From assembly GCA_002869385.1 (NCBI GenBank), contig PKTB01000026.1, positions 8,104-72,103 on the forward strand: a stretch of 64,000 nt of DNA, written 5' to 3'. This document shows, piece by piece, positions 1 through 64,000 of this stretch. The position numbers and the translations under genes were made by a program. Positions within the stretch are counted from its first letter, which is position 1; each line of letters opens with the position of its first letter. The notes under the pieces were generated by a model. That model worked only from the letters and a program-made list of their open reading frames with translations. It was not told where the DNA came from and searched no databases. Origin of the DNA: Marinilabiliales bacterium (GTDB lineage: Bacteria; Bacteroidota; Bacteroidia; Bacteroidales; ML635J-15).

Positions 1-780
1 ATCAAAATAACCAGTATCTCCACTAAAAAATATGTTTTTGTTATTAACTTGCACTAGCCACGAAGCCCATAATGTATTATTGTTTTTTTCAACCCTTCTT
101 CCGCTAAAGTGCTGGCTGGGAGTACATATAAATTTTAAATAATCTTGTTTGAACTCGTCCCACCAATCAGCAACTATTATTTTGTTTGCATCAATTTTCC
201 ATTTAATTAGGTGAGAGTCAACACCTAATGTGACATAAAACTTTTTTGTGATTTTGTCTAATTTAATAATTGTCTGATAATCCAGATGGTCATAATGATC
301 ATGTGAAATTACAACTGCATCAACTTTCTCCAGTAAATCAAAATCATTGTCTTCAAATAGAATGGCATTTTTAAATCTTTTTACAAAACCAGGAAAAGGG
401 GAGGCGTATTTGCTCAGCATAGGATCAAACAAGATTCTCTTCCCATTTACATCCATCATTAAAGCTGAGTGCCCAAACCATGTTATTTGAATGTCTTTTC
501 CACAAGCACCTGCAAATTTAATTTTTGACTTATCTGAGATTTTAGTCTTTTGAGGAGGTCTTTTTTTCTTTCCAAATTTAATTAGTTGAGGAAATAGTTT
601 TTTGAATTTTGCAGAATTCATGCTCATAACTACATTGCCTTGATTAACAAACTGCTTACCGTTAAATTGTTTGCAATTCTGAACTTTAGGATCATTCAAA
701 TTAGGTAGAGCACCAAAATGAGATGCTCTGAAAATGAGACCAATCATAGTAATCAATATTGCAATAGATAGTATTAGCAA
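1..780 (-). CDS. MBL-fold metallo-hydrolase (RomA-like), 3' end beyond window start; start approximate
   Basis: Manual translation gives ITWFGHS, ILFDPMLS, VISHDHYDHLD, TPSQHFSGR, LWASW and FFSGDTGY motifs. Confidence 0.85.
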   Translation of the reverse strand, partial: MLILSIAILITMIGLIFRASHFGALPNLNDPKVQNCKQFNGKQFVNQGNVVMSMNSAKFKKLFPQLIKFGKKKRPPQKTKISDKSKIKFAGACGKDIQITWFGHSALMMDVNGKRILFDPMLSKYASPFPGFVKRFKNAILFEDNDFDLLEKVDAVVISHDHYDHLDYQTIIKLDKITKKFYVTLGVDSHLIKWKIDANKIIVADWWDEFKQDYLKFICTPSQHFSGRRVEKNNNTLWASWLVQVNNKNIFFSGDTGYFD

Positions 781-926
781 AATACAATGTTTATTGACAA
801 ATTTAATAAATATTATTTTCTATTTCACTATGATTAATTGAAAAACATGTGAAATGTTTACTGGAATAATGGGTGGAAATATTTAAGTTCTTTTGCAGTT
901 TTACAAAAGATATCTTACAATTGTTA

Positions 927-1670
927 TTACTCGAAGAAGCCTTGTTTTTTTAGTACTTCAAGTAAAACACTTGAAAAATGTTCATTATTAGCTTTGTAAT
1001 ATCTAACGTCGGTGAATACTTGTGCAAGAGTTTCTTTATCATTTTCTTTTACAAATTGTTTACTGTCTTCACGATTTTCTTTTTCTGCGTATATTTCATC
1101 AATATCTTCTGCAGTAAAATCATTATACTTTTCATAATGAACAACTGCTTCTACAGGAAGTCTGTCAGTTAATTCAGGAGTCTCTGCCGGGTAACCCATT
1201 GTTACAGCTGTTATTGGAACAACACCTTTTGGTAAATTAAGAATGTCTATGATTTTGTCAGCATTGTAAATCGCAGTACCAAGATAGCAAATTCCCAGTC
1301 CGTGATGTTCGGCCTCAATACAAGCATTTTGAGCAGCTATTATTGCATCTATAGCACCAGTTAGAAATGAAAGAAAATTATCATAACCCGGTTCAGCTAC
1401 GCGTTGACGACACCATTTGTTAAACCTGTTAAAATCAGCACAAAAAGTAAGAATTGCCGGAGCATTTTTTACCATTGGTTGGTTAAAGTGTGTTGGCGCA
1501 AGTTCCTCTTTGATTTTTTCATAAGTAGTAACTATAATTGAATAAACCTGCATATTTCCAGTGTTCGAAGCACGGATTGCCGCGTTTAAGACATTATCCA
1601 TAACCTCTTTTGGAATAGGCTTATCTGTGTATTTTCTGATTGAACGATGTTCTGATATTTCTTTAAGCAT
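927..1670 (-). CDS. NADPH-dependent nitroreductase/flavin reductase (NfsA/Frp-like)
   Basis: HRSIRKY, ASNTGNMQVYS, GLGICYLG and MGYP motifs; likely ATG at 1670 with TATCTTTG promoter motif near 1694-1701. Confidence 0.9.
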   Translation of the reverse strand: MLKEISEHRSIRKYTDKPIPKEVMDNVLNAAIRASNTGNMQVYSIIVTTYEKIKEELAPTHFNQPMVKNAPAILTFCADFNRFNKWCRQRVAEPGYDNFLSFLTGAIDAIIAAQNACIEAEHHGLGICYLGTAIYNADKIIDILNLPKGVVPITAVTMGYPAETPELTDRLPVEAVVHYEKYNDFTAEDIDEIYAEKENREDSKQFVKENDKETLAQVFTDVRYYKANNEHFSSVLLEVLKKQGFFE

Positions 1671-1737
1671 AATTGATGTTTTTATGTTTGTCACAAAGAT
1701 AAAAATTGAATTTGAAATGGAAAATGATTAATGTTAG

Positions 1738-1796
1738 ATGACCGTTGACCGATGACCGATGATCATTAACGAATGATTGGTGACCGGTTATCGATG
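1738..1796. repeat. Degenerate 7-bp tandem repeat (GATGACC-like)
   Basis: gatgacc gttgacc gatgacc gatgatc attaacg aatgatt ggtgacc ggttatc. Confidence 0.6.
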
Positions 1797-1879
1797 TTTC
1801 AGCAGGATCAGTAACCGAGTCGGAAGACGAGCTTAAGTTTGTTGAATATTGAGATTTGAATATCAAGAAATTAGTTTGA

Positions 1880-4800
1880 TTATTCTGGTAGATGACTTGG
1901 GATTTCAATAATGAACTCAGTTCCGACATCTTCTTTGGTATTAAATCTGATAGTTGCATTATTGCTGATAAGCATGCTCTTTACCATACTTAACCCAAGT
2001 CCCATACCTGAAGATTTTGTTGTGAAATTTGGCTGGAAAATCTTTCTTTGCATTGCCTCAGGTATTCCTGTTCCATTGTCGATTATTTTAACAAAATATA
2101 TGTTTTCTTGTTCTTCTACAAGGACCTTAATTTTTCCTTGTCTGTTATCAGGGATTGCCTGAATACCATTTTTAATTAAATTTGTAAATACCCTAACCAT
2201 TTGTTCTTTGTCAGCATAAATAAAGCCGGCTGTGCTAATGTCAAATTTAGTTTTGAACTCAACATCCTCGGAATTCTCATATAAGCCAACAGTATTGTTA
2301 ATTATATCCTTTAGGTTAACGATTTCTTTTTTAGAGGCCGGCATTTTAGCAAAATTACTAAACTCAGAAGCAATCCCGGATAGAATATCAATTTGCTCAA
2401 TTAGATTTTTAGAAACTTTACGATATGTTTCTTCCCATTTCTCATCTTTTTTGTCATAAGCTCTTTCTAGATATTGAACACTCAGTTTCATTGGTGTTAG
2501 TGGGTTTTTGATTTCATGAGCAATTTGTTTTGCCATCTCACGCCAAGCCATTTCACGTTCTGATTGAGCTAGTTTGTTTGCAGATTCACTAAGTTCATCA
2601 ACCTTTCTATTATATTCTCTAATTAAACCACCAAGCTCGTCGTTTTTGTTATATGTGATTTTCTCAGCTTTTTTCTTAATGTCCATAGAGCGAATTTTAT
2701 CTTGAATCACAACTAATGGGCGTGTCAATTGTCTTGATATGAATATTCCAATTAAAACAGCAATTAGAATTAAGGCTAAGAATACATTTGAGAAGGCGAT
2801 TACAAAATTAGAAATCTCTTCTTTGAATTCACTTTGTCTGGCAAAATATGGTAGGTTTAGATAAGCAATTACTTCATTGTCGTAATTCCTGAAATGGACA
2901 TATGCCGACAAATAGGTAATATTATCAATCTCCTCGCTTATAATTATAGTCCCGGCTTTGTTTACGATCAGATCCTTATAGGCTTTTGAATCCATATATC
3001 TGCCTTTAAGGCCTTTATCATAGAGCTCAATTCTTGATGAAGAAAGTAAAATTCCATCAAGGTCGTAAATGTTTATGTCAGTGTAAAATACATTAGAATA
3101 TCTAACTAATAGCGAGTTTAGATATTCAGAATCTTCGTAATTAAGCTCTTGTTCTGTTCCAACATTTTGCTCCAATTCAACCAGAACAGAATGCACTTTG
3201 TCCTGTACTGTTTCTTTCTGTTTATCTTTGTATCCCTGAACAATGAAATAGATTGAAATTGTACCGGTAAGGATAAGAGATAATATCAATATGGTTATAA
3301 ATGATATCTGAATCTTTGTTTTAAGACTTGTGCCTTTAGTTAGGTAGCCTTTTCTTATATTTATTCCCAGCCAAAAAATATTGAAGAATACAAATAAAAA
3401 GAATAAGATATATGTAAATGAAACTAATTCGCTTGAGTATTGAGTGTCCGGTTTACTAAGAATAATTAGGTTCTCATCATCTGGACGATATTTGAAATGA
3501 ATATACCCATCTTTAACATAATAAGAATATTCTGCAGTATCTTTTTCCTGTGGTTTTAATGCAAAACGATATTTATAGTCACCTTTACTGCTAATTAAAT
3601 GTCCTTTGTTGTATTTAGCATAATTATAATCACGGGAAGTTTTCTTTACAGAAAGTTTTTTATCTAGAAGTAATTCAGGATATCCTAAACCTTCACTAAA
3701 TATTTTGGAATTTAATTCAATGTAAATATTGATAAATGTTGAATCCAAAAGCATTGAGCTTACTTCACCAAGGTATGATATTCTACCGTTATGATTATCT
3801 AAAAAGTAAAAATTCGATCCCGGAATAATAATCCCGTATTCGTAAATTTGATCTCTAAAAAACTCAAAGCACTCAACATTAATAAAGTCAGGTTCAATCA
3901 ATAAACTATCCTCACATTGACAAATTGTTGCTTGTGTTTCGTATTTATTAAAATATCTTTTTGAGAGAAGTATTTTATTTACGATTGTCTGTATTTGCAA
4001 GAAGTCTCTTTTTAAGACGGCGTTATTAAGGGCTTCACTGCTTTTTATTTCATTATAGGTTTGCTTGAGAAAAAACTCTGCACCAACATCACGTTCAGCA
4101 GCTAAGTTGTATGTTATAACCTTATAGGCATCTATTTCCTTTTGATTAGTAAATCTGCTAAAATGTTCTGATGTAATCAATGAAACTAATAAAAGCAATA
4201 AAACACTCAAGAAATAATTAAGCTCTTTCTTAATAGAAATATAAATAAGGACTAACCATAAAAAGAAAAGTAAAGAGTTTAATATTACAAGAGTTTCAAT
4301 GGAAAGTTCTAATGTGTTTTTTTCGAAAAATGCGTATATAAATAAAACTAATAGGCCTATTGATGTTATTGCAAATGAGAGTACTTCATTAAAGTTTCTC
4401 ATTATTCGGTAAATAATCATTAAAAATCCTGTAACAATGGATACAATAATGATTGTACCTAGGAAGCTATATATGTCGAGATTTAGTATGTTTTCAAATC
4501 CAAAAGATATTGAAGAGTTCCAAACAAGGCCATAGAATAGTTTTGAAATATAACGGCTGATGAGGAACATTAAAAAAGCCATCGTTAAACTAAAAATTAT
4601 CTTTGGAAATTTACCTTTTTCTATCTTTACTTTGGGTTTAAAAAAAGCAAAGAAGAAAATAGCAAAAGTTAAGAAGAATAGGGCATTTATTAGATGTTCA
4701 CCTAAAGATGGCATCCAAAATGATTCTGCAAATAATATTGGACTAAAAAGTTCAAATTCTGTAAAACCGGAGAAAACAGCTTGCTTAAGCATTAGGTATC

Positions 4801-5572
4801 TGCTTATAAACAGAAAAATAAATAACCCCAATGATATTAAACTTGTATATTTTGGTTTCTTCTGAGCAAAATATGTAAACAAAAGCATTGTCAGAATAAT
4901 CCCAATAAAAACATTAAATAGTTTAAGAAAGTGTCCGAAGTTAAATTTCATTTAAGCATAGGGATCCTCTTCTGGTGGGATTAAATAAAAACAGCTTTCT
5001 GAATCATTATCTTTTAAGCAAACTTTATCACTTTTAGTGATGGAATCAAGACTAATTGTGGTTTTGGAATCTATATTGTAGTCAGGATAAAATGTGTTTT
5101 TTAAAATATCGTTTTCGTATGAATATTCCTTTTTAAACTGAAAAACACCAACGAGATGCCAATCTTCTCCTGAAACGAATTGGCATAAATACCAACCATT
5201 ATTAAGATTAATCATTGGTCTCTCAAAGAAATTGAAGGTTGTACTTGTAGGTAAAGGAATATTGTTGGTTGTCCAGTATTTTAGTTCATTTTTATAATAG
5301 TAGAAATAACCGATACCTTGTTCTTTAAAAATCTCGCTAGATTCTGTGTAGAAGTACTTTTCAGCAGATTCTGTATCAGTTGATATCTCTTCAGAAATTG
5401 TTTTTAATTGCTCCTCAAGGTAGGCGTATTTTTGTTGTAATTCAGTTTCGATATATTCAATATCCAATCCTTGGCTCTTATCATTTTTCGTAAAATTTCC
5501 TGTTAAACTTATTATCACAGAAATAAGCAAAACAGTAAAAACTAAAATGATATGTTTTAAATTTATTTTCAT
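1880..5572 (-). CDS. Large multi-TM sensor histidine kinase (NtrY-like), split by in-frame TAA at 4952-4954
   Basis: AWREMAKQIAHEIKNPLTP H-box, NLIKN, DNGTG and GMGLGL; ORFs 4952..5572 and 1880..4951 are contiguous and in frame. Confidence 0.85.
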
Positions 5573-5576
5573 TTAA

Positions 5577-6050
5577 TTAATCGTGATGATAAGGCTCATT
5601 GTTTAAAATACTGAATGCTCTGTAAAGCTGCTCTGCAAAAATTAGTCTTATCAGCTGGTGTGAAAAAGTCATTTTTGATAAAGATACTTTAATATTAGCT
5701 CTTTTATAAACTTCTTCTGAGAAACCATATGGCCCTCCAATTACAAATATAAGATTTTTCATGCCTGAAACAAGAGACTTATTAAGAAAAGAAGCAAATC
5801 CTCTGGAATTAAATTCTTTGCCATTTTCATCGAGTAATACAACATGATCCGATGGGCTTATTTCAGATAGTATTTTTTCACCTTCTAATTTGTTTTGTTG
5901 GTCCGTACTCAGATTTTTACTTTTTTTGATATCTTTAATAACTTGAAAATCAAATTTGCAATATCGCTTTATCCTTTTAAAGTATTCGTCGTACCCCTTT
6001 TGTACAAAGTCTTTATCTGTTTTCCCTATTACTAACAGTTTGATATTCAT
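5577..6050 (-). CDS. rlmH: 23S rRNA (pseudouridine1915-N3)-methyltransferase
   Basis: MNIKLLVIGK, LDENG, FVIGGPYG, SLSKMTFSHQLIR and EPYHH motifs. Confidence 0.95.
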   Translation of the reverse strand: MNIKLLVIGKTDKDFVQKGYDEYFKRIKRYCKFDFQVIKDIKKSKNLSTDQQNKLEGEKILSEISPSDHVVLLDENGKEFNSRGFASFLNKSLVSGMKNLIFVIGGPYGFSEEVYKRANIKVSLSKMTFSHQLIRLIFAEQLYRAFSILNNEPYHHD

Positions 6051-6181
6051 AAATGTGAAAAAATTTGGCATTAAAGATACTGGAAAGATTTAAATTATTT
6101 ATATCTTGCGAACTAAATATTTGGTTTGGTTTTTGCAAGCATAGTTTTGAACTATAATTGAAAACAATAAAAACGGAAAAG

Positions 6182-6580
6182 ATGAAAAACTTAAAAGTAC
6201 TACTGACTGTTATAATTTTGGGCATTGCGACTTTTGCTAATGCACATCCGATTTTTGATATTCCACCTAAGATTTTTGATGCCATGAAGGTAGGTAATGC
6301 AGTGGAAATAGCAAAGCATTTTAATTCATCTGTTGAGTTAGTTATACTTGATAAAGAAGATGTATACAGCAAACAACAAGCAGAACAAATCCTAAAAAGT
6401 TTCTTTGAAAAGAATAAAATAAAGAATTTCTCACTTTTACATCAAGGTGGTAAAGAAGGTGCTCAATATGCTATTGGTAATCTAGAAACTGTAAGTGGGA
6501 AAGCGTATCGTGTGTATTTTCTTGTTAAAGAAAGTGGAGGAAAACCATTAATTCATCAAATGCGTATCGAAGAAGAATGA
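6182..6580 (+). CDS. DUF4783 family secreted protein
   Basis: Signal peptide, YSKQQAEQILKSFF motif, position upstream of nadC as usual in Bacteroidota. Confidence 0.75.
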   Translation: MKNLKVLLTVIILGIATFANAHPIFDIPPKIFDAMKVGNAVEIAKHFNSSVELVILDKEDVYSKQQAEQILKSFFEKNKIKNFSLLHQGGKEGAQYAIGNLETVSGKAYRVYFLVKESGGKPLIHQMRIEEE

Positions 6581-7422
6581 TTCCTGAAAAATATTTAAAA
6601 ACTCTAATAGAAAGAGCTTATAAGGAGGATGTTGGTAATGGAGACCATTCCTCCTTATGCTGTATTAATGCAGATGAGCTTGGGAAAGCTAAGCTTCTTG
6701 TTAAGCAAGGTGGTATAATCGCCGGGGTTGATGTTGCTAAATGCGTTTGCGATTACTTTTCGAATAATTTAAAACTTGATGTTTTTATTTAAGATGGCAA
6801 TAAAATTAAACCTGGTGATATTGTTTTTGAAATTTCTGGTCCACAATTAGATATTCTTACTGCAGAACGTACAATCCTGAATTTTATGCAGAGAATGAGT
6901 GTAATAGCAACTGAAACAGATAAATATGTTCAGTTGTTGTCAGGTTTAAAAACTAAAGTCCTGGATACTCGTAAAACTACACCGGGTTTACGCCTGATTG
7001 AAAAAGAGGCAGTAAAGATTGGTGGCGGTGAAAATCACCGTACAGGTTTGTATGATATGATTATGCTTAAAGACAATCATATTGACTATTCAGGAGGAAT
7101 TGAAAAGGCAATTTTACTTGCAAATAAATATATTGAAGAAAATAAACTAGATATTAAAATTGAAATAGAAACACGTTCATTATCAGACGTTAAGGAGGTG
7201 CTAAGAGTTGGGAAAGTGCACAGAATTATGCTTGATAATTTTACTATTGAGGATACTAGTCAGGCAGTCGAATTGATAAATGGACGTTTTGAAACAGAAT
7301 CAAGCGGAGGTATTAACTACTATACAATACGTAATTATGCTGAATGTGGTGTGGATTATGTTTCTGTCGGAGCATTGACACATCAGATTAAAAGTTTAGA
7401 TTTAAGCCTTAAAGCTATTTAA
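6577..7422 (+). CDS. nadC: Nicotinate-nucleotide diphosphorylase, with in-frame TAA at 6790-6792
   Basis: EDVGNGDHSS, read-through VFI*DGNKIKPGD...ILTAERTILNFMQRMS, DTRKTTPG, KDNH, MLDNF and SVGALTH. Confidence 0.92.
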
Positions 7423-8366
7423 TGAATTTTATCAGACGAGAAATAGAAAGGTTACGTACACTTTTAAATAATGTAAGTAAAAAAGTTATCTTACCAGGAT
7501 TTAAAGGATACTCACTATTTTATGTGGGTTCTTTCTTTTTTAAGGGAATACAGGAAGGGGCTATTTCTATACGTGCTAGAAGCGTGGCTTTTAATATGTT
7601 CATAGCAATTTTTCCAGCTTTAATTTTTCTCTTTTCTTTAATTCCATTTATTCCGGTAGAGAATTTTCAATACGAATTGTTTGGCGTTCTGGCTGAGGTT
7701 ATGCCTGATTCAGCATATAGCCTAATGCATGAAACTATTTCAGATACATTACTGAATCAAAGGAGTTCGATTCTGTCAATAGGTTTTCTCTTAATGTTGT
7801 TTTTCTCCTCCAATGGAGTGTTAGCATTTATCGAAGCATTTAACAGTAGTTATCATGAGATAGAAACAAGAAACTGGTTAAGCAGAAGAGTAATATCTGT
7901 AGTATTAGTTGTAATCCTTAGCTTTCTATTACTTATTGCAATTAGTTTAATTGTAATGGGGAATAATTTTATTGTAAACTTTATGGGAGACCATCCTTTT
8001 TACGAACAATACGAAGGAACAATTTTCTTAATTGTAGGGATATTAAAATGGTTTACAGTTGTTTTGCTATATTTTCTTGCAACATCTTTCCTGTATTTTC
8101 TTGCACCATCAAAAAAGAGCAGGTTTAGATTTATTACTCCCGGAGCTATTTTTGCAACAGTTTTACAAATTGTAACATCACTTGGGTTTGCATATTATGT
8201 AAATAATTTTGCACAATATAACAAGCTTTATGTGTCCATAGGTACAGTAATTGTTGTTATGTTACTGTTTTATATAACAGCTTTAGCATTAATTTTGGGA
8301 TTTGAGTTAAATGTAAGCATTCTTACAAGTAATAAGAATATTTATATAAAAAGACGAAAAAAATAA
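7422..8366 (+). CDS. YihY/BrkB family membrane protein
   Basis: Multi-TM; AFNMFIAIFP, PGAIFAT and YNKLY(V)SIG motifs. Confidence 0.88.
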   Translation: MNFIRREIERLRTLLNNVSKKVILPGFKGYSLFYVGSFFFKGIQEGAISIRARSVAFNMFIAIFPALIFLFSLIPFIPVENFQYELFGVLAEVMPDSAYSLMHETISDTLLNQRSSILSIGFLLMLFFSSNGVLAFIEAFNSSYHEIETRNWLSRRVISVVLVVILSFLLLIAISLIVMGNNFIVNFMGDHPFYEQYEGTIFLIVGILKWFTVVLLYFLATSFLYFLAPSKKSRFRFITPGAIFATVLQIVTSLGFAYYVNNFAQYNKLYVSIGTVIVVMLLFYITALALILGFELNVSILTSNKNIYIKRRKK

Positions 8367-8460
8367 CAAGCATATTTATATTTTGTTTATTTTTGATAGT
8401 TAGTGTTGTAAGTTAGAGGCGTATTTTGATTTTCATTTAATAATTGCAGGTAACTATATT

Positions 8461-10569
8461 ATGAAAAAGCTATTAGTACTATTTCTATTTATTGTTTTAT
8501 ATATTTCTTCCTTTTCTCAGCCAACAACTGCTGTCGATTTTACTGTTACCGATACAGAAGGAATTACGTATAACCTATTTGAAATTTTAGACCAGGGTAA
8601 ATATGTTTATATTGATTTCTGGTTTTCTACATGTCCAAGTTGTCAGGCAGCTGTTCCCGATGTAAATGCAATTTATACTGGTTTTGGTTGTAATGAGTTT
8701 GAATTAGTAGTTTTAGGGATAGGTTCAGAAGATACAGATGATATAGCCGAGCAGTTTCGAGAAGATTTTGGTTGTGAATATCCATTAGTAACAAATGATG
8801 GAGGATCATATGGTGTAATTTCATATTATGGTGTTGAATATTATCCAGAATTTATATTGATAAAACCTGATAGATCAGTAATTTGGAATGATGATGAACA
8901 TGACTTACACTCACCGTCAGTTATTGCATCTTTAGGTCCAAACCAAAATGCTTGTCCTGACAATTGGCCTGTTGCTCAGTTCTATGGAACGCCAACAGTT
9001 TTACCGGTTGGATCCGGAGTAATATATACTGACGAATCTATAAATAATGTTTCTACCTGGAACTGGTTTTTCGAAGGTGGAGATCCAGAAACATTTAGCG
9101 GGCAATCTCCTCCTGAAATTATTTACAATGAATCAGGCTGGTATGATGTTACATTGACAGTTTATAATGAATACGGTAATGATAATTCTGTAACATATCA
9201 CGATTATATTCAAGTATATGATATAGCAGATGATACTGTTGTTGCAGGTTTTTCTGCAAATCAGATAGTTGTTGTTGCTGGAAATACAATTGACTATACA
9301 GACTTATCATATGATTATCCTTATGAATGGCATTGGGAATTTGAGGGGGCAGACCCTGCGACATCAACAGTCCAGCACCCTCAAAATGTTATATACAATA
9401 CAACAGGAACTTATGATGCTCAACTTATAGTAAGAAACTCAGAAGGTTGGGATACACTTTTAATTGAAGATTATATTACTGTAATTCCGGATCAGGGAGA
9501 AGATGCTCCGGTTGCTAATTTTACAGCTCAAAACAGATTGGTAAAAAGAAATACACCAGTGTATTTTGATGATTTGTCAACAAATTATCCGATGTCCTGG
9601 TCATGGCAGTTCGAAGGTGGTGACCCCGAATATTCCGGTTATCAGATTAAACCCGAAGGAATTCTTTACGAGAATACAGGTTTTTATGATGTAACTCTGG
9701 TTGTGTCAAATACAAATGGGAGCGATGTGTTAACAAAAAGAGATTATGTAGTTGTTTATGAGTCGCATGTTGGTTCATATTGTGATACTATTGGCAATCT
9801 GCTTGAAGGAGAAATTCCTAATGAACTATATATTAACGGTTTGCAGGGAGAGTTAGGAGGTCAAAACTCCGACAATATTAAAATGTATGCAGATTATTAT
9901 GACTATCATACTTTTAACGAAGTATATGGTGTTATTGTGCCGGTAATGGATTTGGCTTATGGTTCACATAGTTCTTATATTAGGTTTTTAACCTGGGATG
10001 GTGCAGAGGATGAGCCAACAACTGTTTTAGCCGATCAAAAAGTGTATTTACATGATTTAGGCAGTAATTATATTCAGGTAATATATTTTGATGAACCACT
10101 TGAAGTTGACGGTCCATTTTATTTAGGTTATAGTATTAATTATGCTGATGGCGATAAATTTGTTGTAGGAATGTCGCCAAATCGTTGTAATAATGGTTTT
10201 AGTACATTATGGGTTAATGATGGAGAATCATGGAGTTCTTCAGTCTCAAAATATGATGTTGCTGTTTCGTCAGGGATTCGCCCTTTAACATGTTTAGTTG
10301 GAATTGAAGATAAGGAAATACAGTCAAATATTGGTCTTTATCCGAATCCGTGTTCAGATATCTTAACGGTTAATAACGGATATACATTTGATGATGGTGA
10401 TTTTGTTGAGATATTTGATAAAACAGGTAAAACTATTATGATGGAATTTACAGAACCGGGTTCAGAAGAAATAAAACTTGACGTTTCTCAACTATCTCCT
10501 GGTGTTTACTTTACAAGAGTTTTTACTCAGGGTAAACTTATAGTGGAGAAATTGAATGTTATGAGATAA
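8461..10569 (+). CDS. T9SS-secreted protein: thioredoxin-like (CPSC) domain, three PKD domains, type A CTD
   Basis: DFWFSTCPSC; three W.W.FEGG/A-DP...G.YDVTL-type repeats; YPNP-type CTD. Confidence 0.8.
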   Translation: MKKLLVLFLFIVLYISSFSQPTTAVDFTVTDTEGITYNLFEILDQGKYVYIDFWFSTCPSCQAAVPDVNAIYTGFGCNEFELVVLGIGSEDTDDIAEQFREDFGCEYPLVTNDGGSYGVISYYGVEYYPEFILIKPDRSVIWNDDEHDLHSPSVIASLGPNQNACPDNWPVAQFYGTPTVLPVGSGVIYTDESINNVSTWNWFFEGGDPETFSGQSPPEIIYNESGWYDVTLTVYNEYGNDNSVTYHDYIQVYDIADDTVVAGFSANQIVVVAGNTIDYTDLSYDYPYEWHWEFEGADPATSTVQHPQNVIYNTTGTYDAQLIVRNSEGWDTLLIEDYITVIPDQGEDAPVANFTAQNRLVKRNTPVYFDDLSTNYPMSWSWQFEGGDPEYSGYQIKPEGILYENTGFYDVTLVVSNTNGSDVLTKRDYVVVYESHVGSYCDTIGNLLEGEIPNELYINGLQGELGGQNSDNIKMYADYYDYHTFNEVYGVIVPVMDLAYGSHSSYIRFLTWDGAEDEPTTVLADQKVYLHDLGSNYIQVIYFDEPLEVDGPFYLGYSINYADGDKFVVGMSPNRCNNGFSTLWVNDGESWSSSVSKYDVAVSSGIRPLTCLVGIEDKEIQSNIGLYPNPCSDILTVNNGYTFDDGDFVEIFDKTGKTIMMEFTEPGSEEIKLDVSQLSPGVYFTRVFTQGKLIVEKLNVMR

Positions 10570-10680
10570 ACTGTTTTTCAACAATCTAATTGCCGTACAA
10601 TATGCATTGCGGAATAATAGTTCACAGTTTTTCGTTCACAGTTTTTGCACAATCTTGAATAGAGAAAAGAAACTGTGAAC

Positions 10681-12249
10681 CTATTCAATTACAATCTTTC
10701 CAAACAACCCGCTATTCCTCAACCTTACCAAATACATCACCGGCTTTAACTCGCAGATGTCAATCCTGCTCTCCCCCGGGATTACAGTTTGTTCGTGAAC
10801 AATAGTTCCGTTTGTGTAATAAATCTCCAGTACATCATCACCCGTTTTATCCGTGATATCAACATGAAACTCGTTTACCGCAGGGTTAGGGTAGCAGTGG
10901 AGTTCGAATTTTGTTATTGGTTGTGTTTGATAAGGTAAAATATTGTTAACCAATGTGTCATTGCCGAGGCTGTCAGTTTTTATGAGGAAAAGTCTTTGAG
11001 AATAATCCCATTCTTCGTTTAATGTATCCCATACATAATAATCGACATCTCCACCTATTACAAATCCTCCATCATTGGTTTCCAATATAGTATTACAGTT
11101 GAATGTATTATTACAATCAGGGAATTCGGTGAATAATTTGGTCCATAGCACATCACCTGATTTATTAAAACGATAAATTCGGAACTCTTTACCACCACAT
11201 TCGCTTGATTTTACTGCGGCAATAGTAACTAAACCGGAATCTGATAATTCTGAAATCGAAACAAAGTTACATCTGATAGTATCTCTCCAATCAGTATTAT
11301 TAATTACATAATCCCTGTATTTTTTATTCCACTTTGTATTTCCTTCATCATCAAATTTAATGAGCCAGCCGTCGTAAGGGTATAGACCTCCGAAGGTTTC
11401 TCCGTATGCATATGCTCCGCAAACGATGTAGCACGAATCTTTAGTTTCAATAATATCCTGAAAAGTTGGATTGTCATAAATAGAACTTCCGAAGAATTTT
11501 ACCCATTGCTGATTGCCGAGGCTATCGGTTTTTAATATGAGATTTCTTTAGTTTCCGAGATCTGATGTTCTTCCAATGGCAATATATCCTTTATCATAAG
11601 CAGGTAAAACTCTGGTAATGGAAGACCAGCATCCGTCCGAAATATCTCCGAAACTATATGACCTTTGCCAGATGATCTCTCCTGATAGAGAGGCTTTAAA
11701 TAATAATGATTTTGTATATGTTGTTTCCGGCAGCCCCGACATTTCGTTATAAGAACTGTCTATAGTACCTGCAAATATCATATTCTCCGAATCATCAAAA
11801 ACAAAACTGAAAGCACGTTTTGTAATAGTATCATCCATGAAATTTGTAATAGAAATAGTATCATATACAGGATTTATTTTTGATATGAATAGTTTATTAT
11901 TTCCGATTGAGGGGTATTTTTGTCCCAGAATATATAGATTCCCGTTTTTGTTCTTTAATGATCCTTTCCATCCTATATAATTTGTTTCTTCACAATTATC
12001 AAATACAACAGTAGTGTCTTTTATACCTGTGCTGTCAATTTTTGAAATATGAAAACCATAAACAACATTAGCGCACCCATCTTTAATTCTGCCAACATCC
12101 CCGGCTAAATAATAGCATGAATCAAGATATAACATGGTATTACAATCATAAGGCCAGTCATAAGGATAGTTATAGTTATAAGTTGTATCATTCTGAGATA
12201 GCAGTAATGTGCTTATTGCAAGTAATAATATTGATAAACTTATTTTCAT
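10681..12249 (-). CDS. T9SS type A CTD beta-propeller-like protein, paralog of 12307..13892, with in-frame TAA at 11548-11550
   Basis: Read-through GN*RNLILKTDSLGNQQW aligns with paralog GNYRNFILKTDSLGNQQW; YPNP CTD. Confidence 0.8.
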
Positions 12250-12258
12250 AATTTAAAT

Positions 12259-12290
12259 AAACGGCACGAAATTAAAAATTCGTGCCGTTT
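12259..12290. terminator. Intrinsic terminator-like hairpin
   Basis: aaacggcacgaa-N8-ttcgtgccgttt. Confidence 0.6.
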
Positions 12291-12306
12291 AAAATACAAA
12301 ATTTAT

Positions 12307-13892
12307 TTATTGAATTGTAATCTTCCCAAACAACCTGCTATTTCTCAATCTAACTAAATACATGCCCGGCTTTAACCCACAGATGTCAATTCTGTTCTCT
12401 CCCGATACTACCGCTTGTTCGTGGATAATTGTACCGTTTGTGGAATATATTTCCAGCACATCATCCCCGGTTTTATATGATATATCAACATAAAACTCAT
12501 TTACCGCAGGGTTAGGGTAGCAGGGGAGTTCGAATTTTGTTATTGGTTGTGTTTGATAAGGCAAAATATTGTTAACCAATGTGTCATTGCCGAGGCTGTC
12601 AATTTTTATAAGGAAGATACGTTGCGGATTAATCCACTGTTCATTTACATCATCATATTCAATGAATTCTGCCCATCCCCCGATTGCAAGGCCCCCGTCA
12701 TCAGTAGACATAACAGCGTTGGGGTAGCTCACATTAACATAATCGGGATGCCCTACGGGGTACTGGAAATAATGCCTGGAAAAAACAGTGTCTCCATTTT
12801 CATACATCATGTATAGAAATGGGGTTCTGTTTGAGTAACCAGTTTCCTTTCTTGCCGTTCCGGTAACTGCAATATTCCCGTTTGGCAATTCACATGCTGA
12901 GTAAAATTGACAATATATACTGTCCCTGTAATCTCCCGGATCTATACGATGTTCACGGTATTTTTTATTCCATTTGGAGTTACCATCATTATCAATTTTA
13001 ATGATCCAACCGTCATAAGGGTATAAGCCTCCGAATGCTTCCCCGTAAGTATATGCCCCGCAAACAATATAGCACGAATCTTTCGTGGTTATTATATCCT
13101 GAAATGCAGGATTATCATAAGTAGTGCTGCCATAGAATTTTACCCATTGCTGATTGCCGAGACTGTCGGTTTTAAGAATGAAATTTCTATAGTTTCCAAA
13201 ATCATTTGTATTACCGATAAGAATAAAGCCACTGTCAGCAGCTTGAACTAATCTTGAAGCACTACTCCAACAGCCATCTGAAATATCCCCAAAACTGAAA
13301 GTTTTTGACCATACGGGATTACCGGATAGGTCTGTTTTATACAAATGCACTTTATTATATACTGTTTCGGGGTATTCAAAAGCATTTCTTGAGGTATCAA
13401 TACTTCCACAGAAAACATAGCCGCCGTCAACGGATATCATTCCAAAATTCCTGTCAGAAATAGTATCCAGGAACAGTTCTTTTGAAATGATCGTATCAAG
13501 GTCATAATTGTATACAGTTAAGTACCCTCCGATTGTAGCATCTGTAAATATACCTCCTGTCATTGCAAATGAATCGCTGTTTAGTGCAAAACATTTGTTC
13601 CATCCTTCATAAATATCCCTGCCTTCTTCTGCATGGTAATGAATCGTGTCTATTACCCCGAGGCTGTCAATTTTAACAATACAAATACCCCTGTAAACCA
13701 ATGTCCCTTCCTGGAAAAAAGAGGAATATCCCCCGATCAGGTAATAATTATTATTATGAGTGAACATAGCCGAACAAATCCAGTTTTCACTACTATTATC
13801 ATCAGTATTTATGTAGTTCCTGTTAAACAGAGTTTGAGATTTAGTTGATACTACTAAAAATAAAAGAGTTAATATTATTATTACTTTTTTCA
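12307..13892 (-). CDS. T9SS type A CTD beta-propeller-like protein
   Basis: Signal peptide MKKVIII, repeated K(T/I)DSLG..W motifs, YPNP CTD. Confidence 0.82.
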
Positions 13893-13906
13893 TAATTATA
13901 TATGAA

Positions 13907-13934
13907 TAACAGCATGGGATATTTCCCATGCTGT
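13907..13934. terminator. Intrinsic terminator-like hairpin
   Basis: aacagcatggga-tatt-tcccatgctgtt. Confidence 0.6.
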
Positions 13935-13951
13935 TAATATACAAAATTTAT

Positions 13952-16900
13952 TTACTGAACCGTAATTTTTTGTTAATAATTATTACCAAGTTTGATAATA
14001 TAATTACCTGCAGGTAGTTTTTTATTGTATGTAAACACACCAACTGCATGTGATAAATTTATTTTATCAATTAAATTACCGTTTATTCCGTATATTTCAA
14101 TTAACCTGTCCGTATCATTGTCAAAAAATGCATACTCAATATAAATAACATCAGAAGCAGGATTCGGATATATGTTGATAATGTCATCATATACCTCCGT
14201 TAACTGTTCCGTTCCTGATTTATTAAGAGTTGATCTGTCTTCAATTTCTGGCTCAGGTAGTTTTATTGTTTCATAATATTCATTTATTCCTGCTTCTGCG
14301 AGTAACTGGTTTGCCGTAACATATCCGAAAGAGTTCTCATCCGTTGCGATAATATTTAACAGATCCGTATTGTTCTCAACGGCATCTTCGTAACTGATAA
14401 TTCCGGATTCAATATCTATCATGATCTGCTGAAGATCAATATAATCTTCCATTTTTCCGGCATACTCAATATCTGCATTTTGTGCATATTGCCTGATAAT
14501 TTCCAGTGTTGCAAGTGCAGAATTCCTGTCATTTTCAAACCTGTTCAGGTTATATAAATGGAATTTTGACTGAAGTTTTTCTTCATTTTGAAGAAATTGT
14601 TTTAGCTACTGTCTTTCAGATGAGCTCGTATCTTTAGTTGCTGTTATATACATCTCGTTGACCACAAGACCGCGGAATTGTTTTAATTTTGCAATTTCCG
14701 CCTGTTTATTGTCACGAACATTAACACCCTGCTGGTTCAGGTTTATAATATGCTTAAGACCTGGATTTATATCCATGTTCTCTATTTCGCTACGGGCATT
14801 AGTCGGCAAAGGACTGTTTTCAAGCAAGGCATTTGCTTTTGCAAACTCATTACCTGAGTTGTTTTGCATATATGTAATTGCAACTTCATCAGAAATATAA
14901 CCGTCAAGTTCGGCAATTTCTTCTGCAATTTCAATACTATTATTATCAGCCATTGTTTCAACTTCGGATAAAAGCATAAAGGTATTACCGGCATCAGTAG
15001 TTTCTTCAAGTTCCGCTTCAAGAAGTAATATTTCTGTATCTATATTTTCAATAAGGTCTATTCTTTCGCTTACAATTGGTGTTTGATATTCTACAGCAGC
15101 TGTGCTTTTTATTATAATTCCGCCGCCACCTGTATCTTCTTCACAGTCTGATGATGTAAAATCATTTGAATACTCATACTCGGTCACCTTGCTTTGTGTG
15201 TAACTACTTGGAATACCATTTATTAATTCATCTTCTTCCAACAATGTATGAGCGTCATCCGCATGACTATAATAATCGTAATGTTGAATATTTAGACTAC
15301 TTACAATATCCAAATCTACATAAAAATCCCTTCCAGCATTTGTACCATAGTGATCAAAACAATTTCCAGCGTAATCACTGCCTGAACTTGCACCGTATTC
15401 ACCCTGGTATTTACGCATATTGCCGTCAATGATTGATAAAGCATAAGGAGAGGTAGAAAAGCTGTTGCAACGGAATTCAAGGCCATAATCACCTCCGGAA
15501 CCAGAATTAAAATTTGAGTTCTTACCTATAGCCACTGCTGCGCAGGCATTTGTAGCCCCTGTAATATTAGAGTAGCTGTTATCCTTAGCCTGAACAGCGT
15601 TTGGGCCCGTACTGTAGAACAGTGAACCGATTGTTCCGTTTGTGATTGTGTTTCCTTCGAATTTATAAACAGTATTATTAACACCATCACCGGAAATGTA
15701 TACGTTGTATTGTGATGTTATGTAAGGAGGAGGATTCGGAAATAGTTCTCTCTGGGGTGGAAGGAAACTGTAATCTCCATCGAATAGATTATTACTGACA
15801 TCCACATTTATACTTGTTCCAGTGTATATTCCTCTGAAATTATTTTCGAATGTATTGCTTGTGATTTCAGGTGTGCCTCCAGCAGTATACACAACGTAAT
15901 AATATCCATTTATTTCGCAATCATCCAACACAAAGTCTGATGATGCGCTTCTTATACACATACCTCTGTAATTTGCACGTAATGTGTTGGACATTGTATT
16001 TACAAATGATGAGTAAGTAATGTCAATCCCTTTCACCGAACTCATGTAAACAGCCTTGCTTGGGTATGAGCCGTTGTTCAGCACATCATCGTTTATAAAA
16101 TCAGCAAGCTGTATGAACGAAGCATTGTAATCCGGTAATGTCGGATGTGTATATTGTGCCATGTTTATTGATATATAATTGTTTTTAAATGTTCCGGCAT
16201 ATATCTCACAGATACCGCCACCTTCAACATAAACACCATTTGTTGCATTTGAAATTTCAGAACCTGAATCCATTCTTAGTCTACCCTGATTTGAGGTGCT
16301 TTGATCCAAAGCAGAATTTCCTTCAAGATAAACGCCTCCCCACATTACTGTTTCGCCACACATGTCCGCAGAAGTAAGTGTTGAACCTACCAAACGAAGG
16401 GTAGAACCTGTGTTTACAATCGCTTTTTTGCTTTCTGCAAAATGGAATTCCATATCATTGAGTTGTATGTACTTACAGGAAGGAATTTCAAAGTCATCCT
16501 CCAGATAAACTACACCTGTTTCTGAACGGAATGGGTTGTTGTCAACTCCCGGAGACCATGTTTCTGTTGAGCCAATAGTACTCCAATCAGGTTGTACGCA
16601 ATATACAGAAGGGTAGTTTGTGGTGTAGTCGGAGTCATCGATTTGGTGATTGAAAATGTATCTTTTAAAATCAGTTGAATCACAATCAATTATAAACGTA
16701 CTTTCAACTTCTAGTGAATTAAAACAGTTATAAGTGAAATTTGTCGTAGTGGGAGAATTTGGATTATTAATGCTCGTGTATGTACCTTTGTTGATATTAC
16801 TGTGATGGTTTAAAGCATACAATTTGCCATCATTAAATCTTTCAATTTGTGTTTGAGTATAATTGCCTATAGGATATATAGAGTATATTGTTGAAGGGAA

Positions 16901-18028
16901 TGAACTGCTGTTATTTATGTAGTTTCCTATATTTAAGTATTTTATACCATTTGAATTTTCATATGTAAAATATACATAATTATTATTTGGAGAATTTTCC
17001 ATTCCTATAACATTGTCGGTTGTTATTAAGTATCCTCCGTCACATGTTGAATTTGAAATTAAACTAAAATTTCGTGGAAACTTTAAATGATTAATTGTAG
17101 GATCTGGTGATTCTAGTGAACCCATAGATGCTGAGTTAATATAGTAAACAGTTTCATTATTAACTATAAGGACAGGATCAGGTCTTTTGGCTCCAAACCA
17201 TGTATCCAAATCCTCTGATTTATTTTCATCTATATATTTAGGTATAGTATTGAGTGTTGTACCAACTTGAAAAACTTCATATTCATCTATCCATTGTACT
17301 ACAAGTAGGTAGTCTTCTAATGTCTCATCATATGGAGTAATATCCATACTAAAACAACTAGCATTAGAACAGGCTGCTGTAAAAGCATCGCTACTTAGTT
17401 GAACTTGATTTGATATTTGAATTTCATTTTCATTTACAAATGTGATTCTCTTATAATAGATTCTGGGGCGTAACTCATTGCTTGCATCACCTTCTTTATG
17501 TAGCAATACATAAAACATATGAAATTCGTTGCATGAACCCGGCACTGGTACTATAATTATATCATTATGAAGTCTATATGATGTTTCTGTTCCATATGGG
17601 TCGTAAAAGTTTACAAGGTCTCCATATACTGTATGAAAATATCCTGTGTTTACTCCTGTTTCAAAACCAAATCCATTTTTGTTGTAAATATAGTTGTCAA
17701 TAATAAAGAATAAGATATTTCCGTCTTTGTCATTTACAATTTGATGTGTAAAAACTGGAGTAAAACCAGGGTACATGTGACTTAGTGTTTCATATCCATA
17801 TCCAGCATGAAATGACAGACCTGATGGGTTGTTATCTGTTAAAAGGTTAAAGCCGGGTATTGAGTTAGTTGTTAGTGTTGTAACCATTGGACTACTACTA
17901 TTATTCATGTTAATGTTTTCCATCATTTGTTTAGGGACAGTATGATATTTAGGTTGTCCATAAAACAAGCTACTTAGGCATAAGATTTGTATCAACGCGA
18001 TAGCTAATTTTCTTATTATTTGTTTCAT
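13952..18028 (-). CDS. Large T9SS-secreted protein (~1350 aa) with propeller-like and beta-helix-like regions; in-frame stops at 14606 (TAG) and 13973 (TAA)
   Basis: The two ORFs share a frame; read-through ERQ*LKQFLQ and NNY*QKITVQ; IYPNPAS CTD; Asn-ladder repeats. Confidence 0.75.
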
Positions 18029-18458
18029 TATATTGTTTTTGTATGATTATGCATTGTATTTAATTTCTGGTATTTGATAATAAATGAGATATCTTACTAA
18101 GAATCAGATCTTTATTTGAGAGTTATATTCTCATATGTATATTATATAGCTTTTGCGGTAACTACAGCTTATATTTGTAGTATATTTGTACTATCGAATG
18201 TTTTTTGAGGAGTGTGGGGATGCAAGCCCTGCGCTCTTCTTTGTAAAGATAGGAATAGTGCGTTTAATTGTTATAAATGTATCGATAAATTATACGAACA
18301 GCATAGTGTGTGATTTATGAGGGGGGGGGTAAGAGCTTGATAGTCAATGCGAAGAGTTGTTGTTGTTAATGTTAGAAGTTATACAAAATGCTATATATTT
18401 GATTTTATTATACTTTGATTATATATAAAACAAATAATGTTCGCTGCTTTGTAAATAT

Positions 18459-18499
18459 AAAAAAGGGAACACCTTCGTTTAGGTTGTTCCCTTTTTTTT
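18459..18499. terminator. Bidirectional terminator-like hairpin
   Basis: aaaaaagggaac...gttccctttttttt downstream of 18524..18859. Confidence 0.7.
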
Positions 18500-18523
18500 G
18501 ATTGTTACGAAAAATTTACTGAT

Positions 18524-18859
18524 TTATTTGGTTAAGAAATTGTAAATATCGTTTTTGTTGTTTTCATTAACTGTCATATGAAACTCGTTGTTTTTGTAAA
18601 CAAAATAATTGTAGTTTTTTCCTGTTATTGATTGTCCAGGAAAATTTGTAACATATGAACTTGGACATTTATACAATGTGTATTCATCTTTACTTATTAC
18701 TTTTTCCATTACAGCTACACCTGAAGAGGAATATGGTAATTGCTGTATAATATTGAATTGTGGGTCGGGATAATTTATCTTTTCATGATGTTTTCCGCTT
18801 GCAAATGCAGTGCTACCTAGTAACATAGTTGCTAAAATAATAATTACGCTCTTTTTCAT
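18524..18859 (-). CDS. Hypothetical small secreted protein
   Basis: Signal peptide MKKSVIII...AFA; followed by terminator. Confidence 0.7.
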   Translation of the reverse strand: MKKSVIIILATMLLGSTAFASGKHHEKINYPDPQFNIIQQLPYSSSGVAVMEKVISKDEYTLYKCPSSYVTNFPGQSITGKNYNYFVYKNNEFHMTVNENNKNDIYNFLTK

Positions 18860-19392
18860 AACAAATAATTTATTAGTTAATATTTTTTCTTTTTTTGTTT
18901 TGCTTGACGGATGACCGGTGACCGATGTCCGATGTATTTAGAAATTAAAACTTTGTTTTCGTTGATATTCATATTTTTTAAGAATCTTTATAATTAAATT
19001 TCTTTTACAAATATACGTTGGTAATCAGATGATTATGGTTAACGCAATTATAAATGATTGCTAAATAATGTTAAATCGAAAATAGCGTAAAATTATCTAA
19101 GTGGCAGTAAATCAGCGAAATAGCTCGTTTGATAGTGTGTTGTTTTAGTTAACAAGTGTTAAGTGTGTTAAATTTGTTTAACAGTTTATGCTTGCCTAAG
19201 TATCTTTTTTTCTAGCATCCGTCTTCGGTCATCGGTCATCCGTTAAACTTTATTGCCTTTAGTCTGAGCCCTATATTAATAGGTATACAATATATGCAGA
19301 AATTTTTTTATATTTGTATAGAGTTTGGTATGCAATTTGCATTAAAAAACACTTGTTGGAAATTAATTATTATTAAAAATAAAAATTTAGCC

Positions 19393-19815
19393 ATGAAAGC
19401 AAAAATTACAATTATCATGATCGTAGGAGCTGCATTCTTCTTCGTTAACCAATTAAATGCACAAACTGTACTTAATGCATCAAAGGTTGTTAAGTCAAGA
19501 GGAGTTTCTGAGTATGTAATCCCTTCTGGTGATATAGCAATTGAAAAGCCTGTATTATCACGTGGTGGCTGTGTTGTTGCTCTTGATAACTGGACAGGTT
19601 ATTATGTTGACATTTGGGTAGATAAAGTTTACAAAGGAAGACTTTGTCCATGGGAAAATTCACAACTTATCCTTCCTGAAGGTTATGCAGAAGTATATTG
19701 TCGTACAATGGGAGAAACATACCAATGGCAATCTGCAGGTGAGTGCAACGAACAATTCCAATTAAAGCTTGAAGAGGAAGTAGAAGAAACAGAAGGTTCA
19801 GGAGAGGACTTTTAA
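19393..19815 (+). CDS. Hypothetical secreted protein with two SRG motifs and an acidic tail
   Basis: Signal peptide MKAKITII...LNA; TATATTTG promoter motif near 19309. Confidence 0.75.
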   Translation: MKAKITIIMIVGAAFFFVNQLNAQTVLNASKVVKSRGVSEYVIPSGDIAIEKPVLSRGGCVVALDNWTGYYVDIWVDKVYKGRLCPWENSQLILPEGYAEVYCRTMGETYQWQSAGECNEQFQLKLEEEVEETEGSGEDF

Positions 19816-19829
19816 TTAAAGAAATTGAG

Positions 19830-19858
19830 ATGAGCATACAAAAGTATGCTCATTTTTT
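19830..19858 (+). terminator. Intrinsic terminator-like hairpin
   Basis: atgagcatac-aaaa-gtatgctcat-ttttt. Confidence 0.7.
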
Positions 19859-19897
19859 GCATTAACCCAATTGTTTAAAGACACAAAATTCAAACCA

Positions 19898-21919
19898 ATG
19901 AAAAAATCAATAATATTCTTTATTGTTGCTGTTTTTAGTCTGACAAGTGTATTTGCGGAGAAGTATGCTCTGATTATTGCAATTGGTGAATATGACCAAA
20001 GTCTAACCGGTTGGTACCCTATTAGTGCACAAAATGATGTGCCTTTGATTGAACATGCTTTAGCAGATCTTGGTTTTGAAGAGACAAATGTAATGTTTCT
20101 TACTGATGCTGATGCAACAAAAGAGGGTATTATGAATGCAATGAATGAATTGTATTCAAAAGTAGAACCGGGAGATCACGTTGTTATTCATTATAGTGGT
20201 CACGGTCATCAGATATTTGATGATAATGGTGATGAAATTGATGGACTAGATGAAGCATTAGTAAGTTATGACGCTCCAATGAACATGACCGAAGGTTATG
20301 ATGGAAGTCTGCATTTCCGTGATGATGAACTTGGAGAAATGATTAATAAGTTTCGAATTAAACTTGGTCCTAGCGGACATATTCTTCTTTTTCTTGATAG
20401 TTGTCATTCTGGAACTGGAACAAGAGGTGCTGCAAAAGTACGTGGTGGAGCTCCACCATTAGTGCCGGAAAATTGGACTCCTCAGGCGAAGTCAGATGAT
20501 AAAGTTGGTTTTGGAATTAATAGTGATCAAGGATCTAATGCAAGAGGTGTAAGCACAGAAAATCTTGCAAAATTTGTAGTTTTTTCAGGAGCTAGTGCAA
20601 ATGAGTTAAACTATGAAACTTATGATGATGAAGATAATGCAGTAGGTTCTCTTTCATATTGTATCTATAAAGCATTTTCTCAAATGCAGGAAGGTGAAAC
20701 GTATCGTCAGGTATTTGCAAAAATTATGGCAGAAATGGCAACAAAAGCACCTTTTCAAAACCCTGCAATTGAAGGCGATATAGATTATGTAGTTTTTGGT
20801 GGTGATTATTCTATTCAGGAAGAGTATTTTAGTTTGACAAATGTTAAGTCAGATTCGATAGTTGAAATAAATGGCGGACGTTTAGCAGGTATAAACCCTG
20901 GTACTATTATAGCTTTTGCTCAACCAGGAACAGCTAAACTTACAGATTATTCTAATGTTATTGTAACTGGAAAAGTAACCAGTGCATCAAATTTTACATC
21001 AAAAGTTGTTCTCGATAATAAAAACAAGTTTAAAAACGATCAAAGTGCTTGGGCATTTATCCAAACACGTACATTTACGGATCAGAAAGTTAAAATTTCA
21101 TTAGATCCAAAAATGGATGAAGATGTTAAAGTTGCTTTGGAAGACGAAATTGCACATTCAAGTTTCGCTACTGTAAGTGACGATAACCCTGATATTACGT
21201 TAAATTATAGAAAATCCAGAGGTGCTAAAACTATCAATGTAACAGATGCTCATTATAATCAGAATTTGCATAAAATATCAAATGCTGATACTAAAACTTT
21301 AAAGGCGGATGTTATGTCAACGCTGAACAATTATGCACAAGGTATTATAATTAAAGACATTGATTTCTATGATGAAAATTTTGATGTTGTTATGGAATTG
21401 ATTCCTGTAAAAGCAGAAATTTACGAAGATGGGTCATTTGAAATACTTTATTATCCTGAGCCTGAATCAATTTTAGTAAATGAAATTCCTGAGTTTAGTA
21501 CAAGTAATATGGCGCTTATAAAAGTGACCAATTATGGTACACGTAAAGCATATTTTAACATTATAGATATTCAGCCTGATGGGTTTATAAATCCTGTAAT
21601 TCCTACCGTCTATGATGTGGATGGAAGAGAATATTACCTTGAGCCTGGAGAGACTGCAGTATTGAAAAATACCTTAGTAATGTTTGGACCTCCTTACGGT
21701 AATGAGATTTTTAAACTTATTGCTACTGATAAACCTTTTAATTTGTCAGCAACAATTCAATCTCATGGAAATTCTACTAGAGGTGATGCTTCAAATATAT
21801 TTGAAAATGCATTACAGGTTCAGAATGGCCAAAACTCCAGAGGAGCATCAACCGTAAGTGCGAAAAAACGTGACGAAAAAATGTGTACATACGAATATAC
21901 ATTCAAGATTATTGAATAA
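19898..21919 (+). CDS. Secreted caspase-family (C14) peptidase with DUF4384-like C-terminal region
   Basis: KYALIIAIGEY, HYSGHG and DSCHSG catalytic motifs; signal peptide. Confidence 0.88.
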   Translation: MKKSIIFFIVAVFSLTSVFAEKYALIIAIGEYDQSLTGWYPISAQNDVPLIEHALADLGFEETNVMFLTDADATKEGIMNAMNELYSKVEPGDHVVIHYSGHGHQIFDDNGDEIDGLDEALVSYDAPMNMTEGYDGSLHFRDDELGEMINKFRIKLGPSGHILLFLDSCHSGTGTRGAAKVRGGAPPLVPENWTPQAKSDDKVGFGINSDQGSNARGVSTENLAKFVVFSGASANELNYETYDDEDNAVGSLSYCIYKAFSQMQEGETYRQVFAKIMAEMATKAPFQNPAIEGDIDYVVFGGDYSIQEEYFSLTNVKSDSIVEINGGRLAGINPGTIIAFAQPGTAKLTDYSNVIVTGKVTSASNFTSKVVLDNKNKFKNDQSAWAFIQTRTFTDQKVKISLDPKMDEDVKVALEDEIAHSSFATVSDDNPDITLNYRKSRGAKTINVTDAHYNQNLHKISNADTKTLKADVMSTLNNYAQGIIIKDIDFYDENFDVVMELIPVKAEIYEDGSFEILYYPEPESILVNEIPEFSTSNMALIKVTNYGTRKAYFNIIDIQPDGFINPVIPTVYDVDGREYYLEPGETAVLKNTLVMFGPPYGNEIFKLIATDKPFNLSATIQSHGNSTRGDASNIFENALQVQNGQNSRGASTVSAKKRDEKMCTYEYTFKIIE

Positions 21920-21941
21920 TGCAATTATTCATTTCATCTGA

Positions 21942-21973
21942 TAAATCCGGAGCAATATGTTTCGGATTTTTTT
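21942..21973 (+). terminator. Intrinsic terminator-like hairpin
   Basis: aaatccgga...ttcggattttttt. Confidence 0.6.
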
Positions 21974-22038
21974 ATTTTATTACAATAGGATATTAGGTTT
22001 AGTTTTTGTAATAAGTTAAAAAATACTAATTTTACAAT

Positions 22039-22497
22039 ATGAGATTGATTTTCTCGATATTCTTGATAAGTCTTGCTTCTGTTCTTTTTGCACAGGAAGT
22101 AGAATTCCCGTTTTGGTTGGAAGGAACATGGGAGATTCAGTCCGAACTAGGTGTGTCATATGAGCAATGGGAACGAAGTGGAGATAGTTTGTTAATTGGG
22201 AAAACCTATAGGCTTTTTACCAAAGATACTTTGGTTTTTGATACTATGAAAATAAAAACCGATAATGGTGTGATTTTGTTTGAAATGACCGCTAATGTTA
22301 AAAATACCAGAGTAATTGCTGGATTTTCATTAAGTCAACCTACACCCGAATTGTGGAAATTTGAAAACCCGATAACAGATTCCACACATACTATATATTA
22401 TTGGCGTATTTCTGCTGATAGAGTTTATGTATGGACAGAAACTATGGATTTGGACGATGCTTGTATGGACTTTGAAATGTACCGACAAAATGAGTAG
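22039..22497 (+). CDS. Secreted protein, DUF6265-like
   Basis: WLEGTW, EQWER and FENP motifs. Confidence 0.6.
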   Translation: MRLIFSIFLISLASVLFAQEVEFPFWLEGTWEIQSELGVSYEQWERSGDSLLIGKTYRLFTKDTLVFDTMKIKTDNGVILFEMTANVKNTRVIAGFSLSQPTPELWKFENPITDSTHTIYYWRISADRVYVWTETMDLDDACMDFEMYRQNE

Positions 22498-22957
22498 TCC
22501 TTTCCCTCAGCTTGCTTTTCCAAATTATGATTTCAGGTTCAAAAAGAATGGTGATAAAATATCTGTTTTTGATGAATTGAGGAAGAAATGGTTGGTTTGT
22601 ACACCTGAAGAATGGGTAAGGCAAAATCTTGTTAAATATTTAATAAACGAACTTAATTATCATGCATCTTTAATTGCTTTGGAAAAAGGTTTAAGCATTG
22701 CCGGTAGAGAATACAGATTTGATGCATTGGTCTATAATAGAGAATTTAAACCCTTATTAATTATTGAATGTAAGGCACCTGAAATTAAGCTTCAGCAAAA
22801 GGTTTTTGATCAAATTTGGGAATATAATCATAAGATAAATGCTCCGTACTTTTTGGTTACAAACGGATTAGGTTTTATAATGGGTAAAGTGTCCCAGCAA
22901 AAGGGAGTAGAGTATTTTAGTAAACCTGTAGATTTTGACGAATTATTAAGCTTATAG
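22490..22957 (+). CDS. Type I restriction HsdR N-terminal domain-containing protein
   Basis: RKKWLVCTPEEWVRQ, RFD, IECKAP and TNG motifs. Confidence 0.85.
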   Translation: MSSPFPQLAFPNYDFRFKKNGDKISVFDELRKKWLVCTPEEWVRQNLVKYLINELNYHASLIALEKGLSIAGREYRFDALVYNREFKPLLIIECKAPEIKLQQKVFDQIWEYNHKINAPYFLVTNGLGFIMGKVSQQKGVEYFSKPVDFDELLSL

Positions 22958-23452
22958 CTAATCAGAACTATTTTTTACGGACATTGTCTTCTTCTCATTA
23001 TTCCCATTTGCTGAAATAATAAGCAAGGAATCACCACTAGTTTTAAATGATAAGTCATTGATAATTGAAGGAGTAAATCTATAGTTCCAAATAGTTGAAT
23101 CTCTGTATGTATTTAAAAGTCTTTTACTTTTTGAAGTATCAGTAGCTAGGTAAAGCTGGTTATCTTTACCAAACGAGTAATTACAATAAACAAAATCAAA
23201 ATAAGTGTCTTTATGGTTTTCATAAATGAATGTTGAATCAGAGTTTAGGATTAAGTACTCACTTAGTTTTTCTTCGTTTCTATAGTATCTTATGGAATTT
23301 TCATCAGAAAGGTATTTATACATTACTTTTTTAGATTTTTGTCATTTATTATTCGAATTACTTTTAACAAAAAGTGTACAGCTCATAACAAAGGTTAATG
23401 CATAGAGCATTAGTAATAATGATAAATATTTAAAGTTTAAGAAACGTTTCAT
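22958..23452 (-). CDS. Hypothetical lipoprotein with in-frame TGA at 23342-23344
   Basis: Upstream in-frame MKRFLNF...FVMSC signal peptide joins ORF 22958..23323. Confidence 0.6.
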
Positions 23453-23656
23453 TTAATTTTTAGTTTCTGAGATATTTTGATTTTCGTTAATTATTGCGTC
23501 ATTTTCTGCTTGCTGTTGTTTTACTTGTTGATCTCGAACAATTTTAACACCGTATTCCGGGTGTATATCATCATCATCACCGCAAGAAGTAAACCCTAAT
23601 AGTCCCAGAACAGCAATAAGGATGCTACTTTTTAATGCTAAGAATTTAATTTTCAT
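23453..23656 (-). CDS. Small lipoprotein resembling the N-terminus of radical-SAM-associated lipoproteins
   Basis: LLGFTSC lipobox followed by PEYGV. Confidence 0.5.
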   Translation of the reverse strand: MKIKFLALKSSILIAVLGLLGFTSCGDDDDIHPEYGVKIVRDQQVKQQQAENDAIINENQNISETKN

Positions 23657-24188
23657 TTTTTAAAATTTGATAGAACAATACATCTTGAAATTCTCCATTT
23701 TGGAGTTTCCATTGACTTAAAACCCCAGATTTTTTAAAGCCGGCATTTTCAAACAACTTAATGCTAACGAGATTCTCTGAGTCAATATTGCACCATATTT
23801 GGTTAATTTCCAGCACTTTAAAGCAATAATCTGTTGCCAATTTGATGCTTTTATCTGCAATCCCTTTATTTCTAAACTCCTCCAGAATTAAAATTCCTAA
23901 GCCTATCCTTGAATGAAAAGGTTCGAATTCAAAAAGATCTATAATTCCAATGCTCTTGTTTGTCTCTTTTTCTTCAATGATAAGTCTTATCTCTTTATTT
24001 GCATAAATATCGTAAATTGAATTTTCGATATGAAGTTTTAATTGCCATTTTGAGTATGGAGATTTAGAATCACTAACAAACCAATAATCCGGATTATTTT
24101 CTAAAGTATATAAGAATTCCAGATCTTCAGGTTCTGGTTTTCTTAATTTGATACTTTCAGATTCTAATATTTTCCAAGTTTTCTCCAT
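23646..24188 (-). CDS. GNAT family N-acetyltransferase (RimL/SpeG-like)
   Basis: LRKPEPED, IGIIDLFEF, FRNKGIA and LFENAGF motifs. Confidence 0.88.
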   Translation of the reverse strand: MEKTWKILESESIKLRKPEPEDLEFLYTLENNPDYWFVSDSKSPYSKWQLKLHIENSIYDIYANKEIRLIIEEKETNKSIGIIDLFEFEPFHSRIGLGILILEEFRNKGIADKSIKLATDYCFKVLEINQIWCNIDSENLVSIKLFENAGFKKSGVLSQWKLQNGEFQDVLFYQILKNEN

Positions 24189-26125
24189 GATTTTAATATT
24201 ATATTGAGATCTTGCATTAATCTGTAGTCTTTAGCATACATCATATTAAGTCTTTCAATTAATGCGGTAGAAATCTCATCATGTTTTATTATAACAGCCG
24301 GAGAAAATATTCACGGTTTGATTTTTGGTAATAGGCTTGTATCAGCATCCTTTTTATTACAATAACCAACAAAAGACCGGCTACCATAGAATACCCTAAA
24401 TAAGTTTTTTATCATTTTCCAACGTCCCGGAGTTATAATAATCAGAATAGGTAGGAGTAAAATCATGAAAAATGAAAAAACAAAATCTAACATTCTTTTA
24501 TTTCTTTGATTTTCAGGTTTTACAATGCTGTTAATATCAATATTGTAAAGTTCACCTGTTGTATTTATTGAGTTGCTACCTATAACACTAATTCCATCAG
24601 GACTTGCAATTTTATAATCTAGTTTTGCATTATTTAGTTGTAGCATTGTGTTAATTATCTGTTGTGATTTTAAATTTTTAGCACAGAAAATTATTTCGTC
24701 AATCTTTTTAATTCTTACAATTTCGTCAAGTTGTTCTACTGTGCCTGCAAAAAAATTATCCTGATTATCATTTTGCGGATTAACAAATGCTTCGATCTTA
24801 ATTTTTGGGTTATTATTATTTAGTAAATTTACTAGATTGTTGCTTTCTTTTTTATTTCCGACAATAGCAACGCGTTTTTTACCTGGTAGATTAATATTAA
24901 AAATAGATCTACCAGTAAAATAAAGTAGAAATCTAATGATTGGCAGAAGGATTATTGTCCAGGCAGAGCCAAGTAAAATTAAAGCTCTAGAGAAACGTAA
25001 TTCAACAGGAAGTAGAGAGTATAAAACAAGTATTATTACGGCTCCCACACCAATACCTTTGAATATATTTTTAATTTTAACAGGCTTATCGTAACCACCA
25101 AGAAATAGTAATGAGAATAACCAAATAATCACATAAGAAATAACTCCATATATCTTTACATCTTCTGGATATGCATCTTGATGTCCAAAAATATGATTAG
25201 ACCAGATGGGGGTAAGTAATGCAAATCCGGAAAGGATAACCAAAGCATCAATAATTGGTGTAATAATGCTACGGACAAATCTGTATAATATTGCAGCTGC
25301 AGCACGCAAATATATTGCAAAGTTTATTAATGCACTAAATGTACCAGCATGCTTTTTAGAGAAGTGTTTTTTTGCAAAGATTATCATTGCATTGTAAAAC
25401 ACTAAAACATAATTAATACTTCCTTTTTTTGTACTTTCACCTTTATAATGGATTATTGTAGTTCCAGGGTAATAATAATTTTTGTAATCTGCGAGTGTTA
25501 TACGGTACGACATGTCAATATCTTCACCATACATAAAAAAAGCTTCGTCAAGCAATCCGGTTTTATCTAGACACTCTTTTATTAGAAGCATAAATGCACC
25601 AGAAAGAACATCGACAATATGGGTTTGATCTTTATCAAGATAGGTAAGGTGATATTTTCCATATTTTTTAGATCTAGGGAATAGTTTTGCTAGTCCAAAT
25701 ATCTTATAAAATGCAACTTCAGGAGTTGGTAACCCACGTTTTGACTCAGGTAAAAATCTACCTTTACCATCAATCATTTTCACACCAAGTCCACCGGCAT
25801 CAGAATGAGAATCCATAAAGTCACAAACAGATTGAAGAGTTTTCTCTTCTATTACTGTATCCGGATTAAGAAGTAATACATACTCACCTTTAGCTTCTTT
25901 TATTGCCTGATTGTTCGCATAAGAAAAACCATAGTTCTTTTTGTTCTCAATAAGTTTTACTTGTGGAAATTTTTCCTTTACCATTGAGCAGGAACCATCT
26001 ACAGAGTTGTTGTCAACTACAAATACTTCAGTCTCGCAATGCTTGGCTGATGCGAATACTGAATTAAGGCATTGCTCCAGGAAATGCTTAACATTATAGT
26101 TTACTATGACAACAGAAATCTTCAT
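24164..26125 (-). CDS. GT2 glycosyltransferase with TM and C-terminal sugar-transferase-like regions; in-frame TGA at 24311-24313
   Basis: VVIVNYN, VVDNNSVDG, LLNPDT and MYGEDID; read-through KP*IFSP...YAKDY. Confidence 0.88.
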
Positions 26126-26230
26126 ACATGCAATTAACGGACAAAAATAAGAAAAAGTATCAAAACATATTGCATATCCTTGAGCAATTAATATTTGTTG
26201 TATTGCGTGTATTTATGTAAGTTTGTTCTA

Positions 26231-27526
26231 ATGAAAAGATACTTTTCGAAAATACCATTATCCGTAAAAATTTTGGTAGCAATGCTGCTGGGAATTGGAT
26301 TTGGCTTGTTAGCGATAAACACAGGGATTATTAAGTTTACAAATGATTGGATCGCACCATTTGGAGACATCTTTATTAGGTTATTGAAACTAATCGCTAT
26401 TCCACTAATTCTTGTTAGCCTAATAAAAGGCATTTCGGATATTAAGGATACTGCAAGCTTGTCTCGGATGGGTTTGCGTACAGTTTTGCTATATATAGTC
26501 ACCACAGTGATTGCAATTTCTATAGGATTGGCGGCTGCTTATACTATTAAACCCGGGAACTTTTTCCCTGAAGATAAGCAGGAAATGCTTTTTGAAAAGT
26601 ATTCACAGCAAGTTGAAGACAGTGAGGCCGCAGTAAAAGATTCTGAGGATGATAGCCCCATACAATTCTTAGTTGAAATTGTACCAGAGAATATTTTTAT
26701 GTCAACGACTAATAATACTATGATGTTGCAAGTTATCTTTTTTGCCATTTTATTTGGTTCTGCAATAATAGTATTACCTAGAAGTAAGACCGAACCTGTG
26801 CGAAACTTTTTTGATTCGCTTAATGATATTGTCTTAAAGATAATTGAGATAATAATGAATTTTGCGCCAATAGGAGTGTTTGCTCTTATTGTATCTGTAA
26901 TAGTTGATGTTGCCGGGGATAATCCTGCTGATTCTGCTTCTCTATTTGGTTCACTAGCTCTTTATGGTTTAACAGTAGTTCTTGGTCTTTTGGCTATGAT
27001 ATTGTTAATCTATCCTCTTTTTGCAACAGGTATTGGGAAGGTAAGATATTTGAAATTTATAAAAGGGGTATTTCCTGCTCAATTACTTGCTTTTAGAACC
27101 AGTTCAAGTGCTGCAACTTTGCCGGTTACAAAAAAGTGTGTTGAGGAGAACCTCGATGTTGAAGATGAGGTAAGTAGCTTTGTTTTGCCAATTGGTGCAA
27201 CCATAAATATGGATGGAACCAGCTTATATCAGGCTGTGGCTGCAGTTTTTATCGCTCAGGTTTTTGGTATTGACCTTACCTTTGTCGATATGCTAACCAT
27301 AATCCTTACTGCAACCCTAGCTTCTATAGGTTCTGCTGCAGTTCCGGGTACGGGAATGATAATGCTGATAATTGTACTTTCTTCTGTTAATATTCCTGCC
27401 GAAGGTCTTGCTCTTATATTTGCAGTTGACAGACCTCTTTATATGATGAGAACCTCAGTGAATGTTACCGGAGATTCTGTGATATCTGTTATAATCAATA
27501 GGTTTCTTCGAAAGAGAAAATCTTGA
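26231..27526 (+). CDS. Dicarboxylate/amino acid:cation symporter (GltP/DAACS family)
   Basis: TSSSAATLP, PIGATINMDG and RTSVNVTGD motifs. Confidence 0.93.
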   Translation: MKRYFSKIPLSVKILVAMLLGIGFGLLAINTGIIKFTNDWIAPFGDIFIRLLKLIAIPLILVSLIKGISDIKDTASLSRMGLRTVLLYIVTTVIAISIGLAAAYTIKPGNFFPEDKQEMLFEKYSQQVEDSEAAVKDSEDDSPIQFLVEIVPENIFMSTTNNTMMLQVIFFAILFGSAIIVLPRSKTEPVRNFFDSLNDIVLKIIEIIMNFAPIGVFALIVSVIVDVAGDNPADSASLFGSLALYGLTVVLGLLAMILLIYPLFATGIGKVRYLKFIKGVFPAQLLAFRTSSSAATLPVTKKCVEENLDVEDEVSSFVLPIGATINMDGTSLYQAVAAVFIAQVFGIDLTFVDMLTIILTATLASIGSAAVPGTGMIMLIIVLSSVNIPAEGLALIFAVDRPLYMMRTSVNVTGDSVISVIINRFLRKRKS

Positions 27527-28575
27527 TGGATAAAAAATATAAAATATTAGCCTTTTATTTTACAGGAACAGGGAATGCAAAAGCTGCTGCTGAATGGATA
27601 GGTAAATATGCAAATGAAAGATCTGTTGAAGCTGAGATTTTTAATATAGATGAGCTTAGGACAGAAGAATTACCCAAAATAAACAAAGGCGATATAATTG
27701 GAATAATATCACCAACCCATGGTTTTAATTTACCTCCGGTTGTATTACGATTTATTAGTCGACTACCAAAGTCAAATAAAAATAAGGCTTTTATTATAAA
27801 TACACGAGCAGGAATGAAACTGCATAAGTTATTTCTTCCTGGTTTAAGCGGAATTGCTCAGTATTGGACAGCTTTAAGACTAAAGTTTAAATCATATGAG
27901 ATAATTGGAATGCAGCCGTTGGATATGCCTTCGAATTGGTTAATTATTCATCCCGGAATTAAACAAAATGTTGTAAAATCAATTTTTAATCGTTGCGAAA
28001 CTAAGATTGAAGGTTTTGTAGATAAAATATTGAATGGTAAGAAAGTTTACAAGGCATTGTTATCATTGCCTTTTGATCTGGCAGTTTTACCAGTTTCCAT
28101 TTTGTATTTCTTTGTTGGCAGATTCTTTTTAGCCAAAACAATGTTTGCAAATTTTGATTGTAACTCATGCAGATTATGTGAGAAAAAATGCCCTGTTAAT
28201 GCAATTAAAATAATTGATAAAAGACCATTTTGGACATTTAATTGCGAAAGCTGTATGCGATGCGTAAATATCTGCCCACAGAGAGCAATTGAAACCTCGC
28301 ACTCCTTTGTTGCAATGATGATTGTAACTTATTCATTGGTTATAAGCCCGCTCATATTATTGGGGATATCGAAATTAGATTTTATAAATGCAGATAATCT
28401 AATAATTGATAATCTAATCAGCATTATAGCTGCATATATCTTCTTAACAATTATGATGCTCTCGTATTATATAGTTCATTTTCTCCTACGATTTAGATTC
28501 TTTAATGCAATTATGACATATACCTCTTTAAGCAAGTTTAAGTTTTGGCGTAGGTATAAAGGCTTGAAGGAGTAA
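27526..28575 (+). CDS. EFR1-family flavodoxin-ferredoxin fusion with C-terminal TM helices
   Basis: YFTGTGNA; CNSCRLCEKKCP and CESCMRCVNICP 4Fe-4S motifs. Confidence 0.85.
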   Translation: MDKKYKILAFYFTGTGNAKAAAEWIGKYANERSVEAEIFNIDELRTEELPKINKGDIIGIISPTHGFNLPPVVLRFISRLPKSNKNKAFIINTRAGMKLHKLFLPGLSGIAQYWTALRLKFKSYEIIGMQPLDMPSNWLIIHPGIKQNVVKSIFNRCETKIEGFVDKILNGKKVYKALLSLPFDLAVLPVSILYFFVGRFFLAKTMFANFDCNSCRLCEKKCPVNAIKIIDKRPFWTFNCESCMRCVNICPQRAIETSHSFVAMMIVTYSLVISPLILLGISKLDFINADNLIIDNLISIIAAYIFLTIMMLSYYIVHFLLRFRFFNAIMTYTSLSKFKFWRRYKGLKE

Positions 28576-28795
28576 CTGACTTTTTTATCTCTGTAAACTA
28601 TAATTGCTGCCATGCAACAAAATGCAAATGTAAAAGCTAAAAAACTTACAAAATACTCTAAAATTGTTTTAGGCTTTGTTATAAAGTATTACATTGCATT
28701 GAAATTATAAAAAGTGTATTTGTTTACTGAGATTTAATATGTAATTATAGTTTTAGAGGGTATAAACTAGTTAGCTGTAAGCTGGAAAAACTAAA

Positions 28796-29992
28796 ATGAG
28801 AAAAGAAATAATAGTATGGTGTTTTGTTCTTTTTGCTTGTTGTAACTGTAAAAGTCAGCAAGTAATTCAATCATCATTTTCTAATGGAAATATACCAATA
28901 ACTTATCGAAATCATATTTATATTAAAGGTGTGACAGATAGTGTATCAGGTAACTTTGTATTTGACACAGGTGCTACAAATCTATATTTTGACGATTTAT
29001 TTTATCGCTCTAATAAATTTAGCTACAAGAATTTAAAAAATGGTCATATTACAGGTGCAGGTACAAAAGGACAGGATATTGTTATAATAATGGATACTGT
29101 CAATTTTTCTTTCGCAAGTGAAAACTATGAAACAGAAGCAGTTCCTGTTTTGATGCTTAAGTCAATTCTTGGTGATTATGCTGATGGAATTATAGGTTTG
29201 GATTATTTCGCTAATAGCGTGCTTGAAATCAATTATATTGATGAATATATTAAACTCTATGAGGACATAAATTTAATTGACGTTACAAAATATAAGAAAC
29301 TCAAACTTGAAAAATTTGAAAATCGATTGCACCTTCCTTTGACAATATATATCGATAGCATAAATAAAATATCAGGCTTATTTCGTTTAGATATTGGCAA
29401 TGGAGGTTGTATTTCTATTACAAGTCCAGTTGCAAAAGAGAATGAATTAGAGAAAAGAATTGAAAATAAAGTTGGTTCTTTTTCCAAATATGAAGGTGTC
29501 GGAGGAGATTCATTTTGCTATTATTTTAGAGCTGATTCGGTATTATTTTCTGATTATGTTTTAGAAGATGTTACTATGAATTTTAGTACCGACAATGCCG
29601 GGTCACTAGCTGTATATAATCATTATGGATTATTAGGAAATGGTATATTAGAGAAATTTGATCTTATAATAGATTTTAAAGAGTTATATCTTTACATAAA
29701 ACCGAATGAAAACATATACATTCCTTTTGACTTTTCTTCTTTAGTATTTGGTTATGTTAACAGGAGTGAATCGATGGGAGTTTGGATAGTTGCAAGCATA
29801 CGGGAGAATAGTAATGCGAGCAAGAGCGGATTAAAAATTGATGATCAAATTATTTCTATTAATGGAATATCTGTGAGTGAAATTCTATTTGAATGCCAGG
29901 ATGACTTTTTTGATGATGTAGATGAAATAAATCTGGAAATAAAGAGAAAAAGAAGAACAAAAGAAATTAATATTGTATTAGAAGATTTTTAG
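28796..29992 (+). CDS. Tandem retropepsin-like aspartyl protease with C-terminal PDZ domain
   Basis: FVFDTGA, GIIG, LDIG, GLLG motifs; GLKIDDQIISING PDZ-like segment. Confidence 0.8.
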   Translation: MRKEIIVWCFVLFACCNCKSQQVIQSSFSNGNIPITYRNHIYIKGVTDSVSGNFVFDTGATNLYFDDLFYRSNKFSYKNLKNGHITGAGTKGQDIVIIMDTVNFSFASENYETEAVPVLMLKSILGDYADGIIGLDYFANSVLEINYIDEYIKLYEDINLIDVTKYKKLKLEKFENRLHLPLTIYIDSINKISGLFRLDIGNGGCISITSPVAKENELEKRIENKVGSFSKYEGVGGDSFCYYFRADSVLFSDYVLEDVTMNFSTDNAGSLAVYNHYGLLGNGILEKFDLIIDFKELYLYIKPNENIYIPFDFSSLVFGYVNRSESMGVWIVASIRENSNASKSGLKIDDQIISINGISVSEILFECQDDFFDDVDEINLEIKRKRRTKEINIVLEDF

Positions 29993-30217
29993 TTTAAGCA
30001 CCCGCTTACACCTTATTCCTTGTATGCCCAACTAGACATATAATATTAAAGCAAACCCTTAACTCTTTATTATTTTACTTCTTAGATTATATAAATGCAG
30101 ATAATTTAATAATTGATAATCTTATCAGCATTATAGCTGCCATACAATAAGAATCTTACATTTAAAAGCGGGAAAATGATAGTTTGTCCCAATCAATATT
30201 ATTAACTTTTGTTCAGT

Positions 30218-31777
30218 CTATTTATACTCTCCTGCCAACTTAAAAGCTTCGTATGCATTAACAATTCCACCGGACTCGGATAATTCAGAAAATTTCACTT
30301 TTTTTCTTTTCTCATTTTCAAGATCTGGTTTTAAAACTTTCAGGTTCTTTTTAGGTTTATAGGAACTTTCTTTGAGGATTGTCACCATCTCGCTTGCTGT
30401 TAAATCCGGATAGTATGACCAAATTAATGCAGCAATTCCACTAACAATAGGTCCGGCAATACTGGTTCCGCTTGAGCCCCTATATCTACTATCACCATAA
30501 AGTGAAATCACATCTACTCCCGGAGAATAAATATCTACATATTCCTTTCCATAATTTGAAAAGATTCCAACAAAATACTTATCAATTTCAATACTTGATG
30601 CACCTACACTAATCCAATTTTTTAGTTCAGTATTGTCGTTCAATCTATCACTTGGATAGCTTGGATATAAATCAAGATCAACGCCATAATTTCCGGCACT
30701 ATGTACTAAAAGGACATTGTGATCCTGAGCATATTTCACTGCAAAGTCTACAAATTCTTTATTCGGTGAGTATTGTTTCCCAAAACTCATATTGATAATA
30801 TTAGCTCCATTGTCAACTGCATAAATAATTGCTATGGCAATATCTTTGTCTCGCTCATCACCGTCAGGAACAACTCTTAATGTCATTATTTCAACATCTG
30901 TTGCAATACCGTCAATACCAATTCCATTGCCTCTTACAGCAGCTATAACGCCTGCAGTTGATGTGCCATGATCATAACTTGGGCCAATAACATCATTGTT
31001 ACCGTAATTTCTATCGTCAAAATCATTTGGATCGTCTCCAACAATCTCTCTTGGATTAAAGTCAAGATTTAAATAATAATCCAAGTATTCCTGATTCATC
31101 TCAAGTACTTCTTCTAAAGCTTCTTCAGTAAAACCAAGTGAATATTTCTCTAACAGAAAATTCTTAGCGTTAAGCACATTTTCATTTTTAGAATCCACTT
31201 TTTTTAGATCTTCTAATGAATTAACCTCTACACCGGTTTCTTTAAGAATTAATTCTTTTGCACTATAATACGACTTTTCAAAGTTTTTAAAGCCTTTTAT
31301 ATTATCTTCTCTGTATTTTAACTCTTTATTGTATTGTTCTTTAGCCTTGCTTAGATAATCGCTTTCTTCTGATTTTTTTACTATTCGTGTATATTCATAA
31401 TTCTCGTAGTTAACATTCTCACCATTTGCATTACCAATAAAATTCCAGCCATGCACATCGTCTGTATATCCATTATCATCATCATCAATATTATTATCAG
31501 GAATTTCGTCATCATTTGTCCAGATTTGTCCTTCCAGATCTTCATGCATTATGTCAATACCACTATCAATCACCGCAACAATTACTGTTCGTTTAGGCTT
31601 CATATCTTTTATGTGCTAATAAAGCTTATTAACACTCGTCCCCATTACATCGTTAATACTTAAGTCCTTATTTTGCAAGTTCAAATATTTAGGATTATAA
31701 TTGTCTACACTTTCTTCCTGTGCTGTAATTGAAATGTAGGAAATGAGTAATACAAATAGAATTACGTACTTCTTCAT
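30218..31777 (-). CDS. S8 subtilisin-like serine peptidase with in-frame TAG at 31616-31618
   Basis: VAVIDSG, HGT and SGTS triad motifs; in-frame upstream signal peptide MKKYVILF. Confidence 0.88.
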
Positions 31778-32138
31778 AGCATTAAAAATTAGTTATTAAT
31801 AGGTTTAATTATGCTTTTGGCAATTTTAAGAACATAAGATAGTTAAATTAAAGATACGTTGTATTGGTTTTTATAAATATTTCGTCTTTTTAATGTTTCG
31901 ATTACATACTTTCAATTTTCAATTTAAAACTTAAGTTATTTTAACTTTGTTTTACCTGGTCAGGAGTATTAAAAGCCAGATGATATCATAATAAATTATA
32001 CATTTTTTTGCGATTTAAGTTTTTAATATGCTAATGACATACACCTTTTTAAGTAAATTTAGGTTTTGACGTAGGTATAAAGGGTTGAAGAGATAATTTG
32101 TTGAAATAATCAGAAGTTATATTTTGCATTATTGTTTT

Positions 32139-32197
32139 CGGAGTATCGCGCTACGTTCGGGACGTAGAGGTCGGAAGTTCGAGTCTTCTCACCCCGA
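32139..32197 (+). pseudogene. Degenerate tRNA-Pro(CGG) copy lacking the D-arm
   Basis: 3' ~50 nt nearly identical to 35323-35373; ~14 nt missing in the 5' part. Confidence 0.8.
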
Positions 32198-32201
32198 CAA
32201 A

Positions 32202-32230
32202 AAAAGCATCTGTAAGATTAGATGCTTTTT
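32202..32230. terminator. Bidirectional terminator-like hairpin
   Basis: aaaagcatct...agatgctttt. Confidence 0.65.
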
Positions 32231-32247
32231 CTATTTTATGAGTTCGA

Positions 32248-33867
32248 TTAGTTTTTCAATATTTTCTGATAACTTGATTTTTCTCCATCAGATATTTTAA
32301 TAAAATATGTTCCTTTTTTCAATGTCTCTAAATTTATTTTAGTTTCATTTTCAAAATCACCGGAAAGTATGGTTTGTCCTAGAGGGTTTAATATTTCATA
32401 TGAGTAAATTACATTTTGTGAGTTCTCAATATTTATATTGATATAGTCACTTGTTGGGTTGGGAAATAATTTAATATCAGACGAAAAGCTAATGTCATTA
32501 ACTGAGTTTACATCATTAATAGAGAGTTCAAATTCTTTGTCAGAGCTTCCAATAGTTGAGTTTGTTAAAACCATAACCAGTTTAGAAAGTACGTAAGAAT
32601 CCGGTTGGTCAAAACTTAAAGAATTTCCGTCAAATGGAATTACATCTTTAATATTATCATCTTCATAAGCTAATAAATGCATTTGCCAATCGCCACCTTC
32701 AGGAAAGTTAAGATTAAGTTCCAGAGTAGTGAAATAAGTATTGAATTTATAGTAATGAGCAGCACAATCACTTACGCTACCTGATTTGCTTGCAGGGTAT
32801 GACGTAAAGTATTGCTTTACTGTAAATGCAGGAAGACTTAATAATTCATAAGCGTATATGCCTTCATCATACGAAAGGTCGTCTACGTAATTTGCAATTG
32901 TCCAGTTTGTAAATATCTCCTGAAAACTTAAAGGGAAGCTAATGGATTCTAAAGTGCTCTCTATGCCATTAATCCCATTTTCTGTATTTGCGACTAAGGC
33001 AGTAATAAAATCAGGCCCTATTGTATGTTCTGCAAGGTATGTTACAAAAAGCATTGTTTTTACATAATAAGAAAAATTCTGATCCCAAGCTGTCAGGTTA
33101 TTATCAGAGTTGGATGTGAAACTTGTTATTGGATCCGGCTCACCGAATAATACCATTGCAAACTCAGCACAACCTTCATCTATCCAGGTTTCTTCGTTAG
33201 GGTCATATCCAAAATGTATCAAGTGTTGTAATTCATGAGACAAAACAGAAAGTGTTACCATATCAGTTGGGTCAACAGGGTTGCAGCTCATATATAGCAT
33301 TTCGCACTCATTGCTATGAGATCCGGCATCTTGGGCTTCAGCTTCAGTCATCTGGTTATAAGCTGAGAAATAGCCATCAAAAACAGATCCGTTATAAGAG
33401 CCTAATGACGAAAAATAGAAAATAACTTTTGGGTCACTGTCAAGTTCATCGGGGATGGTGCCAAAATATAATTCACTCATTTCCATAATTCCCATTTCTT
33501 CAGATGTGGCAGTAGCATTTTCAAGGTATTTAAATACAGAGTCAACATCTTGCTGAGTCATATTTGTACCCCAGTCGTCATCAGCAACGAAAATGTATGA
33601 CTTTTCTCCAACTGCCCTGCATGTAGCAGATTGATTTATCCAACCGGGAGGCATAACACTTAAATTATATCTCCAAAAGTTTCTGGAATCACCAACATTA
33701 TAAGAGGTAACTTCTTTATATGCTTTGATTTGTGCATTGTGTTCAGTATCTGCATACTTTAGATAATCTTTCTTAGCCTGATCTATGTGCTCCTGAAGTT
33801 GTCCAAATGCTGTCGCAGATAATAATGTAAGTAAAATAAGAGTAAAAATTGTAAATGTCTTTTTCAT
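32248..33867 (-). CDS. T9SS-secreted zinc metallopeptidase (M30/M6-like)
   Basis: HELQHLIH...WIDEG motif; FPNP CTD. Confidence 0.78.
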   Translation of the reverse strand: MKKTFTIFTLILLTLLSATAFGQLQEHIDQAKKDYLKYADTEHNAQIKAYKEVTSYNVGDSRNFWRYNLSVMPPGWINQSATCRAVGEKSYIFVADDDWGTNMTQQDVDSVFKYLENATATSEEMGIMEMSELYFGTIPDELDSDPKVIFYFSSLGSYNGSVFDGYFSAYNQMTEAEAQDAGSHSNECEMLYMSCNPVDPTDMVTLSVLSHELQHLIHFGYDPNEETWIDEGCAEFAMVLFGEPDPITSFTSNSDNNLTAWDQNFSYYVKTMLFVTYLAEHTIGPDFITALVANTENGINGIESTLESISFPLSFQEIFTNWTIANYVDDLSYDEGIYAYELLSLPAFTVKQYFTSYPASKSGSVSDCAAHYYKFNTYFTTLELNLNFPEGGDWQMHLLAYEDDNIKDVIPFDGNSLSFDQPDSYVLSKLVMVLTNSTIGSSDKEFELSINDVNSVNDISFSSDIKLFPNPTSDYININIENSQNVIYSYEILNPLGQTILSGDFENETKINLETLKKGTYFIKISDGEKSSYQKILKN

Positions 33868-34244
33868 AATGTGTGTTTTGGTAAATATCAAATATAGCAA
33901 CAATTTTGATATCAGAATGTTCGGAGTTTCTTAAAAATGTTGAGATTTAGAGAATTTAATTGATTTTATGCAAACTCAATAGATGATTAAACTTTTCAAA
34001 CTTTAATATTTGCATTAAGGTAGTTGGATAAGAAACTTTCTGAAACATTGAAAAGAATATGCGTCTAATAAAGAGTGTAAATTATTGAGTGGAAAGAACT
34101 TATCTCAAAGTTGTGATAGTTTTGCACTCCGAAATGAAAAGTATCATATATGTAATCATTAAGCTATTTTAACAATTAATCTTACATTTGCGGAGTAATA
34201 ATGTAAAGTAATCTTGGTAGATTGTGAATTTAAATAGAACCATT

Positions 34245-35033
34245 ATGAAAAGAATTATGCTAATGCTATGTGTGTTATTTATTATTCTTGGTAATACAGT
34301 AATTGCGCAGACAGTAATTTGGAGTGAAGATTTTGAGAGCTATACAGACGGCGATACAGAGGCTGTAGATAATAATACTGCAAACCCATCCATAGATTGG
34401 AGTTTTGGTCCGGGGTCTGCTGTAAATAAAGTATTCGCTAACAATCCTATTACCGGAAGTCTTTCTTTTTATCACAGACAAGGAACTTCAACATGGACTA
34501 CAGAAACTATTGATATATCAATGTATTCGAATGTCTCAATTTCTATAAATTTAAAGGAGACAACTTGTGAAGATGGCGATATGATTGGAACTTTTTATAA
34601 TATTGATTAAAGTGGTCCAATAGAATTTGGTGATGGAAATGGCGATGGTACATTTGGCACTGTTGCAAATTCTGTTGAAGGTCTGAATGGTAACACTTTG
34701 GTGCTATCAGTAACAACTACAAGTGCTGATATTGATGATAAACATAAATTTGATGATATCCTTATTCAGGGCGAATTAGATGTTTCAATTGAAGATTTGA
34801 ACTTAACAGGTAATGAAAATAATGATATTTCAATTTTTCCAAACCCAACATCCGGTATAATTTGTATTGATACAGAAGAAACACAAACTGTAAGAATTTA
34901 TAATGCAGAAGGAAAACAAGTCTATTACGGCAAGGATTGTGAGATTGATTTAAGCAAGTTTCCAAATGGTGTTTATATTATTAAAGTAATTACTGAAGGA
35001 GAAGTGATAACAAAGAAGATATCTAAGCAATAA
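34245..35033 (+). CDS. T9SS type A CTD protein with in-frame TAA at 34608-34610
   Basis: Signal peptide, WSEDFE, IFPNPTSG CTD; both ORFs share a frame. Confidence 0.72.
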
Positions 35034-35059
35034 TATAACAAAAACATAAAGTAGATTGC

Positions 35060-35095
35060 AAAAAAAACGGAGCATAAATGAGCTCCGTTTTTTTT
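35060..35095. terminator. Intrinsic terminator-like hairpin
   Basis: aaaaaaacggagc...gctccgtttttttt. Confidence 0.75.
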
Positions 35096-35300
35096 ATAAA
35101 TGTTTTATCTACAATACTCTTCCGGGATATTCTTCAAGAGCATGTTTTAATGTTTTGATTGCATTTTTTTAAATTTTATTGTTCAATATTCTAATGACAT
35201 ACACTACTTTAAGTTAGTTTAATTTTTGGAGAGGATATGAAGGTGTGAAAAAATAATTTGTCTAAAGTATCAAAAATTGTAATTTTGTATTTCAATTATT

Positions 35301-35373
35301 CGGGGTGTGGCGCAGGTGGTAGCGCGCTACGTTCGGGACGTAGAGACCGGAAGTTCGAGTCTTCTCACCCCGA
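35301..35373 (+). tRNA. tRNA-Pro (anticodon CGG)
   Basis: Acceptor CGGGGTG/CACCCCG-A; anticodon arm CTACG-TTCGGGA-CGTAG; T-loop TTCGAGT. Confidence 0.93.
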
Positions 35374-35434
35374 CAAAAAAGAGGCTGTAACTGATTTAAC
35401 AGAACAGCCTTTATCGTTTCTTTAGTTTTTAATA

Positions 35435-36355
35435 TTAGTTTCTAAGATATTCAGCTGCACTTAAAGCAGCAATAGTTCCGTCTGCTACTGCAGTAGTTAT
35501 TTGTCTGTATTTTTTTGCAATACTATCACCGGCAGCAAAAACACCCGGGATTTCTGTTTTCATTTCTGAATCAACTATAATTTCTTTATTATCATTAAGT
35601 TTGAGAATATTTTCAAGTCCGTCTGAATTTGGAACATATCCGATAAACACAAAAACACCATCAATTTGCATCTCAGTTTTTTAGCCTGTTCTAAGATTTT
35701 CAATAATAGCTTTACGTAAAGACTCGTCACCTGAGAGCTCAGAAATCTTTGACTCCATTATAAAGTTAATTTTAGGATTTGCCTTTGTTTCTTCAACCAC
35801 TGTAGGGAAAGCCTGAAAATGATCAAACTGGTGAACTATTGTAACTTTTGATGCAAAATTTGTTAATGTTACGGCTTCTTCAAGTGCTGAATTTCCACCA
35901 CCAACTACTATAATTTCTTTATCTGTAAAAAAGTCTCCATCACACGTAGCGCAATATGATACCCCACTGCCTTTAAACTCTTCCTCACCTGTAACATTTA
36001 AGTATCTTGGGCGTCCACCTGTTGCAAAGATTATTGTTTTACCTTGGAATGTTCTACCATCGTCAAGTTCTACCGATTTAACATTGCCTTCAAGATTGTA
36101 TTTAACAATTTTCACATTGCTCTTAAGCTTACAACCAAAATCTTTGGCTTGTTTTTTCATGGTGTTAGCAAGAATATAACCATTGGTTTGTTCTACACCC
36201 GGGTAATTCGCAACTTCATTAGTCATTACAACCTGACAACCATAAGTCCCTTCGTTAAGAATTACAGTTGAAAGTTTTGCTCTTGAGCTATAAATTCCTG
36301 CTGTAAGTCCTGCCGGACCTCCACCAATTATTATTACATCGAAAATGTTTTCCAT
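35435..36355 (-). CDS. trxB: Thioredoxin-disulfide reductase with in-frame TAA at 35681-35683
   Basis: GGGPAG, VSYCATCDG, GGGNSA and GVFAAGD; read-through RTG*KTEMQIDGVFVFIG. Confidence 0.9.
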
Positions 36356-36421
36356 ATTATAAATACGTTATCGACAATCCCGGAGCAAATAGCAAACCGG
36401 GACTGTCAATAAAACCTGGCT

Positions 36422-36766
36422 TTAAAATTTTGAATCTAAAATAGATGTTATTTGTTGTCTGTTTTGGATGCTTGTAGTAGCAGCTACAACCTCACCGTTT
36501 TTGTAATACATAGTAAAAGGTAAGCCCATAAATACTCTGCAATTAGGATCATTTCTGATGATACCTGCTTCAGGATTGTCAAATGCCATAACAGCAAATT
36601 TCACATCATCTCTTTCTTCTTCAAGTTCTTCCATAATGTCATATACCGGGATGCACATTGGCCCCATACGTCCGGCACAAACCATTAGATTTGGGTTTTC
36701 TTCCTGTAATTTTTTTAATTCTTCTGCTGATTCAATCTCGTGTAAATTTGTTTGTAGCATTTTCAT
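36422..36766 (-). CDS. Thioredoxin-fold protein with atypical CAGRMGPMC motif
   Basis: Size, GLPFT...KNG cis-Pro region, adjacent to trxB. Confidence 0.75.
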   Translation of the reverse strand: MKMLQTNLHEIESAEELKKLQEENPNLMVCAGRMGPMCIPVYDIMEELEEERDDVKFAVMAFDNPEAGIIRNDPNCRVFMGLPFTMYYKNGEVVAATTSIQNRQQITSILDSKF

Positions 36767-36968
36767 AATTTATTCTATTTAGTTTTAAATAATTTACTTT
36801 TGCAAATAAACAGACAATTTTCCGAAAAGATTTTAATATTTCAGTGAGAGAGTACAAAGAAAAACATGAATGGAGACAGTTTTTTTTATGTCAAATGCCA
36901 GTGTGTAGTTTTTTTAACATTAACTAATATAATTTTATAATTTTGTAATGGTCTTAAAATGAATAGAG

Positions 36969-37646
36969 ATGGATAAATCAAAGAATATTTAAAATACCTC
37001 AAATTGTTTTCAAACTCTATATCCGGAGGAGTTAGAATTCATAAGTGACAAGAAGAAACAGTTAGCATATTCCAAGGGTGAACAAATATTTAAACAAGGA
37101 GCATTTTCTCCATATGTAATGTTTATTATTGATGGTCTTGTAAAAATATCTTTGCAAACCTGATTTGAAAAACAAATAAATATCAGACTAGCTCATTCCG
37201 GAGAATTTTTAGAATTTTCCTCAATATTCGGAGAAGATACTTATAATTATACAGCCACTGCTTTGCGTAATTCAAGAGTTTGTATGATTGATAAGGAGGC
37301 ATTAAAAAATCTCCTTTATGATAATGCAGAATTTGCTATGAGAATAACCTCCAAGAATTGCAGAAATGAGTCCAGACTTTTTGAGGTTATTAAAAATATT
37401 TCTTATAAACAAATGAGAGGTAAGCTTGCATCAGCAATAATTTATATTTCATCTCCTGAATTTGCCGGGGAAAGTGTTTTCAACTTGTTAACACGTCAGG
37501 ATTTGGGTGAATTTGCATCAGTGTCAACAGAAAGTACTATTAAGATTCTAAAGGAATTTGAGAGTGAAGGAATTATTGAGTTAAAAGCAAAGAATATCAT
37601 AATTATGAATTATGAAAAACTTTTTGAAATTAGTCAAAAAGCTTAG
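36969..37646 (+). CDS. Crp/Fnr family transcriptional regulator with in-frame stops at 36990 and 37161
   Basis: KGEQIFKQG, GEF, and LTRQDLGEFASVSTESTIKILKEF HTH. Confidence 0.85.
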
Positions 37647-37761
37647 TTAGAATCTTTGGTTTGATATTTGCCCTAAAATCATGACTTAGTTTGTAATAAA
37701 AAAATTAAGGTCAGGAATATTATATATTTTTTTATTTTTGTGATTCATAACGCAATTAACG

Positions 37762-39633
37762 ATGATGAAGAGAGTTTTAAATTTAATTATTATTTTATTT
37801 TTTGTTATTAGTGCATGCGCACAAAATACAATAACAAAATCTACAGAGAAGGTAGTAATCGACGGAGAGAAGTATTACTTACATACTGTTGAATCGGGTC
37901 AGACTTTATATTCTATATGTAAGGCATATGGTGTTACTGAGGAAACCGTTATGGAGGCTAATCCTGAATTAACATCAAATTTAAAACTTGATCAGGTAAT
38001 TAATATACCTGTTGAACGTGATATTTCTGAAGATGGCTCCAAAATCATTTATGTTATAAAAAAAGGAGACACCCTATATTCTCTCTGTAAAAAGTATGGA
38101 CTTACTGAAGAAGAGTTTTATGAGATGAACCCTCAAGTTAATCCAAGAAAAGGATTAAAAACCGGTAAGGAGATATATTTTCCTAATAATACAGAAGAAC
38201 CTGATGTCCTTGACACAGCTGATAAAGACACAATAAATTACTATTACCATGAGGTTGCCCAAGGAGAAACATTCTATGCTTTAATGAGAAAATATAGTAT
38301 CTCAAAAGAAGAGCTATTGGCAGCTAATCCCGGTCTTGATGAAAATGCTCTTAAGATAGGACAGGAGATCAGAATTCCTAAAGATGGGAGTGCAATTTTG
38401 TCTGATGAAAATTTATTAATTGATAGTCTTGCAGCACTAAATTTCAACAATGATTCGATTCTTGTTGACAGTATGAATATTTGCGATACTGCTAATTGGT
38501 ATTCATATGGAAATGAGTTTAAAGTATGTCTTTTATTACCATTCGAGGTAGGACCAAATCTACGTAATCTGTATAATCAGGAAGTAGGAAATAGGGAGCA
38601 AAGACTTTATTTGCTAACAGAAAAGATAGTATCTTTCTATTCCGGTATTTTGGTTGCTTTGGAGGAATTAAAAGAAGAGGATGTTAAAATTGATTTAGCA
38701 GTTTACGACATTGGGAAAGATTTTGCAAAGTTATCTGAGCTAATTGATGACCATAAGCTAGATAGTGTAGATCTTATTGTAGGGCCTGCATTTAAAAGTC
38801 AGGTTGTGTATTTAAATGATAATCTCAAAGATACATGTGTAACTATAGTTTTACCTTTCGTTAACGATGTGGAAATTCTTGAGAAATATCCTAATAATAT
38901 TGCATTAAAAACTACAAATGATAAAATCTATGAACATATTGGCAAATATGCTGCCCAACATCCCCAAAATAAGTATTTTGTTATTCAAGGTACAAATGAT
39001 GTGCAACAGCAAGCAGCTAATGAAATTTATAATATAATTAAATATGGTTCTGATAGTAGTTTAAATGTTACTACAATTAAATTTAATGGGACTTCTCTTG
39101 TGGGTTTGAAGAGTGTAGTTAGTAAGGAAACAGAAAATGTATTCATTCTACCATTCTCAAACGAGTCATCAACAATGAAAATATTTACTGATTTGTTTCC
39201 ACTTAAAGATATTGAAGTAACTTTAATTGGAAGTAATTCTTTGATGGAGTTTGAAAGTATTGATCCTAATTATTATCGAAAAATAAAATTCACATATTAT
39301 ACATGTCAAGATATTCATTATTCAGATACCCTAACAGAGATTTTTATTTCTAAGTATCATGACATCTTCTTATGTGAACCGGATGAATACTCATATAGTG
39401 CTTATGATGCAGTCAAATATTTAATACCTAAATTAATGCGCCATGGAAAAGGCTTCGCTGAATGCATACTGTGTGATGATAAGATTACTGGTATTACTGG
39501 CGATATAGACTTTTCGCATAAATCAGATTATGCTAAAAAATCATATTCTAGATCTTCATTGTATATGTTTAGTTTACAAGAAGATTTTGAGTTTGTAAAA
39601 GTATATCCCGAATCGGAAATTATTGACGACTAA
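37762..39633 (+). CDS. Protein with three LysM domains and a periplasmic-binding-protein-like domain
   Basis: HTVESGQTLYSI, YVIKKGDTLYSL, HEVAQGETFY; LLLPF...VYD...IVGP. Confidence 0.85.
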   Translation: MMKRVLNLIIILFFVISACAQNTITKSTEKVVIDGEKYYLHTVESGQTLYSICKAYGVTEETVMEANPELTSNLKLDQVINIPVERDISEDGSKIIYVIKKGDTLYSLCKKYGLTEEEFYEMNPQVNPRKGLKTGKEIYFPNNTEEPDVLDTADKDTINYYYHEVAQGETFYALMRKYSISKEELLAANPGLDENALKIGQEIRIPKDGSAILSDENLLIDSLAALNFNNDSILVDSMNICDTANWYSYGNEFKVCLLLPFEVGPNLRNLYNQEVGNREQRLYLLTEKIVSFYSGILVALEELKEEDVKIDLAVYDIGKDFAKLSELIDDHKLDSVDLIVGPAFKSQVVYLNDNLKDTCVTIVLPFVNDVEILEKYPNNIALKTTNDKIYEHIGKYAAQHPQNKYFVIQGTNDVQQQAANEIYNIIKYGSDSSLNVTTIKFNGTSLVGLKSVVSKETENVFILPFSNESSTMKIFTDLFPLKDIEVTLIGSNSLMEFESIDPNYYRKIKFTYYTCQDIHYSDTLTEIFISKYHDIFLCEPDEYSYSAYDAVKYLIPKLMRHGKGFAECILCDDKITGITGDIDFSHKSDYAKKSYSRSSLYMFSLQEDFEFVKVYPESEIIDD

Positions 39634-39865
39634 CAAGAATAAAACAATAAATTTATTTTAGGCATTTGAAGTCTTTTATTTTTTAAAATCTTCTCTTTAA
39701 TATTAGATGTAAGCAACCTTTTTGCTTTTTATCGTCTTAATTTGTATAGAATATATAATTCTATTAAAAAAATTATTATATTCGCAAGTAAGGAATTATT
39801 GATTATCAGAAGATTTATCTTCGTTAAGCAAATTTGTTAAAAGGAAATATAAAACTTATATAACT

Positions 39866-40492
39866 ATGAGAGTAAAAAGCGTATTTCTCATCATTGCATT
39901 TATTGTATTTGCAATGTTTTTACGTGCACAAACTTATATGGAGTTTGTAGACGTTAAGGATATGGGTGAATCTAAAACTGTTTATTTTCAGATTCAGGGA
40001 CTTGATGAAGATGAGAGTGCAAGAAATGAGTTGTTAAATGATTTACTTGCTGATCCTGACGTTTACAGAGGAAGAATCTTTACTAGTTCCTCATATAAGA
40101 CAAGATGTCAATTGTATCTTCCTCATAATATCGGACCTGAACATATTCGTCCAATTTTACAATCTCATGGTTATGATTTTGAGTTTAGTTCAGTAACATT
40201 TGACGGTAAGTTGCTAGTGCAAAAATCCGAAAAAACATTTGTTTCTATGTTTTATCCTCCTGTTGAGGATTTTCCTGCATACAAAAATACAGGAGACAAG
40301 GATAAAGATGATGCAGAATATCGTGAATCCAAAGAAGCATGGATTAATGCAAATCCAAAGAAATATACTAAATCAAAGTCGCAAGGTACGGCTGAATTAC
40401 CAATAATTATAACTCAGGAACAGTTTTATAGCTTTACTGAAGAGAAAAAGCAAAAGATATTAGAACAACCTGAAGTTTTTGAAATTAGGTAG
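39866..40492 (+). CDS. Hypothetical secreted protein
   Basis: Signal peptide; 24 bp upstream of the SprB-like gene. Confidence 0.7.
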   Translation: MRVKSVFLIIAFIVFAMFLRAQTYMEFVDVKDMGESKTVYFQIQGLDEDESARNELLNDLLADPDVYRGRIFTSSSYKTRCQLYLPHNIGPEHIRPILQSHGYDFEFSSVTFDGKLLVQKSEKTFVSMFYPPVEDFPAYKNTGDKDKDDAEYRESKEAWINANPKKYTKSKSQGTAELPIIITQEQFYSFTEEKKQKILEQPEVFEIR

Positions 40493-40516
40493 TATAAACT
40501 TAACAAGTTAACAACT

Positions 40517-43500
40517 ATGAAAAAAATAAATAAAATACTCTTTTCAATATTGGTACTTGCCTTATTATACATGCCTAATAATTTGTTTGCATGTACGGGA
40601 AGTACTTTGGCCGGAAATTTAACTCCAACTAATGCTTGGCAGACAATTAGTGGAGTGCAAGCTAGTGATAGGTATACTTTTACTATTGGTGCCGGAGAGG
40701 TTATTATATTTTCATTTTGTCAAGGGGGAGGAACATATACCAATGACCCTCGTATTGATATTCATGATAATGCCGGAACAATGACTTATGATTTTAATGA
40801 TGACCATTGTGGCTATGGGGCTGAAATTGTTTGGGTCTGTGGTACTAGTGGTACATATTCTGCCGGGTTTTACGAGTTTTTCTGTTTAACGGATGGTACT
40901 GCTTTAGGAACAGTTGCTTATAAATTATTACCTACTCCAACAGAACAAGATTGTTTGGGAGCTAGACCATTATGTAGTAGTTTCTCAAATCATCCACAAT
41001 CATATGTTGGTTCAGGTCACTATTATGACTTATTTAACTTTAATGCACAACAGGGGATGGCTGTTAGTACAAATAATTGTCAAAATTGTTTGGTTACCGG
41101 TGAATTAAATGATGTATGGTATACTTTCACTGCTCAAACAAGCGGAAATCTGGCTTTTACGATTGATCCGGTTGATAATGGTGACGATTATGACTGGGCG
41201 CTATATAGCTTAAATGGTGGTGTTGATTGTTTTGACCTTATTAATTGGGCCTCATATCCGCCTGTGAGTTGTAATTATTCATATGGAGGTTCAGGAATTA
41301 CTGGTCTTGGAGCTGGTGGTTCTTCATGTGTTGGACCAGTGGAAAACAATTTGTTTAATTCAACTTTTGCTGTTAATGCGGGTGAAACTTACGTATTAAC
41401 TGTGTCTAATTTTAGCTCAACTCAAAATGGTTATTCAATTAACTTTGGAGCCAGTACTGCAACAATAGTAGATAACTCTGCACCTTCAATGGATAATCTA
41501 GTTTATTCTCCATATTGTGGTTCTTCATCTTTAACTGTACAGTTTAGTGAAGCTGTATGGTGTTCTAGTGTTCAACCTGCTGACTTTGTTTTAACTGGTC
41601 CGGCAGGTACATACTCTATTGATGATACATATAGTATTGTTTGTACTTCAGCATCTTCAAATACATATGCCGGAACATGGTATGATGATGTATGGACACT
41701 TCAATTAGGAGATTTGCTTTCTCAATCCGGTGATTATGTATTAACTCTAAATGCAAATAGCGTTGAAGATAAGTGTACAAATGAAAATGATGAAAATCAA
41801 CTTTTCTTTACGGTTGTAGGAATAACTGCAGATGTTGATGTTACAAGCTTATCAGGTTGTGGAGGTAACTGTGATGGAGAGATAACTGTATCAAATCTAG
41901 CAGGTGGTACACCTCCTTATTTTGTTGATTGGTCTGGTCCTTCTGGCTTTACATCAACAAATCAAGTAATATCAAACTTATGTTTGGGAACTTATACGGT
42001 GACAATCACAGATTCGGAGGGTATTTGTGAGTATGTGGAGTCCATTGATTTAACAGGAGCTCCACCAATTAATCCTACAGCAGCAAATAATGGCCCTGTA
42101 TGTCAGGGAGAAACTCTTGAACTCTACGGAGGAAGTGATGATCCTGCATCTACATTTGCATGGACTGGGCCGGGTACATATACCTCTTCTGCTGAAGACC
42201 CAACAAGGCCGAATGCTGATGTTGGAATGTCCGGCACATATACACTTGTTGTTACAGATTCATACGGTTGTACTGCAACTGCACAAACAGATGCTGTTGT
42301 TTATTCAGTTACTCCGGTGTCGGTTACATCAGGTTCTCCATACTGCGAAGGTGAAGATATTCAGCTTGATGCAACAACAGTAATTGGTGCTACTTATGCA
42401 TGGACAGGCCCCGGAACTTATGCTTCTGCTGATGAGGATCCCGTAATAAGCAATTGTGTAACAACGGATGCAGGGACATACACTGTCGTAGTAACTGATG
42501 CAAACCTATGTACTGCAACAGCAAATACAAGTATCACAGTAAATCCAGGTATAACAGCAACTATTACAGGTACTGACCCATTATGCTTTGGTGGTTCTGA
42601 TGGGGAAATGTCTGTTAATATTACTTCAGGAACAGCGCCATATAGTACGGACTGGTGTAATGGATCTACAAGTAATCCGGTTACAGGATTATCATCAGGG
42701 GCATGTTGTGTGACTATAACAGATGCTGCAAACTGCAACCTTGTTGTTTGTGAAACTTTAAATGATCCTGCAGAACTTGTTGTAGACATTACTACTGTTC
42801 CTACAGAGTGTGGTTTCCTCGAAGGAGAAATAATAACTAACGCAAGTGGCGGTACTGGCACATTGACAATAGATTTAACCGAAGGTTATTCAGGAAACCA
42901 TGTTACCGGTCTTCATCCGGGAGATTATACCGTTACTGTTACTGATGATAACGGTTGTCAGGAAATACAAACTGTAACTGTCGGATTCTTTGGCGCTGGT
43001 GTTGTAAATATTAATCAACTGCAATATATTTTATGTTTTGGTGATGAAACTGCTGTGCTTGAAGCAACAATGTCAAATGGAACTACACCTTTTGATTATG
43101 AATGGTCAGAAGCAGGAGAAACTAATCAAGTGCTTTCAGGTGTAGGTGCCGGTACATATCGAGTTTCTATAACTGATACCTATGGGTGTTCCGGAGAAGC
43201 AAATCATGAAGTTACTCAGCCTGAGGTCCTAAGTATAAATTTAACCCATACAGATGTGCTGTGTAGAGGCGAAGCCAATGGTACTGCAACAGTTGAAGCT
43301 TCAGGAGGCGTTGGTGTTTATACATATGATTGGGATAATGGAGGTAATTCAGCGTTTATTTCTGGCTTAATAGCAGGTACATATTCAGTTACAGTTGCAG
43401 ATTTTAATGGATGTTCTATTACTGATTATGTTGTTGTAGATCAACCCGAGAAGATTGTTAGCTTAGCTGTTACAACTCAGGATGTATCATGTGCCGGAAG

Positions 43501-44185
43501 ATATGACGGTATGGCATTAGCAACCGGAGATGGAGGAACACCTGATTATACTATTCATTGGTTCCAGTATGAGCAGTTTATTGCTTCAGGAAATCAATTA
43601 GGTTCACTAAGTTCAGGAGATTACAGTGTTCAATTGTTTGATAGCAATAACTGTATGGCGGAATCTTATTTCTCAATATCTGAACCATCACAATTGCTTG
43701 TTAGTTTTGATGCAAAAGGAGTAACTTGTAAAGGGTATAACGATGGTTATATTTCAGTTTTTGCTGAGGGAGGTACAACTCCATATCAGTATCAATGGAA
43801 TACTGGAGATAGTTTAAGTGTTGCTACAAGACTAACAGCCGGTCAATACTTTATTACTGTTATTGATGGAAATGGTTGCCAAAGAGGTGTTGGCGTAGTA
43901 GTTAATGAAAGCACACAGCTTTGTTTGGGAATCCCAGATGCTTTTACACCTAACGGTGATGGTATTAATGATACCTGGATTATAGAATACATTGAACTTT
44001 ATCCTTCAGCCTATGTAAATGTTTTCAATCGTTGGGGACAGCAGATGTACCAAGGAACGACAGATTCTGAGTTCTGGGATGGAACTTTTAATGGCAAATT
44101 TGTTCCTGCGGGTGCATATCAATATGTTGTTGACCTACGAAACGGGATGGAACCGTTTACGGGAGTGGTTGTGGTAGTATACTAA
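40517..44185 (+). CDS. Cys-rich SprB-repeat adhesin-like protein with T9SS type B (gliding-motility) CTD
   Basis: Repeated GGT.PY...W...G.Y.VTVTD..C units; PDAFTPNGDGINDTW...FNRWG...WDG CTD. Confidence 0.88.
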   Translation: MKKINKILFSILVLALLYMPNNLFACTGSTLAGNLTPTNAWQTISGVQASDRYTFTIGAGEVIIFSFCQGGGTYTNDPRIDIHDNAGTMTYDFNDDHCGYGAEIVWVCGTSGTYSAGFYEFFCLTDGTALGTVAYKLLPTPTEQDCLGARPLCSSFSNHPQSYVGSGHYYDLFNFNAQQGMAVSTNNCQNCLVTGELNDVWYTFTAQTSGNLAFTIDPVDNGDDYDWALYSLNGGVDCFDLINWASYPPVSCNYSYGGSGITGLGAGGSSCVGPVENNLFNSTFAVNAGETYVLTVSNFSSTQNGYSINFGASTATIVDNSAPSMDNLVYSPYCGSSSLTVQFSEAVWCSSVQPADFVLTGPAGTYSIDDTYSIVCTSASSNTYAGTWYDDVWTLQLGDLLSQSGDYVLTLNANSVEDKCTNENDENQLFFTVVGITADVDVTSLSGCGGNCDGEITVSNLAGGTPPYFVDWSGPSGFTSTNQVISNLCLGTYTVTITDSEGICEYVESIDLTGAPPINPTAANNGPVCQGETLELYGGSDDPASTFAWTGPGTYTSSAEDPTRPNADVGMSGTYTLVVTDSYGCTATAQTDAVVYSVTPVSVTSGSPYCEGEDIQLDATTVIGATYAWTGPGTYASADEDPVISNCVTTDAGTYTVVVTDANLCTATANTSITVNPGITATITGTDPLCFGGSDGEMSVNITSGTAPYSTDWCNGSTSNPVTGLSSGACCVTITDAANCNLVVCETLNDPAELVVDITTVPTECGFLEGEIITNASGGTGTLTIDLTEGYSGNHVTGLHPGDYTVTVTDDNGCQEIQTVTVGFFGAGVVNINQLQYILCFGDETAVLEATMSNGTTPFDYEWSEAGETNQVLSGVGAGTYRVSITDTYGCSGEANHEVTQPEVLSINLTHTDVLCRGEANGTATVEASGGVGVYTYDWDNGGNSAFISGLIAGTYSVTVADFNGCSITDYVVVDQPEKIVSLAVTTQDVSCAGRYDGMALATGDGGTPDYTIHWFQYEQFIASGNQLGSLSSGDYSVQLFDSNNCMAESYFSISEPSQLLVSFDAKGVTCKGYNDGYISVFAEGGTTPYQYQWNTGDSLSVATRLTAGQYFITVIDGNGCQRGVGVVVNESTQLCLGIPDAFTPNGDGINDTWIIEYIELYPSAYVNVFNRWGQQMYQGTTDSEFWDGTFNGKFVPAGAYQYVVDLRNGMEPFTGVVVVVY

Positions 44186-44191
44186 AAATAT

Positions 44192-44217
44192 AAGGGCTGT
44201 TCCGACAGCCTTTTTTT
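44192..44217 (+). terminator. Intrinsic terminator
   Basis: aagggctgt-tccg-acagccttttttt. Confidence 0.75.
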
Positions 44218-44284
44218 AATCCCTATAATGTTGAATATTTTATTATTTTTAATAATTTTACAGCATTATATTATTTAGTAAGAT

Positions 44285-45136
44285 ATGAAGGAAAAACTTT
44301 TAAAAATATTTAGATTCTTAATAAGTAAATTGTTTCTGTTCAATATGTTGGGAGCAGTTGCTTTTTTTGTAGTAGCATTTATAGCTCTCAATATTTATCT
44401 TAAGAAATTTACTGAACATGGTGTAACTGTTACTGTTCCAAATATTATTGGTGTTCAAACAGATGAGGCGATAAAAGTAATTGAGGATGGAGGATTTGCT
44501 TATGTTATCTTAGATACAGTTTTTGATGACAATGTTGACAAAGGAGCAATAGTATAACAAAATCCAGGACCGGAGTCTCTTGTTAAAAATGGTCGCACTA
44601 TCTATCTTACAGTTAACTCAACTCAGGATGAACTTATTTCAATGCCACAATTTACTGGTCTTTAAATTAGACAGGTTAATTCATTGGCTGAATCATACGG
44701 TTTAGTTATTGGAAATTTAAGATATGTTCCGGATATTGCTGTTAATGTTGTTATTAAGCAAATGTACGAAGGTGATGATATAGCCCCAGGATCCAAAATT
44801 AAAAAAGGATCAAAGATTGACTTAATATTAGGATTGGGACTAAGTGATAAAACAACGCTAGTTCCATCACTTATTGGTATGACATATAAAGATGCCAGTA
44901 ATACACTATTAGATTTATACTTAAATACAGGTGCCGTTAATTATGATGAAACGGTTGAAACTAAACGTGATTCTGTGAATGCAAAAGTTTACAGACAATC
45001 TCCCGGGCATAGCACAATAAATGAGGTAAATCTAGGTTATAATGTTGATATTTGGTTGACAATAGATGAGAGTCTTCTTGAAGCTATGCAAACTCAGGCG
45101 GAAGAAGAGGAAGAATCGGAAAATGAAACAGAATAA
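44285..45136 (+). CDS. PASTA domain protein with in-frame TAA at 44555 and 44663
   Basis: TEHG.TVTVPN, GAIV*QNP...VKNGRTIYLTVN, MPQFTGL*IRQ and VPSLIG; next to rluD. Confidence 0.85.
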
Positions 45137-45139
45137 CAG

Positions 45140-46996
45140 ATGAAAAAGATTCTAATAACGATAATATTTTTACTGCCATTTTTCTTATTGTATGCACAGG
45201 AAGTACTGATAGATGTTGGCAATCCATTTTTAAAAGAATATAGTAAACAATATTTTTCACAGATTTCTGTAAAAGAAACTCAGGAAGTTGACACATTGGA
45301 ATTACCTTTTTTTGATGATTTTGCAGCTTCATTTGCATATCCTGACGAAACAAAATGGATGGACCAATATGCATATATTCATAATGATTATGCCATTGAT
45401 CCAATATCGATAAATGTTGCAACTCTTGATGCAATTGATGAATTTGGTGCAGTGTATACTCACTTACCTTCAATGAGTAGTGATGTCGCAGAATATCTCA
45501 CATCTTTTCCTATAAACTTAAATGTGGATGTTGCCGATTCCGTTTATTTAAGCTTTTACTATCAAGCTGGAGGTAATGGAAATGTTCCTGAAGACAGAGA
45601 CTCACTTGTTCTGCAATTTAAAGCTCCTGAAGGTGATTGGACAAGTGTTTGGAATGTGGAAGGCGGAGAGGTGATGGATACTTTTCAGATTGTTATGGTT
45701 CCAATTACAGAAGAAGAATATCTTGTTAAGGGGTTTCAGTTTCGTTTTATGAATTATGCAAGCATAGGTACTAACTATGAACCAAGTTGGGTAAGTAATA
45801 CCGATGTGTGGCATATAGATTATGTGAAGCTCGATACAGCTCGTACCATGAATGATACTTTGGCTGAAGATGTAGCTTTTATAAGTAATTTTGGAAGTAA
45901 ATTGCAAGGATTTGAATCTGTTCCATGGAATCATTTTAAAGTATATGCAGAGGATATTGTTGTTGATTCACTTACTTTCTCATACAAGAGTACTTATGGA
46001 GAGGATACCAAGAATATTAATCGTCAGGTTGAAATAATAGATCAATATGGTACAGAACCAACATATTCAATGTTGGATGATTCTGAAAATATTTTACCAA
46101 TGGAGACGATAAATTACACAAGATACATTCCATATGAATTTAATTCGGATTCTGAGGATTCTGCGAAGTTCCTTATAAAAGGGTATATAAAAACTGACTT
46201 AACAGATGAGACTTATCCTTATAGATGGAATGATACAATCAGATATTATCAGGAATTTTATAATTATTATGCATATGATGATGGGACAGCTGAAAAAGGA
46301 TATGGTATTTCTGGTCAAGGAACGGCATATTCAAGTTTAGCAGTTCAGTTTACACCATTAAAAGCAGATACTATTAAAGGAGTTTATATTTATTTTAATC
46401 AGGTTTTAAATGAGGAGAATCGTAATTATTTCTTTTTAACAATTTGGGATGACGATAACGGAGAACCTGGAGATACAATTTTTCAGAAAATAGGGGCAAA
46501 ACCATATTATGCTGATGAGGTTAATCAGTATTTGTACTATTCTTTAGATACTAGCATTTATATTTACACAACATTTTATATTGGTTGGGTCAAAACAACT
46601 GATGACATGCTTAATTGTGGTTATGATATGAATAATGATTCAGGTTCACATATTTTTTATAATGTTGGAGGAACATGGGAGCCGCATTCATATAACGGTT
46701 CAATGATGGTAAGACCTGTTTTTGGATTTGTTTATGACGAAGCTGCATTTAAACCTCAGGTAGTGACTAATATGGATTTTGATATATATCCTAATCCTGC
46801 AAACGATTATTTAAATATTTCAGCTGAAGAATTTGTATTAGGTTTATCGATATATGATGCTACAGGTCGTTTAGTGAAACACTTTGATGAGACATCAAGA
46901 ATGTTTATTGGTGATTTAAATTCAGGGACATATTTTGTGCGTCCAGATTCTGAATTTGCAGTTTATAAAACAAAAAAGCTTTTGATTATCAGATAG
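45140..46996 (+). CDS. Conserved T9SS type A CTD protein
   Basis: LELPFFDDF, YYAYDDGTAE and IYPNPAN. Confidence 0.8.
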   Translation: MKKILITIIFLLPFFLLYAQEVLIDVGNPFLKEYSKQYFSQISVKETQEVDTLELPFFDDFAASFAYPDETKWMDQYAYIHNDYAIDPISINVATLDAIDEFGAVYTHLPSMSSDVAEYLTSFPINLNVDVADSVYLSFYYQAGGNGNVPEDRDSLVLQFKAPEGDWTSVWNVEGGEVMDTFQIVMVPITEEEYLVKGFQFRFMNYASIGTNYEPSWVSNTDVWHIDYVKLDTARTMNDTLAEDVAFISNFGSKLQGFESVPWNHFKVYAEDIVVDSLTFSYKSTYGEDTKNINRQVEIIDQYGTEPTYSMLDDSENILPMETINYTRYIPYEFNSDSEDSAKFLIKGYIKTDLTDETYPYRWNDTIRYYQEFYNYYAYDDGTAEKGYGISGQGTAYSSLAVQFTPLKADTIKGVYIYFNQVLNEENRNYFFLTIWDDDNGEPGDTIFQKIGAKPYYADEVNQYLYYSLDTSIYIYTTFYIGWVKTTDDMLNCGYDMNNDSGSHIFYNVGGTWEPHSYNGSMMVRPVFGFVYDEAAFKPQVVTNMDFDIYPNPANDYLNISAEEFVLGLSIYDATGRLVKHFDETSRMFIGDLNSGTYFVRPDSEFAVYKTKKLLIIR

Positions 46997-46999
46997 CCT

Positions 47000-48058
47000 A
47001 TGCATTTGGAAGAGTTTGATAATTCCCCAGAAAACGAAGATATAGAACAATCTGAGCTCTTTGAGCATCATAGATTAGTTATTGAGGATGGTCAGAAATC
47101 AATACGACTCGATAAATACTTAGTGTCTAGGTTGCCTCAAACGAGTCGTAACAGGATACAAAATGCTGCTGATGCCGGTAATGTTCTAGTAAATCAAAAA
47201 CCTTCTAAGAGTAGTTATAAGGTTAAACCAGGTGATGTTGTAAGTATTGTTTTAAGTTATCCAAAGACAGAACATGAGCTTGTACCTGAGGATATTCCTT
47301 TAGATATTTTTTATGAGGATGATCAGTATGTTATTGTAAATAAGAAAGCAGGTATGGTGGTTCATCCTAGTCTGGGACATTTTGAAGGAACTCTAGTTAA
47401 CGCACTGGCATATAGGTTTCGTGATTTGCCTATGTTTAAGGGCAAAGAGGTGCGACCTGGGCTAGTACACAGGATAGATAAAGACACAACTGGCTTGCTT
47501 GTGATAGCTAAAACAGAACTAGCTCTCGAGAAATTAGCAAAACAGTTCTTTGATCATAGCTGTAGAAGATCGTATATTGCACTGGTTTGGGGGAATTTGC
47601 CCGAAGAAGAAGGAACTATTACCGGACATGTTGGGAGAAATCTGAAAAATCGTAAAGTAATGGATGTTTTTCCTGATGGGGAGTATGGTAAAGAAGCAAT
47701 AACTCACTATAGGGTACTTGAGCGTCTTGGATATGTTAATCTGATTGAATGTCGTTTGGAGACAGGCAGAACTCATCAGATACGTGTCCATATGAAACAT
47801 ATCGGTCATCCATTATTTAACGATGCTGATTATGGTGGGGATAAGATTTTAAAAGGGACTACATTTACAAAATATAAGCAGTTTGTAGAAAATTGTTTTA
47901 AGCTGCTTCCACGTCAGGCACTACATGCTAAATCACTTGGCTTTATACATCCATTAACAGGGGAGGACGTATATTATGATTCTGACTTGCCTGATGATAT
48001 GAAAGCTTGCATAGAAAAATGGCGTAATTATATTAGTCATAGAGATGAGTTTGAATAG
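47000..48058 (+). CDS. rluD: RluA-family pseudouridine synthase (RluD-like)
   Basis: S4 domain, NKKAGMVVHP, VHRIDKDTTG, ETGRTHQIRVH and RQALHA. Confidence 0.9.
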   Translation: MHLEEFDNSPENEDIEQSELFEHHRLVIEDGQKSIRLDKYLVSRLPQTSRNRIQNAADAGNVLVNQKPSKSSYKVKPGDVVSIVLSYPKTEHELVPEDIPLDIFYEDDQYVIVNKKAGMVVHPSLGHFEGTLVNALAYRFRDLPMFKGKEVRPGLVHRIDKDTTGLLVIAKTELALEKLAKQFFDHSCRRSYIALVWGNLPEEEGTITGHVGRNLKNRKVMDVFPDGEYGKEAITHYRVLERLGYVNLIECRLETGRTHQIRVHMKHIGHPLFNDADYGGDKILKGTTFTKYKQFVENCFKLLPRQALHAKSLGFIHPLTGEDVYYDSDLPDDMKACIEKWRNYISHRDEFE

Positions 48059-48145
48059 GTCGTGATATAATACTTTCAGCTATCATAACGAAATTCTAAT
48101 ATATAATCCGGGTTAAAAGTCAAATTCTTAGGGTGAGTAAACTAG

Positions 48146-48232
48146 AAATTTAGCGATGGAACAGAAATGCGACTGCCTTACTTTTACCTATATACCCCGC
48201 ATCCGCTATGGCGGATAGGTGTTGTTGTGAAA
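48146..48232 (-). repeat. attC-like site, truncated (gene-proximal half only)
   Basis: gcgactgccttacttttacctatataccccgcat...ataggtgttgtt matches the family. Confidence 0.75.
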
Positions 48233-48239
48233 AGTTTTT

Positions 48240-49799
48240 TTATTTTTTAATAAATTTACTTCTTATTGATTTTGAATTGAAATAACTACCTGTAGTTTTT
48301 ATTTTCACTACATATAATCCCGGGGTTAAAGAGCTAATATCAATCTTCTGCATATTTGAAGCTTCTATAATTTTTTGTCCAGTTGAATTATAAACTTCAA
48401 TTTGCGTTTTGTTATTCTCAATGTTTTCAATGTAGATGTAATCATGAGCCGGATTTGGATAAACTATCTGTTTCATGCAAACTTGATTCTGAAGAATATC
48501 TGTGTTTGAACATAATACTGTATTCGAAGGTGTGTGATTACTAATTGTAAGAGAGGCACTGCTTTCAGTTGCGCCAGAGCCAGTAATTGTTAGATTTTTA
48601 ATTGTAGGAGTAATAATTTAAACATCTGTAATTACATCGTTTTGGTTGCATCCACTGTTTCCAACACCATCTAGTTTTCCAAAGTAAATATCAGAACCAT
48701 AATCGCCTGTAAAAACAATTACACCATCAAATGTTGTTTGAATATCATAAATATAGGCTGCCCCGCTAAGACCATATATCTTTGACCAGATAGTGTTACC
48801 TGTGCTGTTAATATTTATAATGTATGCTTCGTCACCACTGAAGCTATAAGTATATCCTCCTATAAAGTATCCACCGCTTCCGTTTTCCTTAATTGAATAT
48901 CCATAATCTGAAGCTGCCCCTCCGTAGGTTTTTGCCCATATAGGTGTGCCAAAACTATCTGTTTTTATCACAAGTATATCCATATTGGTATTGTAGCTCT
49001 GTGTTTCACCAACCAATATGTATCCATTGTCTGATGTTTGAATAACTGATCGTGCAGCATCATCTTCTATTATTTCACCATATGTTTTAAACCATTCAAC
49101 ATTTCCGTTTATATCTGTTTTTAGTAAAAACGCATCAAAATAGTACCCATCCTCTGAATCTGTTGCTCTTCCGGCAATAATATATCCGCCATCATTTGTT
49201 TCTTTTATATCAAATGCTTCATCGGTCGAATAATTTCCATAACCATACTTTTTTGACCATAATAAATTACCTGAGGAGTTTACTTTTATAACAAATGCCT
49301 CCCAATCACTAGAACATCCTACAACTACAAAATCATTGGTAGTCGTTTCAATTACAGAGTATGCCAAATCTTCCTTGTTGATGCTTAAATCTCCATATAT
49401 TTTAGTCCATATAGTATCGCCAACGCTATTTGTTCTTATTAGAAGAAAGTCTTCGGAATCATCTGGCCCAAAACTTTTTGTAATTCCTGCCAAAATATAT
49501 CCACCATCGCTAACTTGCTGTACGGAGAAAATCCTTTCCTGATCTGCACCACCATACATTTTAGCCCATTCAATAACACCTAAACTCGAAAATTTGATCA
49601 ATAATGCATCATATGTATAATTACCAGCACCAAAACTTGAAGTCCAACCGGCTATTACATAACCATTATCGGAGGTTTGTTTTACTGACTCTCCAAATTC
49701 AGTTTCATCACCACTAATTCTTTCCTGAAAAGTTATTTGACCGAAAACAGAAAAAACAATCATTACTTGTGCAATAAAAAGAAGGAAAACTTTATTCAT
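48240..49799 (-). CDS. T9SS type A CTD propeller protein (QTSDNGY repeats) with in-frame TAA at 48618-48620
   Basis: Repeated W.KTYG...QT.D.GYI units; YPNP CTD in the same frame. Confidence 0.8.
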
Positions 49800-49933
49800 A
49801 TTATTATATTTACTAATTATGTCTTGTCCTGAAATATGCTTACAGTTTAAACATATGATTAAGTTCTATATTTAAACACCATATCAGGGGTTTTATACAA
49901 AGATAAGTGTAATCTTTTATTATTTCATTTTTT

Positions 49934-50029
49934 GAAAGCCAAATTGCAAAATTTAGCAGTGGTGCAGAAATGAGACTAACAGAATTATCTGCATAAAACT
50001 ACGCATGGTATATAGGTGTTGTTATCAGC
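49934..50029 (-). repeat. attC-like site, truncated
   Basis: aaagccaaattgcaaaatttagc...gcatggtatataggtgttgttatc. Confidence 0.75.
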
Positions 50030-50057
50030 TGGCATTGAATACGATAAAAGAGTAATA

Positions 50058-50375
50058 TTATTTGTTCTTTAAACTATTTATGGATTTTATGGTATTCATT
50101 ATTGTTAGATATGACAATCCAATATCATTAATAACTGTGCATGAAATATAGTATGCTTCTTTCCCCTCAAAAAGAAATTCATATGTTATCCTGTCCTCTA
50201 CATAGCTTTCAGTTTTTTTCGGTTTCCCAAGTACTGAAAAGATTTTTTCTGCTGACATATTTGGGTATAGTGGAATGTCTATATTCTTCAAAAAATTGAC
50301 TAATTTTTGATTTTCAAAATCATCTTCAATAAATTGAAATATTGTATCCCCAATGAAACCAATATTTTCATACAA
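50058..50375 (-). CDS. Hypothetical protein, probably a 5'-truncated cassette gene
   Basis: No ATG start; frame stays open into the 3' end of the upstream gene. Confidence 0.5.
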   Translation of the reverse strand: MYENIGFIGDTIFQFIEDDFENQKLVNFLKNIDIPLYPNMSAEKIFSVLGKPKKTESYVEDRITYEFLFEGKEAYYISCTVINDIGLSYLTIMNTIKSINSLKNK

Positions 50376-50400
50376 ATATATAGTCCCGAACGCTATTTTA

Positions 50401-52203
50401 TTAAATCTTCACAATTTTAGATAAATACACCTTGTTTTCTTTAATAGTTCTAATGAAATAGACTCCTGGCCTATATTCATCTCCCATAATTATTTTGTTC
50501 TCAAATTTATTACATTCTTTAATAAACACAACTTTACCTGTTTTGTCTATAACTTCAATTGTAAAATCATCTTTATCCTGAATACCTACTGAAAAATAAT
50601 TTTTAAATGGATTTGGATAAACCTGATTAAATTCTTGTGTAGGTTCAAAAATATTGGTTGAAGAGACAAGACTACTAATATATGAGTAAGTTGTGTCAAT
50701 CTCGGTTCCGTTAATGCTTAGAATAAATTCGACAACATCAATAGCATCCTCTGTTAAAACTGGAATATTGTAATTAATCTCAATGCTGTCATTTTCAAAA
50801 GGCAAAATTGAAGCAGTGTTTATTTGCTGATTACTAACCCAACCTAGTTCTGAACTAATATCGCATGTTAATACCTGACTATCTGTGCTGTTGTTGTTTA
50901 AATAAACGCTAACTGTACCATTGCTGTTCTGTGCCGCTGCAATAGCAAATGGTTGAATATGACCTGAAATATATGAATCGTCAGCTACATCAGTTGTAGG
51001 ATCTGGGTCGCAAACCTCACCTATACCTTCTGTTGGAGGAATAATGTTATCACTATACATATAAATTGCACCCAGAGAAAAGATCGCATCTGTAACATGT
51101 AAGCCTGATAAATCAATTGTTCCACCAGGAATTGTATATAATGTTAAATCGTTTTCGGATATAATTGAAGCAAATCCATTAAGATTTTTAATTACAATAT
51201 CTTCTGCAGTAACAGTTATATCAAAACCACTAATCATATTATCTGCATGATCTAAAATAACGCTATCCGCACTAAGTGTAACATCATTAGGTAAAATTTC
51301 TTTATAGCCACCATGGGAATAGCCTGATTCTATAGTACCAGTATTATAAATTTTTGTAGTTCCACTAATCGTGATTTTACCGCCAAAAGCAGTCTGTCCA
51401 CCGGCTCCTCCTCGGATAGTGCCAGAATTTTGAAGGTGTACAGCACTTAAAATAACACTCCCGCCATCCCATAAATCGGCATTTGGATTGTCTGTTACGT
51501 GACCTCCTAATATAGTACCAGTATTTCTAAATTCTTGATCTGCAATAATTGAAACATCAACCCCATGATTAGTTCCTCCAGTAATACCTCCTTCATTAAA
51601 TACATCAATTGCTTTTATATTTATCATATTATCTCCATGGGGTGTTTCTAATTGGTCATCGCACACTATAACTCCATCCTCACTATTATATAAAGAATTA
51701 ATTGAACCGATTAAAGATGAGATTTTAACAAACCCTTCGTTAGTAAAGCTCATACCTGTGTTTTCTTCAGGACTTTCATCTTGTGTTGCATCAAACTCTA
51801 AAACTGATTTTAATGCCCCATCATTTGGTTGAATCGTCCCATAATTAAACAGAACTGGATAACCTGATTGATTTTTATCAGCAACTGTTAATGTTCCATT
51901 CAAATTCATAGTGCCAACGTTTTCTATAGTATGGTCAACTATTCTGTGATTGCCACCATCTTGAAATGATAAGGTGCCTAGATTTGTAATATGTTCAAAA
52001 GTAATTGTGCCTCCTTCTGAAGACACTTCACATGTTGGTGAACCATAAGGGATCTCGACAACATCAGAAGCAGTTGGTGTTCCACTCGGATCCCAATTTG
52101 CAGGATTGTGATAGTTGTTGTCAGCTGAACCTGTCCATGTTTTCTGCCCAAAAGAAATAAAGGAAATTAGTAGCATGATGCTAATAAGGTATAACTTTTT
52201 CAT
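50401..52203 (-). CDS. T9SS type A CTD protein with Gly/Asn-rich beta-helix-like repeats
   Basis: MKKLYLI signal, KTWTG...NW motif, N.GTI repeats, YPNPF CTD. Confidence 0.8.
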   Translation of the reverse strand: MKKLYLISIMLLISFISFGQKTWTGSADNNYHNPANWDPSGTPTASDVVEIPYGSPTCEVSSEGGTITFEHITNLGTLSFQDGGNHRIVDHTIENVGTMNLNGTLTVADKNQSGYPVLFNYGTIQPNDGALKSVLEFDATQDESPEENTGMSFTNEGFVKISSLIGSINSLYNSEDGVIVCDDQLETPHGDNMINIKAIDVFNEGGITGGTNHGVDVSIIADQEFRNTGTILGGHVTDNPNADLWDGGSVILSAVHLQNSGTIRGGAGGQTAFGGKITISGTTKIYNTGTIESGYSHGGYKEILPNDVTLSADSVILDHADNMISGFDITVTAEDIVIKNLNGFASIISENDLTLYTIPGGTIDLSGLHVTDAIFSLGAIYMYSDNIIPPTEGIGEVCDPDPTTDVADDSYISGHIQPFAIAAAQNSNGTVSVYLNNNSTDSQVLTCDISSELGWVSNQQINTASILPFENDSIEINYNIPVLTEDAIDVVEFILSINGTEIDTTYSYISSLVSSTNIFEPTQEFNQVYPNPFKNYFSVGIQDKDDFTIEVIDKTGKVVFIKECNKFENKIIMGDEYRPGVYFIRTIKENKVYLSKIVKI

Positions 52204-52525
52204 AATATTGGTTTTTAGTGTTGACACAAATATGAGAAAAAATTCAATAAGAACCAAAAGTGGCGTAAACTGTACTAAATATTGTTTAAATGCTCTTTGG
52301 TAGGATGTAATCATTGTTTTGTAAAAGTGTTGCAATTAGAATGATAGTGCTTTGAAACAATGGTTTAAATAAGTAAAATTATAATTTATGTAAAGATTAT
52401 TTACTGGTTTAGTTGTTGGCTCAAAATCCTTATTTCTAGTTTTCACTGTAAGGTTTTGTAATTCCATCATTTTTATACATAATTTACTACATATTGTGTA
52501 GCCAGATTTTAGGACGGGTCAAAAT

Positions 52526-52656
52526 GGTTGCTAACGATCGCAGCTATGGGTTTTGACGCATTATTGTTTCTGATTGAAAACCAGAAGCTTCTATAATAAG
52601 CGTAAGGGTCTTATTTGTAATGCTTTGCGACATTGCCGATAGGTGCTGTTACCACC
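52526..52656 (-). repeat. attC-like site, short divergent variant (~130 bp)
   Basis: ggttgctaacgatcgcagctatg...gataggtgctgttaccacc. Confidence 0.75.
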
Positions 52657-52681
52657 ATGTTTTAATTAATTATTATTCGGC

Positions 52682-54712
52682 TCAATTGTCAACTAGTACT
52701 AATTTACACATAGGATAATGTACGTTTTCTGATGATAGTTGAATGTAGTACAACCAGCTAGGTAAATTGTCAAGATGCAAGATTATCATTTGCCCTGAAA
52801 TATTATTCATTTGCTTTACTTGTTTACCATTGGAATTATAAACTCTCAGCATTGCATCATTCAAATTTTCATTAATAGTAATAGTTGTTCCTGAAGAAAA
52901 TGGATTTGGAGATACTAAGAGAGGTAATTTTGCTTCGTCAGGAATTGGTATGATATTGCCAGTTACACTATTATACTCGTAAGCCCCAATATCAACCATT
53001 GCATTAATGGGTACTGACTGTCCTGTAATATCTGTGTCAAGTCCAATGTGTGTTCCTGCGTCTATACATGGAGAGGATGAGTTTAAAGCAAACTCATCTA
53101 AGCTGGGGCTGACAAAAAGTGGATTAGTAATTAAAGAGTTACTATCCTGACCAGAAATATTCTGATAAGAATTGAAATCCGAAGATAAATAGTTATTACC
53201 GATCCAGTGAATTAGATTTGCTGAAGGATCAGCATGGTAAAAGCAGTTATAATCCATTTTAAAATCAATTCCAATATTTGCAATTTCAACGACATTATTA
53301 GAATATTCAGGATTGAATACGATATTATTTTTAACCGAACAATGATCGGAATTACCCGCCCACATTCCTCTGAATGATATACCAGCATACAGACAATTGT
53401 AAACAGTATTGTTATAAACTAATGTACTATCATTTTCCTGTTCAATCATAATACCAATTCCGATAAAGTCATAACAGAGGTTATAGCACACCTCGTTTGC
53501 GGTAGAAGTATATCCGTAGGTCCCATCATCATCATCTAAATGAATCCCAACCATTCCGTCAGAAACAATATTGTAATAGAACTTGCTATGACTAACCCCG
53601 AATGTATAAATGCCGGCAGAAAGCCATCCGCTATATGGACTGGAAAAATCATCAACAGCTTCTGAAATAGTATTGTTGGTGACAATTAAATAATCGCAGT
53701 TTTCCAATCCTATCCCGCAACGATCAGGAATATATACAGATGCTTTATAAATATTATTATCAGATACTTCAACTCCGGTGGAATATCTTACACCAATAGC
53801 ACTACCGCCTGTCATAATTAGATTATTATTACATATCCGACTCCCATAAAGTGTTGATATTGTTGATGGTCCTGCCGGAACAAAAATCCCAATATTCCAG
53901 ATATTATATGTCTCATTATTAATGATGGTAATTGTATCATTTGAATAAAGAAAATGAATGAATATCCCATTCCCATGAAAAATATCCGAACCTGATCCAC
54001 CAACATTCGAAATATTTGTGCTATCGATAATTAAGCCTGCACCTGGATTATATGCATATATCCCATCGTTAGTATAATATTTAAGTCTGAACTTTGAAAT
54101 GGTAATATGACTACAAACGTCTTCTATATGAATACCACAGTAATATTGAACAATCTCTATTCCATCAGCTAGATCTGCAGGATTGTCAGAAGGCGAATAA
54201 ATACTTACTTTATGTGAAACTGGATCATAGTAAAATTCCCATAGATTATCAAGACTGCTTAGAACACTTTCTTTCTTTGCTCTCAAAGGCAATGAATCAT
54301 TTGTATTATAAAAAAGCACTGATATTTCTTCATTAAAGGATATCACAGATTCCCATATATTATTTCCAGTATAAATCCAATAATTTGTTGAATCAGCTTC
54401 AGTACTACCTTTCAATGTAGGATAATCACCTGATCCATAAGAAGAGAATACGATAGGTTGACTCGAACTACCAGTATAATTGATAAATATATTACCTGTC
54501 CAGCTTTGGCCTCTGTGAAATAGGATACTGTCTCCCGGTTGAAAAACAACGTAATTCACTTTATCTATTGTTTCCCATGCAAGAGTCGGAGAAGTTCCAT
54601 CATAAGAATCACTTCCTGAGATTGCATCAACATAATAATTGGTTGAAAAACCAAGATTGCTTATTAAGCACATATTGATTAAAAAGATGATATTAAAAAC
54701 AGGTTTTTTCAT
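52682..54712 (-). CDS. Right-handed beta-helix repeat protein with T9SS CTD (lyase/hydrolase-like)
   Basis: TNYYVD...G.D..DGTSP, VYNNTV, SPCIDAG...DIGAYE and PNPF. Confidence 0.82.
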   Translation of the reverse strand: MKKPVFNIIFLINMCLISNLGFSTNYYVDAISGSDSYDGTSPTLAWETIDKVNYVVFQPGDSILFHRGQSWTGNIFINYTGSSSQPIVFSSYGSGDYPTLKGSTEADSTNYWIYTGNNIWESVISFNEEISVLFYNTNDSLPLRAKKESVLSSLDNLWEFYYDPVSHKVSIYSPSDNPADLADGIEIVQYYCGIHIEDVCSHITISKFRLKYYTNDGIYAYNPGAGLIIDSTNISNVGGSGSDIFHGNGIFIHFLYSNDTITIINNETYNIWNIGIFVPAGPSTISTLYGSRICNNNLIMTGGSAIGVRYSTGVEVSDNNIYKASVYIPDRCGIGLENCDYLIVTNNTISEAVDDFSSPYSGWLSAGIYTFGVSHSKFYYNIVSDGMVGIHLDDDDGTYGYTSTANEVCYNLCYDFIGIGIMIEQENDSTLVYNNTVYNCLYAGISFRGMWAGNSDHCSVKNNIVFNPEYSNNVVEIANIGIDFKMDYNCFYHADPSANLIHWIGNNYLSSDFNSYQNISGQDSNSLITNPLFVSPSLDEFALNSSSPCIDAGTHIGLDTDITGQSVPINAMVDIGAYEYNSVTGNIIPIPDEAKLPLLVSPNPFSSGTTITINENLNDAMLRVYNSNGKQVKQMNNISGQMIILHLDNLPSWLYYIQLSSENVHYPMCKLVLVDN

Positions 54713-54796
54713 GTAAAACTTTCTGTAAAAGAATTATTACTTACAAAGTAACAAAACTTAAATAGGTTTTTATTCAGATAGCTTGTTTTTTTTTTA

Positions 54797-54879
54797 TTAG
54801 CGGTGGTTCGGAAAAGCGACTTCCTTACTTTTACCTATATACCCCGCATCCGCCATGGCGGATAGATGTTGTTATCAAC
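54797..54879 (-). repeat. attC-like site, truncated
   Basis: gcggtggttcggaaaagcgac...gatagatgttgttatcaac. Confidence 0.75.
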
Positions 54880-54888
54880 TGCCGTTTT

Positions 54889-55188
54889 TTAGTCGTTTAA
54901 TCTATTTTCTATATCCATCATTTGGTGTAAAACTCTGATAATTTCAACAATGTTACTCTTCTTTTCAATTTTATAAAAGATAAGATGAGATTTGATTTTG
55001 GTTTTGTAATATCCTTTCCTGACTGAACTGCAATCTATCCCAGATTTTGGTTTTTTTGCGACATATTCTATTTCATCTAGAATTAAATTTAGATATCTGT
55101 CCGCTTGCTCAGCCGACCAGTTTTCAAATGTATAAAACCAAATATTTTCAAGATCTTGGCTTGCCAAGAGACTTATTTTGTATTTCAT
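54889..55188 (-). CDS. parE: Type II toxin, ParE family
   Basis: ASQDLENIW.YT..NWS.EQADRY, HLIFY and IIRVLHQMMD. Confidence 0.92.
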   Translation of the reverse strand: MKYKISLLASQDLENIWFYTFENWSAEQADRYLNLILDEIEYVAKKPKSGIDCSSVRKGYYKTKIKSHLIFYKIEKKSNIVEIIRVLHQMMDIENRLND

Positions 55189-55436
55189 TATGCTGGAAGG
55201 TGTTTTTCGTGAATGCTTTTAAGAAAAGTATCACGGTCAAAATCTTTTACAAAACCAGATTTCTCACCTTTCTTTAATTCTTTAATAAGTTCTGATTTCT
55301 TTGATTGCTCATATTCAAAAAGTCTAAGAGCTGCTCTAACAACTTCACTTGCGGATGAGAACTTACCAGACTTTATTTGCTGATTAATGAAATTATCAAA
55401 ATAGTCTCCGAGTAGTATTGATGTATTTTTAGCCAT
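55188..55436 (-). CDS. parD: Type II antitoxin, ParD (CC2985-like RHH) family
   Basis: MAKNTSILLG...SGKFSSASEVVRAALRL; overlaps toxin start; TATCTTTG promoter motif near 55455-55462. Confidence 0.92.
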   Translation of the reverse strand: MAKNTSILLGDYFDNFINQQIKSGKFSSASEVVRAALRLFEYEQSKKSELIKELKKGEKSGFVKDFDRDTFLKSIHEKHLPA

Positions 55437-55498
55437 AATTGTTTATGTTTTTTACAAAGATACCAATTATTGGTATTGTGCGCAAGTTTTTTTCGATT

Positions 55499-55724
55499 GT
55501 TGCTAACGGTCGCAGCTATGTACCGTGCGGGACAGTACTCCGATAGTTATCGGAGGAGACCACGGTCGAATAAGCTGCGAAGCCAAATTTACTATTTTGA
55601 TTTTAATTTATTCATGTGTAAAAGCCATCCGCCGCGGCGGATGGGTGGTGGTTCGGAAGTGCGACTACCTTTATTTTACCTATATATCCCGCATCCGCCA
55701 TGGCGGATAGGTGTTGTTAGGTGC
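55499..55724 (-). repeat. attC-like site with palindromic insertions
   Basis: gttgctaacggtcgcagctatg...ataggtgttgttaggtgc. Confidence 0.85.
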
Positions 55725-55762
55725 TGTTTTTTTTTTAGTGCTATCCTACGTGTAAAAGAAAT

Positions 55763-56458
55763 TTAAAAAAGTCTGATTCCTAAAATAATTGCAGCAGCAT
55801 AAAATATACAGAATACTAACGCGACTTTAGCAAGAGTATGTCCGCTATATTTTTCAGGATAATATTTAATATCAGCTAATACAGCATATGCAAAAATAAA
55901 TCCTAAAAGTATAGATAACAAACTTATAGTAACACAAATGGCCAATGCACCTGTAGTCGGGATAAAAGCAGGTACAAGCCATATACCATATCCTGCTGTT
56001 GTGAAAATTATTGCAATGATAGCTGCAATATGAATTTTTGTGTCTTTTGAAGTTGATGCCTTTGTATTGATAGTCTCTTTTTTAGATTTTGAAACTATGT
56101 ATGCATCTTCTTGATATTGTGTATTTGAATAGTTGAATTTATTATTTATTGCAGTTTCTTGAAAATAATTTACGTTATTATCATTGGATGCATAAGTAGG
56201 TTCAAGTTCTGAAATAGTTTCATCTTGATTAAAATCTTTGATTTTATCAATATTATTATTTTTGGCTTTCTTGTCGTGAGAAGTAGTCTCTTTCAATTCA
56301 ATTGACTTATCCTCTGGATTATCATTTGATTTTCTATTTACGTTATGCCAATCAACGTAATAACCAGGTTGATATGAACGTTTTTCAATCGAACAAGAAT
56401 TTAATCCAACTATTAGAATAAGGATTAACAAAAGGAAAAAGGATGTCTGTTTTTGCAT
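55763..56458 (-). CDS. Lipoprotein paralog 1 (EKRSYQPGYY family, C-terminal TM helices)
   Basis: LNSC lipobox; three hydrophobic C-terminal segments. Confidence 0.8.
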   Translation of the reverse strand: MQKQTSFFLLLILILIVGLNSCSIEKRSYQPGYYVDWHNVNRKSNDNPEDKSIELKETTSHDKKAKNNNIDKIKDFNQDETISELEPTYASNDNNVNYFQETAINNKFNYSNTQYQEDAYIVSKSKKETINTKASTSKDTKIHIAAIIAIIFTTAGYGIWLVPAFIPTTGALAICVTISLLSILLGFIFAYAVLADIKYYPEKYSGHTLAKVALVFCIFYAAAIILGIRLF

Positions 56459-56479
56459 GTTGATTATGTTTGTGAAATA

Positions 56480-56705
56480 GTGGCTAACGGTCGCAGCTAT
56501 GTACCGTGCGGGACAGTACTCCGATAGTTATCTGAGGAGACCACGGTCGAATAAGCTGCGAAGCCAAATTTTCTATTTTGTTTTTAATTTATTCATTCGT
56601 AAAAGCCATCCGCCGCGGCGGATGGGCGATGGTTCGGAAGTGCGACTGCCTTTATTTTACCTATATACCCTGCATCCGCCATGGCGGATAGGTGTTGTTA
56701 TGCCT
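56480..56705 (-). repeat. attC-like site with palindromic insertions
   Basis: Nearly identical to 55499-55724. Confidence 0.85.
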
Positions 56706-56718
56706 ACGTTTTTTTCTA

Positions 56719-57429
56719 TTAAAATGCATACATAATCAACAGCATTAGTATAGTTAGACCTGTTATTATCATGTAGGCTATTGCTATAAATATTAGAGTC
56801 CCACTGATAATCCTGCCAGCTTTTGCAAGACGTCTACCAACAACTAAACCTTCTTTGTCTAACATTTTAATAGCATTGTTTGAAAATATCAAACCTCCAA
56901 TTGCAAGGCATAAGCTGAGTATTAGAAGCGATATTTGTAGTGCTGGAAATGAATATAGAAGAACTGTAAAAATGGGGGTAATTAATGCAGAAAGGCTTAG
57001 AGTGAAGCCAATTTTTGCCTTCTGGTTTCCAGATAAAACCTTGTTATTAGGACTCTGAATATCTTTTTTTAGTTCAAATGTGTTGTTTTTTATTTTGCAA
57101 AAACTCTCTGTAGATTTTGAATTTACTATATTAATATTTTCGTAGTTGTCGTCATTTGAGGCATAGACAGTTTCATATTCTTGTATTGCCTCTGGTTGAT
57201 CAAAATCTTCGATTTTATCAACATTATTTGCCTCGGTTGTCTTTTCTTGAAATGCTGTTTCTTTTTGTTCAACTGACTTATCTTCCGGATTAGTATTTGA
57301 TTTTCTATTTACGTTATGCCAATCAACGTAATACCCAGGTTGATATGAACGTTTTTCAATTGTACAGGAATTTAATCCAACTATTAGTATTAGGATTACA
57401 AAAAGAAAAAAGTATGATTGTTTTTTCAT
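56719..57429 (-). CDS. Lipoprotein paralog 2
   Basis: Same N-terminus; DUF4190-like G..LAKAG.I C-terminus. Confidence 0.8.
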   Translation of the reverse strand: MKKQSYFFLFVILILIVGLNSCTIEKRSYQPGYYVDWHNVNRKSNTNPEDKSVEQKETAFQEKTTEANNVDKIEDFDQPEAIQEYETVYASNDDNYENINIVNSKSTESFCKIKNNTFELKKDIQSPNNKVLSGNQKAKIGFTLSLSALITPIFTVLLYSFPALQISLLILSLCLAIGGLIFSNNAIKMLDKEGLVVGRRLAKAGRIISGTLIFIAIAYMIITGLTILMLLIMYAF

Positions 57430-57451
57430 GATGTGTCTGTCTGTTTATATG

Positions 57452-57664
57452 TTTGCTAACGGTCGCAGCTATGTGGAGTGCGAAATGGGAGTGGAGAATC
57501 CACTATCGGATGAGCTGTGAGCCGAATTTTGTTATTTTGATTTTAAATTATTTTACATAAAAGCCATCCGCCGCGGCGGATTGGCGGTGGAACGGAAATG
57601 TGACTCCCAGAATTACCGGCATAAAACTCCGCATCCGCCATGGCGGATAGGTGTTGTTAGCAAC
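57452..57664 (-). repeat. attC-like site with palindromic insertions
   Basis: tttgctaacggtcgcagctatg...gttgttagcaac. Confidence 0.85.
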
Positions 57665-57696
57665 CATTTTTTATAAGTTAAATTTAAGGATAAATA

Positions 57697-58398
57697 TCAA
57701 AATATTAATGAAAAGTAGTAGCCCCAGAAAAACATAACAATTATTATATTCGCAATAATAAGCCATATTCCTCTATATTCTTCTGGTTTCATTAGTATAA
57801 AATATAATGCAATAAGTGAAAAAAAACCTCCGGCATTAACAAAGATCGTACTGTATAACATACAGAATATGAAAAATCCTAAACTTGGAATAAAATCTAG
57901 TATAATTAATAGTCCTAAACCCAATCCAATTATGCATAAAATTAAATCTAGAATTGCTGCCCAATGTACTTTTCTGTGTGTGTTTATTGTGTCTGACGAT
58001 TTTGTTGTTTTCTCTTTTATTAAAGATTCATAACTTTCTAATTCCTCTTTTCTTATATTGGAAGAAACTGTCTTTTTTTGATTAGTGAATTTTATTATTT
58101 CAACATTATTCAAAGATTCATCAGAAGAAGAAAAAACTGGCTCAATTCCATGAATAACTTCCGGTTGATTAAAATCTTTGATTTTAACAACATTATTTTC
58201 TTTGACTTCCTTTTCGTGAAATGCTGTTACTTTTTGTTCAACTGACTTATCTTCCGGATTAGTATTTGATTTTCTATTTAAGTTATGCCAATCAACGTAA
58301 TAGCCAGGTTGATATGAACGTTTTTCAATAGTACAAGAATTTAATCCAACTATTAGTATTAGGATTACAAAAAGAAAAAAGTATGATTGTTTTTTCAT
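57697..58398 (-). CDS. Lipoprotein paralog 3
   Basis: Same N-terminus; PEEYRG motif between TM helices. Confidence 0.8.
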   Translation of the reverse strand: MKKQSYFFLFVILILIVGLNSCTIEKRSYQPGYYVDWHNLNRKSNTNPEDKSVEQKVTAFHEKEVKENNVVKIKDFNQPEVIHGIEPVFSSSDESLNNVEIIKFTNQKKTVSSNIRKEELESYESLIKEKTTKSSDTINTHRKVHWAAILDLILCIIGLGLGLLIILDFIPSLGFFIFCMLYSTIFVNAGGFFSLIALYFILMKPEEYRGIWLIIANIIIVMFFWGYYFSLIF

Positions 58399-58420
58399 GA
58401 TGTGTCTGTCTGTTTATATG

Positions 58421-58623
58421 TTTGCTAACGGTTGCAGCTATGTACTGTGCGGAAAAGGAATCGCGAATCCGTTATCTTACACGCTATGAGCCGAATTTTG
58501 TTATTTTGATTTTAAATTATTTTTCATAAAAGCCAAATTACAAAATTTGGCGGTGGAACGGAAATGCGACTCCCAGAATTACCCGCATAAAACTCCGCAT
58601 GGTATATAGCTGTTGTTATCGCC
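58421..58623 (-). repeat. attC-like site
   Basis: tttgctaacggttgcagctatg...tatagctgttgttatcgcc. Confidence 0.85.
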
Positions 58624-58654
58624 TGTTATTTATTTCAGAAATCTTTTTGTTATT

Positions 58655-59329
58655 TTAAATGTCAGATTTTTTAATTAAACGTTCATTATAGTATTTATAT
58701 TTACGAAGAAACTTTGGTGTAGTTTTCTTACGTTTATATTTATATGCTTTTAGCTTAATTTCATAACTTGCTATTGATGCTTCACCATTGATAAGATTAA
58801 TTTTGTAAATAGAATTGTCAGAAATTACATATAGACTATCATCAATTAGATTTAAATATTTTGAGTCTTTTATATTTAATACTGGATTTTGGTACATCGT
58901 CTTTGTAGAATAAGTGCAAAAATCAAAATCAAGAGAAATTTTGTTTTTTAGTTTGCCATTTCGAAATACATTTAATTCAGAAAATGACACAGAAACTACT
59001 GTTCCATCATCCAATTTCTTATTGTAACCATAGCTAATTAATTGAACAACCGTTTCTCCTGTATCTGAAATGATATAGTCAGACCAATTTTCATAGGTTA
59101 GTTTGAAAAAATATAACGGTTCCTTTTCTCCTTTTCTAGTAACAACAGCAATTGCCGAAGGGGTTGGCTCCAAATCATACCAATTTTTTGATTCTTCTGG
59201 AATTACTGTTAGAGAATAGTTTTTATTCAGTTACCAACATTTGAAAACCTTTGATTCTAAATATATTGGTTCGCTTGCTAATAAATAGCTTGATATTAAT
59301 ATGAATGCTGTTAATAATAGTGTTCTCAT
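58655..59329 (-). CDS. Hypothetical secreted protein with in-frame TAA at 59231-59233
   Basis: In-frame signal peptide MRTLLLTAFILISSYLLA upstream of the listed ORF. Confidence 0.65.
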
Positions 59330-59344
59330 ATTGTGTGTTTAATT

Positions 59345-59540
59345 GGCGCTAACGGTCAAAGCTATGTGTAGTGCGACAAGGAATAGATTTGTCCTGTCAA
59401 GTTCGCACTTAGCCAAAGCTTTTTATTTTGTTTTAGTTTTTCTGTTTAAAGCCAAATTGAAAGATTTGGCGATAGATAGGATAGGAGACAAATGAAATTT
59501 TCCCTCCAAAAGAGCATTACATATAGGTGTTGTTACCGCC
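59345..59540 (-). repeat. attC-like site, divergent interior
   Basis: ggcgctaacggtcaaagctatg...tataggtgttgttaccgcc. Confidence 0.85.
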
Positions 59541-59562
59541 TGGTTGTTGTCGATACCCTCTA

Positions 59563-61167
59563 TTATGGTTGAAATATCAATTTTTCGACTTTGACTAGTT
59601 TTCTGTCGACAAATAAATTACAAATATAAGTTCCGGGTTTCCAACCTTTTGTTGGAATAGTAGTTGTTTCACTTGTAACAGGAATAATATCCTTTAAATG
59701 CCCGTTTACACCTGCTATCTTTATTTCTACATTTTGGTAATTGGGTAGTATCGTTTTAACAGTAAACCCATTACTGCTTGGGTTAGGGAATACTTGCATC
59801 TCTATCTGTTCAAACTCTGGTATATCATTACAAAGCTCAATATAAATTGTTTTCTCAGCAGATTTTATACAGCCATCTTGCGAAACTGTGACTTGTACAT
59901 TGTATTCGCCAACCTCTGTGTAAGTATGTACTGGGTCTTTTACATTATCTGCTCCTGAGTCTGCAAAATCCCACTCCCATGTATCTGCATAAGGGTTATT
60001 ATTATATAAATTCACATCAACTTCACCACCCTCAAGATAAAAAGTATCTGCGTAAGTGTTAATGCGTGGTTTTAGGTAATCACAACCATTGTCTGGCATG
60101 TAAAGTTTTACCATTCCTTTTGAGCGTATTCTTTCTCCATTGGGGACACTATCCCATGTTTGAAAGCCACCGCCAATATACAATGTATCACGAAATATTT
60201 CAAGTGCAAAGATATTATCCGAAAAAGCTCCACCAATACTATCCCAACTCTCACCGTTCCATTTAGTAATAAACGTACGATATTCATCTTCCTCTGTATA
60301 ATACATACCTGTACCTGTATAAAGTTCTCCTCTGTAGATCTCCAGTGCTTGATGCCATGCTGTTGTCCCATTATAATCTCCTAGAGCATTCCAGTTAAAA
60401 CCATCCCACATTGCAACTGCATGTGAAGTTTCACCACCAACTGCTGAAAACTGTCCTCCAACAAACATAAAGCTGTTTATTGTATCTGTATCCAAAGCAA
60501 AAACAAAACCATTGGGTTCTACCTCAAAATCCTCCCATTCTGTCCCACCAAGATATTTACGTAAGCCAAAGTAACCGCCAACATATAGCTCATTATTAAA
60601 AACCGTTATTGATGAAACCCATGTTCCCATATAGCCTATATTTAGCCAATTTACACCATCATAAGCAGCAATTTTATAAAAAACCTCGTCACCAATTTGT
60701 GTAAACCTACCACCTACAATCAGCATATCATTATAGATACAAAAGTCCTCAACATATGTACTGAAACCACCTATCGATGTTCCTTGCCAATTCGTACCAT
60801 TCCATATTGCACCCCCTCTGGTATCAGGGTTTTCACTAACACTCGGGAATGACCCTCCAATATACAAAGTATCCCTATAGACAATTGCTTTATAAATAAA
60901 ACCGTTATCAATCCCTTCCTCATAAATAGATGGTTCTGTCTTATCCCAACTTGCAATTCCATGTGCTTCAAGTGTATTTATTTTACTAAATGAACCTGCA
61001 AGATAAATAACCGAATCTCCAGAATTATAGAAATCGTATATGCTAATTGCTCCACCTAAACTATTATAAAGACTATCTATACCAACAAAATTATCATCCC
61101 ATGTTTGAGTTGATGCTTCTAGAGTAAATCCAGAAATCAGAATTATTAATATGATATATTTCTTCAT
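59563..61167 (-). CDS. T9SS type A CTD protein: beta-propeller (W[DN]G..W repeats) plus PKD domain
   Basis: LY.GG.F / W[DN]G..W repeats, WEWDF...PVHTY...GEY and FPNP. Confidence 0.82.
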   Translation of the reverse strand: MKKYIILIILISGFTLEASTQTWDDNFVGIDSLYNSLGGAISIYDFYNSGDSVIYLAGSFSKINTLEAHGIASWDKTEPSIYEEGIDNGFIYKAIVYRDTLYIGGSFPSVSENPDTRGGAIWNGTNWQGTSIGGFSTYVEDFCIYNDMLIVGGRFTQIGDEVFYKIAAYDGVNWLNIGYMGTWVSSITVFNNELYVGGYFGLRKYLGGTEWEDFEVEPNGFVFALDTDTINSFMFVGGQFSAVGGETSHAVAMWDGFNWNALGDYNGTTAWHQALEIYRGELYTGTGMYYTEEDEYRTFITKWNGESWDSIGGAFSDNIFALEIFRDTLYIGGGFQTWDSVPNGERIRSKGMVKLYMPDNGCDYLKPRINTYADTFYLEGGEVDVNLYNNNPYADTWEWDFADSGADNVKDPVHTYTEVGEYNVQVTVSQDGCIKSAEKTIYIELCNDIPEFEQIEMQVFPNPSSNGFTVKTILPNYQNVEIKIAGVNGHLKDIIPVTSETTTIPTKGWKPGTYICNLFVDRKLVKVEKLIFQP

Positions 61168-61218
61168 TTAGAGTGTAATATACAAAAATTCATTTAGACT
61201 GCAATGGTTTTTCAACTT

Positions 61219-61420
61219 GGCGGTAACGGTCGCAGCTATGTACCGTGCGGGACAGTAGTCCCGAAACCACGGTCAAATTAGCTGCGAAGCCAAATTTACT
61301 ATTTTGATTTTAATTTAATCATTCGTAAAAGCCAAATTGTGAATTTGGCGGTGGTTCGGAAACGCGACTGCCTTTATTTTACCTATATACCCCGCATGGT
61401 ATATAGGTGTTGTTAGCAAC
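61219..61420 (-). repeat. attC-like site
   Basis: ggcggtaacggtcgcagctatg...ggtgttgttagcaac. Confidence 0.88.
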
Positions 61421-61427
61421 CGTTTTT

Positions 61428-62105
61428 TTACCAATGATATGTCATTAGTAATATGAATAACAAGGATATTAACTGTAGTGCTAAACTTGCAATAGTAAGT
61501 CCTAAACCTTTATATTTTTCTGGATTTAACAGTATTATTATTAAAGAAGTTAATGAGAATATTACTCCCAAAATAGCTAGCGAGTATCAAACTAAAGTTA
61601 AGAAAAGATAGAGCATAAGTCCATCTAAAAATGAACCTATAATTGCTGACGTAGACAGAATACTTAAAATAAAACCAGCTTTTGTTGACCAATGCATTTC
61701 TTTTTCTCCTGTATTGCCAGATAATACTTTTGTGTCTTCTATTATTACTTCATGTTTTTGTGGGTTTCTAGTCAAGGTACTGTTTTGATCAGTAGTGTTT
61801 ACTACCTCAATATCATTGATGTTTTCGTTATTGGAAGCATAAACAGGTTCAATTTTTTGAATAGCTATAGGTTGAATAAAATCTTCGATTTTTTCAACAT
61901 TATTCTTCTTTATTTTATTTTCGTAAGAAGCTGTTTCTTGTTGTTCAACTGAATTATTTTCAGGATTAGCATCTGATTTTCTATTTACATTATGCCAATC
62001 AACGTAGTAACCCGGTTGATATGAACGTTTTTCAATCGTACAGGAATTTAGTCCAGCTATTAAAATTAGGATTAAAAAGAGAAAAATGTATGTCTGTTTT
62101 TGCAT
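61428..62105 (-). CDS. Lipoprotein paralog 4 with in-frame TGA at 61587-61589
   Basis: Read-through LV*YSLAILG...NPEKYKG...HW-stop restores the family C-terminus. Confidence 0.78.
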
Positions 62106-62125
62106 GTTGATTCTGTGTGTGAAAT

Positions 62126-62329
62126 GGTTGCTAACGGTCGCAGCTATGTACCGTGCGGGACAGGAGTCCCGAGACCACGGTCAAAGTTGCTGCGAAGCCA
62201 AATTTACTATTTTGATTTTAATTTATTCATTTGTAAAAGCCAAATTGTGAATTTGGCGGTGGAACGGAAATGTGACTGCCAGAATTACCCGCATAAAACC
62301 CCGCATGGTATATAGGTGTTGTTAGCGAC
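62126..62329 (-). repeat. attC-like site
   Basis: ggttgctaacggtcgcagctatg...ggtgttgttagcgac. Confidence 0.88.
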
Positions 62330-62339
62330 AGGTGTTTTG

Positions 62340-63068
62340 TTAGTCATGTCTGTTTCTTATTAATTTGATAGCTTCATTTTTGTATTCATCGTAAAAATTA
62401 CAGTTACATGTACTATCAAGATATTCAAACATTACTGAGTTATATTCGTTTTCGACTTCATACAGTAATTCATAATCATTAACCTCAGGAGAAGCATAAA
62501 TATATTTAAACCCAAATAGATTTTCTAGGTATTTTATTTCTGTATTATTTAAACCTCCATCTCCAGGAATTAAATTTAGAAAATATATATTACCGTTTTT
62601 TATGTCTTCTTTTGCTTTTTCTGCACTGTAACCTATTTTATTTCTCAAGGTTGTATTTACTTTTTTTTGCCATATGGAATCTGATAAACAAAAAATGAAA
62701 TATTTGTTTTGTACTAGGTCGATAGAAGTCAAGTTGAAGTCTTTTTTTATAAATTCATTGATTGAGATTTGAAAATCAAGATTATCAAAATCTACATCAT
62801 TAATAATGAATCTGCCAGTTGTATCAGTTTCAACACTTTGCACTAAAGTATTGTGGTGATAGACATGAATTTGTGCAATTAAGAACGTTGCTTCTTTGTC
62901 GTCAGAATATGAGTATACTAGTTTGTTTTTGACTTCCTTATCGTTGTGATATATTTTTCCAATTATTTTAGAATCACACAACATTACTTTACCAAAAAAA
63001 GTAAATGATTGTTGTCCAATACTAAATACAGCATGAAACAAAAAAATTATTATTAGAGTTCCTTTCAT
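62340..63068 (-). CDS. Hypothetical secreted protein
   Basis: Signal peptide; single gene between two repeats. Confidence 0.7.
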   Translation of the reverse strand: MKGTLIIIFLFHAVFSIGQQSFTFFGKVMLCDSKIIGKIYHNDKEVKNKLVYSYSDDKEATFLIAQIHVYHHNTLVQSVETDTTGRFIINDVDFDNLDFQISINEFIKKDFNLTSIDLVQNKYFIFCLSDSIWQKKVNTTLRNKIGYSAEKAKEDIKNGNIYFLNLIPGDGGLNNTEIKYLENLFGFKYIYASPEVNDYELLYEVENEYNSVMFEYLDSTCNCNFYDEYKNEAIKLIRNRHD

Positions 63069-63087
63069 AAAGTGGGGTTTTACACTT

Positions 63088-63287
63088 GACGCTAACGGTT
63101 GCAGCTATGTGGAGTGCGAAAAAGGAATAGCGATTCCTTCGTAAGAGTTCCTACTAAGCCAGATTTTTTTATTTTGTTTTTAAATTTTATCGTAAAAGCC
63201 AAATCAAAAAATTTGGCGGTGAACGAAAGCGTGACTCACGAACGGTTACAGCCGCTTTTCGCATTACATATAGGTGTTGTTAGCCAC
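63088..63287 (-). repeat. attC-like site
   Basis: gacgctaacggttgcagctatg...taggtgttgttagccac. Confidence 0.88.
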
Positions 63288-63293
63288 TGGCTT

Positions 63294-64000
63294 TTAGTAG
63301 ACATTTAATATGATATGACATAGAGTTTTTATTCTAATTTGATCATCATGTTTCGTTAAGTAATAGGTAAAACCAGAATTCTCCATTTCTTTCACACCAT
63401 AAGAACCTTTTACGAAACCCATTTCTTCTGTCATAATCAAGTTTAAGTATTCTTCATCAATCTTTTTACTTTTACAATGATTTATCATTATAATGTAACC
63501 ATACTTTTCAAAATCTGTTAAGTATTTTAGAATTTGTTTTGGAACGACATTTTTGTCCTTGTTCCACCAACCTTTGAATTCAATTATCTTAGTTCCAATA
63601 CTTTTGTCCTCAATTTTCAAGTCTATTCTGCCATTACCTTTAGGTGACTCTGAATTTACAGATTCATATTTACATGTTAAAAAGGTTTTGAACCAATCTC
63701 TGAATGATTCTTCACTTTTTTTCGGAGTATTCTTTATTATTCTAATACCCTCACATTTTACATCTTGGTTCTGGATTTCATGAACTCCTTTTAAAAGTAT
63801 TTCAACAAATGTTTCATTTTGTTTTTCTTCTATTGAGAATTGTTCTTTAAACTCAGGATATCTTTCAATTATTTGAAAAATAGATTTAAACATAACCCCA
63901 TCTGAATAGGCTGTTTTTTGTGGATTCTTCAGTATCCTTGATTTCGGATTATTTATTACTGTCTTTGATGCTAATATTCCTTGCCCTGTAAGATAGTCTA
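63294..64000 (-). CDS. Protein with C-terminal PD-(D/E)XK nuclease-like domain; 5' end beyond the window
   Basis: E..F...ESPKGNGRIDLKI...IIEFK...QILKYL; frame open to 64000. Confidence 0.65.
   Translation of the reverse strand, partial: DYLTGQGILASKTVINNPKSRILKNPQKTAYSDGVMFKSIFQIIERYPEFKEQFSIEEKQNETFVEILLKGVHEIQNQDVKCEGIRIIKNTPKKSEESFRDWFKTFLTCKYESVNSESPKGNGRIDLKIEDKSIGTKIIEFKGWWNKDKNVVPKQILKYLTDFEKYGYIIMINHCKSKKIDEEYLNLIMTEEMGFVKGSYGVKEMENSGFTYYLTKHDDQIRIKTLCHIILNVY

Follow-up and report, generated by a model that had tools for sequence, protein, structure and literature searches.

The window, i.e., the whole stretch of 64,000 nucleotides analysed, carries between 48.1 and 64.0 kb what is very probably the distal portion of a chromosomally located array of integron-type gene cassettes in a Bacteroidales-like genome. 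The array, whose top strand is the minus strand of the window, continues up to the contig end and comprises 12 repeats and 12–13 cassettes; every cassette ORF is on the minus strand, the cassettes share one orientation and each ORF is followed by an attC site. The repeats were located with nhmmer, loose regex scans for repeat ends being far too permissive. The features are the following.

48153–48232, minus strand: distal truncated attC-like repeat at the array end, adjoining rluD (47000–48058); degenerate inverse core GTTGTGAAA at 48224
48240–49799, minus strand: split and probably decayed cassette gene, its 393-aa ORF being detached from the 78-aa T9SS sorting tail
49900–50029, minus strand: attC-like repeat whose R' half is degenerate, with GTTATCAGC as inverse core at 50021
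50058–52335, minus strand: cassette with a 105-aa ORF and a 644-aa T9SS-sorted protein
52527–52656, minus strand: short attC (about 130 nt), different in sequence type but alike in its R/L box ends
52682–54712, minus strand: cassette ORF, 676-aa beta-helix protein with T9SS tail
54780–54879, minus strand: attC-like repeat in which the R' half is missing, with GTTATCAAC as inverse core at 54871
54889–55436, minus strand: ParE toxin/ParD antitoxin cassette
55499–55724, minus strand: attC, 226 nt; R' arm 55499–55507, inverse core 55716–55724
55763–56458, minus strand: cassette ORF, 231 aa, member of the paralogue family
56480–56705, minus strand: attC
56719–57429, minus strand: cassette ORF, 236 aa, paralogue; mismatched ends (0/5)
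57452–57664, minus strand: attC
57697–58398, minus strand: cassette ORF, 233 aa, paralogue
58421–58623, minus strand: attC
58655–59173, minus strand: cassette ORF, 172 aa, no family
59345–59540, minus strand: attC
59563–61167, minus strand: cassette ORF, 534 aa, PKD domain and T9SS tail
61219–61420, minus strand: attC
61510–62105, minus strand: cassette ORF belonging to the paralogue family; the ORF list gives it as two that overlap
62127–62329, minus strand: attC
62340–63068, minus strand: cassette ORF, 242 aa, no family
63088–63287, minus strand: attC
63294–64000, minus strand: 3' part of a 383-aa cassette ORF, whose start lies 32 nt from the contig end

Beyond the 383-aa ORF the following attC is cut short by the contig break (ACC GTTAGCCAC...), and this contig-end core matches the inverse core at 63279 in 9/9 positions. 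Four cassettes of the array are paralogues, one of which, that at 56719–57429, has ends matched at 0/5 positions and is therefore probably a chimera of paralogues; some cassettes reach 2–2.6 kb. PADLOC and Pfam gave no match for six unannotated cassette proteins. An Rfam search of the entire window with gathering thresholds returned only a tRNA, a result that is uninformative on the repeats because Rfam holds no attC family. Single ORF-plus-repeat units are present elsewhere in the genome of the window, the solitary units on C1, C5 and C18 having cassette starts only as candidates with one mismatch. Parts of the array are found as assembled contigs in four public runs, the joints of which, with sides of 20–46 nt inside repeats, are unreadable as circle or deletion junctions; among these assembled contigs neither an excised circle nor an empty site was seen. 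Two other studies have runs with pieces of single cassettes at about 99% identity.

The sites are imperfect hairpins of 120–215 nt with AAC/GTT cores. An inverse core, nnnnGCTAAC, is followed by a 1–2 nt spacer, a long L stem and a variable branched centre, after which the L stem recurs and a 5 nt spacer leads to the G of the next core. Alignment and DNA folds reveal, about a variable centre, the R'', L'', L' and R' boxes and the conserved triplets AAC and GTT; the part of PMC5027507 cited here defines attC as an imperfect inverted repeat that has such boxes, triplets and centre. The window core is GTTAGCR, a sequence that does not follow strict GTTRRRY, and the L stem presents compensatory changes between site types. 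By energy calculation alone, the plus (bottom) strand forms the more stable fold of the two strands in all nine sites.

The initial annotation had proposed that the cores are complementary across each cassette rather than within each repeat, and all six end pairs that it quoted are present where it had placed them. The match of 59532 with 61219, reported as perfect, is indeed so (9/9), and the remaining pairs are 61412/62126 (10/10), 62321/63087 (9/10), 58615/59345 (8/9), 57656/58418 (11/12) and 54871/55499 (8/9). Two poor pairs lying within the range that it covers had been left out: 55716 GTTAGGTGC versus 56480 GTTAGCCAC, which agree at 2/5 variable positions, and 56697 GTTATGCCT versus 57452 GTTAGCAAA, which agree at none of the five. 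With these two included, the pairing was tested on all nine cassettes having both ends. At the variable core positions 5–9 the across-cassette match is 31/45, compared with 24/45 within repeats, so that the ends of one repeat do match worse, as claimed; shuffled pairings gave a mean of 23.6 (sd 2.4, maximum 31), only 88 of 100,000 reaching 31, and the complementarity is thus better than that of randomly paired ends. When positions 5–12 are considered, the values are 42/72 across and 30/72 within, and the former is reached by 20 of 100,000 shuffles. The signal in the window is real but moderate, two of the nine cassettes being poorly matched (2/5 and 0/5) and three differing at position 5.

Circularisation in silico, suggested earlier as a check, yielded a site more stable than its integrated form in five of seven window cassettes, the other two being equal and less stable, respectively. 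In G031, a genome of the same order, the circle site is the more stable in 11/12 cases and the cognate arm ranks first of 13 in 12/12. Furthermore, the start of a cassette co-varies at core positions 4–9 with the inverse core belonging to its 3'-terminal repeat, and sequence specific to attI or attC stops immediately before the G. Since the co-variation includes positions 4 and 5 (GTTG... and GTTAC... pairs), the crossover must be 5' of position 4, and the two observations taken together bound it to GTT, in keeping with the integron crossover at G|TT by which the initial annotation had explained the pattern.

In related arrays the across-cassette pattern is near-perfect. The G031 array matches at 72/72 positions across cassettes and at 48/78 within repeats (0/100,000 shuffles), and exact 9-nt end pairs are found in four cassettes of G023 and in three each of G025 and G038. 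Of 13 neighbouring sites of locus L070, found by similarity alone, 12 match. Overall, each of at least ten distinct 6-nt core tails has its match in the partner at the opposite cassette end. The HMM of the window repeat gave almost no matches in the loci of the relatives because the site sequences differ between genomes. A hairpin-only attC detector, built to be unbiased on core positions 4–9 and dominated by false positives outside L070, gave over 34 runs 288/768 across, 314/972 within and 179/564 for the k/k+2 control; in L070 it gave 48/54 and 32/36 across versus 29/60 and 20/42 within.

A 446-aa Xer/IntI-like recombinase is encoded at the end of another contig, C14, whose join with the window contig is unassembled, the contig ends being without overlap. 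About 100 nt past its stop codon lies the junction GTTATAGGC, which matches the inverse core of the first attC in 9/9 positions, has no repeat on its 5' side and represents a candidate attI; the sequence ahead of it is only partly conserved among four loci of the same genus. In many unrelated loci an attI-like junction is likewise located 60–220 nt past the recombinase gene. Homologues of the recombinase adjoin similar arrays across Bacteroidota, and the recombinase/array family extends to MAGs of Ignavibacteriota and Chlorobiaceae and to one Chryseobacterium plasmid. Chains of at least three cassettes were detected at 12 of 80 family loci and in none of 266 control windows, and among the 34 loci whose downstream sequence extends for 3 kb or more 15 have a chain of two or more cassettes, which in 10 of these 15 begins at most 400 nt from the 3' end of the recombinase gene; the detector makes use of the across-cassette match itself, so that these figures demonstrate linkage and are not independent proof of the pattern. 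The array directly follows the recombinase gene, in the same orientation, in G000, G023, G025, G031 and many other loci of the family; the layout of G038 is divergent.

The recombinase belongs to the tyrosine recombinase superfamily (142 bits on PF00589) and, in 20 sequences, has conserved columns at R303, K328, H397/R396, H419 and Y428, which we take to be the catalytic residues of the R..K..H.R..H/W..Y pattern. The enzyme is devoid of the IntI-specific insert of roughly 43 residues around patch III, as seen from the 43-column gap in the alignment of IntI1 with all five family members aligned and from the 20 residues that it has where VchIntIA (2a3v) has 62, and it possesses an N-terminal extension. 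Its scores are below cut-off on both TIGR02249 (219.6 bits, cut-off 265) and the archaeal-type XerA model NF040815 (217.4 bits, cut-off 220). The best full-length PDB sequence match is archaeal XerA (4a8e), aligned end to end with 142.6 bits, and the N-terminal 170 residues are extra relative to archaeal-type XerA. The array-associated recombinase is not a canonical IntI, and literature searches turned up no description of a recombinase family without the IntI insert beside such arrays. The N-terminal region is modelled as one or two beta-beta-alpha repeats, which may weakly resemble DNA-binding domains with structure specificity, namely the UvsW N-terminus, the XPB damage-recognition domain and the SMARCAL1 HARP domain; fold searches with this model gave Foldseek E values of 0.06 or worse and VIA Z values of at most 5.9, below the level that the tool regards as meaningful, and a Pfam search of the recombinase did not find a HARP domain. 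In one genus the recombinase gene is preceded by that of a UpxY/NusG-like antiterminator, which could carry transcription through the hairpin-rich array.

Were the repeats immobile intergenic elements, such as terminators or REP-like sequences, the end matches would have to derive from chance or from tandem duplication. The four paralogous cassettes, the several truncated repeats and the several decayed-looking genes would suit this explanation, yet chance is opposed by the shuffle tests, and unrelated cassette contents have matched ends in at least five arrays of different families; since single ORF-plus-repeat units also occur elsewhere in the same genome, it appears extremely improbable. 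Movement by double-stranded Xer/dif-type recombination between the short cores, as opposed to folded single strands, has more in its favour: such movement is exemplified by the pdif modules of Acinetobacter plasmids, and the recombinase not only aligns with XerA over its length and scores 217.4 bits on the XerA model but also lacks the insert, which is the part contacting extrahelical bases. A double-stranded site, however, needs no pairing between core and inverse core, and the ten or more matched tails, together with the long imperfect hairpins, their compensatory L stem changes and the greater stability of the plus strand at every site, make this mechanism unlikely.

The enzyme could also be sought elsewhere, in that a classical integron might have its true, insert-bearing IntI in unassembled sequence, the neighbouring Xer-like recombinase being a bystander. 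Indeed, the assembly is 93% complete and broken inside the array, and in a source-like metagenome the repeat bins are 10–20 times deeper than the unique cassettes, so that copies must be missing from the assembly. Against this, neither G000 nor any of five other array-bearing genomes has a TIGR02249 match over the cut-off, and the best match in each of the six is the array-adjacent recombinase, in two blocks that skip profile positions 180–237; the recurrence of the attI-like junction past the Xer-like gene in many unrelated loci points the same way, and a hidden IntI is accordingly very unlikely.

The reading preferred here remains that of integron-type mobile cassettes, which the initial annotation had put forward and with which the ORF orientation, the hairpin anatomy, the attI-like junction by a tyrosine recombinase and the ParDE cassette all fit; judged from sequence, the core-site footprint serves as proof that the window units are, or were, mobile. 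Each unit would consist of the last core bases (TTAGCnnnn), one or two ORFs and the recombination site. A tyrosine recombinase would cut and rejoin within GTT, integration leaving the TTAGCnnnn half of the cassette's own core at the 5' end and the complementary inverse core at the 3' end; the two ends would pair only in the circular form, which would explain why cores match across cassettes but not inside a single integrated repeat. The likely substrate is the folded bottom strand, the likely enzyme the 446-aa recombinase on C14, and excision may still be happening today. The across-cassette pattern is in itself a textbook property of integron cassettes and entails no new principle.

What could these arrays represent? 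A separate, widespread integron lineage can be envisaged, whose integrase never had, or lost, the IntI-specific domain, carries N-terminal beta-beta-alpha repeats instead and is missed by tools relying on the IntI domain, a proposal made tentatively and given slightly less than an even chance. The integrase domain by which integrons are recognised at present is absent from this recombinase family, and Bacteroidota have been reported as almost devoid of complete integrons: the portion of the IntegronFinder 2.0 report considered here gives In0 elements only, plus one complete integron in Salinibacter. Should the family drive attC-type recombination, the IntI-specific insert, described as necessary for integron recombination in the portions of the literature considered, would not be a universal requirement. 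Furthermore, a large cassette reservoir would have been overlooked in environmental and host-associated Bacteroidota, plasmid-borne arrays included, and it would become possible to test whether integron integrases arose from Xer-like enzymes.

Among known systems, the sedentary chromosomal integrons (Vibrio, homogeneous attC) share with the present arrays the long same-orientation succession of mostly single-ORF cassettes, a toxin–antitoxin cassette, similar repeats within an array with AAC/GTT triplets, R/L boxes and a variable centre, complementary core halves across the cassette and a tyrosine recombinase gene with an attI-like junction next to it. They differ in that the recombinase found here is without the IntI-specific insert (219.6 bits on TIGR02249, cut-off 265), in the length of the present sites (190–226 nt) and of some cassettes (2–2.6 kb), and in the host phylum, Bacteroidota. 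"Reverse" integrons are those of the Treponema denticola type, the integrases of which carry the IntI insert. The arrays placed downstream of the recombinase gene in the same direction resemble them, the term denoting, in the literature excerpts considered, an intI in the cassette direction; the absence of the insert from the family and the divergent G038 set the present arrays apart. Archaeal integrons, as far as described in the portion of Ghaly et al. 2022 referred to here, were also found outside Proteobacteria by genome mining and have attI directly downstream of intI, but archaeal IntIs are reported to keep the IntI-specific domain that is absent from this family. Finally, the Xer recombinases (XerA, XerC/D) likewise have no catalytic-domain insert, and XerA provides the best full-length structural-database match; unlike Xer, which uses a short double-stranded dif, the system described here has long hairpins in cassette arrays and a recombinase with an extra N-terminal domain pair.

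Cassette-like units fill the window from about position 48,150 to its end, the contig itself ending 477 nt beyond G000:C8:8104-72103: repeats of ~200 nt alternate with ORFs, every one of which lies on the minus strand. On the minus strand, the order of parts in an alignment of eight complete repeats is a variable tail followed by GCTAAC (the inverse core), then AACACCTAT..., a long centre assembled from a few alternative modules, ...CATAGCTGCGACC and finally the core GTTAGC with its own variable tail. The terms R', R'', extrahelical bases, unpaired spacer and variable structure follow definitions given in passages of PMC5027507. The cassettes encode a ParE/ParD pair, several T9SS-sorted proteins (beta-helix, PKD), a four-member paralogous family of 170-236 aa and proteins without a family; the sole Rfam report in the window at gathering thresholds is a tRNA (35301-35373). 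The features that depart from the regular pattern, together with the gene bordering the array, are:

47000-48058, RluD-type pseudouridine synthase gene, adjoining the truncated repeat where the array stops
48232, 50029 and 54879, ends of the three repeats lacking the R' half
52527-52656, shorter repeat with a different centre and the same ends as the other repeats

According to the initial annotation, core sites in this array are complementary across each cassette (its start versus the inverse core at its own 3' end) rather than within each repeat (between its two ends), a pattern ascribed to integron-type excision and integration. The six end pairs quoted in its support are all in place, every 9-12-mer being present at its coordinate, and the same range (54871-63096) contains two further pairs, 55716/56480 and 56697/57452, both poor. 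When all nine cassettes of the window having both ends were scored, at the variable positions after GTTA only, and compared with 100,000 shuffled pairings, the match was better across the cassette than within the repeat and better than that of randomly paired ends; the true pairing therefore ranks first, or close to first, among the possible pairings. Furthermore, both ends of each cassette lie at most ~10 nt from that cassette's unique sequence, so that the comparison across cassettes is independent of the order in which the assembler placed the repeats.

Core matching in nine cassettes of the window
Positions 5-9: across 31/45; within 24/45; shuffled mean 23.6, sd 2.4, maximum 31; shuffles reaching the observed value 88/100,000
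Positions 5-12: across 42/72; within 30/72; shuffled mean 30.9, sd 3.6, maximum 42; shuffles reaching the observed value 20/100,000

Both badly matched pairs involve paralogous cassettes, in which 5' parts of family D1 are combined in different ways with attC types of family D7, and the mismatch plausibly arose by homologous exchange among the paralogues. The four paralogous genes (55763-58398, 61510-62105) have a ~300-nt 5' part in common (76-84% identity) and occur in varied combinations with the attC types. Broken-looking cassette genes are seen at 48240-49799, 58655-59330 and 61510-62105, with the T9SS tail as a separate ORF or with overlapping or shortened ORFs, and the truncated repeats are the three nearest the distal end of the array; these two observations suggest that cassette genes and repeats decay away from the integrase end. 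Two direct repeats with 240-nt spacing (42150-42529), within the ORF of 1222 aa at 40517-44185, are probably repeated protein domains.

Core positions 4 and 5 vary among cassettes (GTTG..., GTTAC..., GTTAT...), in step with the partner core at the other end of the cassette, and attI-specific or attC-specific sequence stops directly before the G of the core. The exchange point therefore lies within GTT, as it does in integron core sites, where the crossover is G|TT, and the G|TT-type crossover initially proposed is bounded to these three nucleotides. In DNA folds, the + strand (the would-be bottom strand) has the lower energy at 9/9 sites, the - strand being less stable by 1.2 to 9.5 kcal/mol. 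Several of the minimum-energy folds display closed R boxes and an L stem of ~20 bp, with G-T pairs in the stem on the + strand, and compensatory changes in the L stem between site types are recognizable by eye, e.g., CCGGTAT/ATACCGG vs CGTGTAT/ATACACG in G031, a genome of the same order and a different family. The spacers are unequal (1-2 nt past the inverse core, 4-5 nt ahead of the core) in the window, in G023 (same genus) and in L070, a recombinase locus of a Flavobacteriales MAG.

The circularisation in silico suggested by the initial annotation was carried out by swapping the R' arm of a site for the arm of its own cassette and folding this circular form, with DNA parameters, against the integrated form and against every other arm. 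Among seven sites of the window, the circular form was more stable than the integrated form in five, equal in one and less stable in one, its arm ranking first in 4/7; among 12 sites of G031, it was more stable in 11, equal in one and less stable in none, and its arm ranked first in 12/12, out of 13 possible arms.

Another contig of the same genome, C14, carries the gene for a 446-aa Xer/IntI-like tyrosine recombinase. About 100 nt past its stop lies GTTATAGGC, which is not preceded by a repeat; then follow an ORF for a T9SS protein and a repeat with an inverse core perfectly complementary to GTTATAGGC (9/9). This region is an attI-like junction with a first cassette. At the end of the window's contig (C8) a repeat is cut off at ACC GTTAGCCAC, a 9/9 match to the inverse core at 63279; since this end and that of C14 do not overlap, cassettes are missing between the two. 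A repeat HMM run on the genome found one more copy at the extreme end of C14 and isolated copies on three further contigs, each immediately past the 3' end of a co-oriented ORF. These ORF-plus-repeat units outside the array, solitary or paired, resemble attC clusters without integrase, and the candidates for their cassette starts all have one mismatch:

C1:134897-135064, repeat
C5:99842-100028 and 101634-101766, repeats, partly deleted
C18:155091-155289, repeat of a unit that adjoins a tyrosine recombinase gene (411 aa) at the 3' end of that gene

At window positions 55214-55764, 60724-62376 and 62928-63478, on public metagenome contigs (runs X1-X3), the bins holding repeats are 10-20x deeper than the bins of unique cassette sequence; the sample holds many more copies of the site than the 16 repeat-HMM matches of the assembled genome.

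The family that fits the recombinase best is TIGR02249 (integron integrase), whose cut-off of 265 bits is not reached (219.6 bits); the match consists of two blocks, profile positions 180-237 being skipped; the XerA model gives 217.4 bits, below its 220-bit cut-off. Compared with VchIntIA (2a3v), the protein has 20 residues in place of the 62 of the integrase, and its alignment with XerA (4a8e) is unbroken. Its identity to IntI1 is 33% over residues 173-446. When five family members are aligned with IntI1, all have a 43-column gap located exactly at the IntI1 stretch bearing the IntI signature. The best structural match of the predicted model is 2a3v (Foldseek E 1.2e-16). No TIGR02249 match above the cut-off was found in this genome or in any of five others that bear arrays.

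An additional stretch of 170 residues at the N-terminus is predicted to form two beta-beta-alpha-beta-beta-alpha repeats (pLDDT ~85) with conserved RW...W..P motifs, only the first repeat being retained in short family members (347-357 aa). The fold weakly matches the T4 UvsW N-terminus (Z 5.9), the XPB damage-recognition domain (Z 5.0-5.4), SMARCAL1 HARP (Z 4.4, Foldseek E 0.12) and also the eIF1 fold; all these likenesses of the model, being below the telling level of the tool, may serve as a lead only. In four genomes of the genus (G000, G019, G023, G005), the recombinase gene is immediately preceded by a gene for a UpxY/NusG-like antiterminator, and tblastn found no such gene at loci of other families. 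The two features on C14 are:

G000:C14:213115-213612 (L001:214-711), same direction as recombinase and array, UpxY/NusG-like gene
G000:C14:213883-214392, N-terminal extension of the recombinase

Homologues of the recombinase are sporadic among relatives, and arrays of the same kind occur with them. In G031, 13 repeats of ~150 nt were found by similarity; at positions 4-9 the match is 72/72 across vs 48/78 within, a value across cassettes reached by 0/100,000 shuffles, and a thirteenth pair extends to a junction ~200 nt past the recombinase gene. Exact 9-nt pairs delimit four cassettes in G023, three in G025 and three in G038, and at L070 nhmmer from one seed found 14 sites, with a match across the cassette in 12/13 neighbouring sites. 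More than 8,000 database proteins, a lower bound among the matches listed, match the recombinase at E <= 1e-30; those with a name come mostly from Bacteroidales MAGs and are labelled, e.g., tyrosine-type recombinase, XerD or 'integron integrase'.

The contigs of 80 loci, from one genome per species, represent Bacteroidales, Flavobacteriales, Cytophagales, Sphingobacteriales, Chitinophagales, Ignavibacteriota and Chlorobiaceae, with a few MAGs labelled Clostridia or Bacillota. A strict detector (exact 9-nt complement across the cassette plus a 45-260-nt gap with a 6-bp stem near both ends) found chains of at least three cassettes at 12/80 loci and in 0/266 control windows of 15 kb from the source genome; chains of exactly two occurred in 20/266 controls, at AT-rich words. 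Because the detector relies on the pattern across cassettes itself, its results are evidence of linkage only. The sequence downstream of the gene spans 3 kb or more at 34 loci; of these, 15 contain a chain of two or more, and the chain begins within 400 nt of the 3' end of the gene in 10 of the 15; 36/79 loci end less than 1.5 kb past the recombinase gene, which fits assemblies breaking at repeat arrays. On a complete plasmid of Chryseobacterium sp. SNU WT5 (L115; NZ_CP041688.1, 13929-24000), a family member is followed by small genes in the same direction (Crp/Fnr, RidA, metallophosphoesterase) with matched core pairs ~119 nt apart, a run broken by IS110 and a group II intron reverse transcriptase gene.

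Our literature search, whose scope excluded per-genome supplementary tables, found no description of cassette arrays in Bacteroidota with an insert-less IntI-like recombinase. Passages of PMC8618304 and of a bioRxiv preprint on archaeal integrons place Bacteroidota among the integron-bearing phyla, and the relevant part of the IntegronFinder 2.0 paper (PMC9024848) reports for Bacteroidetes only In0 earlier and, later, one complete integron in Salinibacter ruber. In the statements drawn from that preprint and from PMC8138268, IntIs are defined by an additional domain deemed necessary for recombination, and a passage of PMC4889954 describes attC clusters without integrase as common.

Both the observation made in the initial annotation and its integron reading hold. 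The core-site footprint is, as a principle, already known, and the main interest lies rather in the kind of element that it identifies. In G038, the recombinase gene and three cassettes diverge from a shared intergenic region (L027, G038:C5, 4359-10830), as in classical integrons; the other arrays have their cassettes downstream of the recombinase gene and oriented like it. The element is an integron-like system whose recombinase, falling outside the IntIs by their defining test, repeatedly heads arrays whose core sites behave as textbooks describe.
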